This document shows positions 1-48,758 of a stretch of DNA of 48,758 nucleotides, piece after piece (within the stretch, counting starts at the first letter, position 1; the number at the start of each line of letters is the position of its first letter). The notes beneath the pieces were generated by a model. It saw only the letters and a list, made by a program, of their open reading frames with translations, searched no databases and was not told the origin of the DNA. The translations under genes and the position numbers were made by a program. Where the stretch lies: positions 1-48,758 of the forward strand of contig CAZSLT010000001.1 of NCBI GenBank assembly GCA_964607595.1, given 5' to 3'. This stretch comes from an uncultured Phycisphaeraceae bacterium (GTDB taxonomy: Bacteria; Planctomycetota; Phycisphaerae; Phycisphaerales; UBA1924).

Positions 1-174
1 TCGCCCGCCGACCTCGAGTACAGCGCCGAGGACTATGAACTGCTGGCGGCCTTCATCCTGCAGCACTCCGCCGGCGCGGCGTTCGTGCTGGGCGGCGACA
101 CGAACCTGCACATCGGTGACCCGATCGGGGCGTCCTGGGACCCGGCCATGGACCACAAGCACGCCCCCGCCTGA
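1..174 (+). CDS. 3' end of a CDS that begins upstream of the window; product unknown. The C-terminal ...FVLGGDTNLHIGDP... weakly recalls the GDxN motif of endonuclease/exonuclease/phosphatase-fold enzymes.
   Basis: Frame 1 is open from base 1 to TGA at 172-174. Almost every codon ends in G/C (only tat, gaa, ggt do not), which is the coding signature here. It is absent from the ORF track because no start codon lies inside the window. Confidence 0.5.
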   Translation, partial: SPADLEYSAEDYELLAAFILQHSAGAAFVLGGDTNLHIGDPIGASWDPAMDHKHAPA

Positions 175-177
175 ATC

Positions 178-195
178 GGAGGGCCGTCCCCCTCC
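178..195 (+). terminator. Possible stem-loop terminator after the partial CDS
   Basis: GGAGGG(178-183)-CCGTCC-CCCTCC(190-195), a 6-bp GC-rich hairpin 4 nt after the stop codon. No U-tract follows, so it is weak. Confidence 0.2.
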
Positions 196-339
196 GAACC
201 CATACTGACCGTTCGTTGCATGCCTCTGGCTGAAGCGCTACTGTTGCGCCGTCGCCACGGGTCACAGCGGGCCGATTTGGACGGGTGATGTTTGGGGTAT
301 ACGGTGGAGGCGCTACGCGATGATCGAGGAGCCCGAAAG

Positions 340-1140
340 ATGACCAACCACGCCGCCACGCCCTCCGGGATCCCCGATGTGCAATCATTCGCGGATAGCC
401 GTCGGATCGCGATCGACAAGGTCGGCGTGAAGAATGTGTCGTTCCCCCTGACGCTGCGGACCCGCGAGGGGGGGACGCAGTCCACTGTGGCGTCGATCAA
501 CATGTATGTGGCCCTGCCCCACCACAAGAAGGGCACCCACATGAGCCGATTTCTCGAGGTCCTCAATGAGTACGCCCGCCCGCTCTCGCCGGACTGCATC
601 GGCGTCGTGGCGGGCGCGATCCGCGAGCGGCTCGAGGCGGCCCAGGCCCACCTGGAGATCAAGTTCCCGTACTTCATCGAGAAAAAGGCGCCGGTCACGG
701 GCGCACCCGGGCTGATGGACTACCAGGTCGTCTTCTCGGTGGACTCCAACTCCCACACCGACCTGCAGATGGCCGTCAGGGCCCCGGCCACCAGTCTGTG
801 CCCATGCTCGAAGGAGATCAGCGCCTACGGGGCCCACAACCAGCGGTGCGAGATCGAGGCGAATATCCGGATGAAGGAGACGGTCTGGATCGAAGACCTG
901 GCCGAGATGCTCGAGCGGTCGGCTTCGGCGCCCGTGTACGCGGTCCTCAAGCGTCCGGACGAAAAATTCGTCACCGAACAGGCGTACGACCACCCGAAGT
1001 TCGTCGAGGACATCGTCCGCGACCTGGCCCTCATCCTCGATCAGGATGACCGGATCTCGTGGTATTCCATCAACTCCGAGAACTTCGAGTCGATCCACAA
1101 CCACAACGCCTACGCGCAGATCACGCGCGACAAGCGGTAG
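340..1140 (+). CDS. folE2: GTP cyclohydrolase FolE2 (type IB, MptA/FolE2 family)
   Basis: Translation carries ...HHKKGTHMSRFLEVL... and ...SLCPCSKEISAYGAHNQR..., the hallmark FolE2 motifs. I chose ATG 340 (MTNHAATPSG) because GAGGAG lies about 8 nt upstream; the ORF track starts earlier at 292. Confidence 0.85.
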   Translation: MTNHAATPSGIPDVQSFADSRRIAIDKVGVKNVSFPLTLRTREGGTQSTVASINMYVALPHHKKGTHMSRFLEVLNEYARPLSPDCIGVVAGAIRERLEAAQAHLEIKFPYFIEKKAPVTGAPGLMDYQVVFSVDSNSHTDLQMAVRAPATSLCPCSKEISAYGAHNQRCEIEANIRMKETVWIEDLAEMLERSASAPVYAVLKRPDEKFVTEQAYDHPKFVEDIVRDLALILDQDDRISWYSINSENFESIHNHNAYAQITRDKR

Positions 1141-1283
1141 GGGGTCATCCCGGTCCATCGGCATCGCAGTTCGGGGCGGAGGGGCAGGGGGGCGGCGCGG
1201 TACGATTCGGGGCGCGACGCGGGACGGACCCCGCGGCGCGGGGGAAGCGCTCCGTGCACAATGCCCGGCTTGAGTTTGGCTCG

Positions 1284-3482
1284 ATGTTTGTGCGGCGGGT
1301 GACGCTGCTGGCGGCGTGCTTTGTCGCGGCGCTTTCGGTGCTCGGCGCGCGCGCGTGGCAACTGACCATCACCGAGGGCGGCGAGTTGCTCCGGGCCTCG
1401 GAGTCGCGCCTCACCCGCGAACGATGGACGCCGACCGTGCGCGCGCGGATTCTTGATCGCAAGGGGCGCGTGCTGGCGATGGATGCCCCGGCGTTCGATC
1501 TGCAGATCGAGTACGAGATGATCACGGGCACCTGGGCGCTGACCGAGGCGGCCCGCGAGGCGCGCCGCGCGAACCGGGATCGGTGGAGCGAACTCTCGTT
1601 CGGTGAGCGCGAGGAAGTCGCGCGCGGATCGCTGCCGGAGATGGCCGACCGTGCCGAGCGGTTCTGGGACGAGACCGCCCGCGTTCTCGGCGCCGACAGG
1701 GCCGTGCTCGATGTCCGTCGCGACGAGATCCGCCGGGAGGTGCAGCGCGTCGCTTCGACGGTGTGGGCCCGGCGGCTCGAGGCCGAGCGGGCGCTGCGCG
1801 CCGAGGCCACGCTTCTGGATGTCAACGACCCCGTCGCCGAGCAGGCCCCCGACGCACTGCACACGATCTGGCGAGGGCTGACCTCCGAACAAGCGGCAGA
1901 GGTCTCGCGGATCGGGTCGTCGTTCTCCGGGGTGCGGCTCGTTCCGTCCGGCGCGCGGTCGTACCCCTACGAGTCGGTCGCGGTCGAGATCGATCGGTCA
2001 TCATTCCCCGCCCCGCTCCGCGATGAAAACTCGCCGGTGCAGTCCGTGCAGGTCCGGGGCGTGGCGACGCACCTCATCGGATGGATGCGCGAGGTCGACG
2101 CCGAGCGGCTCCGCTCCCGTCCCCGGACGCTCGGTGGCGCGGGCCCAACCGATCGCGGGTTCTACGAAGTCGGCGATCTGACGGGCCGGTACGGCGTGGA
2201 GGAAGGGTACGAGGATCGCCTGCGGGGGCTGCGGGGGCGAGTAGTGAGTCATCGCGACACCGGTGCGGAGGAAGTGGAGCCCGCCGTCCCCGGCAAGGAT
2301 GTCCAACTCACGATCGATGTGATGCTCCAGGCGCGGGTTCAGGCGCTGCTTGCCCCGGAAGTGGGGTTGGGGACGGTGCAGCCCTTCCACGAAGGAAATC
2401 AGGGCCTGGCGCTGCCGCTGGGCACGGAGTTGACCGGAGCCGCGGTCGTGCTGGATGTCGACACGGGCGAGATTCTTGCGATGGTTTCCAACCCGAGTTT
2501 TACCCGTGACGACCTGAACGAGCGTGCGGACGAGGTCTGGAACGATCCTGTGCGCGCGCCGTGGGTGAACCGTGCGATCGCCAAGCCGTACCCGCCCGGT
2601 TCGATCGTCAAGCCGCTGATTCTTTGCGCCGCGGCGTCCGGCGGTGCGCACGCGCTCTCGGCGCCGATCGAGTGCCACGGGCACTTCCTTCCGAATAATC
2701 CCAACGCCCTGCGCTGCTGGATCTACAAGCAGAACGAAGGCCGGCTGACGCATCAGATGCAGTTCGAGCGGGGCCTGTACGGCGACGAGGCAATCGCCGT
2801 TTCATGCAATATCTATTTCTACACACTCGGAAGCGAACTCGGGGCGGAGCGCATCACGGAGTGGTATCGCCGTTTGGGCGTCGGACGCGGATTCGAACTG
2901 GGGATGGGCGGGGGCGCCTTCGCGGGAGAGATCGGGACCGGCCTTGGAGTCAGCGACGCCATCATGATGGGCATGGGCCAGGGACCGGTGACATGGACGC
3001 CGCTGCACGCGGCCAACGCGTTCTGCACGCTGGCGCGCGGCGGGCTGGAGATCGAGCCGCGGATCGTGCGCGATGCGCCCGTGCGCACAAACAACCTCCG
3101 GCTGGACCCCGACGCCGTGGACACCGCGCTCAAGGGCTTGTTCGATGTGGTGCACTCGCCCTACGGCGGGGCGCGGCATTTGAGCGGCACCAACGAGCCG
3201 ATTTTCAACGCGCCGGGGGTGAGCGTCTGGGCCAAGACCGGCACCGCGGATGCGCCGGCGATCCTCGGCGACGACCCCGACGGGGCGGAAGGCCCGCTGT
3301 CGCCCCCGGTCCTGATGGCGCGCGGCGATCACTCGTGGCTCGTCCTGCTGGTCGGGCCGGAAGGCGGGCTTCCGCGCTACGCCGTGGCGGTGATCACGGA
3401 GTACGCCGGCAGCGGCTCGCGGGTGTCGGGGCCGATCGCCAACCAGGTGATCCACGCGCTCATCGCCGAGGGGTACCTGTGA
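1284..3482 (+). CDS. mrdA: Penicillin-binding protein 2 (elongasome class B transpeptidase)
   Basis: N-terminal membrane anchor MFVRRVTLLAACFVAALSVLGA. Transpeptidase motifs SxxK (GSIVKP), SxN (SCN) and KTG (AKTGTA). It is immediately followed by rodA. Start ATG 1284 was chosen inside the longer ORF 1059..3482, which would otherwise overlap folE2. Confidence 0.9.
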   Translation: MFVRRVTLLAACFVAALSVLGARAWQLTITEGGELLRASESRLTRERWTPTVRARILDRKGRVLAMDAPAFDLQIEYEMITGTWALTEAAREARRANRDRWSELSFGEREEVARGSLPEMADRAERFWDETARVLGADRAVLDVRRDEIRREVQRVASTVWARRLEAERALRAEATLLDVNDPVAEQAPDALHTIWRGLTSEQAAEVSRIGSSFSGVRLVPSGARSYPYESVAVEIDRSSFPAPLRDENSPVQSVQVRGVATHLIGWMREVDAERLRSRPRTLGGAGPTDRGFYEVGDLTGRYGVEEGYEDRLRGLRGRVVSHRDTGAEEVEPAVPGKDVQLTIDVMLQARVQALLAPEVGLGTVQPFHEGNQGLALPLGTELTGAAVVLDVDTGEILAMVSNPSFTRDDLNERADEVWNDPVRAPWVNRAIAKPYPPGSIVKPLILCAAASGGAHALSAPIECHGHFLPNNPNALRCWIYKQNEGRLTHQMQFERGLYGDEAIAVSCNIYFYTLGSELGAERITEWYRRLGVGRGFELGMGGGAFAGEIGTGLGVSDAIMMGMGQGPVTWTPLHAANAFCTLARGGLEIEPRIVRDAPVRTNNLRLDPDAVDTALKGLFDVVHSPYGGARHLSGTNEPIFNAPGVSVWAKTGTADAPAILGDDPDGAEGPLSPPVLMARGDHSWLVLLVGPEGGLPRYAVAVITEYAGSGSRVSGPIANQVIHALIAEGYL

Positions 3483-4813
3483 GGGACCTGTGGCAGATCA
3501 AGGAGGCGTGGAGGAAGGTCGAGCCGGTCCGCCCGACGAAAGTAGTCTCCGGCGGCGGTGGCGGTGGCGACGGGGCTGGCGAGGAGGATGACGAGCACGA
3601 GACTCGGATGACCACGCCGTCGAGGATCGCGTGGCGCAACCCCGGGTGGCTCGTGCTGGCGTCCTCGCTGCTGCTGACGGTGATCGGCCTCCATGCGATC
3701 ACGATCAGTTCCGGATTGGAACATGTGGCGATCTCGTCGTACGCCAAGAAACAGCTCATCTTCGCGATGGTTGGGGTGATCGCGGCGGGCGTCGTCATGA
3801 TCCCGCACTACCGCTGGGCGGCACGGCTGGCTTGGCCCGCGTCGGCGCTGACGGTGGCGCTACTCGTCTTCGTGCTGATTCCGTTCGTGCCGGACGCGCT
3901 GGTCCGGCCCCGCAACGGGGCGCGCCGGTGGATCAATCTGGGCGTGGCCGACTTTCAGCCCAGTGAACTCGCCAAGATCGTCTTCGTGGTGGTGGTGGCC
4001 CAGGCGCTCGAACGGACGCGGCGGCACCGCGAGTACAAGGGGCTGGTGGTGATTGGCGTGGCGGCGCTGGTGCCGATCGGCCTGATCCTGATCGAACCGG
4101 ACCTGGGGACCTCGCTCCTCTTCGTGCCGACGCTGCTGGCGATGCTGGTGGCCGCGGGCGCGAAGATGCGGCACCTGATGTTGACCGGCGCGGCCGGGTC
4201 GGTGTTCGCGGGTGTCATTGTGGCCGCGAGTCTGGTGTTCGCGGCGCGGGGCGAGTACCCGCTGCTCCGGCCGCACCAGGTGGTGCGGATCCAGGCGGTG
4301 ATCGACGACATGCGCGGGGACGACCGGCACCGCGACGAACGGGGCTTCCAGGGCTGGCAATCCCGGGCGCTGGGTGGCGCCGGGGGCCTGACCGGGCACT
4401 CGGAGACGCGGAGCCGCGCCCTGGTCTACTTCAGCGCGCTGCCCGAGCGGCACAACGACATGATCTTCCCCGTGATCATGAACCGGTTCGGTCTGCTGGG
4501 GGCGTTGGGCGTGTTGGCGCTTTACGGGGTGTGGGTCATCGGGGCCGGGGCGGTGGCGGTGATGTGTAAGGACGGCTTTGGCCGGCTCATGGTCATCGGG
4601 CTGGCGTCCATGACGGCGACCCAGGCGAGCATCAACATGGGGATGACGATGGGCCTCTTCCCGATCACCGGGATGACCCTTCCCTTCGTGTCCTACGGCG
4701 GCTCGAGTCTGCTGATGGGGTTCCTGATGGTGGGGATGATCATGAGCGTGGCGATCCGCCGTCCGCCGTACCTGTGGAAAGAGAGCTTCGAGTTCGGCGG
4801 CGAACGGGCTTGA
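3479..4813 (+). CDS. rodA: SEDS peptidoglycan polymerase RodA (FtsW/RodA/SpoVE family)
   Basis: About 10 hydrophobic helices. Motifs: QPSELAKI, DLGTSLLF, and the C-terminal PITGMTLPFVSYGGSSLL SEDS signature. GTG 3479 overlaps the mrdA stop as GTGA, and codons 3479-3607 keep high GC3 with roughly 50% GC2 (coding-like). The alternative conservative start is ATG 3608 (MTTPSRIAW). Confidence 0.85.
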   Translation: MRDLWQIKEAWRKVEPVRPTKVVSGGGGGGDGAGEEDDEHETRMTTPSRIAWRNPGWLVLASSLLLTVIGLHAITISSGLEHVAISSYAKKQLIFAMVGVIAAGVVMIPHYRWAARLAWPASALTVALLVFVLIPFVPDALVRPRNGARRWINLGVADFQPSELAKIVFVVVVAQALERTRRHREYKGLVVIGVAALVPIGLILIEPDLGTSLLFVPTLLAMLVAAGAKMRHLMLTGAAGSVFAGVIVAASLVFAARGEYPLLRPHQVVRIQAVIDDMRGDDRHRDERGFQGWQSRALGGAGGLTGHSETRSRALVYFSALPERHNDMIFPVIMNRFGLLGALGVLALYGVWVIGAGAVAVMCKDGFGRLMVIGLASMTATQASINMGMTMGLFPITGMTLPFVSYGGSSLLMGFLMVGMIMSVAIRRPPYLWKESFEFGGERA

Positions 4814-4833
4814 GGCCGCGTACCCTACAGGCC

Positions 4834-5607
4834 ATGCCCAGCCGCGAGGAACGAGCGCCGATCGAGTTCACCATCGATGTCGCCGCGCTGGCGCCGACGG
4901 CGGAGTTTCTCGGCGCGGCCGAGGGGTTCGGGCTGTCGTTCGAGGAGGGGGAGATCGAGCGGCTCGGCAGGTTCCTGGCGCTGCTGCTGTCCGCCAACGA
5001 GCAGTGCAATCTCACCTCGATCACCGATCCCGCGCAGGCGTGGATGAAGCACATCTTCGACTCGCTGACGCTCATCCCGCTTCTGAGCGAGATCGAGGAG
5101 GGCGGGTCGGTGGCCGACATCGGCAGCGGCGGCGGCGTGCCGGCGATCCCGCTGGCGATCTGCATGCCCTGGCTGCGGTTCACGATGTTCGAGTCCACCG
5201 GGAAGAAGGCGAGATTCCTGCAGTCCGCGGTCGCGGCACTTGGGACGGCCAACGCCCGGGTGGAGAACCTCCGCGCCGAGGAAGCGGGGCAGGACCACCG
5301 GACGCACCGCGAGAAGTACGACGCGGTGACGGCCCGCGCACTGGGCCGGATCGTGGTCGCGGCGGAGTTGACCGTTCCGCTGGCGAAACTGGGCGGCGGT
5401 CGCGTGCTGCTGATCAAGGGCGAACGCGCCGACGAGGAGCTCGTCGAGGCGAAGCCGGCGCTGCATCTGCTCCACGCGGTCCACGCCGGCACGGTCGAAA
5501 CACCCACCGGCCGGATCGTGGTGCTGACGCACGAGCGATCGACGCCCCGCGACTATCCGCGCCGGGCCGGCGAGCCCAAACGCCGCCCGCTGGGGCTGAC
5601 GCGGTGA
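4834..5607 (+). CDS. rsmG: 16S rRNA (guanine527-N7)-methyltransferase RsmG/GidB
   Basis: NLTSITDPAQAWMKHIFDSL and the SAM-binding DIGSGGGVPAIPLAI motif, typical of RsmG. Start ATG 4834 is 21 nt after the rodA stop. Confidence 0.8.
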   Translation: MPSREERAPIEFTIDVAALAPTAEFLGAAEGFGLSFEEGEIERLGRFLALLLSANEQCNLTSITDPAQAWMKHIFDSLTLIPLLSEIEEGGSVADIGSGGGVPAIPLAICMPWLRFTMFESTGKKARFLQSAVAALGTANARVENLRAEEAGQDHRTHREKYDAVTARALGRIVVAAELTVPLAKLGGGRVLLIKGERADEELVEAKPALHLLHAVHAGTVETPTGRIVVLTHERSTPRDYPRRAGEPKRRPLGLTR

Positions 5608-7682
5608 GTGAGGGCGCGGGTGAGGTCGTCGGGTCGGCGGGGAAGTGGCTTGGCATCGACGGGCTCGTCGCGCGTGCCCTCGGCGGCGGGTTCGAGCCCC
5701 GTCCGCAGCAGGTCGAGATGGCCGACGCGATCGAGCGCGCGATGGAGAGCCGTTCGACCCTCATGGTGGAGGCGGGCACGGGGGTCGGCAAATCATTCGC
5801 GTACCTCGCCCCCGCGATCGAGCGGATCCTCTCCCGGGGGGAACGAGTCATCGTCGCGACCAACACGATCGCACTGCAGGAGCAGCTCGTCCGCAAGGAT
5901 GTGCCGACGCTTATCGCAGCGCTCGGGGATGACGACCGGGGCCGCGTGCACGCGGAACTGGTCAAGGGTCGCGGCAACTATGTCTCGATCCGCCGGCTGA
6001 TGATGGCCTCGAAGCGGCAGGACCGGCTCTTCACCAACGACGCGGCCCGACGGTCGCTCCATGTCGTCGAGGACTGGGCGTACACCACGCAGGACGGAAC
6101 GCTCTCGAGCATGCCCACGCTGGAGCGCCCGGGCGTGTGGGACAAGGTCCAGTCGGACTCGGGCAACTGCATGGGTCGGAAGTGCCCGATGCACGATCGC
6201 TGCTTCTATCAGAAGGCGCGGCAGCGTATGGCGCGGGCGGACCTGCTGATCTGCAACCACGCGTTGTTCTTCTCCGATCTGGCCCTGCGCGCCGGCGGCG
6301 TCGGCTTCCTGCCCGATTGTCAGCACATCATCCTGGATGAAGCGCACAACATCGAGGATGTGGCGTCCGAGCACTTCGGCTTGTCGATCAGCGAGGGCCG
6401 GGTGATGCACCTGCTCTCGACGCTCTACGCCCCGTCATCGCACCGCGGGTACTTATCTTCGATGCTCGCCCCGGACACCGGTCTGCTCGACTCGACCATC
6501 CGGCTCGTGCTGGATGCCCACGACGCGGCCAGGACATTCTTCGCCGCCCTCCGCGGGATGACCCCGCGTGGCGCTGTTGGCGGTTCGGTGCGAGTCAACC
6601 GCGCCGATGAGATCGAAGACTCCATCTCGCATGTCTTCGCCCGCGTGGCGCTCTCGATGCGCCGGCTGCGCGAACTGGAACTGCCGGAGGAAGATCGATT
6701 CGAGCTCAATTCGTACGCGGAGCGCGCCGAAGCGATCGCGGTCGAGGCGCGGATGCTTTGCGCGCAGGAACTGCCGGGGTGCGTGTACTGGGTCGAGGGT
6801 GGGGGGGGCGGCGGGGCGGGGGGCGATGGCACGGCCGCGCGGGGACCGGATGACGGGCCGCCTCGGGTGGCATTCGCGTGCTCGCCGATCGATGTGGCGC
6901 CGGTCCTGAGAGAGCACCTGTTCACCGGGGAGCGTTCGGTCATCCTGACCTCGGCGACGCTCGCGTCGGGGACCGGCGCATCACGGTTCGCGCACGCCAA
7001 ATCCAGACTGGGCTGCGATGAGGCCGAGACGATGGCGCTGGGCAGCCCCTTCGACCACGCGGCACAAGCGGAGTTGCATGTCGACCCGACGATGCCCGAC
7101 CCGCGGGCCGCGGAGTATGTCCGGGCGCTGTCGGAGCGTGTGATCTCGCATGTCCGCGCCACGGACGGCGGCGCGTTCGTGCTGTTCACAAGCTTCCGGA
7201 CGATGCACGAAGTGGCCGACGCGGTCCGTGCGGCGCTCGAGGACCGGGGCCACCCGGTGATGGTGCAGGGACGGGACGGCGCGCGCAGCACGATCCTCGA
7301 GCGATTCCGGCTCGACGAGCGGAGCGTGCTGTTCGGCACGGCGTCGTTCTGGCAGGGGGTCGATGTCAAGGGCCGCGGCCTGCGGAATGTGATCATCACG
7401 CGGCTCCCGTTCGATCCCCCGGACCGCCCGATCACGCAGGCGCGGCTGGAAGCGATCGAGGCGCGGGGCGGCAACCCGTTCATGGAGGACTCGCTGCCCC
7501 GCGCCGTGATCCGATTCCGTCAGGGCTTCGGGCGGCTGATCCGTGGGGCGTCGGATCGGGGGCGCGTCGTCGTGCTCGATCCCCGCATCGCCACCGCGCG
7601 GTACGGGCGTGTGTTCTTCGAGGCGCTCCCGCCCGGTGTCCGGGTGCTCGGGGCCGAGGGCGAGGTCCTCAAAGCGCCGTAA
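5604..7682 (+). CDS. dinG: DinG/XPD-family ATP-dependent DNA helicase (Fe-S type)
   Basis: Motif I EAGTGVGKS and motif II ILDEAHNIED. A Cys cluster GNCMGRKCPMHDRCF...LICNH lies between them, consistent with the 4Fe-4S domain. C-terminal helicase motifs: TSATL, FWQGVD, GRLIR. GTG 5604 overlaps the rsmG stop (GTGA). The ORF-track N-terminus (5004-5603) is an Arg-rich out-of-frame overlap with rsmG. Confidence 0.85.
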   Translation: MSEGAGEVVGSAGKWLGIDGLVARALGGGFEPRPQQVEMADAIERAMESRSTLMVEAGTGVGKSFAYLAPAIERILSRGERVIVATNTIALQEQLVRKDVPTLIAALGDDDRGRVHAELVKGRGNYVSIRRLMMASKRQDRLFTNDAARRSLHVVEDWAYTTQDGTLSSMPTLERPGVWDKVQSDSGNCMGRKCPMHDRCFYQKARQRMARADLLICNHALFFSDLALRAGGVGFLPDCQHIILDEAHNIEDVASEHFGLSISEGRVMHLLSTLYAPSSHRGYLSSMLAPDTGLLDSTIRLVLDAHDAARTFFAALRGMTPRGAVGGSVRVNRADEIEDSISHVFARVALSMRRLRELELPEEDRFELNSYAERAEAIAVEARMLCAQELPGCVYWVEGGGGGGAGGDGTAARGPDDGPPRVAFACSPIDVAPVLREHLFTGERSVILTSATLASGTGASRFAHAKSRLGCDEAETMALGSPFDHAAQAELHVDPTMPDPRAAEYVRALSERVISHVRATDGGAFVLFTSFRTMHEVADAVRAALEDRGHPVMVQGRDGARSTILERFRLDERSVLFGTASFWQGVDVKGRGLRNVIITRLPFDPPDRPITQARLEAIEARGGNPFMEDSLPRAVIRFRQGFGRLIRGASDRGRVVVLDPRIATARYGRVFFEALPPGVRVLGAEGEVLKAP

Positions 7683-7755
7683 CCCGTCACGCCGGACTTG
7701 AGGGTGTATTCTGTGGCCGCGGCCAGCGCCCGCGGAAGGAGTCGAAGAGGATCAC

Positions 7756-9168
7756 ATGCTCGGCAAAGTCTTCAAGGCGTACGACATCCGCTCGACCTAT
7801 CCCGATCCGCTCAACGAGAGCTTGGCGTGGCAGATCGGCTTTGGCGTGGCGACACTGCTGCTGGAGGAGTCGCGTGCGGCCGGTGACGCCAGCCCGATGG
7901 GCCGGACGATCTGCGTCGGCCACGACATGCGCAAGAGCAGCCCGAAACTGCGGGACGCCCTGTGCCGCGGGTTGCTCGACGGCGGGGCGAGCGTGATCGA
8001 CCTCGGGCTGGTGGACACGCCCTTCGTGTATTTCGCGATCAATCACCTCGGGTGCGCCGGCGGCGTGCAGGTGACGGCGAGCCACAACCCGCCGCAGTAC
8101 AACGGATTCAAGGTGTCGCGCCGTCAGGCCAAGCCGGTCGGCGAGGCGACCGGGCTCTCACGGGTGCGCGAGATCGCCGCCACAGTCGATACCGGCCTCA
8201 AGGGCAAGGGTGCCGGGAGCGTCGAGAAGCGCGACCTGTGGGACGCGTACCGCGCGCATGTGCTGAAGTTTGTGGACACCGGCGGGAAGAAGATCCGTGT
8301 GGCGGTGGACGCATCCAACGGCATGGCCGGGACGATGACTCCCAAAGTCTTCGGTAAGAACGGCTCGGGTATCCCCGGGCTTGAGATCGTCGAGTTGTAC
8401 TTCGACAACTCCAAGGGCGAATTCGTCCACGAGCCGAATCCGCTGGTGGCCGCGAACCTGCGCGATCTGCGGAGGCTCGTCGTGGAGAAGAAGGCGGACT
8501 TCGGCGTGTGCTTCGATGGCGACGCCGACCGGCTGATGGTCGTCGATGAGACCGGCGGGATCGTCGGGTGCGATCACCTGACCGCGTTCCTCGGTGCGCA
8601 CTTCCTGGCGTCGAGCAAGGGATCGGCGGTCGTGTACGACCTGCGGTCGAGCAAGTCGGTCGAGGAGGACATCCAGCGGGCGGGCGGCCGGCCGGTGCGA
8701 TCGCGTGTCGGGCATGTGTTCATGAAGGCGAATCTGGCCGAGACCGGCGGCGTGTTCGGCGGCGAACTCAGCGGCCACTTCTACTTCCGCGACAACTTCT
8801 TCGCGGACTCCGGCGCCATCGCGCTGGCGGTGCTGCTGACGGCCTATGCGAAGGCCGGCAAACCGATGAGCGGGATCATCGCGCCGATCTCGCGCTTCCA
8901 CCAGTCCGGCGAGATCAACTTCGAGGTTGAGGACAAGGACGGCGCCCTGCGGGCGCTGGAGGAGGCCTGCGGCGGCGACGGCGCCCGGATCGATCACCTC
9001 GACGGCGTGACGATCGACCGCTTCGGCGCCGACGGCTGGTGGTGCAATGTCCGCAAGAGCAACACCGAGCCCCTGCTGCGACTGAATCTCGAGGCGCGCG
9101 ACAACGCGACGATGGAGCGGGCCCTGGCGCGGGTGACGCCGATGCTCGGCAAGCGGGTCGATCACTGA
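7756..9168 (+). CDS. Phosphomannomutase/phosphoglucomutase (alpha-D-phosphohexomutase)
   Basis: Active-site loop TASHNPPQYNGFK, metal site FDGDADR, sugar loop GGELSGH, and a C-terminal phosphate-binding RKSNTEP-like motif. Confidence 0.9.
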   Translation: MLGKVFKAYDIRSTYPDPLNESLAWQIGFGVATLLLEESRAAGDASPMGRTICVGHDMRKSSPKLRDALCRGLLDGGASVIDLGLVDTPFVYFAINHLGCAGGVQVTASHNPPQYNGFKVSRRQAKPVGEATGLSRVREIAATVDTGLKGKGAGSVEKRDLWDAYRAHVLKFVDTGGKKIRVAVDASNGMAGTMTPKVFGKNGSGIPGLEIVELYFDNSKGEFVHEPNPLVAANLRDLRRLVVEKKADFGVCFDGDADRLMVVDETGGIVGCDHLTAFLGAHFLASSKGSAVVYDLRSSKSVEEDIQRAGGRPVRSRVGHVFMKANLAETGGVFGGELSGHFYFRDNFFADSGAIALAVLLTAYAKAGKPMSGIIAPISRFHQSGEINFEVEDKDGALRALEEACGGDGARIDHLDGVTIDRFGADGWWCNVRKSNTEPLLRLNLEARDNATMERALARVTPMLGKRVDH

Positions 9169-9190
9169 TGACGCACGGAGCGGCGGGCGA

Positions 9191-10708
9191 ATGAACCTCA
9201 CCACATTTCTGGACCACTGGGCGATCGTGGAGAACCCGTTCCGGGCCGAAGAGGCGCGGCACGACTCGGTGTTCGCGCGCCTCGGCTCGGGCACCACGAC
9301 GCACCCGGATTTCGAGAAGATCCTCGGGGACCCGGCCCGCCCATCCACCGCGATCGTGTTCGGCGAGAAGGGCTCGGGCAAGACCGCGATCCGGCTGCAG
9401 ATCGCCGATCGGGTGCGACGCCACAACGAGTCAACGCCATCCGAGCGCGTGCTGCTGGTCGCCTACGACGACCTGAACCCGTTCCTTGACCGCATCGCCG
9501 AGCGGAGCGGTCTGGTCGCCGGCGCGGCGACACCGGGGGAGTTGCTGCGTGTGCTCGAAGGGATCCGGCTGGTCGATCACATCGACGGCATCCTCCATGT
9601 CGCGGTCACACCGCTGGTCGATGCGCTGATGTCGCCCGGAGCGCGGGAGATGCATCAGCGCGCCCGTTCGGCGCCCATCGAGGCCCGGCGAGACCTGTAC
9701 CTGCTGGCGGCGATGTACGACCTGTCCGGCGACACGCGCCTGCGGATGAAGACGCTCCGCAAGCGGCTCCGGCTGCGCCGGAACACCTCGGCGATGTGGT
9801 GGCGTGCGGCGTGCGTGCTGGGCTGGATCCTCCCGGCCGCGGTCGCGTACGCGCATTTCAAGTGGACGCCCGATCCCCTGCCCGCGCGGGCGGTGATGTA
9901 CGCGTACGGCGCGGCGATCGTGCTCTGGGCGATCCCGCTCTTCAAGTGGGCGTTCTGGGACCGGTGGGCGATCATGCGCCTGGGCAGGCGGCTGGCCCGG
10001 CAGCTCCGCAGCGCGCCCCGCGGCGCCGAGGGGCTGGCGTCGGCCATGGAGATGGTCCATCCGCGCGATCGCGATCGCTCGGCGTTGCCGCTCACCGACT
10101 CCGACGACACCCGGTACGCGCTGCTGGGCAAACTGCGACTCGCGGCCGCGGGCCTGGGGTTCCCGGGTGTCCTGGTCCTGATGGACCGGCTGGACGAGCC
10201 GACGCTGGTCTCGGGCGACCCCGCGCGGATGCGCGCGGTGGTCTGGCCGATGCTCAACAACAAGTTCCTCCAGCAGGAGGGCATCGGGTTCAAACTGCTG
10301 ATGCCGATCGAGCTTCGCCACGAACTGTTCCGCGAGCGGGCGGGCTTCTTCCAGGAAGCGCGGCTGGACAAGCAGAACATGATCGAGCGGCTGGCGTGGA
10401 CGGGCGCGACGCTCTACGACCTGTGCAACGCGCGGCTGCACGCGTGCCGCGCCGCCGAAGCGCCGGCGATGAGCGTGTCGGACCTCTTTGACGAGGATGT
10501 GACGCGGGCCGACATCGTCGATGCGCTCGAGCAGATGCGCCAGCCGCGGGACGCCTTCAAGCTGCTCTACCACTGCATGCTCGAGCACTGCTCCAACACG
10601 CCCGAGGAGCAGGCGCGCTGGCGGATCCCGAAGCTGACGCTGGACTCGGTCCGCCGCCAGCAGGCCGAGCGAGTCGACATGTTCTACCGGGGCGTGCGCC
10701 CGGCCTAG
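9191..10708 (+). CDS. Membrane-inserted P-loop NTPase, KAP-family-like (function unknown)
   Basis: Walker A GEKGSGKT (aa 58-65). Two strongly hydrophobic helices follow (about aa 201-222 and 234-256). Only after them comes a Walker-B-like VLVLMDRLDEP (aa 327-337). It lies 22 nt downstream of the mutase gene. Confidence 0.55.
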   Translation: MNLTTFLDHWAIVENPFRAEEARHDSVFARLGSGTTTHPDFEKILGDPARPSTAIVFGEKGSGKTAIRLQIADRVRRHNESTPSERVLLVAYDDLNPFLDRIAERSGLVAGAATPGELLRVLEGIRLVDHIDGILHVAVTPLVDALMSPGAREMHQRARSAPIEARRDLYLLAAMYDLSGDTRLRMKTLRKRLRLRRNTSAMWWRAACVLGWILPAAVAYAHFKWTPDPLPARAVMYAYGAAIVLWAIPLFKWAFWDRWAIMRLGRRLARQLRSAPRGAEGLASAMEMVHPRDRDRSALPLTDSDDTRYALLGKLRLAAAGLGFPGVLVLMDRLDEPTLVSGDPARMRAVVWPMLNNKFLQQEGIGFKLLMPIELRHELFRERAGFFQEARLDKQNMIERLAWTGATLYDLCNARLHACRAAEAPAMSVSDLFDEDVTRADIVDALEQMRQPRDAFKLLYHCMLEHCSNTPEEQARWRIPKLTLDSVRRQQAERVDMFYRGVRPA

Positions 10709-10712
10709 CGCC

Positions 10713-11576
10713 TCACTCGCCGGGGATGTACGAGATCACGCCCTCCCACGGGCTGGACGCGCTGGCGTACAGCCGTCTGGGAATCCGCCCGGCCAGGTAC
10801 GATTGCCTCCCGGCGATACAGGCGTGGCGCATCGCGTGGGCCATCATCACCGCGTCATTCGCGTGCGCGATGGCGGTGTTGAGCAGCACGGCGTCCGACC
10901 CAAGCTCCATCGCCACCGAGACATCCGAGGCGCTGCCCACGCCGGCGTCCAGAACGACTGGGTACGCCGGGTCGCCGTCTTTGAGGGCGTCGAGGCAGAG
11001 CACGATGTTGTTGCGGTTGAGCACGCCCTGGCCCGAGCCGATGGGGGAGCCGGCGGGCATGACGCTGGCGGCGCCCGCGTCCTTGAGCCGTCGAGCGATG
11101 ATCGGGTCGTCGCTGGAATAGCAGAGCACCTCGAATCCGTCGGCCACGAGCCGACCGCAGGCCTCGAGAGTGCCGACAGGGTCGGGCAGCAGCGTTTTCT
11201 TGTCGCCGAGTACCTCGAGCTTGACCCACGATGCGCCAGGGTTGCCGATCTGATCGAGGATCTCGCGCCCCAGCCGCGCGACGCGGACGGCGTCCTCGGC
11301 GGTGAAGCAGCCCGCGGTGTTGGGCAGGATGGTGTAGCGCGAGGTGTCGATGAACTCGAGCAGGGACTGGCCGCGATCATTCACGAGCCGTTCGCGCCGG
11401 ACCGCGACCGTGACGACCTCCGCACCCGAGGCGTCGAGCGCCCTTTGCATGGTCGGGTAGTCGGCGTACTTGCCGGTGCCGACGATGAGCCGGGAAGTGA
11501 ATGACCGTCCGGCGATGCGGAAGGGGGCGGTCCCGGATTCGGCGGCGGTCGTCGTGGTCGTGGGAGTCGTGGTCAT
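10713..11576 (-). CDS. thiG: Thiazole synthase ThiG
   Basis: ...LIVGTGKY..., WVKLEVLGD (Schiff-base Lys context), [20 protein letters not shown] 11576 was chosen (MTTTPTTTT...); the upstream part of ORF 10713..11798 overlaps thiS out of frame. Confidence 0.9.
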
Positions 11577-11601
11577 GGGGTGTTCGCGAGCGTGATAAGG
11601 G

Positions 11602-11802
11602 TCAGCCGCCGCCGACGAGCGTGACGATCTCGACCCGGTCGCCGTCGCGGAGGGTGTGCTCGTCGTGGCGTTTGCGGGGGACGATGGACTTGTTGACCTC
11701 GACGGCGCAGGGGACACCGGCGAGCTTGTGGAGTTCGAGCAGGCGCGCGACCGAGGCGCGGTCTTCGATGGTTTCGGGCTGCCCGTTGACGGTGACAATC
11801 AT
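11602..11802 (-). CDS. thiS: Sulfur-carrier protein ThiS
   Basis: 66 aa ending ...[10 protein letters not shown] (the C-terminal Gly-Gly of ThiS/MoaD-fold carriers). It sits 25 nt upstream of thiG. Confidence 0.85.
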
Positions 11803-11819
11803 GGCCCGATTGTAGGTCG

Positions 11820-13679
11820 TCAGGCGCGTCGGGGCATCATGCGGACCCGCGCGGCCGTCGCCGCCACGGCCAGGGTCGAGAGGGCCATCGCGACGGCGCA
11901 GGAGCCGACGACCAGGGCCATGAACGCCTGCGGGCTCATCTCGTGGTTCATAAAGCTGTACTCGTCCCGGCCGTTGAAGGCCGAACCAAACAGGGCGTCG
12001 TGCTCGAGTCCTCCCTGGAGCGACTCGAACGCCATGTAGGGCGGATTGATCAGGACGAGCGCCTTGAACGCGTAGTACTGGTCGGTCTCGATCTCAAAGA
12101 TACCGCCGAAGAAGATAAGGACGAACAACGGGGCGGCCAGCCACAGTCCCGCGGCCGACACCAGGTTCGCAACGCTCGCGGCGATCGGCTTGCGGAACAT
12201 CGAGCTCCAGAACAGCCCCATCGATGCCAGGAACACCGACCACGACCCCATGAGCATCAGCAGTTCAATCGTGGTGTACCAGCGCACCGATCCTAGCAGC
12301 GAGAAGATGACGAAGTGCGCGCCGAGCAATAGGGGGATCGGCGACAACCGGGCAAGCCCGGCCATGAGCTTGCCCATAACGATGCGCCACGCCGGGATAG
12401 GCGTCGCCAGCAGAACATCCCAGGTGCGCTTCTGCCGCTCCGAACTGATGCGCGATGTCGTGATGACAATCGCCATAAGCATCTGCGCCAAGCCGAGAAG
12501 AAAGAAGATGATGGTGTGCAGCGTGCTCCACTCCCGGTCCGCCCACGCCGTGTAGTACACCCAGCCGAGGAACCCGATCACGAGCACAATGAGCACGCCC
12601 GCGGCCCACTTGTTGCCGACCCAGCGCGTCCGCATCTCCAGCCAGAAGATCGGATCGTTGCTCACCATCCGGGAGGCGCGTGAGCGTTCCTCAACAGCCG
12701 CGCCGGGCGTCACATCTGGAGTGGATTGTCGGCGGGGCTTCTTGACCCGGCGATCGGGCCGGACCGACCCACGCATCTCGGCGCGCATCGACCGCCGGGT
12801 GAGCGACACACCCAGCAGGCAGATGAGCAGCCCGACGAGGACGGTCACGCCCGAGGCGCTGATCCACGCCAGACGCGGGTCCATCGGCAGCGGCGCGCCG
12901 GAGCCCGCCATGCTGTTGATGAACAGTGCGATCGCCGGGCTGATGTGCGCCAGGATTCCAATGGTCCGCAGCGAGATGGGGCCGGGGCCGGCCGCGAATC
13001 CCGTGAGCACGGCGAACAGCAGCATCAAGAGCATCGGGCCCACGAGGTACATCCCCGTGATGACCTCGGCCAGCACCATGACCGACCACGGGCGCTTGTT
13101 GACGATCGAGAGGAGCAGGCCGACGGACGCCGCGAAGAATGCGGTCGAGAGCGTGACCGCGGCACCCGCGATCACGGCCTCGGTCTCCAGGCCGCCGAGC
13201 AGCCGGAGCAGCAGGAGGGCGGGAATCGAGAGGAGCACGAGGATGAACACCTGCATCATCCGGCTGCTGAGCTTGCCGAAGACGATCTGCGCGGCGCTCA
13301 TGGGGGTGGTCATCAGGGCCGCGAGCGTGCGGTTCGACTGCTCCTCGCTGATGCACGCCGCGGTGAGGGCGGGGGCGATCAGTGTGACGACGATGAACTG
13401 CAACCAGACGATGAACCAGGCGAGTTGCGGCCCGGCGCCCTGCATCCCCTGAAGCCGCTCGGCGGGGCCCCGGTGCTCCAACCCCGACCAGTGACCCCAC
13501 AGAAAGAGCGTGACGACGACCGCGATCAGCAGCGCAAAGAGGCCGCGCATCCAGTAGGTGGAAGCGCGCCGGCCGGAGACGATGGTCTCCTTGGCGAAGA
13601 CCGGGCCGAAGAGCGCCCGGTCCGGGCGGACGGCGCGCCAGAATCGTCCGGCAAGGTGACTGGACGAGGCGTCGCTCAT
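11820..13679 (-). CDS. ABC-2-type transporter permease, duplicated (about 12 TM helices)
   Basis: 619 aa, almost entirely hydrophobic helices in two halves separated by a basic loop (RRVKKPRRQ). Its ATG overlaps the stop of the upstream ABC ATPase (ATGA). Confidence 0.7.
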   Translation of the reverse strand: MSDASSSHLAGRFWRAVRPDRALFGPVFAKETIVSGRRASTYWMRGLFALLIAVVVTLFLWGHWSGLEHRGPAERLQGMQGAGPQLAWFIVWLQFIVVTLIAPALTAACISEEQSNRTLAALMTTPMSAAQIVFGKLSSRMMQVFILVLLSIPALLLLRLLGGLETEAVIAGAAVTLSTAFFAASVGLLLSIVNKRPWSVMVLAEVITGMYLVGPMLLMLLFAVLTGFAAGPGPISLRTIGILAHISPAIALFINSMAGSGAPLPMDPRLAWISASGVTVLVGLLICLLGVSLTRRSMRAEMRGSVRPDRRVKKPRRQSTPDVTPGAAVEERSRASRMVSNDPIFWLEMRTRWVGNKWAAGVLIVLVIGFLGWVYYTAWADREWSTLHTIIFFLLGLAQMLMAIVITTSRISSERQKRTWDVLLATPIPAWRIVMGKLMAGLARLSPIPLLLGAHFVIFSLLGSVRWYTTIELLMLMGSWSVFLASMGLFWSSMFRKPIAASVANLVSAAGLWLAAPLFVLIFFGGIFEIETDQYYAFKALVLINPPYMAFESLQGGLEHDALFGSAFNGRDEYSFMNHEMSPQAFMALVVGSCAVAMALSTLAVAATAARVRMMPRRA

Positions 13680-14593
13680 TGCACCTTGCCCTGTGTGAGG
13701 CGGAGGAACACATCCTCGAGCTTGGTCGAGATGGGCCGGAAGGCGTCGATGCGCTGCCCAGCGTGGACGAGCCGCGCGATCAGATCGTGATGGCCATTCC
13801 CGCCGGGCAGGAGATCGACCAGCAGCTCGCCGTTCTCGCGCCGGACCTCCGCGACCCGCTCAATTCCACGCAGCACGCGTTCGGCGTGGTCGGAGTCGCC
13901 CTCGATCCGGATCGCGATGCGCTCGCCCACGCCCGCCTGGCGGAACGCCTCGTCGAGGGAGCCGGAGTACAGGAGCCGGCCGCGCTCGATGATGCCGATG
14001 CTGGTACACATCTCGTGGAGCTCCGAGAGAATGTGCGACGAGACGATGATCGTCTTGCCCATCGTGCGGAGTTCGACGAGCAACGAACGCATCTCGATCC
14101 GGGCCCGCGGGTCGAGCCCGGAGGCGGGCTCGTCGAGCAGCAGCACCTTGGGATCATGGATGAGGACGCGCGCCACGCCGAGTCGCTGTTGCATGCCCCG
14201 GGAGAGGCCGTCGACCATGGAGTCCCGCTTCTCGGTGAGGTCCGTGAGCTCCAGCACGCCGTCCACGAGCGCGCGGCGCTTGGAGCGGGGGACCTCGAAC
14301 GCCGCGGCGAAGAACTGGAGGTACTCATCGACGGTCAGGTCGTCGTAGACACCCAGGAAGTCGGGCATGTAGCCGACGACGCGCCGGATGTGCGAGGCGT
14401 GGGCGCGGACATCCCGCCCGTCCACGCTCGCCGAGCCCGAGTCGGCGCGGATGAGACACGCCAGGACCTTCATGGTGGTGGATTTGCCGGCGCCGTTGGG
14501 GCCGATGAAGCCGTAGACCTCGCCGGGCGGGAGGGAGAGCGTCAGGTTGTCCAGCGCTGTGAGCTTGCCGTAGCGGACGGTGACGCCCTTCAT
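13676..14593 (-). CDS. ABC transporter ATP-binding protein (ABC-2/DrrA-like exporter type)
   Basis: Walker A GPNGAGKST, signature LSRGMQQR, Walker B LLLDEPASGLD, H-loop SSHIL. Start ATG 14593 (MKGVTVRYGK). GTG 14602 would instead give a GTGA overlap with the upstream gene. Confidence 0.9.
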   Translation of the reverse strand: MKGVTVRYGKLTALDNLTLSLPPGEVYGFIGPNGAGKSTTMKVLACLIRADSGSASVDGRDVRAHASHIRRVVGYMPDFLGVYDDLTVDEYLQFFAAAFEVPRSKRRALVDGVLELTDLTEKRDSMVDGLSRGMQQRLGVARVLIHDPKVLLLDEPASGLDPRARIEMRSLLVELRTMGKTIIVSSHILSELHEMCTSIGIIERGRLLYSGSLDEAFRQAGVGERIAIRIEGDSDHAERVLRGIERVAEVRRENGELLVDLLPGGNGHHDLIARLVHAGQRIDAFRPISTKLEDVFLRLTQGKVQ

Positions 14594-14598
14594 CTCGA

Positions 14599-16689
14599 TC
14601 ACGGTCGATTCTCCTGCGTCACCACGGGGATCAGCATCCGTACAACCTCGGTGCGCGGACGCCGGTCGGACTCGGCTTCGCCGCCGAGCGTGACCGAGAC
14701 ATCCGACGGCTGGTCGACCAGCGTGGCGTACACCACCGCGAGCGAAGGCGAGCCGACGGCGCGCTCGATCGCGTGGGCGCGGCGAGAAGCGCCGGGCAGC
14801 CAGAGCGCGGGCGACATCAGATCGGCGCCATGATCCGCCTCGACGTGCGGCCAATACTCGGCGCCAGAGAGGCCCAGCCCGTACCGGTCGGCGAGCGAGT
14901 GATCGGAGTGGTCGAGCGTCCACACACCGCCCGCGTCGTGCGTCGCGGCGTAAGAGCGGGCGTCATGCGAGACGAGCACGCCCCGCGCCTCGGCGGGGAT
15001 CCCCTCGAGTTCAAGTCGCTCCGGCCTGCCCCGTTCGTTCAGGACAAGCCGCCCTGAGGTCGAGGGGACGACCCGCGACTCATCCATCAGGAAGTTGAGC
15101 GTCCACACACCCATCGGCAGCATGGTGGGCGTGGACCCGCGACGCTGGTCGGTGTAGAGCGTGATCGAACTGACGGGCCTCGAGTCCCACAGGTTGCGCG
15201 AGGTCGACGCCCGCGACCACCACGCGCGGGGGTCGGCCCCCTCGACGGATCGCGCCCCGGTGCGACCGGCGAAGAAGGAGACCAGCCCGGAACGCGAGGC
15301 ATGCCCATCCAGAGTGTTGATGTCCGTGGCCACAAGCCGGTGCTGCTCGCTGTCGGAAGCGCGGAGCAGGCGCGGGGCGATGTAACCCGCCCCCGCGACG
15401 ACGCCGATCCACACCAGCGCCGACAGCCACGCGTACCGAGTCAGCCGCAGCCGGCGCAGGACGAGCCGGTCCACCGGGCCGACAAGCAGCGCCAGCGTGA
15501 TCAGCACGCCGCCGAACGGGAGAATCGGAAAATCGGATCGCAGACCCATCCCCGCGGCCGCAATGTTCAGAACGCTGTCGGTCGCTCGTCTCCGCTCGCT
15601 CGCCATCGAGTTCCACGGATCGACTCTTACGGGCCATTCACTGCTCATCGAAACGCTCAGCACTTCCCGCCACAGGGCCCCGGGTTCGCCCCACGGGTAG
15701 ATGTCAATGGGGTCATCGACGATGAGTGTGACCCACCCCCCGCCGAGAATGCCCTCAGCGATCGCGCCGACACCCCGAGCGCCCGGCTCGTCGGTGCGCA
15801 TCCCGGCGCCGGCCGGCGGCTCCAGATCCCGGATCGTCCAGCCGCGAAACTCACCCTCCGTGGTCAACCCAAACTTCACGCGGCCCTCGGTCGGACCGGG
15901 GATCAATTCCACGGTCATCTCTCCGAGCAGCCAGCCGAGGTCGGCGCGTGCCGCGTCCACGAGGAGGACAATCGATCCGCCCGCCGCGACCCATTCGGCG
16001 AGCGCCGATCGCTGCGCACCGTCGAGCCGGAGTGCCGCGTCAGGGGTGAGCACGACGGTCTCCCACGCGTCGTAGGCCATCCAGACCGTCGGCAGACTCT
16101 CGGGCAGGTCGTATCCCACCGACACCATGCTCCATCGCTCATCCGCGCCGGGGCCGAATGCCCACGAGTCGTGCGCGCGCCGCAGCGACATCGTTCCCAC
16201 GGCCAGAACGGTCTTCGAGTTCGCTCCAAGCGGGGTCGCGTTGAAGGGGACGGTGTTGCCGCGGCCGTCGGCGGTGAACTCGGCGGCGCGGAAGCGCCTG
16301 CCGCGGTTGTCGAGGAGCTCGATCGAGACTCGCCGGCGGTCATCGCCGTAGTTCTGCACCGCGTTCAAGGGGACGGCCAGGTCGACAAAGGTCGTCTTGC
16401 CGGGCGTCGCGCCGAAGGGCGCGGTCGCGACCAATTCGGTGCTGGCGCCGCTTTCGACGGCGACGCGGATCATTCCATCAAACGGAACAGCGCCGCCGGA
16501 GACCTCGATGCGGACGGCGTTCCACCGCTCGGGCATCATCAAACGGCCAAGCCCGAAGATCGCCGTGAAGTTGGGGCGCGGGTCGTCGGGCGCGGGTGGG
16601 CTCTGGCCCGCGGTGATCCGCACGCACAGCAGCACCAGGATCGCGGCCAGAGTCTTCGTGAGGACCGAAGCACAACGTGCGCCGATCAC
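14599..16689 (-). CDS. Hypothetical secreted/membrane protein of the MoxR-VWA cluster (696 aa)
   Basis: GTG 16689 overlaps the stop of the upstream VWA gene (GTGA) and opens a signal-peptide-like LTKTLAAILVLLCVRITAG. There are internal TM helices (FPILPFGGVLITLALLVGP, YAWLSALVWIGVVAGAGYI). I recognised no catalytic motif. Confidence 0.6.
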   Translation of the reverse strand: MIGARCASVLTKTLAAILVLLCVRITAGQSPPAPDDPRPNFTAIFGLGRLMMPERWNAVRIEVSGGAVPFDGMIRVAVESGASTELVATAPFGATPGKTTFVDLAVPLNAVQNYGDDRRRVSIELLDNRGRRFRAAEFTADGRGNTVPFNATPLGANSKTVLAVGTMSLRRAHDSWAFGPGADERWSMVSVGYDLPESLPTVWMAYDAWETVVLTPDAALRLDGAQRSALAEWVAAGGSIVLLVDAARADLGWLLGEMTVELIPGPTEGRVKFGLTTEGEFRGWTIRDLEPPAGAGMRTDEPGARGVGAIAEGILGGGWVTLIVDDPIDIYPWGEPGALWREVLSVSMSSEWPVRVDPWNSMASERRRATDSVLNIAAAGMGLRSDFPILPFGGVLITLALLVGPVDRLVLRRLRLTRYAWLSALVWIGVVAGAGYIAPRLLRASDSEQHRLVATDINTLDGHASRSGLVSFFAGRTGARSVEGADPRAWWSRASTSRNLWDSRPVSSITLYTDQRRGSTPTMLPMGVWTLNFLMDESRVVPSTSGRLVLNERGRPERLELEGIPAEARGVLVSHDARSYAATHDAGGVWTLDHSDHSLADRYGLGLSGAEYWPHVEADHGADLMSPALWLPGASRRAHAIERAVGSPSLAVVYATLVDQPSDVSVTLGGEAESDRRPRTEVVRMLIPVVTQENRP

Positions 16690-18809
16690 AGATGGACCTT
16701 TCGGTTGTAGACGAACCACTCGAGCATCAGCACACCGATCGCGCCCAGTAGAATCCACGGCCAGAGCCGACGCTGGCGCTTCTCCGGGGTGTTGTTGGCA
16801 TTCGAGGCCGTCACCTTTCCGGTCGGCAGGGTCAATTGTGTCTCGGTGGCGATCCGGGACTCCTCCGCGTCGGCGAGATTTACCGCGATCGTCCGCGTGG
16901 GCCGGCCGTTGATCACGGGGTCCTGCGGGCCGGGCTGGCCCGCCCATGACAGGGTGTACAGCCCGACGGTCTCGATCGGACCAAAGCTGACGCGCCCGTC
17001 GGCCCCGGCGCGGAGCGTCACCTCGGCCCCGTCGGGGGAACGAAGACGCGCCTCGCCGACGCCGTCGGGCAAACGCTCGGTGAGAATCTGGCCGGGTTGG
17101 AGCGCCGCGGCCCCCGTCGACCCGCCCTCGTCGCCGAGGAAACGGATCGCCTGCCCCAGGAACACGATGAACCCGGCGTCCAGCGGCCAGGTCGAACGGG
17201 TGACATCAAAGGTGACGACGAGCGCGTGCGCCGATCCGCGGGATGCATCGACGATCGCCGGCCCCGCGCCGGAAGTCGCCAGCACGGTGACATCGCGCGT
17301 CGCCTCGACGACCGGCGCGTTTCCGATGACCAGCGACGACAGCGAGACAAACCGCAGGGCCGGGTGATCGCGGTCCCAGTCGACGATGCCGGTCGTCTTG
17401 AGCGTCTGCGACGACGGTGTCAGCCCCGTGATGTCGGGTGTCTTGCCGATAATGAGGTAATTGCCCGGCGGGAGTTGTCCCGTGCCGCGTTCCGCCGACT
17501 CCGCGGCGTCCCCGTCCGCCGGCGCGTCCGCGGAAGCGGAGGGGGTGGGGGGAGTAGGGGGGGCGGGGATCAGGTCGGGGAGCCAGTTGTCCAGCACATA
17601 GACATCGTGGTCGGACAGTTGCCCGGCATCGCGGAGGCGCAGAAAGTCGGCGCTGGTGATCGTCGTGACCTCCGAAACCCCGATCGCGCCGATCGCGGAC
17701 TTCAGGAAGTAGTTCCCCGAGGTGACCAGCGCCACCGAGAGCCGCTTGGCCGGCGGGATGATCAGCCGCGCCGTGTTGTCGGACACCAGCGCGTCGTTCG
17801 ATGGGATGCGCACCGTGATGATCGCGGCCTCGGTGCGGTCCAGCGCGAAGACCACGCCCCCACGCCCCGGCTCCGCCTCCGTGGCCGCGGGAAGCGTCGC
17901 GGACTTGACCATGCCGATCGCGCCGTCGATGCCGAACTCGACATCCACCGTCCGCCGATCGGTGTCGGTGCTCTGGAGCCCGACAAACACACTGATGCGC
18001 TCGGGGCGGTCGTAGGAGCGTTCGGCCCCAAGCGCGGTGATGGCGACATTGGCCAGCGCATCGGCGGCCCCGCCGACCGTCGTATAGCGGAACTCGGACT
18101 CGGGGTGCTTCTCGACCGCGTCGAGGTGCCCGATCGCGCCGTCGGAAAAGAGGGCTACCGGCGCGCCCGGCAGGTACTGCGCATCATCGCGCCCGGTGCC
18201 GGTCTCGATCTTGATCGTCGACGGCTTGATGAACGGCCCGGCGACGCGCATGACATCGGTGAAGTCGGTGGGTTCGTCGGTCGGTTCGATCGAGCGGATC
18301 GCCTCCTCCAGCCGGGCCTTGCTCGCGGTGTAGGGCTGGACGATCTCGGCGTTCTGCGCGAAGGCGACGACCATCGCCTGATCGCCCCCCTTGGGATTGA
18401 GCACGCCGCCGTCGCGCATGGCCGCGACGACCTTGATCGCCTCGTCCTTGGCCTTCTCCAGCCGGGTGACGGTCCGGCCGTCGATGGTCTCATCGGTCGC
18501 GGACATGCTCGCCGAGCGGTCGATGATGATGACGGTGCGGTTGGCGGGCGGCGAGGCGCCGGTCATCTGCGGCTGGGCGATCGCGACGAGCGCCGCGCCC
18601 AGCGCCAGCAGTTGCAACAGCAGGAGGATGTTCCGGCGGAGCTTCTGGAACGGGGCGTTGGCCTGGATGTCCTGGATGGTCTTCTTCCACAGCAGCGTCG
18701 TGGAGACTTCCATGTCGCGCCGGCGCAGTTTGAGGAAGTACAGGATCAGCAGCGACGGCACCGCGATCGCCGCGGCGATGCCCGCGAGCCCGGGGGTGAG
18801 CCAGTTCAT
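16686..18809 (-). CDS. BatA-type N-terminal double-TM + von Willebrand factor A domain protein
   Basis: The N-terminus MNWLTPGLAGIAAAIAVPSLLILYFLKLRRRDMEVSTTLLW matches the aerotolerance-regulator (BatA) N-terminal domain. MIDAS motif IIIDRSASMS. C-terminal TM helix. Its ATG overlaps the DUF58 stop. Confidence 0.8.
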   Translation of the reverse strand: MNWLTPGLAGIAAAIAVPSLLILYFLKLRRRDMEVSTTLLWKKTIQDIQANAPFQKLRRNILLLLQLLALGAALVAIAQPQMTGASPPANRTVIIIDRSASMSATDETIDGRTVTRLEKAKDEAIKVVAAMRDGGVLNPKGGDQAMVVAFAQNAEIVQPYTASKARLEEAIRSIEPTDEPTDFTDVMRVAGPFIKPSTIKIETGTGRDDAQYLPGAPVALFSDGAIGHLDAVEKHPESEFRYTTVGGAADALANVAITALGAERSYDRPERISVFVGLQSTDTDRRTVDVEFGIDGAIGMVKSATLPAATEAEPGRGGVVFALDRTEAAIITVRIPSNDALVSDNTARLIIPPAKRLSVALVTSGNYFLKSAIGAIGVSEVTTITSADFLRLRDAGQLSDHDVYVLDNWLPDLIPAPPTPPTPSASADAPADGDAAESAERGTGQLPPGNYLIIGKTPDITGLTPSSQTLKTTGIVDWDRDHPALRFVSLSSLVIGNAPVVEATRDVTVLATSGAGPAIVDASRGSAHALVVTFDVTRSTWPLDAGFIVFLGQAIRFLGDEGGSTGAAALQPGQILTERLPDGVGEARLRSPDGAEVTLRAGADGRVSFGPIETVGLYTLSWAGQPGPQDPVINGRPTRTIAVNLADAEESRIATETQLTLPTGKVTASNANNTPEKRQRRLWPWILLGAIGVLMLEWFVYNRKVHL

Positions 18810-19744
18810 CGCAGCACCCCCCGTCGGCGCAGATAGTCGAGCAGCAGCGTCTCGATCGGCGTGTCGGATTGCATCGTCAGCAAAACCATCTCGCGCCGCG
18901 CGCAGAAATCGCGCAGCCCGTCGCAGTACGCCGTCAGGTTCGCCTTGTACCGCTTGAGCAACGGCGCGCTGATCGTCACCTCGGTGATGTCGGCGTCCTC
19001 GACATCGCGCAGCCGCAGATCGCCGCCCAGCGGCGGATCGACCTCCTGCGGGCTGAGCACCTGGATCAGCACGATGTCGTACCCGCGGCCCACGAGGTAC
19101 CGCAGCCCCTGCTCGTACCCCTCCTTGAAGAAGAAATCGGAGATCACCACCATCACGCCCTTGCCCTGACGCGCCAGCGCGATCCGCTTGGCCGCGGCAT
19201 CGAACCGCATCTTGCCCACCGGGTCGAGCGAGGTCAGGAACCGCCCCACCTCGCTGACGCGCCGGCGACCCCGCAGATTGCGGATCGTCGGGATCGCCGC
19301 GGGGTCGGCCGCCTCGGAGTCGTCGCCCGCCAGCGCCGTGACCGCGACGCGGTTCATGTTGACCAGCCCGATATAGGACAGCGCGGCCGCGGCCTTCTGC
19401 GCGAACAGGAACTTCTCCGGTTCCCCCGTGCCCATCGACTCGCTGGCGTCCAGCACGATGTGCAGCGACAGGTCCTCCTCCTCCATGAAGAGCTTGAGAA
19501 AGAGCCGGTCGAGCCGCCCGAAGATGTTCCAGTCGATCCGGCGGAGGTCATCGCCGACGACATACTGGCGGTGGTCGGCGAACTCGACCGACTGGCCGCG
19601 CCGCTTGGATCGGCGCTCGCCCTTGACCTTGCCCTGGAACACCTTCTTGGAGGTGATGTCGAGCTGGTTGAGCTTGGCGACGAGCGGGCCGTCGAGCAGT
19701 TCGTCCAGCGAGCGGGGCCGGGTTGGGGAGGAGGTGCGTAGCAT
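18806..19744 (-). CDS. DUF58 family protein (MoxR-associated)
   Basis: RRGQSVEFADHRQYVVGDDLRRIDWN signature of DUF58, followed by a degenerate VWA-like IVLDASESM. Confidence 0.85.
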   Translation of the reverse strand: MLRTSSPTRPRSLDELLDGPLVAKLNQLDITSKKVFQGKVKGERRSKRRGQSVEFADHRQYVVGDDLRRIDWNIFGRLDRLFLKLFMEEEDLSLHIVLDASESMGTGEPEKFLFAQKAAAALSYIGLVNMNRVAVTALAGDDSEAADPAAIPTIRNLRGRRRVSEVGRFLTSLDPVGKMRFDAAAKRIALARQGKGVMVVISDFFFKEGYEQGLRYLVGRGYDIVLIQVLSPQEVDPPLGGDLRLRDVEDADITEVTISAPLLKRYKANLTAYCDGLRDFCARREMVLLTMQSDTPIETLLLDYLRRRGVLR

Positions 19745-20301
19745 TCACTTCACGCGAACCAGATAGATATCGTCATCGCCACTATTTTTGATCGCATCAT
19801 CAACAAACGCCGCAACAACCTCCGCGCGTCGTTGAGGAGGCACGGGTTCTTCAGCGGGAAAACCAAAGTGATCCGCGAAGTAGTCCAATCGCCATGCTGG
19901 TGAGAAATACATCAATGCGAAAGCCAACCTGAGTCGATCGTCGGACACCTCAGCGACCCCGTATGCGAGTGTGTGAACAGGGTCCTCATCTTCCTGCGAG
20001 GGAAAATCAAACTCGATGTAAGTCCTCTCAGACCAATCAAACGCGACCGCTCTTGAAGTCCTGACAGCGTCATCGAAGGTCATCGACACCTCGTACTTCC
20101 CATGTCCCAAACGGCGAAATGTCATGGGAAGGTCCCGGGTGCCGTAGCTCGGATGCTGCGGATCGGGCTCCCATACTCCTGCCAGGCCCGGGATATCGAC
20201 TGCTACGACATCGGGGATGCCGCCCGGCGTCGTGATGGTCTTGGCGCATCCCGCCATTGCGATTGCTAACACGACAAATAAGAAAGTGGTGATGGCTTTA
20301 C

Positions 20302-20305
<4 letters not shown>
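19745..20305 (-). CDS. Small lipoprotein, unknown family (186 aa), compositionally atypical
   Basis: MSKAITTFLFVVLAIAMAGC is a signal peptide with a lipobox-like AMAGC. Its ATG overlaps the moxR stop (ATGA), and its stop directly abuts the DUF58 ATG. My hand count gives about 55% G+C. Confidence 0.7.
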
Positions 20306-21342
<1,037 letters not shown>

Positions 21343-21373
21343 TTCAACAACTCCATTCGCCGCTCGGGGCGAC

Positions 21374-24300
21374 TCAGTTCTTCTTGTCCTCGTCCTTCAT
21401 CTGGTCCTGCGCCCGCTTCTTGGCCGCCAGCAGGCGGGACATCCCGCCCTCTTCATCGCCTTTGCCCTTTTCGCCGGGCCGCTGCATTTCCGCGTCCTTT
21501 TGACGCCTATCGACGATCGGCGCCGGAGCGTCCGTGACATTCCGCGCGGGCTTCTTGAGATACTCCGCGCCCGCCTCGAACTTCCGGGCCGTGTCCACCG
21601 ACCAGGCGCCGGGATCGTCTTTGACACGCACCTCGCCCGACGCGGCACGCTCGGCGAGCTTCTGCTTCGTGGACTGCCGGGCCGCGCGCAGCGCATCGAC
21701 CTGCGTCGCGCCGGACTGCTTCTTGCGGAACAGCCCCCGAGCCCACGCCAGGATCGCCGGGATGTCGATCCGCACGCGCCGGACCGCCACATCCACGAGG
21801 AACAGCCCCAGCGACGCCAGCGCCACCGCCAGCCAGATCGACCGCAGCGAGACGGGCATCTTGAGCCCCTCGCGCGAGAACAGGTCGGCATCCTCCGGCT
21901 CGAATGGCAGGACGCGCCCGCCCGTCAGGTCCGCGACCTGCTGCAGCAGCGCCCGGTTGTCTTCCAGAGCGCGGTACTCATCGGGGTACGGCCTCAGCAC
22001 CGCCGCCTGCACCGACCCGCGGTCGGGCTCCGCCTCGGCGCCGCCGACGCCCGGCGCGTCGTAGTGCAGCGTGACGATGTGCGTGCCGGGCTTGCCCGAG
22101 TCGAAGTCGCCCTCGTAGCGGCCGGGCGCCGTCTGCGTCAGCTCGATCGCCTGCGCTTCAAGGTTGGGGTCCACGGCCGTGCCGCGGAACATCGCGAAGT
22201 TCATCGGGTCGCCGGCGCTGTCGAGCGCGGTGACGATCACATGCGTCGTGTCTCCCCGGGTCTCGGTGGCGACGCTGAGGTTCGCGGCCCCGGCGGGCCG
22301 CATCGCCCATCGGATGTGCTGCTCCCAGAACTGCTTGTACTGACCCCACCCCGTCCACGCCGGGCTCCATCGTGCCGCCGCGTCGGAAGTGAACGCCACG
22401 GCGCGCCCCAGCCCGTGCTGCCACTGCGCGACGAGCGGGTCATCGGTCGCCGTGCGGGCCGTCGTGAGCGCCAGCCCCTCACGGTCGGCAGTGACGACAT
22501 ACCCCCGCATCGCCGGGAGCGTCGCGCCGATCCCCTGCATCGGCTCGGCGGCGCCGTTGGTCACCTTGGGATTGAAGGGCTCGCCCTCCCAGATGAGCGA
22601 CCGCTTCACGGTCTGGGCTTCCTTGATGAAGATCTCGGGAAGCGCGGCCAGCCCGTTGCCGCTCTGGCTGTAGATGAGGTAGTCGCGCCCGCCGGTCGCG
22701 TTGGCCAGGGCCTTCATCTTGGCGACATCATTCGCGCCGCCGTGCGGATCCACGCAGATCGTCGTCACGGTGATCTTCGACGCGACATACTTCTGGACCA
22801 GCGCCGTCGCGGGGGCGCTGGCGTCGCCGTCGGTGATCAGGATGAGGTGCTTCTGCCCGGCCTTGGCGCCCTGAAGCCCGGTGAGGGCCATCTGCATCGG
22901 CGCGTCGTAGTCGGGCATGTCCCCGAACTGCATGTTGTTGATCGCCGCGTTGGCCGCGCCCCCGTCGCCCTTCTCCTGCATCGGGTACACCCAGCGGATC
23001 CCGTTGCCGCCCGCGGACCACGAATACTCAAGAACACCGACTTCGTCTCGGCTGGACAACGCGCCGACCGCGGCCCTGGCCGTCTGCTTGCCCAGGAAGA
23101 CGCCGTTGGGGATCTCGATCGAGTGCATGATGAGCGCCAGCGCGCCTTTGGGGATATTCCGCTTCTCCGGCGGCTCCAGCAGCAGCGGCAGCACCTCCGC
23201 CACCGGCGAGCCGATCCAGCCGCCGGCGCCGAACGAGTCCGGCCCGCCGATCATCACCAGCCCGCCGCCGGCGTCGCGCACATACGCCGCCAGCTCCTTC
23301 TGCTGCGCGAAATCGAACGAGTACGCCGGGGCGTCCATGAGCACGACGGCGTCGTACTCCTGGAGCTCGGTGAGCGAACGCGGCGCCTCGACCGTCCGCC
23401 GAAGGTCCACCGCGATGCGCGCCGAGTCCAGCGCCTCGGACAGCGGCTGCGCCGCCGCCGGATCGTCCGACAGCAGCAGCACACGCCCCTCGGCGGCGAC
23501 AAAGGTCACGCCGGCCGCGGCGTTGTTCTCGGCGATCGTGTCCGTCGACGCGTCGAGCGGCGTGAAAAACGCCCGGAACTCCTGCGCGCCGGCCCGCGTC
23601 ACCGTCACCGGCACCAGCAGCGTGTTCGGCCCCTTCTCCAGCTTGTACACCTGCCCGTAGGTCGTGGGATCGTCCGGCGAGAGGTCCACCGGCCGGTCGC
23701 CCATCACCAGCGACACCTCACCGACCGTCTCCTCCTTGGCCGTGATCGACATACGGACATTGATCGTCTGGCCCTTGCGCGCTGTCGCCGGCGCGTAGAG
23801 CCCGTCGAAGATCACCTCGTTGTCGTACTTGTAATCCACGAGCAGCACATCGATCGGCACACCCGCCGCGGCCGCGGCCCGCGCCGCCGACAGCAGACTC
23901 CCCTGCGTCTCGTTCCCGTCGCTCACCAGCGTCACGCGCCCGGCCGCGTCGTCGGGAATCATCGTCATCGCCAGCCGCACGCCCGCGGCCAGGTCGGTCG
24001 CCGACTCCAGCCCGATCATCGCGCTGCCGCCCTCGAGCTTGGCGCGGACATCCGCCGGGCTCGCCGGCACCGGCTCCGGGAGCGACTGCGTCAGCGCATC
24101 GGCGGCGGTCGTCACCGCCCCGAGCCGATCCGATGTCCTGGCCCCCTCCATCGCCTCGGCCACATAGCCGTGCAGCCAGTCATGCACGCCCAACGGGATC
24201 GAACGGCTCTTGTCGATCACCATGATCGAAGCGACATCCTTCGACACCAGCCGCCACTGCGGTTCGGCCAGTGCGCCGATGAGCGCCGCCAGCACGATCA

Positions 24301-24442
24301 GCCGGACGGCCAGCGCCACCCGGCGCGTCACCGTTCCCATGCCTGTCAGGGACTTGCGCCCCCACCAGACCGTCAGCGCGAAGGTCACCGGGATGAGCAG
24401 GAGCCAGATCGGCGCATCGAACTGAACAGGCCCGATGATCAT
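21374..24442 (-). CDS. Large membrane-anchored protein with two VWA domains and a double-TM N-terminus (1022 aa)
   Basis: N-terminal double TM (PIWLLLIPVTFALTVWW; VALAVRLIVLAALIGAL). First VWA MIDAS IMVIDKSRSI. Second VWA-like HLILITDGDAS. C-terminal TM helix plus a Lys/Asp/Glu-rich tail. Its ATG overlaps the stop of the permease-NHL gene. Confidence 0.75.
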   Translation of the reverse strand: MIIGPVQFDAPIWLLLIPVTFALTVWWGRKSLTGMGTVTRRVALAVRLIVLAALIGALAEPQWRLVSKDVASIMVIDKSRSIPLGVHDWLHGYVAEAMEGARTSDRLGAVTTAADALTQSLPEPVPASPADVRAKLEGGSAMIGLESATDLAAGVRLAMTMIPDDAAGRVTLVSDGNETQGSLLSAARAAAAAGVPIDVLLVDYKYDNEVIFDGLYAPATARKGQTINVRMSITAKEETVGEVSLVMGDRPVDLSPDDPTTYGQVYKLEKGPNTLLVPVTVTRAGAQEFRAFFTPLDASTDTIAENNAAAGVTFVAAEGRVLLLSDDPAAAQPLSEALDSARIAVDLRRTVEAPRSLTELQEYDAVVLMDAPAYSFDFAQQKELAAYVRDAGGGLVMIGGPDSFGAGGWIGSPVAEVLPLLLEPPEKRNIPKGALALIMHSIEIPNGVFLGKQTARAAVGALSSRDEVGVLEYSWSAGGNGIRWVYPMQEKGDGGAANAAINNMQFGDMPDYDAPMQMALTGLQGAKAGQKHLILITDGDASAPATALVQKYVASKITVTTICVDPHGGANDVAKMKALANATGGRDYLIYSQSGNGLAALPEIFIKEAQTVKRSLIWEGEPFNPKVTNGAAEPMQGIGATLPAMRGYVVTADREGLALTTARTATDDPLVAQWQHGLGRAVAFTSDAAARWSPAWTGWGQYKQFWEQHIRWAMRPAGAANLSVATETRGDTTHVIVTALDSAGDPMNFAMFRGTAVDPNLEAQAIELTQTAPGRYEGDFDSGKPGTHIVTLHYDAPGVGGAEAEPDRGSVQAAVLRPYPDEYRALEDNRALLQQVADLTGGRVLPFEPEDADLFSREGLKMPVSLRSIWLAVALASLGLFLVDVAVRRVRIDIPAILAWARGLFRKKQSGATQVDALRAARQSTKQKLAERAASGEVRVKDDPGAWSVDTARKFEAGAEYLKKPARNVTDAPAPIVDRRQKDAEMQRPGEKGKGDEEGGMSRLLAAKKRAQDQMKDEDKKN

Positions 24443-27027
24443 CGCGACGCCACCCCCGGCGCGGCACGCTCCGGGCGGAACCGCATCACCCGGTTGTTGC
24501 CCGAGTCGAGGACGAAAACATCACGCCCCGCCGTCGCGACGCCCCACGGCGCCACCAGCTGGCCCTCGCCCCGCCCCGGCGTGCCGTACAGGCCCAGCCC
24601 GCGACCGGTCTCGGGGTCGATGATCTGGACGCGGCATCCGCCGAACTCCGCGACCGCGAGCGTGCCGTCCCGACGCATCGACAGGCCGTAGGGATACCGG
24701 AACTCGCCCGCGCCCTCCCCCGGCGCGCCGCCCTCGGCGCCGATCCACGCGATCAACTCACCGTCGAGCGTGAACCGGCCGAGCCGATGATCGATCGAGT
24801 CCGCGACGATGAGCTCGCGCCGCGCGGGGTCGTACACGATGGATTGCGGCCGGTTGAGGACGATCTGGCCGTCTGCCGCCCGGTCGCGCGGTGCGCCGAA
24901 GGAGAAGAGGTACGAACCTTCGGCGTCGAACGCGCTCACGCGGTCGTTGCCGCCGTACTCGCTGATGTAGAAGCGTTCGGGCGTGACACCATCGGACGCG
25001 GGAACGATCGCGACATCCGTCGGATAAATAAACTGCCCCGGGCCCTCTCCCAGTTCGCCGAAGGTGCGCACGAGCTCGCCGGTGTCGCCGGTCGGGCGAT
25101 AGACCGCCACGCGGTGCATGTGCGTATCGGCGATGTAGATCAGCCCGTCGGGCCCGATGGTCAGCCCGACGGGGAATCCCTTCTCGATGCTCGGGAGTTT
25201 CCACCGCGCGATGGTCACGCCGTCGAGCGTGCTCCCGGTGACCCACCCGGATTTGTCGGCGATCCAGAGGTGCTCGCCGTCGCTGTCGATGGCGCGCGGG
25301 TAGATCAGCGTCGGCTCGTCCCCGATCTCGCCGATGTTCGGCCCGCTCACGCCGCCGAACACAGCGATGGGCCGGATGGGCTCGGCCAGCGACGGGTCGC
25401 GCCCGCACGCCGCGAGCAGCAGGGCGGTGATCGCGGGCATCGTGGCCGGTGCCATGCGACGCAGCGCCTCGAATGTCCGTGATGAGCAAGCCCCGGCGAT
25501 CACGCCCAGCAGGATACCTGAGCCGAGCATGATCAGCCCCGCGGCGGAGAGCTCATCATCCCGCAGATAATGCAGTTTGCCCAGCAGCGACTCGGCGAGA
25601 TTGCCCGGCCCCGGCGGGGCGACGATGACCGTCGCCTCGATCTCATGAAGACTCAGCGCAAAGAGCCCGATCGGAGCCGCCGCCAGCAACCCCGCCTGCA
25701 GCCGCCCCGCCGACCTCCACCACGCCGACAGGCCGACCGTCGAGACCATCCGGCGCGCATCGGCGAGTTCCCGCGGCTCAACGGCGTGGGCGACCAACCC
25801 CAAGATCGCGGCCACGCCACCGAATCGCGACAGATGCGCCGCGACGGTCAACGCGCGTCCCTCGGCCAGCGCCGGGTGGATCTCCCTCGCCGCCGCCGCC
25901 AGCGCACCTCCCAAGAGCACGCCGGGAAGGAAGAGCATGGCGATCCACAGGTGCGCGCTCATCGCGGTCAGGAGGCGCACCAGTCGCGTCCGCGCCCCGA
26001 GGCCGACCGCGGTGCCCATCGCGATGACCATGGCGCCGACGGCGACAATCGCGGCGGTCACGACGCTGTGAACGAGCGGCTCTCCCATCACCGCCGGCAG
26101 CGTCCCAACGGCGAGCCAGGTCCCCCGTTGCATCGCGAACGCCCCGGCCGGAACGATCACCGCCGCCGCCCAGACCACCCACGCCAAGACCACGCCTCCC
26201 CGGAGCCGCGAGTCATCACGATCGACGCCGGGGGAGGCCAGATCGCGGCAAGTGCGCGCCAGTCGCCCCGACATCCAGACGCCCATCAGCAACGCCACCA
26301 GCACCATCGGCGCCGCCGACGCCCACACCGGCGCGGACCACCCCGACTCGACCAGCCGCCGCCAGATGACGACCGTGAAGGTCTCGACGCGAGCGAGATG
26401 CAGCGGGATGGCGCTGCCGAGCATGATGGTTGATACGACGCCGACACTCGTCAGGATCGCCGGCCTGAGCATCGCAAGAACGGCACACCATCGCCGAAAC
26501 GCCCCGGCACGGGTTTGCCGCATCGCATCGAGCGACTCGCGGTCGAGGCGCCGTGCCGAAGCCCCGATGATGACCACGCCGATTGGAAACGACCAAAGCG
26601 CAAGCCCGCCAACGGCTTGCGCATGCCCGACCCATTGCCACGCCCACGCCGGGCTGCCCTCCAGCAGCGCGCCCAGGCGCGTCCCCGGCTCGCGCCACAG
26701 ACCCCACGCCGCGTAGACAAGATATTGCGGCACGAGCAGCGGGGCCGCCATCAGAATGAGCCAACGGGTGCCGAGCCGACGAGACGCCCACGCCCCCGGC
26801 AGCGCCAGGATCGTCGCCAAGACACCGATGGAAAGCGCGACGAGGAGTGTCCGTGCCAGCACTCCCGCGGCGTCGAGGGCCTGAGCGCCCGTGAAGCCAA
26901 CGGCCCCGCCGCGTGTCGACACCACTACCCCGAGAGTCAGACTCAGGGCGAGCACCGCCGCCCCTGCGATGGAAGGGATCGAGATCGCCGCGACCGGGAT
27001 GAAGGTGACGCGGTGATCGTTGTTCAT
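24439..27027 (-). CDS. Two-domain ABC importer permease (FbpB/ThiP-like) fused in frame to a six-bladed NHL-repeat beta-propeller
   Basis: aa 1-520: about 12 TM helices with two EAA-like loops (LDRESLDAMRQTRAGAFRRW..., PRELADARRMVSTVGLSAWW...). aa 525-541: MAPATMPAITALLLAAC, which looks like a lipoprotein signal. aa 550-862: six NHL-like blades (for example FRYPYGLSMRRDGTLAVAEFGGCRVQI, LVAPWGVATAGRDVFVLDSGNNRVMRF). Confidence 0.75.
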   Translation of the reverse strand: MNNDHRVTFIPVAAISIPSIAGAAVLALSLTLGVVVSTRGGAVGFTGAQALDAAGVLARTLLVALSIGVLATILALPGAWASRRLGTRWLILMAAPLLVPQYLVYAAWGLWREPGTRLGALLEGSPAWAWQWVGHAQAVGGLALWSFPIGVVIIGASARRLDRESLDAMRQTRAGAFRRWCAVLAMLRPAILTSVGVVSTIMLGSAIPLHLARVETFTVVIWRRLVESGWSAPVWASAAPMVLVALLMGVWMSGRLARTCRDLASPGVDRDDSRLRGGVVLAWVVWAAAVIVPAGAFAMQRGTWLAVGTLPAVMGEPLVHSVVTAAIVAVGAMVIAMGTAVGLGARTRLVRLLTAMSAHLWIAMLFLPGVLLGGALAAAAREIHPALAEGRALTVAAHLSRFGGVAAILGLVAHAVEPRELADARRMVSTVGLSAWWRSAGRLQAGLLAAAPIGLFALSLHEIEATVIVAPPGPGNLAESLLGKLHYLRDDELSAAGLIMLGSGILLGVIAGACSSRTFEALRRMAPATMPAITALLLAACGRDPSLAEPIRPIAVFGGVSGPNIGEIGDEPTLIYPRAIDSDGEHLWIADKSGWVTGSTLDGVTIARWKLPSIEKGFPVGLTIGPDGLIYIADTHMHRVAVYRPTGDTGELVRTFGELGEGPGQFIYPTDVAIVPASDGVTPERFYISEYGGNDRVSAFDAEGSYLFSFGAPRDRAADGQIVLNRPQSIVYDPARRELIVADSIDHRLGRFTLDGELIAWIGAEGGAPGEGAGEFRYPYGLSMRRDGTLAVAEFGGCRVQIIDPETGRGLGLYGTPGRGEGQLVAPWGVATAGRDVFVLDSGNNRVMRFRPERAAPGVASR

Positions 27028-28058
27028 TCGCCGATCGACTCGCGGCAGAGTTTCATCGCCTCGTCCATCGACGCGACAACCTCGGCGAAGTCGATGTCGA
27101 TCGGGTCCGGCGGCTCATAGGACGCGAAGGGCTCACGAAGCGCCGGTCGCAGCGGGAAGTTGTGCGAGTCGCTCTCGGCCAGCGCACGCTCGACGCGTTC
27201 GGAAAGCAGGTACTCGATCAGCGTCGCGGCAGCGCCCGGGTTCGGGCCGGCGTGGACCCGCGCCACGGTCGTCGGGATGGTCAGCACGCCGAGCGATGCA
27301 CCGCCCGGCGTGTCATGACGGATATAGACAAGGTCGATCGGCCAGTCGTGGCGCTGCCCGGCCCAGACATCGTCGGTGTCGGTGAGCCCGATGTCCGCCT
27401 CGCCCGTCGCGACAGCGCGGACCACGGCGGAATTGCCGTCGAGAAGGCGCACGCCGTTCGCCTTGATCCCCGCGAGCCATCGCTCCGCTTCCTCGGCCCC
27501 CCAGAGCGCGACGAGCGCCGCCATGTGGCCGCGTGTCGTGCCGAACGATGGACGGGCCATGACGACCCGCCCCTTCCACCGCGGATCGATCAGGTCGTGC
27601 ATTGTCGTTGGCGCGCTGGCTGGCTCGACCCGATTGGAGTTGTAGACAAGGACACGGGCGCGGACCGCCATCGGGTACCACACCGAGCCGGCCGGGCGTG
27701 GCCAGTCGCGCAGCGAATCGATCGACGCATCGTCGAGCACGCCCTCCTGCGCCAGCAACTCGGTCATGAAGGGCTCGCCCGACCAGTACACATCAGCGAT
27801 GGGGTTGTCCCGCTCAAGGCGGAGCCGCTGGACCAGCCCGGTGGTTTTCGTCGCCTCGGTGTCGGTGCGGGTCTCGACCCGGACGCCGGTCTCCCGCTCG
27901 AACTCTTCGATGATCGGTCGGGCGTAGACATCATCAACGGTGTAGTACAGAACCACCGTCGGTGCGTCGGCGTCGCCCCGGCGGCACGAACTCAGGCAGG
28001 CACAGGCCGACCACAATGAAAGAACGATCAGGACCCGCGTGGCGAGCGTGTTCATCAT
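27024..28058 (-). CDS. Periplasmic substrate-binding lipoprotein, Fe(3+)/thiamine (FbpA/ThiB-like) family
   Basis: Signal plus lipobox MMNTLATRVLIVLSLWSACAC. VVLYYTVDDVYARPIIEEFERETGVRVE...NPIADVYWSGEP is typical of family-1 iron(III)-type binding proteins. Its stop overlaps the permease start (ATGA). Confidence 0.75.
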   Translation of the reverse strand: MMNTLATRVLIVLSLWSACACLSSCRRGDADAPTVVLYYTVDDVYARPIIEEFERETGVRVETRTDTEATKTTGLVQRLRLERDNPIADVYWSGEPFMTELLAQEGVLDDASIDSLRDWPRPAGSVWYPMAVRARVLVYNSNRVEPASAPTTMHDLIDPRWKGRVVMARPSFGTTRGHMAALVALWGAEEAERWLAGIKANGVRLLDGNSAVVRAVATGEADIGLTDTDDVWAGQRHDWPIDLVYIRHDTPGGASLGVLTIPTTVARVHAGPNPGAAATLIEYLLSERVERALAESDSHNFPLRPALREPFASYEPPDPIDIDFAEVVASMDEAMKLCRESIGE

Positions 28059-28085
28059 CTTCTGGGCGGCTCGGTATCGGGGTGT

Positions 28086-29819
28086 TCAGTTGCCCGCATC
28101 GGACGCCGGCGCGGGAGCCGGCGCGGGTTCGACGGGCTCGGCCTTGGGCTTGTCGCCGCTCGTGGTTTCCTGCAGCGAACCGAAGTAACGCTTAACGGCT
28201 TCGTGGAATTCTCGCGGCACCTGGTTCGTGCCGATCTCCTGCGACGCCGACTCACTGGCGGCGCGCACGGCCTCGGCGAACTCCGCGAAGGACTCGCCGC
28301 GGACCTGCTCGCCCTGAACGAACTGGCTCCCGAGAATGACATTGTCGTCGGAGGTCGGGCTCTTGGCCTTTTCCTTCTTGGTGTTGAAGGCGGTCTCCTC
28401 TTCGTCGCTGTCACCGGCGCCGCGCCCGCGGCTGTTGTTGGGCTTCGCGCGAGTGTACTTATCGCTCATCTTGTCGCCCTGCCCACCGCCCTCGCACTCG
28501 CCCATGCACTCGCTGAGTTGCGCGAGCTTCTCTTCGAGTTCGGCCTGCTGGAGCGCCGCCATCGCCATCTGCTGCGAGAGCTTGTCGATCTCACCGATCT
28601 CGTCGGCGAGCTGCGCCAACTGATCAAGATTGAGGTCTTCCGGCGATAATCCCCCGGCGGCCCCGGCGCACGCCTGCGCCATGTTCTGGCACATCGACTG
28701 GCACTGCGAAGCGCTCTTGGCGAGTTGCTCGAGCATCTGCTTCTGCTCGGGCGTCAGGTTCTTGGCCTGCTGCAGCGCCTTCTGCAGGGCCTGCGGATTC
28801 TGGGCCAGTTTCTTGTCAAGGCCCAGCTCTTCCAGCTTCTTCTCCAGTTCCTTCTGCTGCTCGGCGAGCTTCTCGAGTTGCTTCGAGAGCTCCGCCAACT
28901 GCTTCTGGAGTTCCTTCTTCTGCTGCTCGGTGAGCTCGCCCGACGCGGCCTTCTCGGCCAGTTCGGACAGTTGCTTCTGAGCGTTGGCGAAGTCGCCCTG
29001 CTGAAGCGACTTCATCATGGCCTCCAGCGGGCCGGGCCCCGGCTGACGGAGTTGCTCCATCAGGTTCTTCATGCCCTCGAGCGTCTGCGACTGCTCGCCA
29101 TTCTGGAGTTGATCGAGCCTGTCCTGCGCCGAGGTGAGCTTGGCCATCGCCTCGCGACGGATGTCCTCCGGCTCGACCGGCTCGGGCGCCGGGGGCTCGG
29201 CGGGCTCGTCGTCGCCGGCGCCGTCCCGCGTGCCCAGCATCGAGTCGATCTTGGCCAGCAGGTCCTCGGCTTCCTTGTTCTGCTCCTGTGCTTCGATCAG
29301 GTCCTGCTGCTTGGCCTGCTGCTCTTCGCGCTCGCTGGCGAACCCGAGCAGATCGCGCTGCGGAACCAGACCCAACGCGAAGAAGACGCCCAGCGCGATC
29401 AGCGGCATGAACCAGCCGCGGGGAGCGCGCACCGGCGCCACATCCCGCATGACGACACGACGCGACACCTCGCTCGCGTGATCGCGGGCCGCGTGGCTCC
29501 ATGCATCGGCGGAGTGCTCGACGCAGATCGCCGTCGAGATGGCTTCCTTCAGGCCCGCACGCTCATCAACCACCCGCGCCACACCCAGCCGGCCGGTGCG
29601 GGTCGCGATCGTCCAGACCGCCGCGCCCAACACACCAGCCCCGCCCGCGATTGACCACGCGAGCGTCCAGTCCACCGAGAGCGCCAGGAACCGCTCGGCC
29701 AGTCGCACGGCCACCACGGTGCACGCGGCCACCAAGAGGCAGACGACCAGCGCGCGGAACAGGCGTTCGAGCATGAGTCGGGCGGTGGCCCGTCGGAGTA
29801 CGCGATCGATCTCGGTCAT
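28086..29819 (-). CDS. Membrane-anchored coiled-coil protein with Cys-motif region (resembles the low-complexity partner proteins of MoxR/DUF58/BatA clusters)
   Basis: N-terminal TM helices (LFRALVVCLLVAACTVVAV; WSIAGGAGVLGAAVWTIA; WFMPLIALGVFFALGLV). A long Gln/Lys/Glu/Leu heptad-like region (QQKKELQKQLAELSKQLEKLAEQQKELEKKLEEL). CxxxC motifs: QCQSMCQNMAQAC and ECMGEC. Confidence 0.6.
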   Translation of the reverse strand: MTEIDRVLRRATARLMLERLFRALVVCLLVAACTVVAVRLAERFLALSVDWTLAWSIAGGAGVLGAAVWTIATRTGRLGVARVVDERAGLKEAISTAICVEHSADAWSHAARDHASEVSRRVVMRDVAPVRAPRGWFMPLIALGVFFALGLVPQRDLLGFASEREEQQAKQQDLIEAQEQNKEAEDLLAKIDSMLGTRDGAGDDEPAEPPAPEPVEPEDIRREAMAKLTSAQDRLDQLQNGEQSQTLEGMKNLMEQLRQPGPGPLEAMMKSLQQGDFANAQKQLSELAEKAASGELTEQQKKELQKQLAELSKQLEKLAEQQKELEKKLEELGLDKKLAQNPQALQKALQQAKNLTPEQKQMLEQLAKSASQCQSMCQNMAQACAGAAGGLSPEDLNLDQLAQLADEIGEIDKLSQQMAMAALQQAELEEKLAQLSECMGECEGGGQGDKMSDKYTRAKPNNSRGRGAGDSDEEETAFNTKKEKAKSPTSDDNVILGSQFVQGEQVRGESFAEFAEAVRAASESASQEIGTNQVPREFHEAVKRYFGSLQETTSGDKPKAEPVEPAPAPAPASDAGN

Positions 29820-29969
29820 GGACGACTCCCGGCGAGGATCGAGGTCGGCAGGAGCCCAACGGACCCCTCTATCTAAGAATATCGCCGCCGGGCCCCCCGA
29901 GTTTCCATGAACCGCCCGGAGACGCCCAAAAAGATGCCCGACCGAGCGGAAGTGCCGGCCTTGTGCGCA

Positions 29970-32900
29970 CTAATCGAGCTTTGGAGGGGAGTCCTCCAAG
30001 GCCGGCAGGGCCAAGAGGCGGGTCAGCGGCTCCGACTCCCGCAGGTGAAGGTCCAGTTGCGGGAAGGCGATCTCGATGTTCTCCCGTCGGAACCCCGCCT
30101 CGATGGCGTACAGAAGGGCGGTCCGTGCGGAAATAATCTGATCAACACCGGAGACGAATACCCGCGCTTCCCAGTCCAGCGTGCTGTTGCCGAAGCCACG
30201 GAACATCACGATGGGAGCGGGATCCTGCAACACGCCCGGGACCACTCCGCACGCCTCTTTCAAGACCCGTTCGACGGTACTCAGATCAGACCCATACGCG
30301 ACCCCGACCGGCACGGAGACGCGCTGCACCGAGTCCGAGAGCGTCCAGTTCGTAACCGGGTCCGTGATCAACTGCTTGTTCGGGATGATGAGTTCCTTGC
30401 GGTCCCAGCCAAGGATCGTCGTGGCGCGCATCCGAATCTTGGTGACCGTGCCCTCCATGCTCCCCACCGTGACCATGTCGCCGACGCGCACCGGGCGCTC
30501 GGCCAGGATGATCAGCCCGGACACAAAGTTGGCGAAGATCTCCTGGAGTCCGAACGCCAGACCGAAGGTCAGCGCCGCGGCGAGCCACTGGACGCTCGTC
30601 CATGAAATCCCGATGGCGCCCATCGTGGCCGTGAGCCCGATGAGCGCCAGCGCGTACCGGAATACCGAGACTAACGCGTAGCGGGAAGCGCCGTCCAGCG
30701 GGAGGTGCTGGAGCAGAATCAACTCGACGACAGCCGGCAGGTTGCGCACCGCCAGCACCGCGATCACTCCGATGAAGATCGCCAACCCCAGATCGGCGAG
30801 CGTCAGCCGGAGTTGGCTCGGGTCGGCGTCGCCGGTCCCCCGCGTCACGGAGTTGGTGAGCGCTCCGATCGGCCCGGGCGGGCTCTGGACTCTGGAAGGG
30901 TCCTCGGCCGTGCTCGTCGGTGCGTCCGCGGCCTCTGCCGTTGTCAAAGGGAGCGCGGGCGGGGTCTGATCCTCCGCCACCACGCGCTGGACTGCGAGTG
31001 TGGGCCAGAGCTGAACGCGGTCGAGCATCCGCAGCGCCGGCAGAACATCCGTCCAGATGATCATCATCCCGATAAGGAACGCCAGCCCGATCCCCGTTCC
31101 GACCGCCTGACGCATGCGGGAGTCCAGCGCGGGGATATCGATATCGGCCATGTCGGCCGCGGGAGGGGGCGGCGGTGCGGAGGACGCGGTCGACGCCGAG
31201 GGATCGCCCGGCGGCTTCTCGGCCTCGGCCGCGGCTCGTAGTTGCTCCCGCCTGCGACGGGCGCTCTCGATCGCCAGGCGTCGGCGGACGATAAAGAGCC
31301 AGCGCGCCATGAGCGACGCGAGAAGCACCAAGGCGCCGATGAGCCACAGCGTCTGGAAGAGCAGGTCCTGCAGGCGCAGCGCGGTGTAGTAGTACCGAGC
31401 TAGCGTCAGCGCGATGAGGAAGATCGGTAAGACGACCGCCAGCGGGTACCAGAGCGCCCTCAGCCGCCAGATCCATCGCTCACGCCGCTCGGCGAGCACG
31501 GGGCGCAGGACCGCTCCGTTCGGTTGCAGGATTCGTGCAAGGAAGACGGTCATGGCGAGCATCGCGCCGATGAAACAGATGCGGCCCAGCGAGTCGTTGT
31601 ACGCATCGCTGTACGACTGGTGGTCCATCGCGATGACAACGCCCCAGAGCGCGACGATCGTCGGAACAAACCACCGCAGATGACGCCGAAGCGTCCTCAC
31701 GCCCTCGGTATGCCACGAGAAATGGGCGTTGCCGAGACCATCCGTGCGTAACAGCGATCGGGTGAGGATGAGCGCCAGAAGAGTCACGCCCGCGGCGCGT
31801 AACCCCGCGCTCGCCGCGAGCGCTTGCTCCGTCGGCTCAACGGGCAATTTCAGGAACCACGCGATGCTCCAGAGAAGCGCCGGCAGCGGCATCGACATCG
31901 CCACCGTGATGAGCAGCGCCAAGATCGTCAGCGAGAACCGGTCCGTGCGGAACGAGGCAATTCTCGACGCGGTCCGCTTCAGCAGCCGAGGTGCGGCGAA
32001 ACGGAACCAAACGAGCGCGAGCAATAGGCAGGAAACCCCTGCGAGTTTCGCCGGAGACGCCACGGCGCGGCTCCATGCCGCCCCGATGGACCTCTCCCAC
32101 TCACCACCGACGGTCAGCCATCGCGCGGCGTCGGCAGCGGCCCGCGGGTCGGGGATCGCCGGCCCGTCAACGCTGCGCACCCACAGAATGCGCGATTCGA
32201 TATAGGCATTCGCCTGACGCATCTCGAGCGCCAAGACCCGGTACGCCCGCTGCAGCCTTCCTAACGCCTCGCTGTGCTGATCGAGCTGAGACTTGAGTTT
32301 GCCGAGGTAGTCCCTTCGCGCCGCGATCAGGTCGCGCGCCACCGCGGCAAGCGCCTCCTGGTTCTCGACCGGCGTCGGATCCACCTCGACCCGCTGAAGC
32401 AAGTCGCGCAGCGCCTCGGCGTCGTCGCCGACGGCATCCCGCTCCTCATCGATCTCCAGGATCCGATACTCGGCGTCCCGTTGCCGCTCGCCGACTTCTT
32501 CCGTCGCCCGTTCCGCGGCGGCCGCGTCTCCCATCGATGCGTAGTGCCGTCGCAGCAGCAGCCCCGTCGCGTCCGAAAGCCGCGATGAGTTATCGACCCG
32601 TTCCCGCAGCCGCGTCATGGTCTGGCGGAGATCCTCCGCCCGCTTCTCGACGCCGTCGGCCTGCCGCGCCGGGCTCGGCTGCCCGGTCGGGCCCTGGAGT
32701 TCGGTCAACTCCTTCGCGAACGCGGCATTCTGATCGGCGAACGCCCGGAGCACCGGGTGCTGACGCGCCGCTTCGCGGCGCAGGCGCTCGGCCTCGCGCG
32801 CCGCCGCCTCGGCCTCGGCCTGACGCCGGGCGGTCACGATCTGATCCCACGCCGCCGCGACCTTCTGTGTCTCCGTCACGCGCCGCTGCGCCAGGTCCCG

Positions 32901-33671
32901 CCGCGCCGGCAGGAGAGCGCGCCGCGCGTCGTAACTGGAGCGTTCCTGCTCGAGCGCCGCGATCGAAGCCTCCAGGTGGAGGCGCTGCGCGTATTGCAAC
33001 ACCCGCTGCGATCGGGCCGGCTCTTCCGAAGGCAACGCGCCGTTGATGCCCGCCGCACCGGACGCCGCGGAGATCGTCGCGGCCAGTTCCGAGAGCATCT
33101 GCCGCAGCCGCGCGAGCTCACCGGGAATCGCCGACATCACTTCGTCGCGCTTCGTCGCCTCGGCCGCGAGTTCGGTGACTTGCCCGCGTGCCGCCTCGAC
33201 CTCGGCCCGTGCCGCGGACGCCAGCTGCTCGATCTGTCCGAGTGTGGCGTCGGGCGGGGGCGCGACGACGGGATCGGCGGGCGGCTGTTGCAACTCGGCG
33301 CGGATGGCCTCAAGCCGCGCCGGCGCCTCTCGGGCGCTGCGTTCCAACTCCGCGACCTTGGAGCGCAGCTCCGACACAAGGGAGAGCAGACGCTGGGCCT
33401 CGCGGTAGTTCTTGACCTCGGTCCGCTGTTCATCGGGCGGGGTGTCTCCGCTTGCCAGCGCGGCCAGGCCGCCATCAATCCACGCGGCGATCGCCTCGAC
33501 GCTCGGTCCGGCGGGTGGCGAGGTCGGGGTCGGTGTCGGCGTCGGCGTTGCCGGGGCCGCGCCGGGCTCCAGCGCGGGCTGGGCGCGGACGCTCACCGGG
33601 GCCAGGAGCACGAGTGCGCCCAGCAGGATGAACCGGAGGTGCCGGGGCAGGATGGGCCCGTATCGTCTCAT
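29970..33671 (-). CDS. Large mechanosensitive channel, MscK/KefA-like (MscS superfamily)
   Basis: Signal peptide MRRYGPILPRHLRFILLGALVLLAPVSVRA. About 450 aa of periplasmic coiled coil, then multiple TM helices. C-terminal MscS core: FGLQEIFANFVSGLIILAERPVRVGDMVTVGSMEGTVTKIRMRATTI...LIIPNKQL. ATG 33671 was chosen; the ORF-track N-terminus would run across the tRNA gene. Confidence 0.85.
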   Translation of the reverse strand: MRRYGPILPRHLRFILLGALVLLAPVSVRAQPALEPGAAPATPTPTPTPTSPPAGPSVEAIAAWIDGGLAALASGDTPPDEQRTEVKNYREAQRLLSLVSELRSKVAELERSAREAPARLEAIRAELQQPPADPVVAPPPDATLGQIEQLASAARAEVEAARGQVTELAAEATKRDEVMSAIPGELARLRQMLSELAATISAASGAAGINGALPSEEPARSQRVLQYAQRLHLEASIAALEQERSSYDARRALLPARRDLAQRRVTETQKVAAAWDQIVTARRQAEAEAAAREAERLRREAARQHPVLRAFADQNAAFAKELTELQGPTGQPSPARQADGVEKRAEDLRQTMTRLRERVDNSSRLSDATGLLLRRHYASMGDAAAAERATEEVGERQRDAEYRILEIDEERDAVGDDAEALRDLLQRVEVDPTPVENQEALAAVARDLIAARRDYLGKLKSQLDQHSEALGRLQRAYRVLALEMRQANAYIESRILWVRSVDGPAIPDPRAAADAARWLTVGGEWERSIGAAWSRAVASPAKLAGVSCLLLALVWFRFAAPRLLKRTASRIASFRTDRFSLTILALLITVAMSMPLPALLWSIAWFLKLPVEPTEQALAASAGLRAAGVTLLALILTRSLLRTDGLGNAHFSWHTEGVRTLRRHLRWFVPTIVALWGVVIAMDHQSYSDAYNDSLGRICFIGAMLAMTVFLARILQPNGAVLRPVLAERRERWIWRLRALWYPLAVVLPIFLIALTLARYYYTALRLQDLLFQTLWLIGALVLLASLMARWLFIVRRRLAIESARRRREQLRAAAEAEKPPGDPSASTASSAPPPPPAADMADIDIPALDSRMRQAVGTGIGLAFLIGMMIIWTDVLPALRMLDRVQLWPTLAVQRVVAEDQTPPALPLTTAEAADAPTSTAEDPSRVQSPPGPIGALTNSVTRGTGDADPSQLRLTLADLGLAIFIGVIAVLAVRNLPAVVELILLQHLPLDGASRYALVSVFRYALALIGLTATMGAIGISWTSVQWLAAALTFGLAFGLQEIFANFVSGLIILAERPVRVGDMVTVGSMEGTVTKIRMRATTILGWDRKELIIPNKQLITDPVTNWTLSDSVQRVSVPVGVAYGSDLSTVERVLKEACGVVPGVLQDPAPIVMFRGFGNSTLDWEARVFVSGVDQIISARTALLYAIEAGFRRENIEIAFPQLDLHLRESEPLTRLLALPALEDSPPKLD

Positions 33672-33700
33672 CGGTCGTGATACACTAACCGACGAGTTCC

Positions 33701-33772
33701 GCGGGCGTAACTCAATGGTAGAGTGCCAGCCTTCCAAGCTGGATGTTGCGAGTTCGACTCTCGTCGCCCGCT
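33701..33772 (+). tRNA. tRNA-Gly (anticodon UCC)
   Basis: Cloverleaf read by eye. Acceptor GCGGGCG/CGCCCGC, D-arm ACTC-AATGGTA-GAGT, anticodon arm CCAGC-CTTCCAA-GCTGG (TCC), variable ATGTT, T-arm GCGAG-TTCGACT-CTCGT, discriminator T. CCA is not encoded. Confidence 0.9.
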
Positions 33773-33805
33773 TTGACGCACACAACAACGCGCCCGATCC
33801 GGCGA

Positions 33806-34318
33806 CTATCGAGCCGGCGGCGGTGATTGACCCACAGAAGCGCCCTGCTGATCCGCGGCCGCGGCGATCATCTGATTGCTCACCAGCCGCAGCACGATGC
33901 GCCAATCTTCAAGACTCCGCCGGTCCGCCGACGGCCCGAGCACTTCTCCCATCGCCTCGATCAGCAGGTCGATGACCATATCGTAATGCTCCGGCTTGGC
34001 GCCGTAGCCCGCGTGGCGTTTTCCGAGCGCCGCGAGCATCGCCGCGTTCTCCGCCGGATGCTCCAGGTTACGAACGACAGCGTCGAGCGAAGCGATGAGC
34101 TTCTCGGACTGCGACTTCAGGTCGCTCCGGAAGAGCGGGCGCAGGTGCGGCGCGGCCGCGAATAACTTGGCATAGAAGCGCTCGGCCAGAAGGAGCCCAT
34201 GTTCTTGGACCGCGCGAAAGCTCTCACGAAGTCGAATGATCAACGCGTGATCCAGCGGGACACTCGCCAAGGCGTCCTGCTTCTTTGATACGGCGATCGG
34301 GTGTCTATGCACTGGCAT
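33806..34318 (-). CDS. Single-domain globin (bacterial haemoglobin-like)
   Basis: FYAKLFAAAPHLRPLF (B/C-helix pattern) and LGKRHAGYGAKPEHYDMVIDLLIEAM (candidate proximal His in RHAGYG followed by the conserved PEHY). ATG 34318 has GAGGA 5-6 nt upstream. Confidence 0.7.
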   Translation of the reverse strand: MPVHRHPIAVSKKQDALASVPLDHALIIRLRESFRAVQEHGLLLAERFYAKLFAAAPHLRPLFRSDLKSQSEKLIASLDAVVRNLEHPAENAAMLAALGKRHAGYGAKPEHYDMVIDLLIEAMGEVLGPSADRRSLEDWRIVLRLVSNQMIAAAADQQGASVGQSPPPAR

Positions 34319-34414
34319 CGGAATCCTCACGGAAGGGTCGCCCCAACAGGACGCGGATTTCTTGCCAGAACCACGCCAAAGGCGGCGTGGGTGAGGCCTC
34401 AAGGCCGCTCGGTG

Positions 34415-37400
34415 TCATCGCGGCTCCTCGGCCGGGGCCAGTGTTGAAAGGATGACCTTGCGGGCCCAGTGGTCGAGCATCGGATTGATCCCCGTCTCAT
34501 TCAATACGCCTGCCAGCCCTTCGGGATCGCCCGCGACATGGTCTAGGATCGGCTGCAGGCGCCTCTTGGCCTCGTCCATCTCATTCCTAGATCGCATGCG
34601 TGCCGCGTCCGCGGCCTCCCGTGTCGCCGAGTCGAAAAGGCGAACCGTGCCGTCGTACGAGGCGGAGGCGATCCATCGACCATCCGGGCTGAACGCAACG
34701 CCTCGGATGGCGGACTCATGCGCGCGGAACGACGCGATCAGGTCGCGCGTCGCGACATCAAACAGCAAGATCTCTCCGAACCAGGAGCCCGCGACGAGTC
34801 GGGTCGCGTCGGCATTCATGGTCAGGCAGGTCACATACTGTCCATGGCCGGCCAGCGTCGCCACGGGTTCACCGGAGTCGACATCCCAGACGCGGATGGT
34901 CTGGTCGCGCGAACCCGAATAGAGTCGGCGGCCGTCCGGGTGAAACAACACGGCGAATACATCGGAGGCGTGGCCGAGCAATCGCGACACTTCCGTGCCC
35001 GAGGCCGCGTCCCAAAGCCGGACAGTTCCATCGCGCGACGCCGAGGCCACGAGCGCTCCATCAGGGCTGAATCGCAGTGAGTTCACGCGTGCCGTGTGAC
35101 CCTTGAGCACGGTCGGCCCATCCTTCGAGTCCAAGGCCCATACACCGATGGCGCCGTTCTCACCCCCGGCCGCGATGCGCCCGCCCGCCGGGTCGAACGC
35201 GACCGAGGCCACGCTGGTGCCGAGGCCTTCCAGCCGAGTCGTGACAACGCCGGTCATCGCATCCAGAACCCGAACGCTCCGGTCGTTCCAGGCGGACGCG
35301 ATCCACCGCCCATCCGGCGAGTACGCTAGCGCCCGCGACTGGCCGCCGCCGGGCGCGATGCGTGCGATGGGGACGCCGAGGTCAGGATCCCACACACGCA
35401 CCGCTCCGTCACGCGATGTCGAAGCGAGCACGGCGCCGTCGGGTGAGAAGACGACGCCCATGACATGATCGGTGTGACCGTGAAGCGTCGTTGTTCCCGA
35501 GGGGGCCGCGGCTTCGGCCGTCCGCCAGGTGCGAAGCGTTCGATCCCAGGACACGGAAGCCAAGACCGCGTCGTCCGGGCTGAACGCCAGCCCAGCGACA
35601 CCGTCCGTGTGCCCGCCGAACTCTCCGACAACCCCGCCGTCCTCGGTCGAGCAGATCACGATCCCGCGATGGATCAGCCCGGCGACGATCAGCGAACCGT
35701 CGTTCGAGATCGCAAGCGATCGAATCGTGTTCACACCCTGCGTCGCCTCGAACTCGTGGATCAGCGCGCCGTCCGACAGTCTCCAGAGCAACATGCGACT
35801 ATTGGCGCCCGCGGCCGCCATCCGCGTCGCGTCGTTCGTGAAACGAACCTGCCTTACGGTCCCCGGGAACTCGAACCGAGAGACGACCGCCAGATCCTCG
35901 GCCCGCCGCACCCATACATGACCCACGTCGTTGTAGGTCGCAAGTAGACTCCCATCGGGTGAGAGGTCGATCCCGCGGATCCCACCGGGCTGGTCGTCGG
36001 GGAATCTCGTCTCGGTCCGCGGCTCGAGCGTCCAAATCCTCGCGTCGCCATTGCCTGTCGCAGCTGCGATCCGGCCGTCGTTGAGCGCGACGACGCGCCG
36101 AACGCCCGCCGACATCTTGGCGATCACCTCGATCTCGCGCAGGTCATTCCCGTTGAGGAGCCGGACCGTGCCACGCGCATCTCCGGTGATGATCTGCCTC
36201 CCAGTTCGCGAAAACACGACCGTTTGGACCTGGACTCCTTCTTCGCCGGCGTGCGTCGCGATCAGCGATTGGTCCGCGGCGTTCCAGAGCCGCGTCGAGC
36301 CGTCGCGGCAGGCCGTCGCCAGGCGCGTCCAAGCGGCGTCGGACGCGAAGTCCATGATCATGTCGTCGTGCGCGACGATCGCCGACTCGCTCCGGTCGGC
36401 GAGCCGTGAGAGGAAGCCCCACTCCCAGTGCCGCTCGTGCGTCGCCGACGCCGCGAGCCGCGCGCGTAGCTGCTCAAACTCTCCGGTCTTCATCGCCGAA
36501 AGCGCGCCGGCGATCTGCGCCGTGTAGGCCTGCCAACGGGCCAGATCGCGCTCGCTGGTGATCTGCTCCTGCGCCTCCCGTCTGGCGCGGACCTCGGTGC
36601 CCAGACGGAACGCGAAACCCGTGCTGATCGCGGCCAGCAGCGCAATGCTCGTGATGACGGTGAGGACGGCCGCGACAAGCGCCGGATTCCGACGCGCAAA
36701 CATCCGGAGCTGATCGACGAGCCCCGGCGGTCGCGCCTCGATGGGCATGTGTTCGAGCCAGCGGCGCAGGTCGGTCGCCAGGGCCGCGGCGCTCTCGTAT
36801 CGGCGCTCCGGCCGTTTGTCGAGGCACTTGAGAATGATTGCTTCGAGGTCGGCATCGTGCTTCCCTCCCAGGAACTCCGGGCGCCTGGGCGGATCGTGAA
36901 TGATCGAGTGGATCGCCGCGGGGATGGGCGACGAGTTCAGATCGTGCGGCAGCCGACCGCAGGCGAGCTCGTAGAGCATGACGCCGAGCGAGTAGATATC
37001 GGCGCGGATGTCGATGTCCGCCGGCGCGCCGCACTGCTCCGGGCTCATATAGTTCAGCGTGCCGACGATGCGCCTCGCGTCCGAGTTGGCCGTGATCGAC
37101 TCGGCCCCGGCCTCGGTGGTGCGTGCCACGCCGAAGTCGATGACCTTGGCGCGACCCTCGCCGTCGACGAGGATGTTCGCCGGTTTGAGGTCGCGGTGAA
37201 TGACCCCGTGCTGGTGGCCGTAATGAACGGCGTCGCACACGCTGGCGAGCATGCTCAATCGCTCGCGGAGCGAGAGCCGGTGCTGTTCTGCGAATTGCGT
37301 GATGGTGACCGCGTCGGGGATAAGCTCCATCGCGAAGAACGGCGCCGGAGACGGCTGGCCGAGCTGGGCCGCGCCCGCCTCGTAGACCTGCGCGATGCCG

Positions 37401-37828
37401 GGGTGATGCAGCCGCGCCAGCGTCTCGGTCTCGAACCGGAATCGCAGGTACGCGTCCGCGTCGGCCATCGCGTGATTGAGCACCTTCAGCGCCACCCGTC
37501 GCTTGGGCTGTTCCTGAATCGCCTCGTACACCGTCGCCATGCCCCCGACACCGAGCACACCGACGATCAGATAGGTGCCGACGGCGTCGGGGATCGGGCG
37601 CGGCTCGCCCCGGGCGGCCTCCAGCGCCGGCCGATCGAGAAAGTTCGAGGTCTTATCGGCCGCGTCCAGCAGCGCCAGCACCCGCTTCATCAGCGCGGGA
37701 TCGTCCGGGCATTGCGAGCGCACGAATTCGCGCCGATGGGCCGGGTCCTGCTCCATCGCGCGCATGAGCAGCGCGTGCGAGCGCCGGGCCAGTTCAATCT
37801 CCGGCGGCATCGGAGCGCTCCGGCTCAT
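34415..37828 (-). CDS. Ser/Thr protein kinase with one TM helix and a long canonical WD40 beta-propeller region
   Basis: Kinase motifs [37 protein letters not shown]. TM helix [19 protein letters not shown]. More than 10 WD40 units (for example [31 protein letters not shown]). The start is either ATG 37828 or ATG 37810; both overlap the sigma gene end. Confidence 0.9.
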   Translation of the reverse strand: [1137 protein letters not shown]

Positions 37829-38390
37829 GGTCTGAGAGTCTGTGGAACAGCCACGCGCGGGCCACCTGCCAGTCGCGATCAACGCTCCTGGCGCCGATGG
37901 ACATCGCCTCGGCGACCTCGGGGACGGTCAGTCCGCCGAAGAATCGCAACTCGACAATCCGGGCCTGGCGCTCGTCGATCTCGGCCAGTTCATCGAGCGC
38001 TTCGTTCAGCGCGACAAGGTCGAGCTCACGATCCGGCGCCGCGATCTCCTGGTCCTCGATGCGGACCCGTTGCTGCCCGCCGCCCCGCTTCAGAGCGTGG
38101 CGCTCGCGCGCGTGGTCGATGAGGATCCGCCGGATAATCCGCGACGCGATCGAGAAGAAGTGCAGCCGGTCGTTCCACTCAGCGGTCCGCTGATTCACCA
38201 GCCGAAGGTACGCCTCATGCACCAGCGCTGTCGGATGGAGCGTGTGACCGGCGCGCTCGTTCCGCAGTTGACTGGCCGCCAGACGCTTGAGGTCATCGTA
38301 AATCGCCGACATCAGCCGCTCGGCGTCCCGCGGATCGCCGGAAGACGCGGCCCGCAGAAGCATCGTGAGGTCGCCGGGCGCATCGTTCAT
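37794..38390 (-). CDS. ECF-type RNA polymerase sigma factor, kinase-associated (ECF43-like / Sig-70_X6-like)
   Basis: Region 2 ...TALVHEAYLRL...RLHFFSIASRIIRRILIDHARERHALKRGGG. Region 4 ...LRFFGGLTVPEVAEAMSIGARSVDRDWQVARAWL. AGGAG lies 9 nt upstream of ATG 38390. Confidence 0.85.
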   Translation of the reverse strand: MNDAPGDLTMLLRAASSGDPRDAERLMSAIYDDLKRLAASQLRNERAGHTLHPTALVHEAYLRLVNQRTAEWNDRLHFFSIASRIIRRILIDHARERHALKRGGGQQRVRIEDQEIAAPDRELDLVALNEALDELAEIDERQARIVELRFFGGLTVPEVAEAMSIGARSVDRDWQVARAWLFHRLSDHEPERSDAAGD

Positions 38391-38542
38391 GCCGGTGGCT
38401 CCTGTCGGGTCGGGGCGCCGCTCGGACGCCCTTGTGCGGCACTCTATCACCGCGCCGCGCGGCTCGGGAATCGCCAACGCCCCGGCGGCGTCGCGGGCCC
38501 GGGGCGGTGGTGTCGGTAGTGGAGAGGTCTTTGGCAAGGGAG

Positions 38543-39229
38543 TTACATTCGTGCGCGGCGCCGGCGGGTCACGCCCGTCAACCCCGCGACTCCCATCGCC
38601 GTCAGCACGCCCGGCGAGGGGATCAAAGTAAAGTCGTCAACGAAGGCCGACTGCGGGTTCATGACCGCGTTCACACCATCGACCATCTCGACCCTCGCCC
38701 GCACGAACGCCGTGCCGGGCGCCGAGACGCCGTCGACCGTGAACTCACGCCACACGCTGTCCCGCGGGTTGAGCAGGTTGATGTCGAGCATGGCCGAGGC
38801 GACGACGAGCTTGTCGGAGTCGAGGAACTCCATCACGAGGTTTGTCGCTTCGCTCTGGTAGTGCTCCTCAAACTTGAACCAGGCCGAGAGGGAGTACTCG
38901 CCGCCGGGCGCGGCCGGCACATCCTGGTAGAGCTCCGCCCGGACGGCGGGAGGGGCGTCCTCGTTCCAACCGCCCTCAAACGACCTCAGCCACAGGCCGC
39001 GCTCCCCGCCGGGCGTGTGATTGGCGAAGTTGGTGAAGCTCGCCGAGTTGGCCGTATCGCCGATGAAGTCGAGCGAGGGCTCGATCAGCGTCCAGCCGAC
39101 GACGGCCTCAGACTCGCCGGGGCCGCCGATGGGCAGCTCGAGCGACCCGTTCATCAGCAAAGACCTGGCCTGGGCGGTCCCGGCGCTAGCGGACGCCAGA
39201 AGAAGGACTGAGAGCGTTGTGCGGTGCAT
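38543..39229 (-). CDS. Secreted jelly-roll/CBM-like protein with PEP-CTERM-type C-terminal sorting signal (228 aa)
   Basis: Signal peptide MHRTTLSVLLLASASAGTAQA. C-terminus IPSPGVLTAMGVAGLTGVTRRRRA (Pro-x-Pro, hydrophobic helix, Arg cluster). Confidence 0.7.
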   Translation of the reverse strand: MHRTTLSVLLLASASAGTAQARSLLMNGSLELPIGGPGESEAVVGWTLIEPSLDFIGDTANSASFTNFANHTPGGERGLWLRSFEGGWNEDAPPAVRAELYQDVPAAPGGEYSLSAWFKFEEHYQSEATNLVMEFLDSDKLVVASAMLDINLLNPRDSVWREFTVDGVSAPGTAFVRARVEMVDGVNAVMNPQSAFVDDFTLIPSPGVLTAMGVAGLTGVTRRRRARM

Positions 39230-39292
39230 CTCTTGACTCCTGTGCAGGGGGCTCACGGCCCGTTAGTTCCTGTGAACAAGTGTGGGTTGACC

Positions 39293-41485
39293 TCAGAGGA
39301 CGCGGGAACGGCCCCGACGACGCGCCACAAAGAGCCCGCCGGCGCCCAGAATCACGCCGGACGCGGGGGAGGGCACGATGTTGTCGAGCCGCAGCACGAC
39401 CGAGTTCGGGTGGTAGAGGACCGACCACTCATAGGTCGCCGAGCCGACCTGGGTCACCGGGTCGTGGTCGAACGAGCCGGTCACCGACCCGGCCGCCAGC
39501 AGGATCTCGAACTCGTCTCCGATGCTGGGGTAGAACATCCCCGTCCCCGGGTCGACAAGCAGGACATCCAGCACACCGTCGAGGAACGCATCTCCGCCCG
39601 AAACGATCAGCAGGTCGTGCTCATCGCCCGCGAGGTGCCCGCCGAGCGTGACCTTCCAGATCGCGTCGGCGGTGCTGTCGAAGCGGTCCACGCTGGCCGC
39701 GCCCGCCGAAAAGATGGTCTCGCCGAACCCGACTTCAAAGACGCCGTCGTTGATCAGCCCGATCTGGTTGAGCGAAACGCCGTCGCTGAGGGAGAATTCC
39801 GTGTCGGAGCCGTTGCTGATCGTGCCAAGGCCCGTGAACTCCGCGCCGGGCTGGACGATGGTGTCGCCCGTGACACGGAGCACCGCGGAGGCAGGGCCGA
39901 TGTCCACCGTGCTGATCGCGCTGATTAGAAGGTCAGAAGAGATGCCGGCGCGTCCCGACTCGAGGACCAGATTCCCGTACATCTGGAGCGCCGATCCGGA
40001 AATCCGAAAAACATTGAAGTGCGGGCCGCCCGTGAGGTGCATCTCACCGTAGTGGCTCCACGGTCCCTCGGACATGTTCATATGCAGCTTGGCGGTGAGC
40101 CCTCCGCCGATGTCCATGCTGCCCGTAAAGCTGCTCGCCCCGTTCGACTGAAGCGCCTCCGCATTCACCGCCAGGTTTGAGTGGATATCCCAGTGCGCGT
40201 CGCCCGAAGCGCCGTCCATGTCGAAGGTGTCCGCGGTGATGACCGCCCCGAGCGAACTGCTCACCTCGGCGTCCCCGTTCTGCCGGGCCACGCCATTGAG
40301 GGTCACTTGCCCATCCCATTCGGTCGGGCCGTTGAAGAACACGCCGCCGTCCGCCAGACTCGCGGCAAAGGAAGTGAACTCACCGCCGCGCATCGTTGTC
40401 GGCCCGTCGAAGTCAATCCGTGCTTCCTCACCGGCGATGTACGCACCACCCTCGACCGTGGTCGGCCCGTCAAACTCAAGCCATCCGGACGGGCCGAGGA
40501 AAGAGAAGGCGGTCGATTCCAGTGTCGCCGGCGCCAGCACCCTCAGGTGACCCTGGTCCCCAGCAATCCCGACATTCCCGCCGATCGAGAAATGCTCGCC
40601 GCCGATGAGCGACGCTGCGTTCGGCGTTCCATTGCCAATGACAAGGATCCCACCGTTCGAGTCGGTCGACCAGCCACCGCCGACATTCATGTTCAGATAG
40701 CTCCCCGGCGACATGTAGATGGAGCCGCTGAACGCGTCATTCATCGACTCGGCGTTGACCTCAAGAACGCTGAACGGTGTATCGAGGCGGATCTGACCGT
40801 CGCCGGTCAGACCATCGAGGTCAATCCAGCCCGTGCCGATCTGAGTCAGCGTCATCCCGCCGTTGTTGGAGGGGATGATCCAGCCCTCGTTCCGGAAGCC
40901 GTCGCTGTCATTGAGACCGAACTGAATTTCGCCAAGCCCCGTGATCGATCCGTTGTTGATCGATCCGCCGTGCAGGTACGACTTGGAGCCGTTATGCAGC
41001 TCGATGACGGTGCCAGGGGCGGTGTCCAGCCGGCCCCACATGTCGAAGGTGCTCACGACAGAACTGCTCGGGCGCACAATCAGCGTCGAGCCCACATCCT
41101 CCAGCCGCAGCACGCCAGTGGTGTGCAACTGGCTCCCGCCCAGGTCGAGCGTGGCGCCGTTGGAGATCTCCATCGACTCGGCGAAAATCGTAAACGCGGT
41201 GCTCTCCCACAAGCCCATCGTCACCGTGTCGCCGTGCGCCGCCGGCAGGTCGCCGATGTGGATCTGCCCGTCCGTCTCGCCGAAAGTCCCGGGAGCCCCG
41301 AAGACCGGCGCGCCGTTGGCCATCCAGTTCGTCGTCAGCCAATCGCCGTCGCCACCGAGCCAGGACCAATTGACGCCCCCATAGGCGGGGACCGTCATCC
41401 CGGTCGCGGCCAGCAACGCCGCGATCACCGGGCGGCCCAGCGATCGGGCCGAGGAACATTGCGAGTTCAGTGTGTCAGGATGCAT
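39293..41485 (-). CDS. Large secreted beta-helix-repeat protein with PEP-CTERM-type sorting signal (730 aa)
   Basis: N-terminal signal, then a W..G....W....NW opening (VNWSWLGGDGDWLTTNW) as in autotransporter-associated beta-strand repeats. Gly/Asn-rich repeats. C-terminus VPSPASGVILGAGGLFVARRRGR. It is a paralogue of the next gene. Confidence 0.75.
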   Translation of the reverse strand: MHPDTLNSQCSSARSLGRPVIAALLAATGMTVPAYGGVNWSWLGGDGDWLTTNWMANGAPVFGAPGTFGETDGQIHIGDLPAAHGDTVTMGLWESTAFTIFAESMEISNGATLDLGGSQLHTTGVLRLEDVGSTLIVRPSSSVVSTFDMWGRLDTAPGTVIELHNGSKSYLHGGSINNGSITGLGEIQFGLNDSDGFRNEGWIIPSNNGGMTLTQIGTGWIDLDGLTGDGQIRLDTPFSVLEVNAESMNDAFSGSIYMSPGSYLNMNVGGGWSTDSNGGILVIGNGTPNAASLIGGEHFSIGGNVGIAGDQGHLRVLAPATLESTAFSFLGPSGWLEFDGPTTVEGGAYIAGEEARIDFDGPTTMRGGEFTSFAASLADGGVFFNGPTEWDGQVTLNGVARQNGDAEVSSSLGAVITADTFDMDGASGDAHWDIHSNLAVNAEALQSNGASSFTGSMDIGGGLTAKLHMNMSEGPWSHYGEMHLTGGPHFNVFRISGSALQMYGNLVLESGRAGISSDLLISAISTVDIGPASAVLRVTGDTIVQPGAEFTGLGTISNGSDTEFSLSDGVSLNQIGLINDGVFEVGFGETIFSAGAASVDRFDSTADAIWKVTLGGHLAGDEHDLLIVSGGDAFLDGVLDVLLVDPGTGMFYPSIGDEFEILLAAGSVTGSFDHDPVTQVGSATYEWSVLYHPNSVVLRLDNIVPSPASGVILGAGGLFVARRRGRSRVL

Positions 41486-41577
41486 GAAGACTCTCCCTGT
41501 GCCGCGGGCCGGGGCCCGCGCTGTGTGCGTGTGAACCAACCGATGAGTGTGTGGAGTGACCGAGATGGCCGGCGCCA

Positions 41578-43788
41578 TCACGCCCTGCGGCGGATCGAGA
41601 CGACCAGCCCGCAGAGCCCGATGAGCGCCACGCTCCCCGGCGTCGGGACGACGCTCTCGAGCCGCAGCGCCACCGTGTGCGGGTTGTAGATCACCGACCA
41701 GTGATAGGTCGCCGAGCCGACCTGGCTGATCGGGTCGTCGATGAAGGTCCCCGAGACGACGCCGACCGAGGCGAGAATCGTGAACTCGTCGCCGACCTGT
41801 GGCAGAAACAGACCGGCGCCGAGATCGACGAGATCAACCGTCAGCAGCCCGGCGAGCGTCGCCCCGCCGCCGGAGACCAGAAGCTGATCGCGCTCCGTGC
41901 CCGCGTCATACCCACCGAGCGTCACCGCCCAGATGGCCGAGTCGCTCGACTCGAAGCGGTCCACCGACGCGATCCCCGCGGAGTCCGGCGAAGCGTCATC
42001 ACCGCCCAGCGCCAATAACCCCTCGTTCCGCAGCCCGACATCATTCAACGCGGCACCGCCGAACAGCCGCATCTCGCCACCTTCGCCGTTGACAAGCGTG
42101 CCCACACCCGCGAAATCGGCCCCCGCGTGGACCGTGGTCCGGCCCCGCATCCGCAGGGCGGCGTCGGCCCCGCCAAGTTCGAGCTCCGACCCGCCGAGGA
42201 ACGCGATATCCGACTCGATCTGCGCCTTGCCGCTCGGCAGGACCATCGACCCCGAGTAGTCCAGCGCCGAACCGCTCAGCCGAGTGACGAAGAACGGGTT
42301 CAGGCCGGTGAGATGAATGTCCGCATCCGACGACCACGCGTCGTCGGCGACATGAACCCTGAGCTCCGAGAGGAACCCGCCGCCGATCGTGATGGAACCG
42401 CCGACGCTGTCCGAGCCGTCGGACTGCAGCTGCTTCGCGTTCACGGTCAGCGGGCTGGCGATCGTCCAGTGGGTCGAGTTCGTGACACCGTCCATGTCGA
42501 AGCGACTCGCGTTGATCACCGCGCCCAGGCCGCCGTTGCTCGCAGCATCGCCGTTCTGACGGACGAATCCGTTGAACGACGCGGCGCCTTCCCACGATGT
42601 CGGCCCGTTAAACAAGACCCGGCCGCCCGTGCCGCTGTCATCGTCGGTGACGAAAGATCCGCCTTGAACCGTCGTCTGGCCGTTGAACCGCAGCTCGGCG
42701 CCCTCACGAATCTCGAAGTTGCCGCCCTCGACATTGACACTCGTACCCGTGTCCAGGCCGAAGTCGGCCACCGTCCCGGCGCGCAGCCCGACGCGCGCCT
42801 CAGGCAGCAGATTGAATGTGCTCGACTCGATGCGCATCTGAGCGCCCTCGCCGCCGGTGAGCTTCAAGTCGCCTGCAAACGAGAACTCGCCGCCGCGGAT
42901 CACCGCCGGGCCGTGCTCGTACTCCGGGAACCCCGCGACCCAGAAAGTGCTGTTGGCATCCGCGGTCCAACCCTCGGTCAGGTTCATGAAGAGATCGGCG
43001 TCGTAGCCCATCGTGATCTGGCCGCTGAAACTGTCGGACAGCCCGACGCCGTCCATCCGCACGGTGGAACCCTGGCCGGCATCGGGGTCGTACGAGCCCA
43101 TATGGAGGTGCCCATCGCCGCTCGTCCCGTCCAGATCGAACCGGCCGTCGCCGGTCTGCAGCATCCTGATCCCGGTGCCCGAGCCGACCTGGATCACGCC
43201 GTTGTTGATCAGCGTCGATCCGCTGCCGTGGAAGGTCAGGTAGCCGTCGCCGTAGATCGAGCTGTCGTTATTCACCAACTGCCCGTCGAAATGCGCGATC
43301 GCGTTCACCAGCCGGAGCTGCGCCAGGTCATTGAGCGTCAGATTGTCGGCGCCGAGCGACAGTCCGTCGACTGATCCGAGCCGGAGACGAGACCGATAGA
43401 GAAAACTCCCCGTGCCGTCATCGAACGGCACCGAGTTATGCCCCGAGATCTCGATATCGCCGTTCACACGGAGCGATGAATGACCGGTATCCAGTGTCAT
43501 CCCGTTCACAATGGTCAGCCCCGCGATCGTCTCCGGGACATTGAGGTGCACCGTCGAGTTCCCCGTGCCGGGGTGCACACCCATGAACACATTGGCCGCC
43601 TCGGTCGGCGCCACCGGCAGCGACCAGTTCAGCGGCACCGACCACTGATCGCTCACCATCCCGGTCCACTGCCACTGCGCCGCCGCGGGCGAGGCAAGCC
43701 CCGCCGCGATCATCAACGCCGCTGCATTCCCCATGCCCCGCGGGGCGTGTGCGCGCCCCGCCGTCGTCGGACTCCCTGCTCGCTTCAT
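41578..43788 (-). CDS. Large secreted beta-helix-repeat protein with PEP-CTERM-type sorting signal (736 aa)
   Basis: Signal ...GNAAALMIAAGLASPAAAQWQWTG. Collinear similarity to 39293..41485 (FNGPTSWEGAASFNGFVRQNGDA vs FNGPTEWDGQVTLNGVARQNGDA; QVGSATYHWSVIYNP vs QVGSATYEWSVLYHP). C-terminus VPTPGSVALIGLCGLVVSIRRRA. ATG 43788 is preceded by AGGAG. Confidence 0.75.
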   Translation of the reverse strand: MKRAGSPTTAGRAHAPRGMGNAAALMIAAGLASPAAAQWQWTGMVSDQWSVPLNWSLPVAPTEAANVFMGVHPGTGNSTVHLNVPETIAGLTIVNGMTLDTGHSSLRVNGDIEISGHNSVPFDDGTGSFLYRSRLRLGSVDGLSLGADNLTLNDLAQLRLVNAIAHFDGQLVNNDSSIYGDGYLTFHGSGSTLINNGVIQVGSGTGIRMLQTGDGRFDLDGTSGDGHLHMGSYDPDAGQGSTVRMDGVGLSDSFSGQITMGYDADLFMNLTEGWTADANSTFWVAGFPEYEHGPAVIRGGEFSFAGDLKLTGGEGAQMRIESSTFNLLPEARVGLRAGTVADFGLDTGTSVNVEGGNFEIREGAELRFNGQTTVQGGSFVTDDDSGTGGRVLFNGPTSWEGAASFNGFVRQNGDAASNGGLGAVINASRFDMDGVTNSTHWTIASPLTVNAKQLQSDGSDSVGGSITIGGGFLSELRVHVADDAWSSDADIHLTGLNPFFVTRLSGSALDYSGSMVLPSGKAQIESDIAFLGGSELELGGADAALRMRGRTTVHAGADFAGVGTLVNGEGGEMRLFGGAALNDVGLRNEGLLALGGDDASPDSAGIASVDRFESSDSAIWAVTLGGYDAGTERDQLLVSGGGATLAGLLTVDLVDLGAGLFLPQVGDEFTILASVGVVSGTFIDDPISQVGSATYHWSVIYNPHTVALRLESVVPTPGSVALIGLCGLVVSIRRRA

Positions 43789-43894
43789 CGTCTTGACTCC
43801 TGTGTGACGCCCCCGCTCCGGGTCTGACTCCTCCGGGGGCATGCACAAGGACGCGACATCCGCCCCCGCACCGCGCCAGGGATCGACGCGAATA

Positions 43895-43920
43895 CACCGA
43901 CGCAGCCGAGGTCGATCAAC
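43895..43920. repeat. Direct repeat copy 1 (CACCGACGCAGCCGAGGTCGATCAAC)
   Basis: 22 of 26 positions are identical to 44132..44156. It contains the imperfect palindrome GTCGATCAAC, centred on GATC. Confidence 0.5.
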
Positions 43921-44131
43921 ATCGGGGTGGGGCCGGATTTCAAGGCGCACAATGGTCGCTCTCGCAGATAGCGGCCATGAGCACTCGGGCCGATGAAAGG
44001 CCCGAGCGCAACGCCAAAACACGCCCCGGGGGAGGTGGCCCCCGGAGCGCGGCTCTAAAGAAGTGAACGCGGCGGGCCGGCAACACCGGTCGCCCGCCGG
44101 ACGCCCATACGCCGGCCGAAGCGCACCCCGC

Positions 44132-44156
44132 CACCGACGACCCCGAGTCGATCAAC
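44132..44156. repeat. Direct repeat copy 2 (CACCGACGACCCCGAGTCGATCAAC)
   Basis: Second copy of the intergenic repeat, 237 nt from copy 1, in the same orientation. Confidence 0.5.
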
Positions 44157-44199
44157 GCACATGCAGGGGGGGTTCACCCTGCGATCATGAGATTCCGGA

Positions 44200-44227
44200 T
44201 TAGAAATCGTTCATTCGTGGGTATAGT
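44200..44227 (+). promoter_or_regulatory. Candidate sigma70-like promoter of the divergent ECF sigma gene
   Basis: TTAGAA (44200-44205), a 16-nt spacer, then TATAGT (44222-44227), inside the only AT-rich patch of the spacer. The -10 element ends 8 nt before ATG 44236. Confidence 0.25.
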
Positions 44228-44235
44228 CGGTTCTG

Positions 44236-44841
44236 ATGAGCGAACCCCAGCCAGCATCGGACGGGCACGCCGGGACGAACACCCTGATGCTGCGCCTCTA
44301 TGACGAGGTGCGCAAACTCGCCCACGACCGCCTCCGCCACCAACGCTCCGGCACGCGGTTGCAGACCACCGAAGTGGTCCACGAGGTCTACATCAAGCTC
44401 TCTCGCGCGGGCGGAGCCGGTTGGGAAAGCCGCGCCCACTTCTTCGGATCCGCGGCCAGGGCGATGAAGCAGGTGCTCATCGACTTCGCACGCCGCTCCC
44501 AGCGTGCCCGCATCGCAGGTCAGAACCCCGATGAACTCTCCGCGGATCACTCTACGGAGCCCGATCAGTTTCCAGACTCCGGCGCCTCGCTCGGCGTCAA
44601 GTTTGAAGGCAAGGACTACTCATTCAGTCTCGATGAACTGGCCATGCGTCTGCAGGAGCTCGACGAGATCGATCCACGACGCGTCGATGTTGTCGTCTGC
44701 AAGTTCTTCGCGGGCATGAGCGAGGATCAGATCGCCTCGTTCCTTGGCGTTTCGACCAGGACGGTCCAGCGCGACTGGCAGTACGCACGGGCATGGCTCG
44801 GCCAGCACATCCTCGGGAGCGCGCACGATCATGGATCTTGA
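44236..44841 (+). CDS. ECF-type RNA polymerase sigma factor, kinase-associated, divergent paralogue
   Basis: Region 2 ...TTEVVHEVYIKL...RAHFFGSAARAMKQVLIDFARR. Region 4 ...CKFFAGMSEDQIASFLGVSTRTVQRDWQYARAWL. It lacks the KRGG motif of the other copy and has a longer inter-region linker. Confidence 0.8.
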   Translation: MSEPQPASDGHAGTNTLMLRLYDEVRKLAHDRLRHQRSGTRLQTTEVVHEVYIKLSRAGGAGWESRAHFFGSAARAMKQVLIDFARRSQRARIAGQNPDELSADHSTEPDQFPDSGASLGVKFEGKDYSFSLDELAMRLQELDEIDPRRVDVVVCKFFAGMSEDQIASFLGVSTRTVQRDWQYARAWLGQHILGSAHDHGS

Positions 44842-47800
44842 CCTCGAACGCCGGGCCGCCGCGGCGTTCGATCGGGTCTTCGGCCTCTCGGGTGAGAGTC
44901 TGACCGTCGCGCTGCACCAGGAATGCGGCGATGACGCCTCCCTTCGCGCCCGCGTCGAGGAACTCCTGCGAGCCGCCGAAAGAGAAGCGTTCTTTCTGGA
45001 CGGCAATTTCGCGACCCCGGGAGACCTCAACACGCCACCGGTGGGCGGGACCGAGGAGTGGGGGGGCGAGTCGGGCGATGCCCTGCCCGCAAGGATCGGC
45101 GACTGCGAGATCCTCGGCGTGCTCGGGACCGGCGGGATGGGCATCGTCTACGAGGGCAGGCAGGATCAGCCGCGACGCCCGGTCGCGATCAAGGTCGTGC
45201 GCGCGCCCGGCGTCACCCGCGCCGGCCTGGCGCGATTCCGTCAGGAGGCGGAACTGCTCGGGCGGCTCGACCACCCCGGAATCGCCAAGGTATTCAGCGT
45301 CGGGATCCATAAGACGCCCGCCGGCGATTTCCCGTTCCTGGTCATGGAGCTGATCCCGGGCGCCACACCCATCACGCAGCACGCGCAGTCGCGCCGGCTC
45401 TCGTGGCACCAGCGACTGGAGATGCTCGCCGACGCATGCGACGCCGTCCAGGCCGCGCACACCGCGCTCATTGTCCACCGCGATCTCAAACCCGCCAACA
45501 TTCTCGTCGGCGCCGACGGGCGGGTCCGCGTCATCGACTTCGGCATCGCCAAATCGCTCTCGCCCGACGCCGGCCTCCCCACCATCCCCACCGAGGGGTC
45601 GAGAGTCGTCGGGACCGTCCATTACATGAGCCCGGAACTCCTGACTCGCGGGGCGACTGCGGCCAGCACACAGTCCGATGTCTTCTCCCTCGGCGTGTCC
45701 ATGCACGAACTCCTGCTCGGGACGCGCCCGTTCGGCGATGATCAGACGACCATGTTCGAGGTCATGCGCCGCATCACCACGGCGACCGCCCCCCCGGACT
45801 CAAAGGCGTTCCGCGGCCTCAACCCCGATCTTCGCACCATCCTCGGCAAGGCCATCGCCCCCGATCCGCGCCACCGCTACGCAACGGCGCGGGACCTGGC
45901 CGACGACATCCGCAACTTCCTCGCCCGCCGCCCGATCGCCGCACGCCCGCAGAGCCGCGCCTACCTGGCGGCGATGTTCGTCCGGCGTCACCGCGTCGCA
46001 ACGGCGCTCTCCACGATCGCGGTCCTGGCCCTGATCACGCTCACCGTGTACAGCGTCGCGGCCGGCATCGGTGAGAAGAACGCCCGCATCCTCGCCGATG
46101 ATCGCGCCGTCGCCGCTTCAAAGGAACTCTACAGAGCACTGATGGGCTCCGCCGCCCGCGCCATCGAGGACGGCGACACCGCCACCGCCGTCAAACAACT
46201 CAGAGTGGCGCCCGAGGAGTGGCGCGGCCGCGAACATGCGCTGCTGACGGCGATGGTTTCGTCCGCCAGCCGTGTCGTTAAGACCGGATCATCCATCGAA
46301 TCACTCGCGATCGCCGCTGACGGCTCGGTCCGGTTCGTCAGCAGGTTGGGCACGGGCGAGTGGAACGATCGCGGCATTGAGACGACTCAGTTGATCCCGC
46401 TCCCTCAAGGAGGAGGACCGCCGCCCCGCCTCGTTCACCACTCGACGGACCCCGAACTGAAGATCGTCGCCCACGAAGCGCCGTCGGCCATGGAGACCGC
46501 GCGGCTCATCTTCGAACGCGCCGGACAAGCCGCCCAGACTCTCAACGGGACCATCACCCGTCTGATGGCCTCCGCGATCGATCCGTCTGGCCAACTCTTG
46601 GCGATCAGCGGCCCGGCGATGGCCATCGACGGACGCACCGTCGTTATCGATACCGTCCGGGGCGAGGTCACGGGATCGATCGACCGGATGGGCGCGGTCG
46701 TCTTCTCCCCGGATGGATCGACCCTCTGGATCGCCGGCATGGGGCTGTCTCGTCTCGACCTGCGTACGGGGATCGCCGAGCACGACCTCGCCGATGGCCT
46801 CGAAGGCCGCTGCGAGTCGATCGCGATCAGCGCGGATGGCGCAAGGTTGGCGGTCAGGTCCACGGTCGCCGTCCATGTCTTTGATCCGATCGGATTGAGC
46901 CTGGTGCGGGAGATTCGGTCCGTTGGGTCGGGCCCCATCGCCCTTGACGAGACAGGGCGCTGGCTCGCGATCGCGGACGGTCAAGTCGTGACGCTCATCG
47001 AGACGGACACCGGCGCCGTCGCGGAACGGCTAAGGTCGCCGACATCGACTCCCGTCGCGATCGCGTGTTCCTCGGTCCATGATCGTCTTGTCGCGGCCGA
47101 GAGCGACGGCACGCTCCACTCGTGGGACTCGCTGATGACCCGCATCGAGGATCAACGCCGCGTCTCCGAACAGTTCGGAGTGTCCGCCGACGGGAGCGTG
47201 ATCTGGACGATCTCCGCGGAGCCCGAAGACAGCCCCGAGCTGCGGCTCCTGAGCACGAGAGCCGCCGGCGAGGGTCACACCGTGCCCGTAACGAAGGCCC
47301 CCACAATCGCCGCTCTCAGCAAGGACGGCCGCTGGCTCGCGTGGTCGGAGTCGGACGGACGCCTCATGCTCCGCGCCCCCGACGGGGCGGTGCGGACGGT
47401 CCCTCCGGATGGCGCGATGGCGATCAGTCACCTCGCGGGGTTCGGCTCCGATGAACCGTTGATCGCCTGCTGCGTTTCGGCCTATGGGCGCGACCCCGAG
47501 TGGCGGATCATCCAATCTGGCGACGCCGCGCAGACGGTCTACTCCGGGCCGGCCGACGGTCTGATCGATCTCCGCGAAACCCCCGACGGAGGCCTGCTCG
47601 CGGTGTTTGTGGATCGGCTGGAAGTTTTCAATCCGATGGGACACCGAGCCTCGGAAATCAAGCTGCCCGAGATGCCCTTCCTGGCCCGCAACACTCCCGA
47701 CAGTCAGACCATCGCGGCACTCTTCGTTGATGGCGGCATCAGCGTGATATCCGCCCTCACTGGCGCGGAGGCGTGGCGTCTCGCATCGGGCTGGTCCGGG

Positions 47801-48028
47801 CCGGAAGTACTGGCGATGTCCATTGAGTCGCCGGACCGCATCACGCTCATCCGCTCCGACGGCGTCCTGGGCGTCTGGGACCGCGCCTTCGGCGATGAAC
47901 CCATCATGACGATCTCGCTTGTCGAGCCATCCGAACGCCCGAGGGCCGCCGAGGTGAGCCGCGACGGTGTGATCTTTCTCGGCCTTGCGGGCGGAGGTCT
48001 CCGTGTCCACGGGCGGCCCGAGGACTGA
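44831..48028 (+). CDS. Ser/Thr protein kinase with one TM helix and a degenerate WD40-like beta-propeller region
   Basis: Kinase motifs GTGGMGIVY, VAIKVV, HRDLKPANIL, IDFGIA, YMSPEL. TM helix ALSTIAVLALITLTVYSVAA. Repeated ..SxDGxxLA.. units (FSPDGSTLWIAG, ISADGARLAV, LSKDGRWLAWSESDGRLML) lack the GH/WD dipeptides. ATG 44831 overlaps the sigma gene by 11 nt. Confidence 0.85.
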   Translation: MDLDLERRAAAAFDRVFGLSGESLTVALHQECGDDASLRARVEELLRAAEREAFFLDGNFATPGDLNTPPVGGTEEWGGESGDALPARIGDCEILGVLGTGGMGIVYEGRQDQPRRPVAIKVVRAPGVTRAGLARFRQEAELLGRLDHPGIAKVFSVGIHKTPAGDFPFLVMELIPGATPITQHAQSRRLSWHQRLEMLADACDAVQAAHTALIVHRDLKPANILVGADGRVRVIDFGIAKSLSPDAGLPTIPTEGSRVVGTVHYMSPELLTRGATAASTQSDVFSLGVSMHELLLGTRPFGDDQTTMFEVMRRITTATAPPDSKAFRGLNPDLRTILGKAIAPDPRHRYATARDLADDIRNFLARRPIAARPQSRAYLAAMFVRRHRVATALSTIAVLALITLTVYSVAAGIGEKNARILADDRAVAASKELYRALMGSAARAIEDGDTATAVKQLRVAPEEWRGREHALLTAMVSSASRVVKTGSSIESLAIAADGSVRFVSRLGTGEWNDRGIETTQLIPLPQGGGPPPRLVHHSTDPELKIVAHEAPSAMETARLIFERAGQAAQTLNGTITRLMASAIDPSGQLLAISGPAMAIDGRTVVIDTVRGEVTGSIDRMGAVVFSPDGSTLWIAGMGLSRLDLRTGIAEHDLADGLEGRCESIAISADGARLAVRSTVAVHVFDPIGLSLVREIRSVGSGPIALDETGRWLAIADGQVVTLIETDTGAVAERLRSPTSTPVAIACSSVHDRLVAAESDGTLHSWDSLMTRIEDQRRVSEQFGVSADGSVIWTISAEPEDSPELRLLSTRAAGEGHTVPVTKAPTIAALSKDGRWLAWSESDGRLMLRAPDGAVRTVPPDGAMAISHLAGFGSDEPLIACCVSAYGRDPEWRIIQSGDAAQTVYSGPADGLIDLRETPDGGLLAVFVDRLEVFNPMGHRASEIKLPEMPFLARNTPDSQTIAALFVDGGISVISALTGAEAWRLASGWSGPEVLAMSIESPDRITLIRSDGVLGVWDRAFGDEPIMTISLVEPSERPRAAEVSRDGVIFLGLAGGGLRVHGRPED

Positions 48029-48033
48029 TGCGT

Positions 48034-48360
48034 TCACACCGGCTCCTCGACCCAGCCGAGCCAGGTCTGCGGGCCGACATTCGGCACGATGATGCAGTAC
48101 TGATGCAGCCGCTGATGCGTCGGCTCCATCTGCTGCCCCAGCAGCGCTACTTGCGTGTCTGCGAGGGCGGTATCGGTGGGCGGATCGCCGCATGAACTCC
48201 CGCTGTTCGTCCAGCCGCTCTCGAACCGCCACTCCGTCCAGGAGTATTGGATGCCGCCAACGGTCCCAGTGCACGCCCACCGCCGCTGCAAGCCATGATG
48301 CAATGTGCCGCTGATGCATGCCCATACCGTCTGGGTGAGTTTGGTCGCTTCGCAAGTCAT
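48034..48360 (-). CDS. Hypothetical small Trp/Cys-rich protein (108 aa)
   Basis: GGAGG lies 7 nt upstream of ATG 48360. About 80% of codons end in G/C by my count. I see no signal peptide and no recognisable family. It is convergent with the kinase gene, with 5 nt between the stops. Confidence 0.5.
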   Translation of the reverse strand: MTCEATKLTQTVWACISGTLHHGLQRRWACTGTVGGIQYSWTEWRFESGWTNSGSSCGDPPTDTALADTQVALLGQQMEPTHQRLHQYCIIVPNVGPQTWLGWVEEPV

Positions 48361-48758
48361 CGTTCGACCTCCTCTGAGTAGGCGGTGTCCGATGACCCCA
48401 TACGACCAAGCGATGATCCCCCGTCAGTTTTGTCGGGTGTGTCAGAGATCCCCGTATAGGGGGGAGCGAGGGCTCAGGCCAGGCGTCGGGCGGTCATTCC
48501 GCCTCGCCCGCAGCGGTCAACCTCCTCGTTCGATCTGCACGCCGCGTCGGAGTCCTCCATCTCCCGCGGCATCGGGTCAGCCCGGCCGGGCCCTCCAGAC
48601 CCGCCCGGGCATGCAGACAACGCGTGCTCCCGCTTCGTACCTCGATAAAGCGCCAAGAGGATCGGGCGCCTAAAGGCGGTTTCGAGCGGGAGCAAAAAAA
48701 GAACGATCGGGGCTCGCGATCGGGCTCGTGTACGTGCCGCTCTCGTCGATCGAGGCGA

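Follow-up and report, generated by a model that had tools for sequence, protein, structure and literature searches.

In the 48,758-nt stretch of planctomycete DNA that we analysed (the window), the moxR and DUF58 genes of an operon are separated by a low-GC lipoprotein gene, the cassette gene, whose alleles share as little as 25-27% of their amino acids between relatives that are 95-97% identical on both sides of it. We read the cassette gene as an ancient polymorphic gene, exchanged by recombination and probably kept in balance, that would encode an envelope accessory of the MoxR-DUF58-BatA system, and we give this reading a probability of about 0.6. The present data fit either long-term balancing selection or repeated horizontal exchange, and do not separate the two.

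The operon and the gene between moxR and DUF58

Judged by its Pfam domains, the locus is a Bat-like MoxR-DUF58-VWA operon: an AAA_3-type MoxR comes first, and DUF58 and then a BatA-N/VWA protein lie after it on the same strand. Direct adjacency of moxR and DUF58 is absent here, since 557 nt lie between them and are occupied by the cassette gene. The features are the following.

16686 to 18809, minus strand: BatA-N and VWA membrane protein, 707 aa, the next operon gene after DUF58 (Pfam BatA 1.7e-11, plus VWA_2)
18806 to 19744, minus strand: DUF58, VWA-like protein of 312 aa, downstream flank (Pfam DUF58 4.2e-30; GC3 0.92)
19742 to 19747, minus strand: cassette stop codon TGA (19745-19747) abutting the DUF58 ATG (19742-19744), downstream border of the variable segment (from the sequence)
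19745 to 20305, minus strand: lipoprotein cassette gene, window allele, 'class A' (ORF of 561 nt, 186 aa and a stop; G+C 0.545, GC3 0.59)
20219 to 20233, minus strand: codons of the conserved motif T25-T26-P27-G28-G29, just past the predicted lipidated Cys (alignment of alleles)
20246 to 20305, minus strand: predicted signal peptide and lipobox, MSKAITTFLFVVLAIAMAG followed by C20 (pattern inspection of the translation)
20302 to 20305, minus strand: ATGA in which the moxR stop and the cassette start overlap, bounding the variable segment on its upstream side (from the sequence; common to all alleles)
20302 to 21342, minus strand: moxR, AAA_3 family AAA+ ATPase of 346 aa, upstream flank (Pfam AAA_3 1.4e-64, plus AAA_lid_2; GC3 0.93)
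21374 to 24442, minus strand: 1022-aa protein with VWA and GATase1-like domains, upstream of moxR in the same gene string (Pfam)

The coupling is as seamless as a first-pass annotation of this DNA had described it: the cassette start shares ATGA with the moxR stop, and its TGA lies directly against the DUF58 ATG. Both of the AT-rich strings quoted there for the gene are present in the sequence. In other alleles the stop codon overlaps the DUF58 start by one base (TAATG or TAGTG), and family members share the ATGA and TAATG-type coupling at the two junctions.

Throughout, W denotes the window's own sequence or allele, L-numbers denote the loci of relatives and X-numbers public sequencing runs. 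L171, L172 and L173 are close relatives. Their contigs were reached by way of the 90%-identity clusters to which the DUF58 and MoxR of the window belong, and the alleles beyond those matched by protein searches were found only by reading the DNA of contigs reached through such clusters of the flanking proteins. At least five studies produced the Logan runs X3, X5, X6, X7, X9, X10, X12, X13 and X16, all of them metagenomes, whose sources are soil, hot-spring/biofilm, wastewater and sludge samples. The window itself was assembled from a metagenome, as were most relatives, and most alleles are known from short, low-coverage contigs.

Every family member that we found directly follows moxR, and directly precedes DUF58 wherever the contig is long enough. 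The gene order moxR-cassette-DUF58-BatA/VWA recurs in L165 and L170, and L165 also has the 1022-aa VWA/GATase1-like gene upstream of moxR. All relatives with flanks at least 84% identical hold a family member in the slot, so that the insert is present in every close relative sampled, and it is also there in one distant, lower-GC lineage whose flanks show 60-65% DNA identity. In 119 comparison loci the gap between moxR and DUF58 has a median of 9 nt and a 75th percentile of 77 nt, in agreement with the earlier statement that the two genes are normally adjacent, and about 13% of these loci carry an insert of at least 250 nt. MoxR scans of genome and metagenome contigs found the cassette family in none of the 160 moxR loci at 69% MoxR identity or less. 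In some Planctomycetota, other small membrane proteins sit in the same slot, namely a 123-139-aa family in Isosphaeraceae (L004, L005 and L006), a 141-aa membrane protein in a Gemmataceae MAG (L012) and one of 71 aa in L007. The GC3 of all of them is normal, with 0.79-0.89 for the unrelated slot proteins of Isosphaeraceae and Gemmataceae. The moxR-DUF58 position tolerates accessory envelope proteins, and the low-GC, hypervariable behaviour is seen only in the cassette family.

The cassette protein and its family

The translation opens with a hydrophobic N-terminus followed by the lipobox A-M-A-G and C20, which upholds, by pattern inspection, the description of the product as a lipobox lipoprotein. 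All seven alleles of the high-GC clade have a Cys-bearing lipobox (MAGC in W, and LAGC, LVGC, MGGC, LVAC, TGGC and LFGC in the others). Since a signal peptide that ends in a lipobox of the form [LVIM][ASTVG][GAS]C is expected of a bacterial lipoprotein processed by signal peptidase II, export and lipidation of the protein are predicted for that clade. The lower-GC lineage (L083, L084 and L170) keeps the signal peptide and lacks the lipobox Cys, so lipid anchoring would not be universal in the family. Just past the Cys, TTPG is invariant across six allele-class representatives with only 21-30% overall identity, and the fifth residue of the motif is G, but N in L173. The other conserved residues of the family are G43, W45, R65, Y71, S74, E98, Y115, L125, F134, W138 and R160.

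Regarding homology, the first-pass reader had recognised no family, and we found none either: there was no family match in Pfam, NCBIfam, PHROG, PADLOC or the PDB sequences. A sub-threshold Pfam match to DUF7533 fell on the signal peptide only and was set aside. Searches of 5.8e9 and 1.8e9 proteins gave only five protein clusters in all, the window's own included; a word-indexed protein search found one homologue, exhaustive HMMER found three, and a profile search added one more. With respect to W, clusters P0002/P0006 are 76% identical, P0003 30%, and P0004 and P0005/P0007 25-27%; the nearest named relative comes from a Phycisphaerales MAG. Part of this rarity is an artefact, as gene callers miss or shorten members of the family because of their unusual codon usage. 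No gene was called in the L171 slot, yet its DNA holds an intact 180-aa family member with lipobox and TTPGG. In L172 the called gene was shortened, and the DNA gives an intact 177-aa member, again with lipobox and TTPGG. The L173 gene was likewise shortened by the caller, and in the DNA this family member is frameshifted. The ORF is intact in W, L001, L165-169, L082, L171 and L172. Within class A, dN/dS (omega) is 0.16-0.22, and between L172 and L173 it is 0.15. The cassette ORF is a real gene under purifying selection within its allele class.

A structure predicted by AlphaFold2 from five diverse sequences (pLDDT 78.6, pTM 0.74) has eight or nine strands arranged as a beta-meander and then C-terminal helices, with the TTPGG stretch modelled at pLDDT 86-93; a prediction from two sequences reached only pLDDT 46 and was unusable. 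The top PDB matches of the model in Foldseek were calycin-like and non-significant (best E 0.028, TM 0.26-0.38), and the best match among the viral structures of BFVD, with an E of 0.12, was non-significant as well. In view of the lack of a significant Foldseek match and of sequence similarity, we did not assign the protein to the calycins. Together, the homology searches and the structural model describe a previously undescribed family with a beta-rich predicted fold and no significant structural match.

Divergence and base composition of the alleles

The alleles and their surroundings tell different histories. Each pair among W, L171 and L172 is 95-97% identical at the nucleotide level in the flanks and only 25-27% identical at the amino acid level in the lipoprotein. 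L173 and L165 give the same flank values with 31% identity in the lipoprotein. On the other hand, W and either L165 or L001 share class A, with 76% amino acid identity, in flanks that are only 84-88% identical, and L172 and L173 combine flanks of 85-87% with lipoproteins of 46-50%. The identities of flanks and lipoprotein are thus discordant across pairs, and the phylogeny of the cassette conflicts with that of its neighbours: the alleles are older than the strains, and allele classes are common to different species. Substitution rates give the same picture. Between W and L171, DUF58 has a dS of 0.106 and a dN of 0.003, versus a dN of 1.04 with saturated synonymous sites in the lipoprotein gene. 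Across the comparisons among W, L171 and L172, DUF58 dS is 0.11-0.17 and dN 0.003-0.006, versus a lipoprotein dN of 0.93-1.04, with synonymous sites again saturated. A dN of about 1.0 next to a DUF58 dS of 0.11 means that the alleles are older than the backgrounds in which they are found.

The divergent segment is sharply bounded. When scored in steps of 30 nt, both flanks are 90-100% identical, and the drop to 20-60% coincides exactly with the stretch from start to stop codon. The contigs of X3, X5, X6, X7, X9, X10, X12, X13 and X16 lose their alignment to the window at 19740-19745 and at 20301-20320. In X3, 574 letters of the window are replaced by 555 unlike ones, and in X6, 557 are replaced by 529. 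The X3 organism is collinear with the window from 9000 to 28999 at 94-97% identity, and its sole break is the cassette gene. The window allele is a minority allele, its words being found in 3 of the approximately 22 runs that hold the flanks. A single locus is occupied in all strains, with divergent content, conserved flanks and sharp borders.

The gene is also mosaic inside. L172 and L082 are about 93% identical at the nucleotide level over the first ~85 nt, from the signal peptide through TTPGG, and differ beyond that point, so that the breakpoint of this mosaic lies just past the TTPGG-coding stretch. In X14, a 288-nt piece is identical to the window allele and the flank contigs are 94-97% identical, at low coverage and on contigs that are not linked to each other, a pattern that hints at a recent transfer of the allele between backgrounds. 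All frames of the window, L165 and L170 were free of a second family member, and no repeat of the cassette gene was found there.

The cassette gene is also a compositional outlier, and the figure of about 55% G+C given by the first-pass annotation was accurate. Its G+C is 0.545, compared with 0.677 for the window, and no other segment of 561 nt is as low (mean 0.677, sd 0.027). Its GC3 is 0.59, versus 0.92 for DUF58, 0.93 for moxR and 0.81-0.93 across the 19 other genes of the window. When every other gene was cut into 187-codon chunks, all of them stayed at a GC3 of at least 0.68, none as low as the equal-sized cassette gene (z = -6.0). Its CAI-like index, 0.405, is the lowest in the window, where the minimum elsewhere is 0.498. 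GC1 is down too, at 0.56-0.61 versus 0.65-0.68 in the flanks. The same anomaly appears in the relatives, with a cassette GC3 of 0.56-0.63 beside neighbours at 0.84-0.94 in L001, L082, L165, L171 and L172. As it is found in every related contig, it is not an assembly accident of the window. In the lower-GC lineage (L170) the family gene has a GC3 of 0.61 and its neighbours 0.65-0.73.

We polarised the third-position differences between L001 and L165 with W as outgroup. The cassette gene showed 10 AT-to-GC and 9 GC-to-AT changes, a spectrum built on 19 third-position changes only, by parsimony and with a distant outgroup; moxR, in the same three sequences, showed 14 GC-to-AT changes and 1 AT-to-GC. 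Amelioration towards a GC3 of 0.9 predicts a ratio of AT-to-GC over GC-to-AT of about 6:1, from which 10:9 departs (binomial P = 6e-4). Third-position counts from two sequences alone also fit amelioration from a GC3 of about 0.41 (a hand calculation), and the polarised count of three sequences replaces them. The low GC3 therefore looks like a property of a locus at compositional equilibrium, and not like a fading donor signature. In the same direction, saturated alleles that are swapped through high-GC flanks imply a long residence in high-GC genomes, yet without amelioration. The moxR spectrum is consistent with an AT-biased mutation that is purged later. GC content has been linked to recombination in bacteria (PMC4450053), and a plausible cause of the low GC3 would be that GC-favouring fixation acts weakly on alleles that do not recombine with each other, each of them with a small effective population.

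One could argue that a gene with such a composition was simply acquired not long ago, that is, that it came from a lower-GC donor, entered between moxR and DUF58 and has still to ameliorate. The strong deviation in GC, GC3 and codon usage would fit this; besides, protein databases contain very few members of the family, none of the 160 more distant moxR loci carries it, and it is nearly at home by composition in the lower-GC lineage (GC3 0.61 against 0.65-0.73 in L170). However, no empty site was seen, the same slot being filled in all close relatives and in the distant lineage, and the database rarity is partly the artefact described above, with a gene missed in L171 and shortened in L172 and L173. 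Mutually saturated alleles all have a GC3 of 0.56-0.63 while flanks at 0.9 reach up to their start and stop codons; exchange through homologous flanks needs donors with near-identical, high-GC flanks; and the ATGA and TGAATG junctions leave no room for mobile-element sequence, of which none was seen. The balanced 10:9 spectrum, small as the sample is, does not show the amelioration expected. So, from the first-pass proposal of a 'recently acquired, or differently evolving' accessory subunit, the second half stands and the first, the recent insertion, is not supported, given the filled slots, the old alleles and the balanced spectrum; we regard recent acquisition as improbable. Somewhat different is the possibility that low GC3 was selected for expression control, with rare codons or weak mRNA structure pacing the translation of the middle gene for stoichiometry or export, and with a hypervariability that is unrelated and due to weak constraint. 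Low GC3 in all alleles regardless of their sequence, translational coupling on both sides and a CAI-like index that is the minimum of the window would all agree with it. But the unrelated proteins in the slot of Isosphaeraceae and Gemmataceae have a normal GC3, GC1 is lowered too, so that the shift exceeds synonymous sites, and the discordance between alleles and flanks is left unexplained, recombination or old alleles being needed anyway. We hold this explanation to be unlikely.

Divergence on the spot, by positive selection or by targeted hypermutation such as that of a diversity-generating retroelement, would dispense with the exchange of old alleles, and it would account for an extreme divergence limited to one gene in which scaffold residues are conserved. 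Yet a flank dS of 0.11 beside a cassette dN of 1.04, with saturation and indels, is beyond even fully neutral evolution in that time. Allele classes are common to different species, omega within a class is 0.15-0.22, and neither a template repeat nor a silent cassette was found in the window. We rejected a diversity-generating retroelement or gene conversion from silent cassettes for the lack of repeats in the window, L165 and L170, and we consider in-situ hyper-evolution as a whole very improbable. Finally, an artefact, with the low-GC segment being chimeric, mis-assembled or not a gene, could be suspected given that the window and most relatives come from metagenome assemblies and that L173 is frameshifted. 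Against this, the same architecture is seen in more than ten independent assemblies (NCBI, ENA and Logan), an X1 contig crosses the two junctions and has 6 mismatches over 1210 nt, and the conserved ORF evolves under purifying selection, which makes an artefact hardly credible.

Proposed role and comparison with known systems

Under the reading we prefer, an ancient gene exchanged by recombination, the cassette protein would be exported through Sec and, in the high-GC clade, anchored by a lipid; its beta-rich domain would span about 160 residues. It would be made together with MoxR and DUF58 through the overlapping or abutting stop and start codons, and from this co-translation we presume that it is a client of the VWA machinery of the envelope, or a partner in stoichiometric amounts. 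Its operon position suggests that it serves the MoxR-DUF58-BatA proteins in the envelope, most likely as an accessory or a physical partner. At the population level, the gene would act as a single-gene replacement cassette, with at least four or five very old classes in this Phycisphaerales clade, 21-50% identical to each other in protein sequence and each under purifying selection. Homologous recombination would have carried the classes from one background to another, with its breakpoints in the highly conserved flanks, moxR and DUF58, and now and then at the TTPGG codons. The conserved scaffold residues may provide the fold and a docking surface for conserved partners, leaving the remainder free to differ. 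The variable part would be met by a changing antagonist, so that rare alleles are favoured and selection is negatively frequency-dependent; phages, bacteriocins or other cells are candidate selective agents. PADLOC and PHROG searches with the cassette protein returned nothing pointing to an antagonist, and the cassette gene was in no RNA run among the public runs searched. As for the composition (GC3 of about 0.6 versus 0.9), mutation in this lineage would be AT-biased, and the force that maintains GC, either recombination-linked GC-biased fixation (biased gene conversion) or codon selection, would be weak on alleles too divergent to recombine.

A further proposal, which we put forward tentatively and consider somewhat doubtful, is that in this clade the MoxR-DUF58-BatA system has a subunit for specificity or recognition which is exchangeable and which balancing selection has maintained over the long term, and that the cassette serves at the same time as a within-operon control for the recombination-dependent fixation bias that keeps GC3 at about 0.9. 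If true, such a subunit would put the system at the interface with phages, bacteriocins or other cells, and the upkeep of high GC3 by recombination-dependent fixation bias would break down between alleles whose divergence prevents recombination. Many bacteria have Bat-like operons, whose function is still unclear, and a swapped lipoprotein suggests that part of the machine faces a co-evolving counterpart. The locus, from an uncultured environmental lineage, is also an unusually clean case in which a single gene has old alleles in young backgrounds, and a natural experiment on high GC3, in which neighbours on the same transcript differ by 0.3 with the low-GC gene at equilibrium. In addition, since its codon usage makes gene callers miss or shorten the gene, cassettes of this kind would be under-represented in protein databases and would seem rarer and more 'foreign' than they are.

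Bat, or MoxR-DUF58-VWA ('aerotolerance'), operons have been described in Bacteroides, Leptospira, Borrelia and Rhizobium (PMC5700661, citing Snider and Houry 2006). In both cases a MoxR AAA+ gene precedes DUF58 and then BatA-type membrane VWA proteins, and the function is envelope-related and poorly understood. In the operons described, moxR is directly followed by DUF58, whereas here the cassette lies between them. Our literature search on MoxR, DUF58 and lipoprotein found no description of a hypervariable lipoprotein between MoxR and DUF58, and a second one, on trans-species polymorphism in lipoproteins of bacteria, turned up only vertebrate papers without relevance. The predicted fold may resemble that of calycin-like beta-barrel lipoproteins (lipocalin/Blc, YedD, avidin-like), which are small, lipid-anchored, all-beta meanders with a terminal helix, on the basis of the non-significant matches given above; the cassette protein has no sequence similarity to them.

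Atypical base composition is a trait that the cassette shares with O-antigen and glycosylation islands. The closest analogues at the population level are the replacement flexible genomic islands of aquatic prokaryotes, which are exchanged by homologous recombination and have been linked to phage recognition (Lopez-Perez, Martin-Cuadrado and Rodriguez-Valera 2014, PMC4033161). As in those islands, the position is constant, the content differs, the flanks are conserved and the borders are sharp; exchange between clonal frames, exposed envelope products and a diversity driven by phages were proposed there (PMC4033161). Unlike them, the cassette is a single 0.55-kb gene in a translationally coupled operon and not a multi-gene glycosylation cluster, its versions are still homologous, with one predicted fold and a conserved motif, and its borders are the start and stop codons.

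Polymorphic surface lipoproteins under balancing selection are also known in Neisseria, where fHbp and TbpB resemble ospC of Borrelia. The latter is a transferable polymorphic lipoprotein determinant (PMC2945197). The cassette has in common with ospC-type loci that it is a lipoprotein gene with discrete old allele types, intragenic mosaics, lateral transfer and a conserved neighbourhood. In contrast, ospC, fHbp and TbpB encode antigens of pathogens, driven by host immunity and 70-90% identical between types, while the cassette belongs to an environmental planctomycete and its classes are 21-50% identical. Besides, it sits in a MoxR-DUF58-BatA operon and has no sequence or fold relationship to OspC. 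From both replacement islands and ospC the cassette also differs in its stable GC3 deficit of 0.3, and it encodes a new protein family.

Composition and read-out around the cassette gene

The atypical composition of the cassette gene is set against a window in which only milder G+C dips were found. Using 500-nt windows, values of 0.60 to 0.62 were obtained at 12001-12500, 28501-29000 and 40501-41000, and none of these dips reaches the G+C level of the cassette. When moxR (20302-21342) was compared with its counterparts in L001 and L165, relatives that share the window's cassette allele class, recent third-position changes comprised 14 from GC to AT and 1 from AT to GC, which indicates an AT-biased input of changes into a gene sitting at a GC3 of 0.93.

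In X14, one of the public metagenome runs with contigs matching the window, we found a 288-nt contig identical to the window's cassette allele (19866-20153), while the only flank contigs of the run are 94–97% identical to the window. Either the allele may have moved recently into a background that has diverged, or strains may be mixed in this run, whose coverage is 3x. Regarding word depth, an increase of at least 100-fold was observed at 20758-21205 in all metagenomes. The segment encodes the conserved AAA+ core of MoxR, where contigs of many unrelated MoxR genes match, and the rise is not a copy-number signal of the window organism.

Gene calls and operon condition in relatives

Among three close-relative contigs, the cassette gene is absent from the gene callers' output in L171 (514-1056), is called from an internal Met in L172 (1715-2248; 156 of 177 aa) and is likewise cut short at an internal Met in L173 (268-811). 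Because of its atypical codon usage, the family is hidden from protein databases and its rarity is overstated. The L173 allele also carries a frameshift separating the signal peptide from the mature part, and the adjoining DUF58 gene (811-1748) is broken into pieces of 162 and 115 aa; either this is a low-coverage assembly error or the operon is in decay.

In L165 (GCA_041401925.1, a Phycisphaerales MAG), the moxR call at the locus 2666-3748 covers only a 202-aa C-terminal piece, with around 470 uncalled bases ahead of it; the gene may be frameshifted or a pseudogene, or the assembly may be at fault. The 782-aa protein of the window (14599-16947, minus strand), a mechanical ORF with no Pfam match, overlaps the BatA-like gene (16686-18809, minus strand) by 262 nt. 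Judging from its L165 equivalent, of 709 aa and with a start that overlaps by 4 nt, its true start probably lies further downstream. Finally, in L170, from the distant, lower-GC lineage, a 117-aa ORF directly after DUF58 (1917-2270), with no Pfam match on record, is a second compositional outlier within the same operon (GC 0.435 and GC3 0.45, versus 0.70–0.73 in its neighbours).

Other occupants of the moxR-DUF58 slot

Inserts of 0.9 to 2.9 kb separate moxR from DUF58 in a minority of loci, and small membrane proteins of several kinds occupy the slot in others.

Occupants and gaps in comparison loci
L004:1384-1803, L005:7042-7413 and L006:7025-7441, Isosphaeraceae slot protein
L012:1707-2132, different small membrane protein (Gemmataceae MAG)
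L007:5201-5416, another small membrane protein
L030:6963-7940, insert, 325-aa ORF
L102, L103, L105, L112, L114 and L156, gaps of 1.35–1.6 kb
L133, insert of 2.9 kb

The Isosphaeraceae MAGs carry in this same slot a conserved membrane protein of 123–139 aa, with the motif HDIYDPPP and two or three hydrophobic helices, which is unrelated to the cassette family and has a normal GC3 (0.79–0.89).

Follow-up and report, generated by a model that had tools for sequence, protein, structure and literature searches.

A conserved ECF sigma-kinase cassette with beta-helix surface proteins and a globin, and a separate sigma-kinase pair, in a Phycisphaeraceae contig

The window analyzed here, a contig of an uncultured Phycisphaeraceae bacterium that ends at position 48758, carries two ECF sigma-Ser/Thr kinase pairs on either side of three genes for secreted proteins (cargo 1, 2, and 3; Table 1). 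Judged by orthology and synteny, the region is two separate things: a conserved cassette around one pair (module a, sigma a and kinase a) and a distinct sigma-kinase pair (module b, sigma b and kinase b). The module a cassette is kept in at least 13 independent Phycisphaerae/Pirellulales loci, where genes for paired secreted beta-helix proteins of ~730 aa are followed by those for an ECF sigma, a single-pass Ser/Thr kinase whose sensor is WD40 or TPR, and, in most cases, a globin. The cargo genes of these loci (cargo 2 of the window apart), and the globin gene in all seven globin-bearing cassette loci first examined, have upstream of them a motif of two parts with a fixed direction, TGGCGYR-N16-CCGCGTC; the sigma gene has it in only two loci. 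We consider it probable that kinase a, sigma a, and the promoters marked by this motif form a circuit controlling the surface proteins and the globin, with module b separate from it. The shared motif before the surface-protein and globin genes would provide a testable regulon for sigma-kinase signalling pairs.

Table 1. Positions of the genes and promoter-like motifs discussed in the text.
Feature	Position	Strand	Evidence
Globin, single-domain, 170 aa, predicted regulon member	33806..34318	-	PF00042
Promoter-like motif TGGCGTGG-N-CCGCGTCC before globin	34351..34378	-	PWM score 28.9; 32 nt upstream of ATG
Kinase a: Hanks Ser/Thr kinase with a pre-kinase segment, a single TM helix, and WD40 propellers outside the cytoplasm	34415..37810	-	Pkinase E 8e-42, WD40 E 4.7e-86
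Sigma a, ECF sigma of Sig-70_X6/ECF43-like type	37794..38390	-	TIGR02999, 217.5 bits
Cargo 1: 228-aa secreted protein, IPSP-TM-RRRR tail, lineage-specific	38543..39229	-	ORF and tail
Cargo 2: 730-aa secreted beta-helix protein, VPSP-TM-RRR tail	39293..41485	-	38% identical to cargo 3
Promoter-like motif before cargo 1, inside 3' end of cargo 2 ORF	39300..39327	-	Strict-pattern exact match; PWM 32.9
Cargo 3: 736-aa secreted right-handed beta-helix protein, VPTP-TM-RRR tail	41578..43788	-	AlphaFold and Foldseek
Promoter-like motif before cargo 3	43851..43878	-	Strict-pattern exact match; PWM 26.5
Sigma b, second ECF sigma of same family as sigma a	44236..44841	+	TIGR02999, 148.6 bits; 34% identical to sigma a
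Kinase b: Ser/Thr kinase with a single TM helix and a divergent tandem beta-propeller	44831..48028	+	Pkinase E 1.9e-41
108-aa ORF, orthologue of gene after kinase b orthologues at edge of type II secretion-like cluster	48034..48360	-	43-48% identical, E about 1e-28, to L109:13161-13490 and L110:3445-3774

Gene content and conservation of the sigma-kinase cassette

All eight genes listed in an earlier sequence-only reading of this DNA were present where it had placed them, and its account of their tails, overlaps, and kinase and propeller features was borne out on re-checking. Both sigmas consist of sigma-2 and sigma-4 only; they pass the TIGR02999 (Sig-70_X6) cut-off of 126, match PF07638 (E 1.6e-58 and 2.4e-33 for the two), and end in RDWQVARAWL and RDWQYARAWL. 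A Hanks-type Ser/Thr kinase gene directly adjoins each sigma gene, a layout repeated in orthologues: sigma a (TGA at 37796-37794) shares 17 nt with kinase a if the latter starts at the ATG at 37810 and 35 nt if it starts at the ATG at 37828, and sigma b (TGA at 44839-44841) shares 11 nt with kinase b (ATG at 44831), as had been read before. Both kinases contain a pre-kinase C-x-DD...L...V..LL segment, a Pkinase domain (E about 1e-41) with HRDLKPANIL and DFG, and a single hydrophobic helix just after the kinase domain (residues 377-395 in kinase a and 396-414 in kinase b), a topology that is kept across the orthologues and is typical of Planctomycetota (PMC11032199). The sensor of kinase a is canonical WD40 (PF00400). 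That of kinase b, previously described as a degenerate repeat, gives only faint Pfam matches, and its AlphaFold model (pLDDT 72) is matched by Foldseek to tandem WD40 propellers (Apaf-1 3shf, E 3e-20), in line with that description. The modules had also been called paralogous; they do belong to the same family, but at 34-37% identity (34% between the sigmas and 37% between the kinases over their first 471 residues) they are not recent duplicates. No anti-sigma domain was found in the eight genes or the scanned flanking ORFs, small ORFs being covered incompletely. In agreement with the earlier reading, no exosortase domain was found among the larger ORFs of the 48.7-kb contig that were scanned against Pfam.

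The loci compared were assembled from the contexts of cargo homologues, of which only 10 were found among 5.8 billion proteins, and from a scan of GTDB genomes. At least 13 independent loci have cargo homologues, at 36% identity or more, beside a sigma-kinase pair orthologous to module a, which supports a functional tie of module a to the cargo genes. Orthologues of sigma a are 58-67% identical (paralogues, 44-53%), and those of kinase a are 48-66% identical over the kinase domain, with either WD40 or TPR sensors. Loci of paralogous sigmas measuring 4 kb or more (42 loci, 444 kb) had no cargo, globin, or PEP-like tail, though in most of them a kinase gene comes right after the sigma. Planctomycetota genomes are rich in sigma-kinase pairs as well as in PEP-CTERM-like genes (PMC11032199; PMC1569441), and the two might therefore be neighbors by chance; this we regard as extremely improbable, as it is contradicted by the recurrence of the same orthologous set in at least 13 loci, with cargo 36-49% identical and differing flanking genes, and by the shared motif described below.

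Surface proteins and globin

The AlphaFold model of cargo 3 (pLDDT 87.2) was matched by Foldseek to Ag43 (7koh, E 1e-6), Hbp, EspP, Hap, and pertactin. Its start is placed at 43788 rather than 44022 because of the position of the upstream motif (43851..43878). Cargo 1 has a homologue only in locus L001 among the loci compared, and its sole family match is a weak one to NTTRR-F1 (E 0.002). By eye, the N-termini of the cargo proteins are signal-peptide-like. The three tails consist of IPSP, VPSP, or VPTP, with Ser/Thr replacing the Glu of PEP, followed by 16-19 hydrophobic residues and RRR(R). This is the layout of the PEP-CTERM-type C-termini proposed earlier, but the window tails lie just below the curated cut-offs: for TIGR02595 (cut-off 16), cargo 2 scored 15.2 bits, cargo 3 scored 14.3 bits, and cargo 1 had no match, and for PF07589 (cut-off 20.7), the tails scored 12.2 and 18.1 bits, the latter for cargo 3. 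Of the family models named in the earlier reading, Sig-70_X6, Pkinase, and, for kinase a, WD40 were thus recovered, and the PEP-CTERM models fell short on the window tails. Orthologous VP[AT]PG tails nevertheless pass TIGR02595 (18.2-24.9), and more distant cargo homologues carry canonical VPEP tails (18.9-25.5).

Four orthologous cassettes (L014, L019, L020, and L027) have dockerin/EF-hand-like C-termini in place of the sorting tail, and the link of the cassette is therefore to the body of the cargo protein, not to exosortase sorting. These ends, and the 42 generic sigma-kinase loci without PEP-like tails, speak against the earlier proposal that sigma-kinase control is specific to exosortase cargo.

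The globin scored 47 bits against PF00042 (cut-off 22) and has no reductase domain. It starts at the ATG at 34318, which has a GAGGA Shine-Dalgarno, and not at the TTG at 34402. The best matches among solved structures were 3s1i, 3ubc, 1vhb, and 3ozu, and Tyr B10, Gln E7, and His F8 align with the hemoglobin-like flavoprotein 3s1i. Orthologues (52-68% identical) lie directly after the kinase in L005, L006, L008, L014, L015, L029, L111, L113, and L115. The globin had been recorded as lying downstream of module a, which is correct, but it is more than a mere neighbor: of the globin-bearing cassette loci examined at the outset, 7/7 have the motif before the globin, as do two of the three globin-centered loci added later, and the gene is therefore placed in the predicted regulon.

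Promoter-like motif, predicted circuit, and the place of module b

The window contains exactly three copies of the motif, before cargo 3, cargo 1, and the globin. A position weight matrix (PWM) scan of the window found no motif belonging to cargo 2, which is therefore probably co-transcribed with cargo 3. The globin copy sits in the 96-nt gap after the kinase a stop, and each of the seven globin-bearing cassette loci has its counterpart 30-37 nt ahead of the globin start, as do the out-of-sample loci L111 and L115; the cargo 1 copy is kept in L001 (PWM 31.2). The strict pattern TGGCGC-N15-18-CGCGT has two matches in the window, both before cargo genes, and allowing T at the sixth base adds the globin site. 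Per 100 kb, it occurs 5.83 times in cassette loci and 0.19 times in controls, and window positions 1-33600 have no copy, making it about 30 times denser in cassette loci than in 1 Mb of control loci; most of these controls are from other taxa, and their GC content is lower (58.5% vs 63.3%). About 38 cassette sites and 0 control sites reached at least 21 bits with the PWM, which was derived from the sites that it then scores; independent of it are the strict-pattern counts, the control loci, and three later, globin-centered loci outside the PWM set, where matches precede the globin, a cargo homologue, and 407/410-aa and 890-aa genes. Every site is co-oriented with the downstream ORF, and the best reverse-strand score at the same place was 0.4 bits. 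A -10 half with CGTC is ECF-like; the -35 half (TGGCGC) is without the AAC typical of many ECF promoters. No copy was found upstream of sigma a, where a hairpin and a TAnnnT element stand instead. In L012 and L016, the motif does precede the sigma gene, so autoregulation differs between loci.

In the alignment with orthologues, sigma a is missing the acidic DxxD motif of region 2.2, and Thr54 in (H/Q)PTALVHEAY is invariant. The corresponding site reads (H/Q)PTA in the sigma a group and QTTE in sigma b, with the Thr invariant in 13 sequences. The missing acidic patch and the invariant Thr suggest that sigma a probably needs phosphorylation to become active. The genes present, their orthology and synteny, and the conservation, direction, and position of the motif point to a circuit for which we infer the signal, the phosphorylation, which sigma reads the motif, and the promoter function. 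The two genes of module a would be translationally coupled on a transcript from their own housekeeping-type promoter, after the hairpin ending the cargo transcript. Kinase a, single-pass with a periplasmic WD40 propeller, probably senses an extracytoplasmic cue, most likely a protein or envelope ligand, and would in response phosphorylate sigma a, which would direct RNA polymerase to the TGGCGYR-N16-CCGCGTC promoters. The three in the window would drive cargo 3 (with cargo 2), cargo 1, and the globin, giving as predicted outputs a pair of paralogous beta-helix proteins, exported by Sec and resembling Ag43 and pertactin, and a third, small protein, each of the three with a PEP-CTERM-class C-terminal anchor, together with a cytoplasmic single-domain globin.

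There are also loci (L018, L010, and L022) in which cargo homologues have the motif upstream but no sigma-kinase pair beside them; adjacency is therefore not obligatory, and another sigma could read the motif. Such loci, in one of which (L010) an OmpR-type two-component pair is present instead, would fit a regulator encoded elsewhere, either another ECF sigma or a DNA-binding protein, with sigma a and kinase a beside the cargo for some other reason, for example if the beta-helix proteins were ligands or partners of the propeller. The usual absence of the motif before the sigma gene and the swapping of the sensor between WD40 and TPR, both protein-binding scaffolds, would fit as well. We consider this unlikely, however, given that the motif has two blocks at fixed spacing, is strictly directional, lies at promoter distance from start codons with an ECF-like -10 half, and, among the cassette and control loci compared, tracks the sigma a orthogroup and is near-absent elsewhere.

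While the circuit we favor is built on module a, the earlier reading had tied both modules to the cargo in a self-contained "sense-and-display" island for exosortase (PEP-CTERM) cargo, jointly controlling the three genes. The divergent placement of module b next to cargo 3, seen both here and in the 91%-identical relative L001, the common family of the two sigmas, each with Thr at the sigma-2.2 site, and the orthologous tails that pass TIGR02595 would suit such joint control. Module b is, however, absent from the other roughly 12 cassette loci, and the 447 bp between the divergent genes yielded no second conserved motif. Its orthologues in L109 (sigma b 48% identical) and L110 adjoin a type II secretion-like cluster, with no cargo, globin, or motif found beside them, and the cassettes with dockerin-like ends keep sigma, kinase, and motif. 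Joint control by both modules therefore seems quite unlikely: the proposed tie to the cargo stands for module a, with its syntenic loci and shared ECF-type motif, and fails for module b. Full-length kinase b orthologues were found only in P0012 and P0013, and GGGTATAGT lies directly upstream of sigma b in the window, L001, and L109. From these comparisons, module b is a distinct pair with nothing tying it to the cargo, and its conserved partner elsewhere is the type II secretion-like cluster, which appears to begin at the very end of the contig.

Comparison with known systems

In EcfK/PknS of Xanthomonas citri and EcfP/PknT of Vibrio parahaemolyticus (ECF43), direct Ser/Thr phosphorylation activates the sigma (PMC13147305, PMC8999054). 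A region 2.2 without the acidic DxxD and with a conserved Thr (QTTA) marks ECF43-type sigmas (PMC13147305), QTTA being the described phospho-site (PMC13147305, PMC8999054), and both window sigmas have this trait, with no DxxD patch and with Thr at the site; they may belong to ECF43 or to the planctomycetal kinase-linked groups ECF59-62 or ECF217 (PMC7826278). Shared with these systems are the lack of a nearby anti-sigma gene, the co-encoded single-pass Hanks kinase, and the non-acidic sigma-2.2 with its Thr (QTTA in ECF43, QPTA/HPTA in the sigma a group, QTTE in sigma b). The cluster controlled by EcfK (T6SS) adjoins its genes, as the cargo adjoins sigma a. The window modules differ in coming from another phylum, in having WD40 or TPR arrays as sensors, and in the output predicted for module a, which is secreted beta-helix proteins and a globin rather than T6SS or polymyxin-resistance genes. 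The wiring had been thought undescribed, but as a kinase-activated ECF sigma controlling adjacent genes is already known in EcfK/PknS (PMC13147305), module a would be a new instance of such control rather than a new principle.

That the regulators so far tied to PEP-CTERM genes are of the PrsK/PrsR type alone, as stated in the earlier reading, agrees with Haft 2006 (PMC1569441). As in PrsK/PrsR/PrsT with its sigma-54 promoters, dedicated regulators and an upstream DNA motif mark a PEP-CTERM-type gene family, each gene with its own promoter. That system, restricted to Proteobacteria, uses a histidine kinase and an NtrC-type activator at -24/-12 promoters (PMC1569441), whereas the window system has an ECF sigma, a Ser/Thr kinase, and a -35/-10-type motif without GG-N10-GC, and its link holds also when a dockerin-like end replaces the sorting tail.

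Cargo 3 shares with the autotransporter passengers Ag43, pertactin, Hap, and Hbp/EspP a long right-handed parallel beta-helix (Foldseek probability 1.0, E down to 1e-6), at low TM-scores (0.2-0.28) and about 12% sequence identity. Autotransporters have a C-terminal beta-barrel translocator, whereas cargo 3 has no barrel and a single helix after residue 716, cargo being anchored by a PEP-CTERM-class tail or a dockerin-like module. The globin shares the PF00042 fold, Tyr B10, Gln E7, and His F8 with bacterial single-domain globins of the flavohemoglobin lineage (Vitreoscilla Hb, Methylacidiphilum hemoglobin-like proteins, and the Hmp globin domain); unlike these, it has a conserved N-terminal extension (MPV[HR]RHPVA), a fixed place after a sigma-kinase pair, and its own ECF-type motif.

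Genes of the two sigma-kinase modules and their cargo

All eight genes claimed in the sequence-only reading were present in the ORF list and in the Pfam and NCBIfam scans: two modules, each of an ECF sigma factor and its Ser/Thr kinase (module a on the minus strand, module b on the plus strand), three secreted proteins with PEP-CTERM-like tails (cargo 1, 2 and 3) and a globin. Checked on the sequence, the sigma and kinase genes overlap exactly as that reading had stated, and both kinases have the intact Hanks catalytic core, the conserved pre-kinase segment and the single hydrophobic helix C-terminal to the kinase domain that it had described; the pre-kinase motif was found in 3 of 48 control kinases, for which extraction of the N-terminus was unreliable. 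The sensor of kinase a is canonical WD40 by Pfam, whereas that of kinase b is divergent, as had been proposed, and is identified as a propeller only from an AlphaFold model (pLDDT 72), which matches tandem WD40 propellers. The reported absence of an exosortase gene held in a Pfam scan of larger ORFs of the window, and an exact-sequence look-up of sigma b returned no match on record.

The G+C content of the window, which spans the entire contig, is 66-70%, and its relatives point to an uncultured member of the Phycisphaerales as the source. Outside the modules and cargo it has the usual chromosomal genes (PBP2/RodA, a helicase, phosphoglucomutase, ThiG, an ABC transporter, BatA/DUF58/VWA genes and an MscK-type channel). 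On the globin side the cassette is bounded by a tRNA-Gly(TCC) gene, 34 nt past the 3' end of the globin; the listed MscK-type ORF from 33905 crosses this tRNA gene, so its true start is further downstream. Generic scans of 33600-48758 gave no sigma-70 promoter, and 4 terminator-like sites where 5.8 would be expected.

Cargo 3 is predicted to be a long right-handed beta-helix (model, pLDDT 87), and its best matches among solved structures are the autotransporter passengers Ag43, Hbp, EspP, Hap and pertactin; the beta-helix is alike, but the barrel domain of autotransporters is absent. Cargo 2 is a paralogue of cargo 3 (38% identical), and cargo 1 is a small protein with a homologue only in the closest relative. 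The three tails in the window score slightly below the curated cut-offs, but the VP[AT]PG tails of orthologues pass TIGR02595 (18-25 bits; cut-off 16) and more distant homologues have the canonical VPEP; because of these two features the cargo family clearly belongs, by sequence, to the PEP-CTERM class. In other family members, some of them within the conserved cassette, the sorting tail is replaced by a dockerin/EF-hand-like double repeat, and the anchor is therefore interchangeable. Comparison of the cargo homologues of L014, L019, L020, L027, L010, L018 and L022 (L-numbers denote compared loci) distinguished three C-terminal types in one family: VP[AST]PG-TM-RRRR, canonical VPEP-TM-RRR, and a Cys-flanked dockerin/EF-hand-like double repeat. 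The L018 locus codes for both PEP and PAP tails.

Coordinates of features in the window and in compared loci
Feature	Location	Strand	Remarks
tRNA-Gly(TCC)	33701-33772	+	
Globin	33806-34318	-	ORF list, Pfam/NCBIfam scans
Motif before globin	34351-34378	-	in 96-nt kinase a/globin gap
Kinase a	34415-37810	-	ORF list, Pfam/NCBIfam scans; canonical WD40 sensor
Sigma a	37794-38390	-	ORF list, Pfam/NCBIfam scans; above TIGR02999 cut-off
Cargo 1	38543-39229	-	ORF list
Cargo 2	39293-41485	-	ORF list
Motif before cargo 1	39300-39327	-	inside codons for cargo 2 RRR tail; kept at L001 7629-7656
Cargo 3	41578-43788	-	ORF list
Motif before cargo 3	43851-43878	-	one of three copies in window
Region with GGGTATAGT	44200-44236	+	also in L001 and L109
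Sigma b	44236-44841	+	ORF list, Pfam/NCBIfam scans; above TIGR02999 cut-off
Kinase b	44831-48028	+	ORF list, Pfam/NCBIfam scans; sensor escapes Pfam
108-aa ORF, last in window	48034-48360	-	orthologue of 109-aa gene after kinase b orthologues, L109/L110
CGACAA-N15/16-TCATCGCTT	48408-48434	-	also L109 13536-13563
L002 features described in the text	L002:8239-9873, L002:18830-22211		
Cargo homologue with two-component genes	L010:9852-16623		weak motif (17.8 bits)
Motif upstream of sigma gene	L012 2436-2463, L016 7026-7122		
Third-family members	L005:12469-13026, L006:13143-14312, L015:2792-3979		motif upstream
Third-family members	L029:8426-9802, L113:5150-6373, L115:5355-6587		motif upstream

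Conservation of the cassette and placement of module b

A search of 5.8 billion proteins brought up only ten homologues of cargo 3. Synteny was followed from the cargo, using the contigs of these ten homologues and a scan of GTDB species genomes, and the same order recurred at independent loci (window/L001, L002, L005, L006, L008, L012, L014, L015, L016, L019, L020, L027 and L029): two beta-helix genes of ~730 aa, sometimes a small gene, then sigma, kinase and usually globin. The sigma orthologues are 58-67% identical to sigma a, the kinases, with a WD40 or TPR sensor, 48-66% identical in the kinase domain, and the globins 52-68% identical. Since the flanking genes differ among loci, what is conserved is a unit and not a chromosome region. 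At L002 (Phycisphaerales UBA5793), an FHA-PP2C (SpoIIE) phosphatase gene, which may encode a partner phosphatase, immediately precedes the cargo genes, and where the globin would stand there is a 180-aa membrane protein, with heme-synthesis genes (a ferrochelatase/GlutR fusion and HemN) after it.

The sequence-only reading had asked whether sigma-kinase pairs are enriched next to PEP-CTERM genes; such adjacency was seen for the module a orthologues in the cassettes and not for the generic paralogues examined. A metagenome scan with the sigma alignment found one orthologue (L029; 62%), again with cargo, kinase and globin, and 79 paralogues at 44-53%. A kinase is directly downstream in most of 42 paralogue loci (at least 4 kb each; 444 kb), and a cargo homologue, globin or PEP-like tail was found in 0 of the 42. 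Generic pairing of sigma and kinase is a known family trait; judged by gene neighbourhood, only the sigma a orthogroup is tied to cargo and globin. Relatives of the globin at 55% identity or more form more than 120 clusters, and in all three loci sampled on long contigs the globin directly follows a sigma a orthologue and a TPR kinase, so that the sigma-kinase-globin triad is a widespread core in Phycisphaerae; the secreted proteins joined to it vary. Among complete genomes, CP054186.1 and CP075368.1 carry the triad.

Module b had been counted as part of the same island, and the comparison sets it apart from the conserved cassette. A recent duplication of module a is rejected by identities of only 34% (sigmas) and 37% (kinases), and outside the 91%-identical relative L001 module b never accompanies cargo. 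The only full-length kinase b orthologues, each with its own sigma, adjoin a type II secretion-like cluster (L109 and L110) comprising a secretin, T2SS E, F and G, pseudopilins, a TPR protein and a 109-aa gene; cargo, globin and motif are absent from these loci. As the last window ORF is an orthologue of the 109-aa gene, such a cluster probably starts at the contig end. Upstream of this ORF, the window and L109 share CGACAA-N15/16-TCATCGCTT, which could be a candidate sigma b target on these two sequences only. In the window, L001 and L109, the start codon of sigma b is preceded at 9-10 nt by GGGTATAGT, which points to a -10 element of the housekeeping type and to a sigma b transcript with no leader or almost none. 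In L006 and L007 the orthologous secretion cluster immediately precedes the cargo genes, at most a hint that the cargo and secretion-cluster neighbourhoods may be related.

A directional motif upstream of cargo and globin genes

Upstream of the cargo genes across the cassette loci we identified TGGCG[CT][GA]-N16-(C)CGCGTC(C)T, with constant spacing; every globin start in these loci has a copy 30-37 nt upstream, and the window contains exactly three copies. Per 100 kb, the strict pattern occurred 5.83 times in the cassette loci, compared with 0.19 times in the controls and 0 times in window positions 1-33600, and matches occurred at the expected places in three later globin-centred loci that had not entered the motif matrix. 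The DNA before cargo 1 is used twice, as motif and as codons for the basic VARRRGRSRV end of the cargo 2 sorting tail, and this dual use is kept in L001.

The motif is strictly directional and always aimed at the downstream gene, which favours a promoter over a symmetric operator. A palindromic site for a dimeric regulator was considered, as the half-sites GGCGCG/GACGCG are alike, but reverse-strand scores were at most 0.4 bits (41 sites) and every site is aimed at its gene. A sigma-54 site was likewise rejected from the information profile: TGGCGC is similar to a -24 element, but a conserved GC is lacking 10 nt further downstream, and the other block, 17 nt away, has the wrong spacing. ECF promoters typically have CGTC in the -10 half.

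The sigma gene usually has no motif and is preceded by a hairpin and a TAnnnT element; a separate, constitutive transcript is predicted for sigma and kinase. In L012 and L016 the motif is also found upstream of the sigma gene, and in L016 the divergent region there holds two copies back to back; in some lineages, though not in the window, the sigma may thus control its own gene. At L010, a cargo homologue with a weak motif adjoins an OmpR-type response regulator and a histidine kinase, in place of the sigma-kinase pair. The same motif precedes a third family, absent from the window, of secreted proteins of 390-460 aa at full length (the L005 copy is truncated to 185 aa). Their N-terminal domain is conserved, and their C-terminal segment N[IL][KR]Q[LI]GLG[ML]HTFEA recalls a DUF1559/pseudopilin-like motif.

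Predicted circuit and relation to known systems

In the sigma a group, the acidic DxxD patch of ordinary sigmas is replaced by (H/Q)PTA, with an invariant threonine. The phospho-threonine of ECF43 sigmas sits in a QTTA motif, and its phosphorylation by the adjacent kinase gives the charge required for binding core RNA polymerase (PMC13147305, PMC8999054); the invariant threonine of sigma a occupies the same position. Planctomycetota commonly have single-pass kinases whose WD40 or TPR arrays are periplasmic (PMC11032199). Given the ECF43-like threonine and this typical kinase architecture, together with the gene content, orthology and motif statistics, we infer that the most likely circuit is one in which an extracytoplasmic cue would act on kinase a, kinase a would phosphorylate sigma a, and phospho-sigma a would direct transcription from the motif, yielding beta-helix surface proteins and globin.

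In a broader reading, which we regard as improbable, the widespread triad would be a closed circuit with gas-sensing globin feedback and, with module b and type II secretion-like export, would make the contig end an integrated sense-secrete-display unit. The sigma-induced globin could return O2, NO or redox state to the kinase or sigma and so couple the sensing of gases to the display of the adhesin-like proteins, and module b with its neighbouring cluster could be the export route for the same proteins.

The module a circuit yields a concrete, testable prediction suited to a heterologous host: one sigma with a putative phospho-site at Thr54, the single promoter consensus TGGCGYR-N16-CCGCGTC and a small, defined set of outputs. 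Through it a globin is linked to a kinase-gated sigma, and in it one protein family switches among three kinds of C-terminal anchor. We found no description of the cassette in a literature search of incomplete coverage, and no planctomycetal kinase-linked ECF sigma with a known regulon or promoter in the searchable literature. The wiring had been called undescribed; its signalling logic is in fact known, module a resembling EcfP/PknT and EcfK/PknS in the class of kinase-activated ECF sigmas, and the regulon adjacent to EcfK/PknS (T6SS) is a precedent for a module beside its outputs. What is new is the orthogroup with its predicted promoter consensus, and its predicted outputs, a globin and adhesin-like surface proteins whose anchors are interchangeable. 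The founding paper left open the regulators of PEP-CTERM-type genes outside Proteobacteria, and relative to the PrsK/PrsR system described there (PMC1569441), sigma a and kinase a would represent a different regulator class for such genes.
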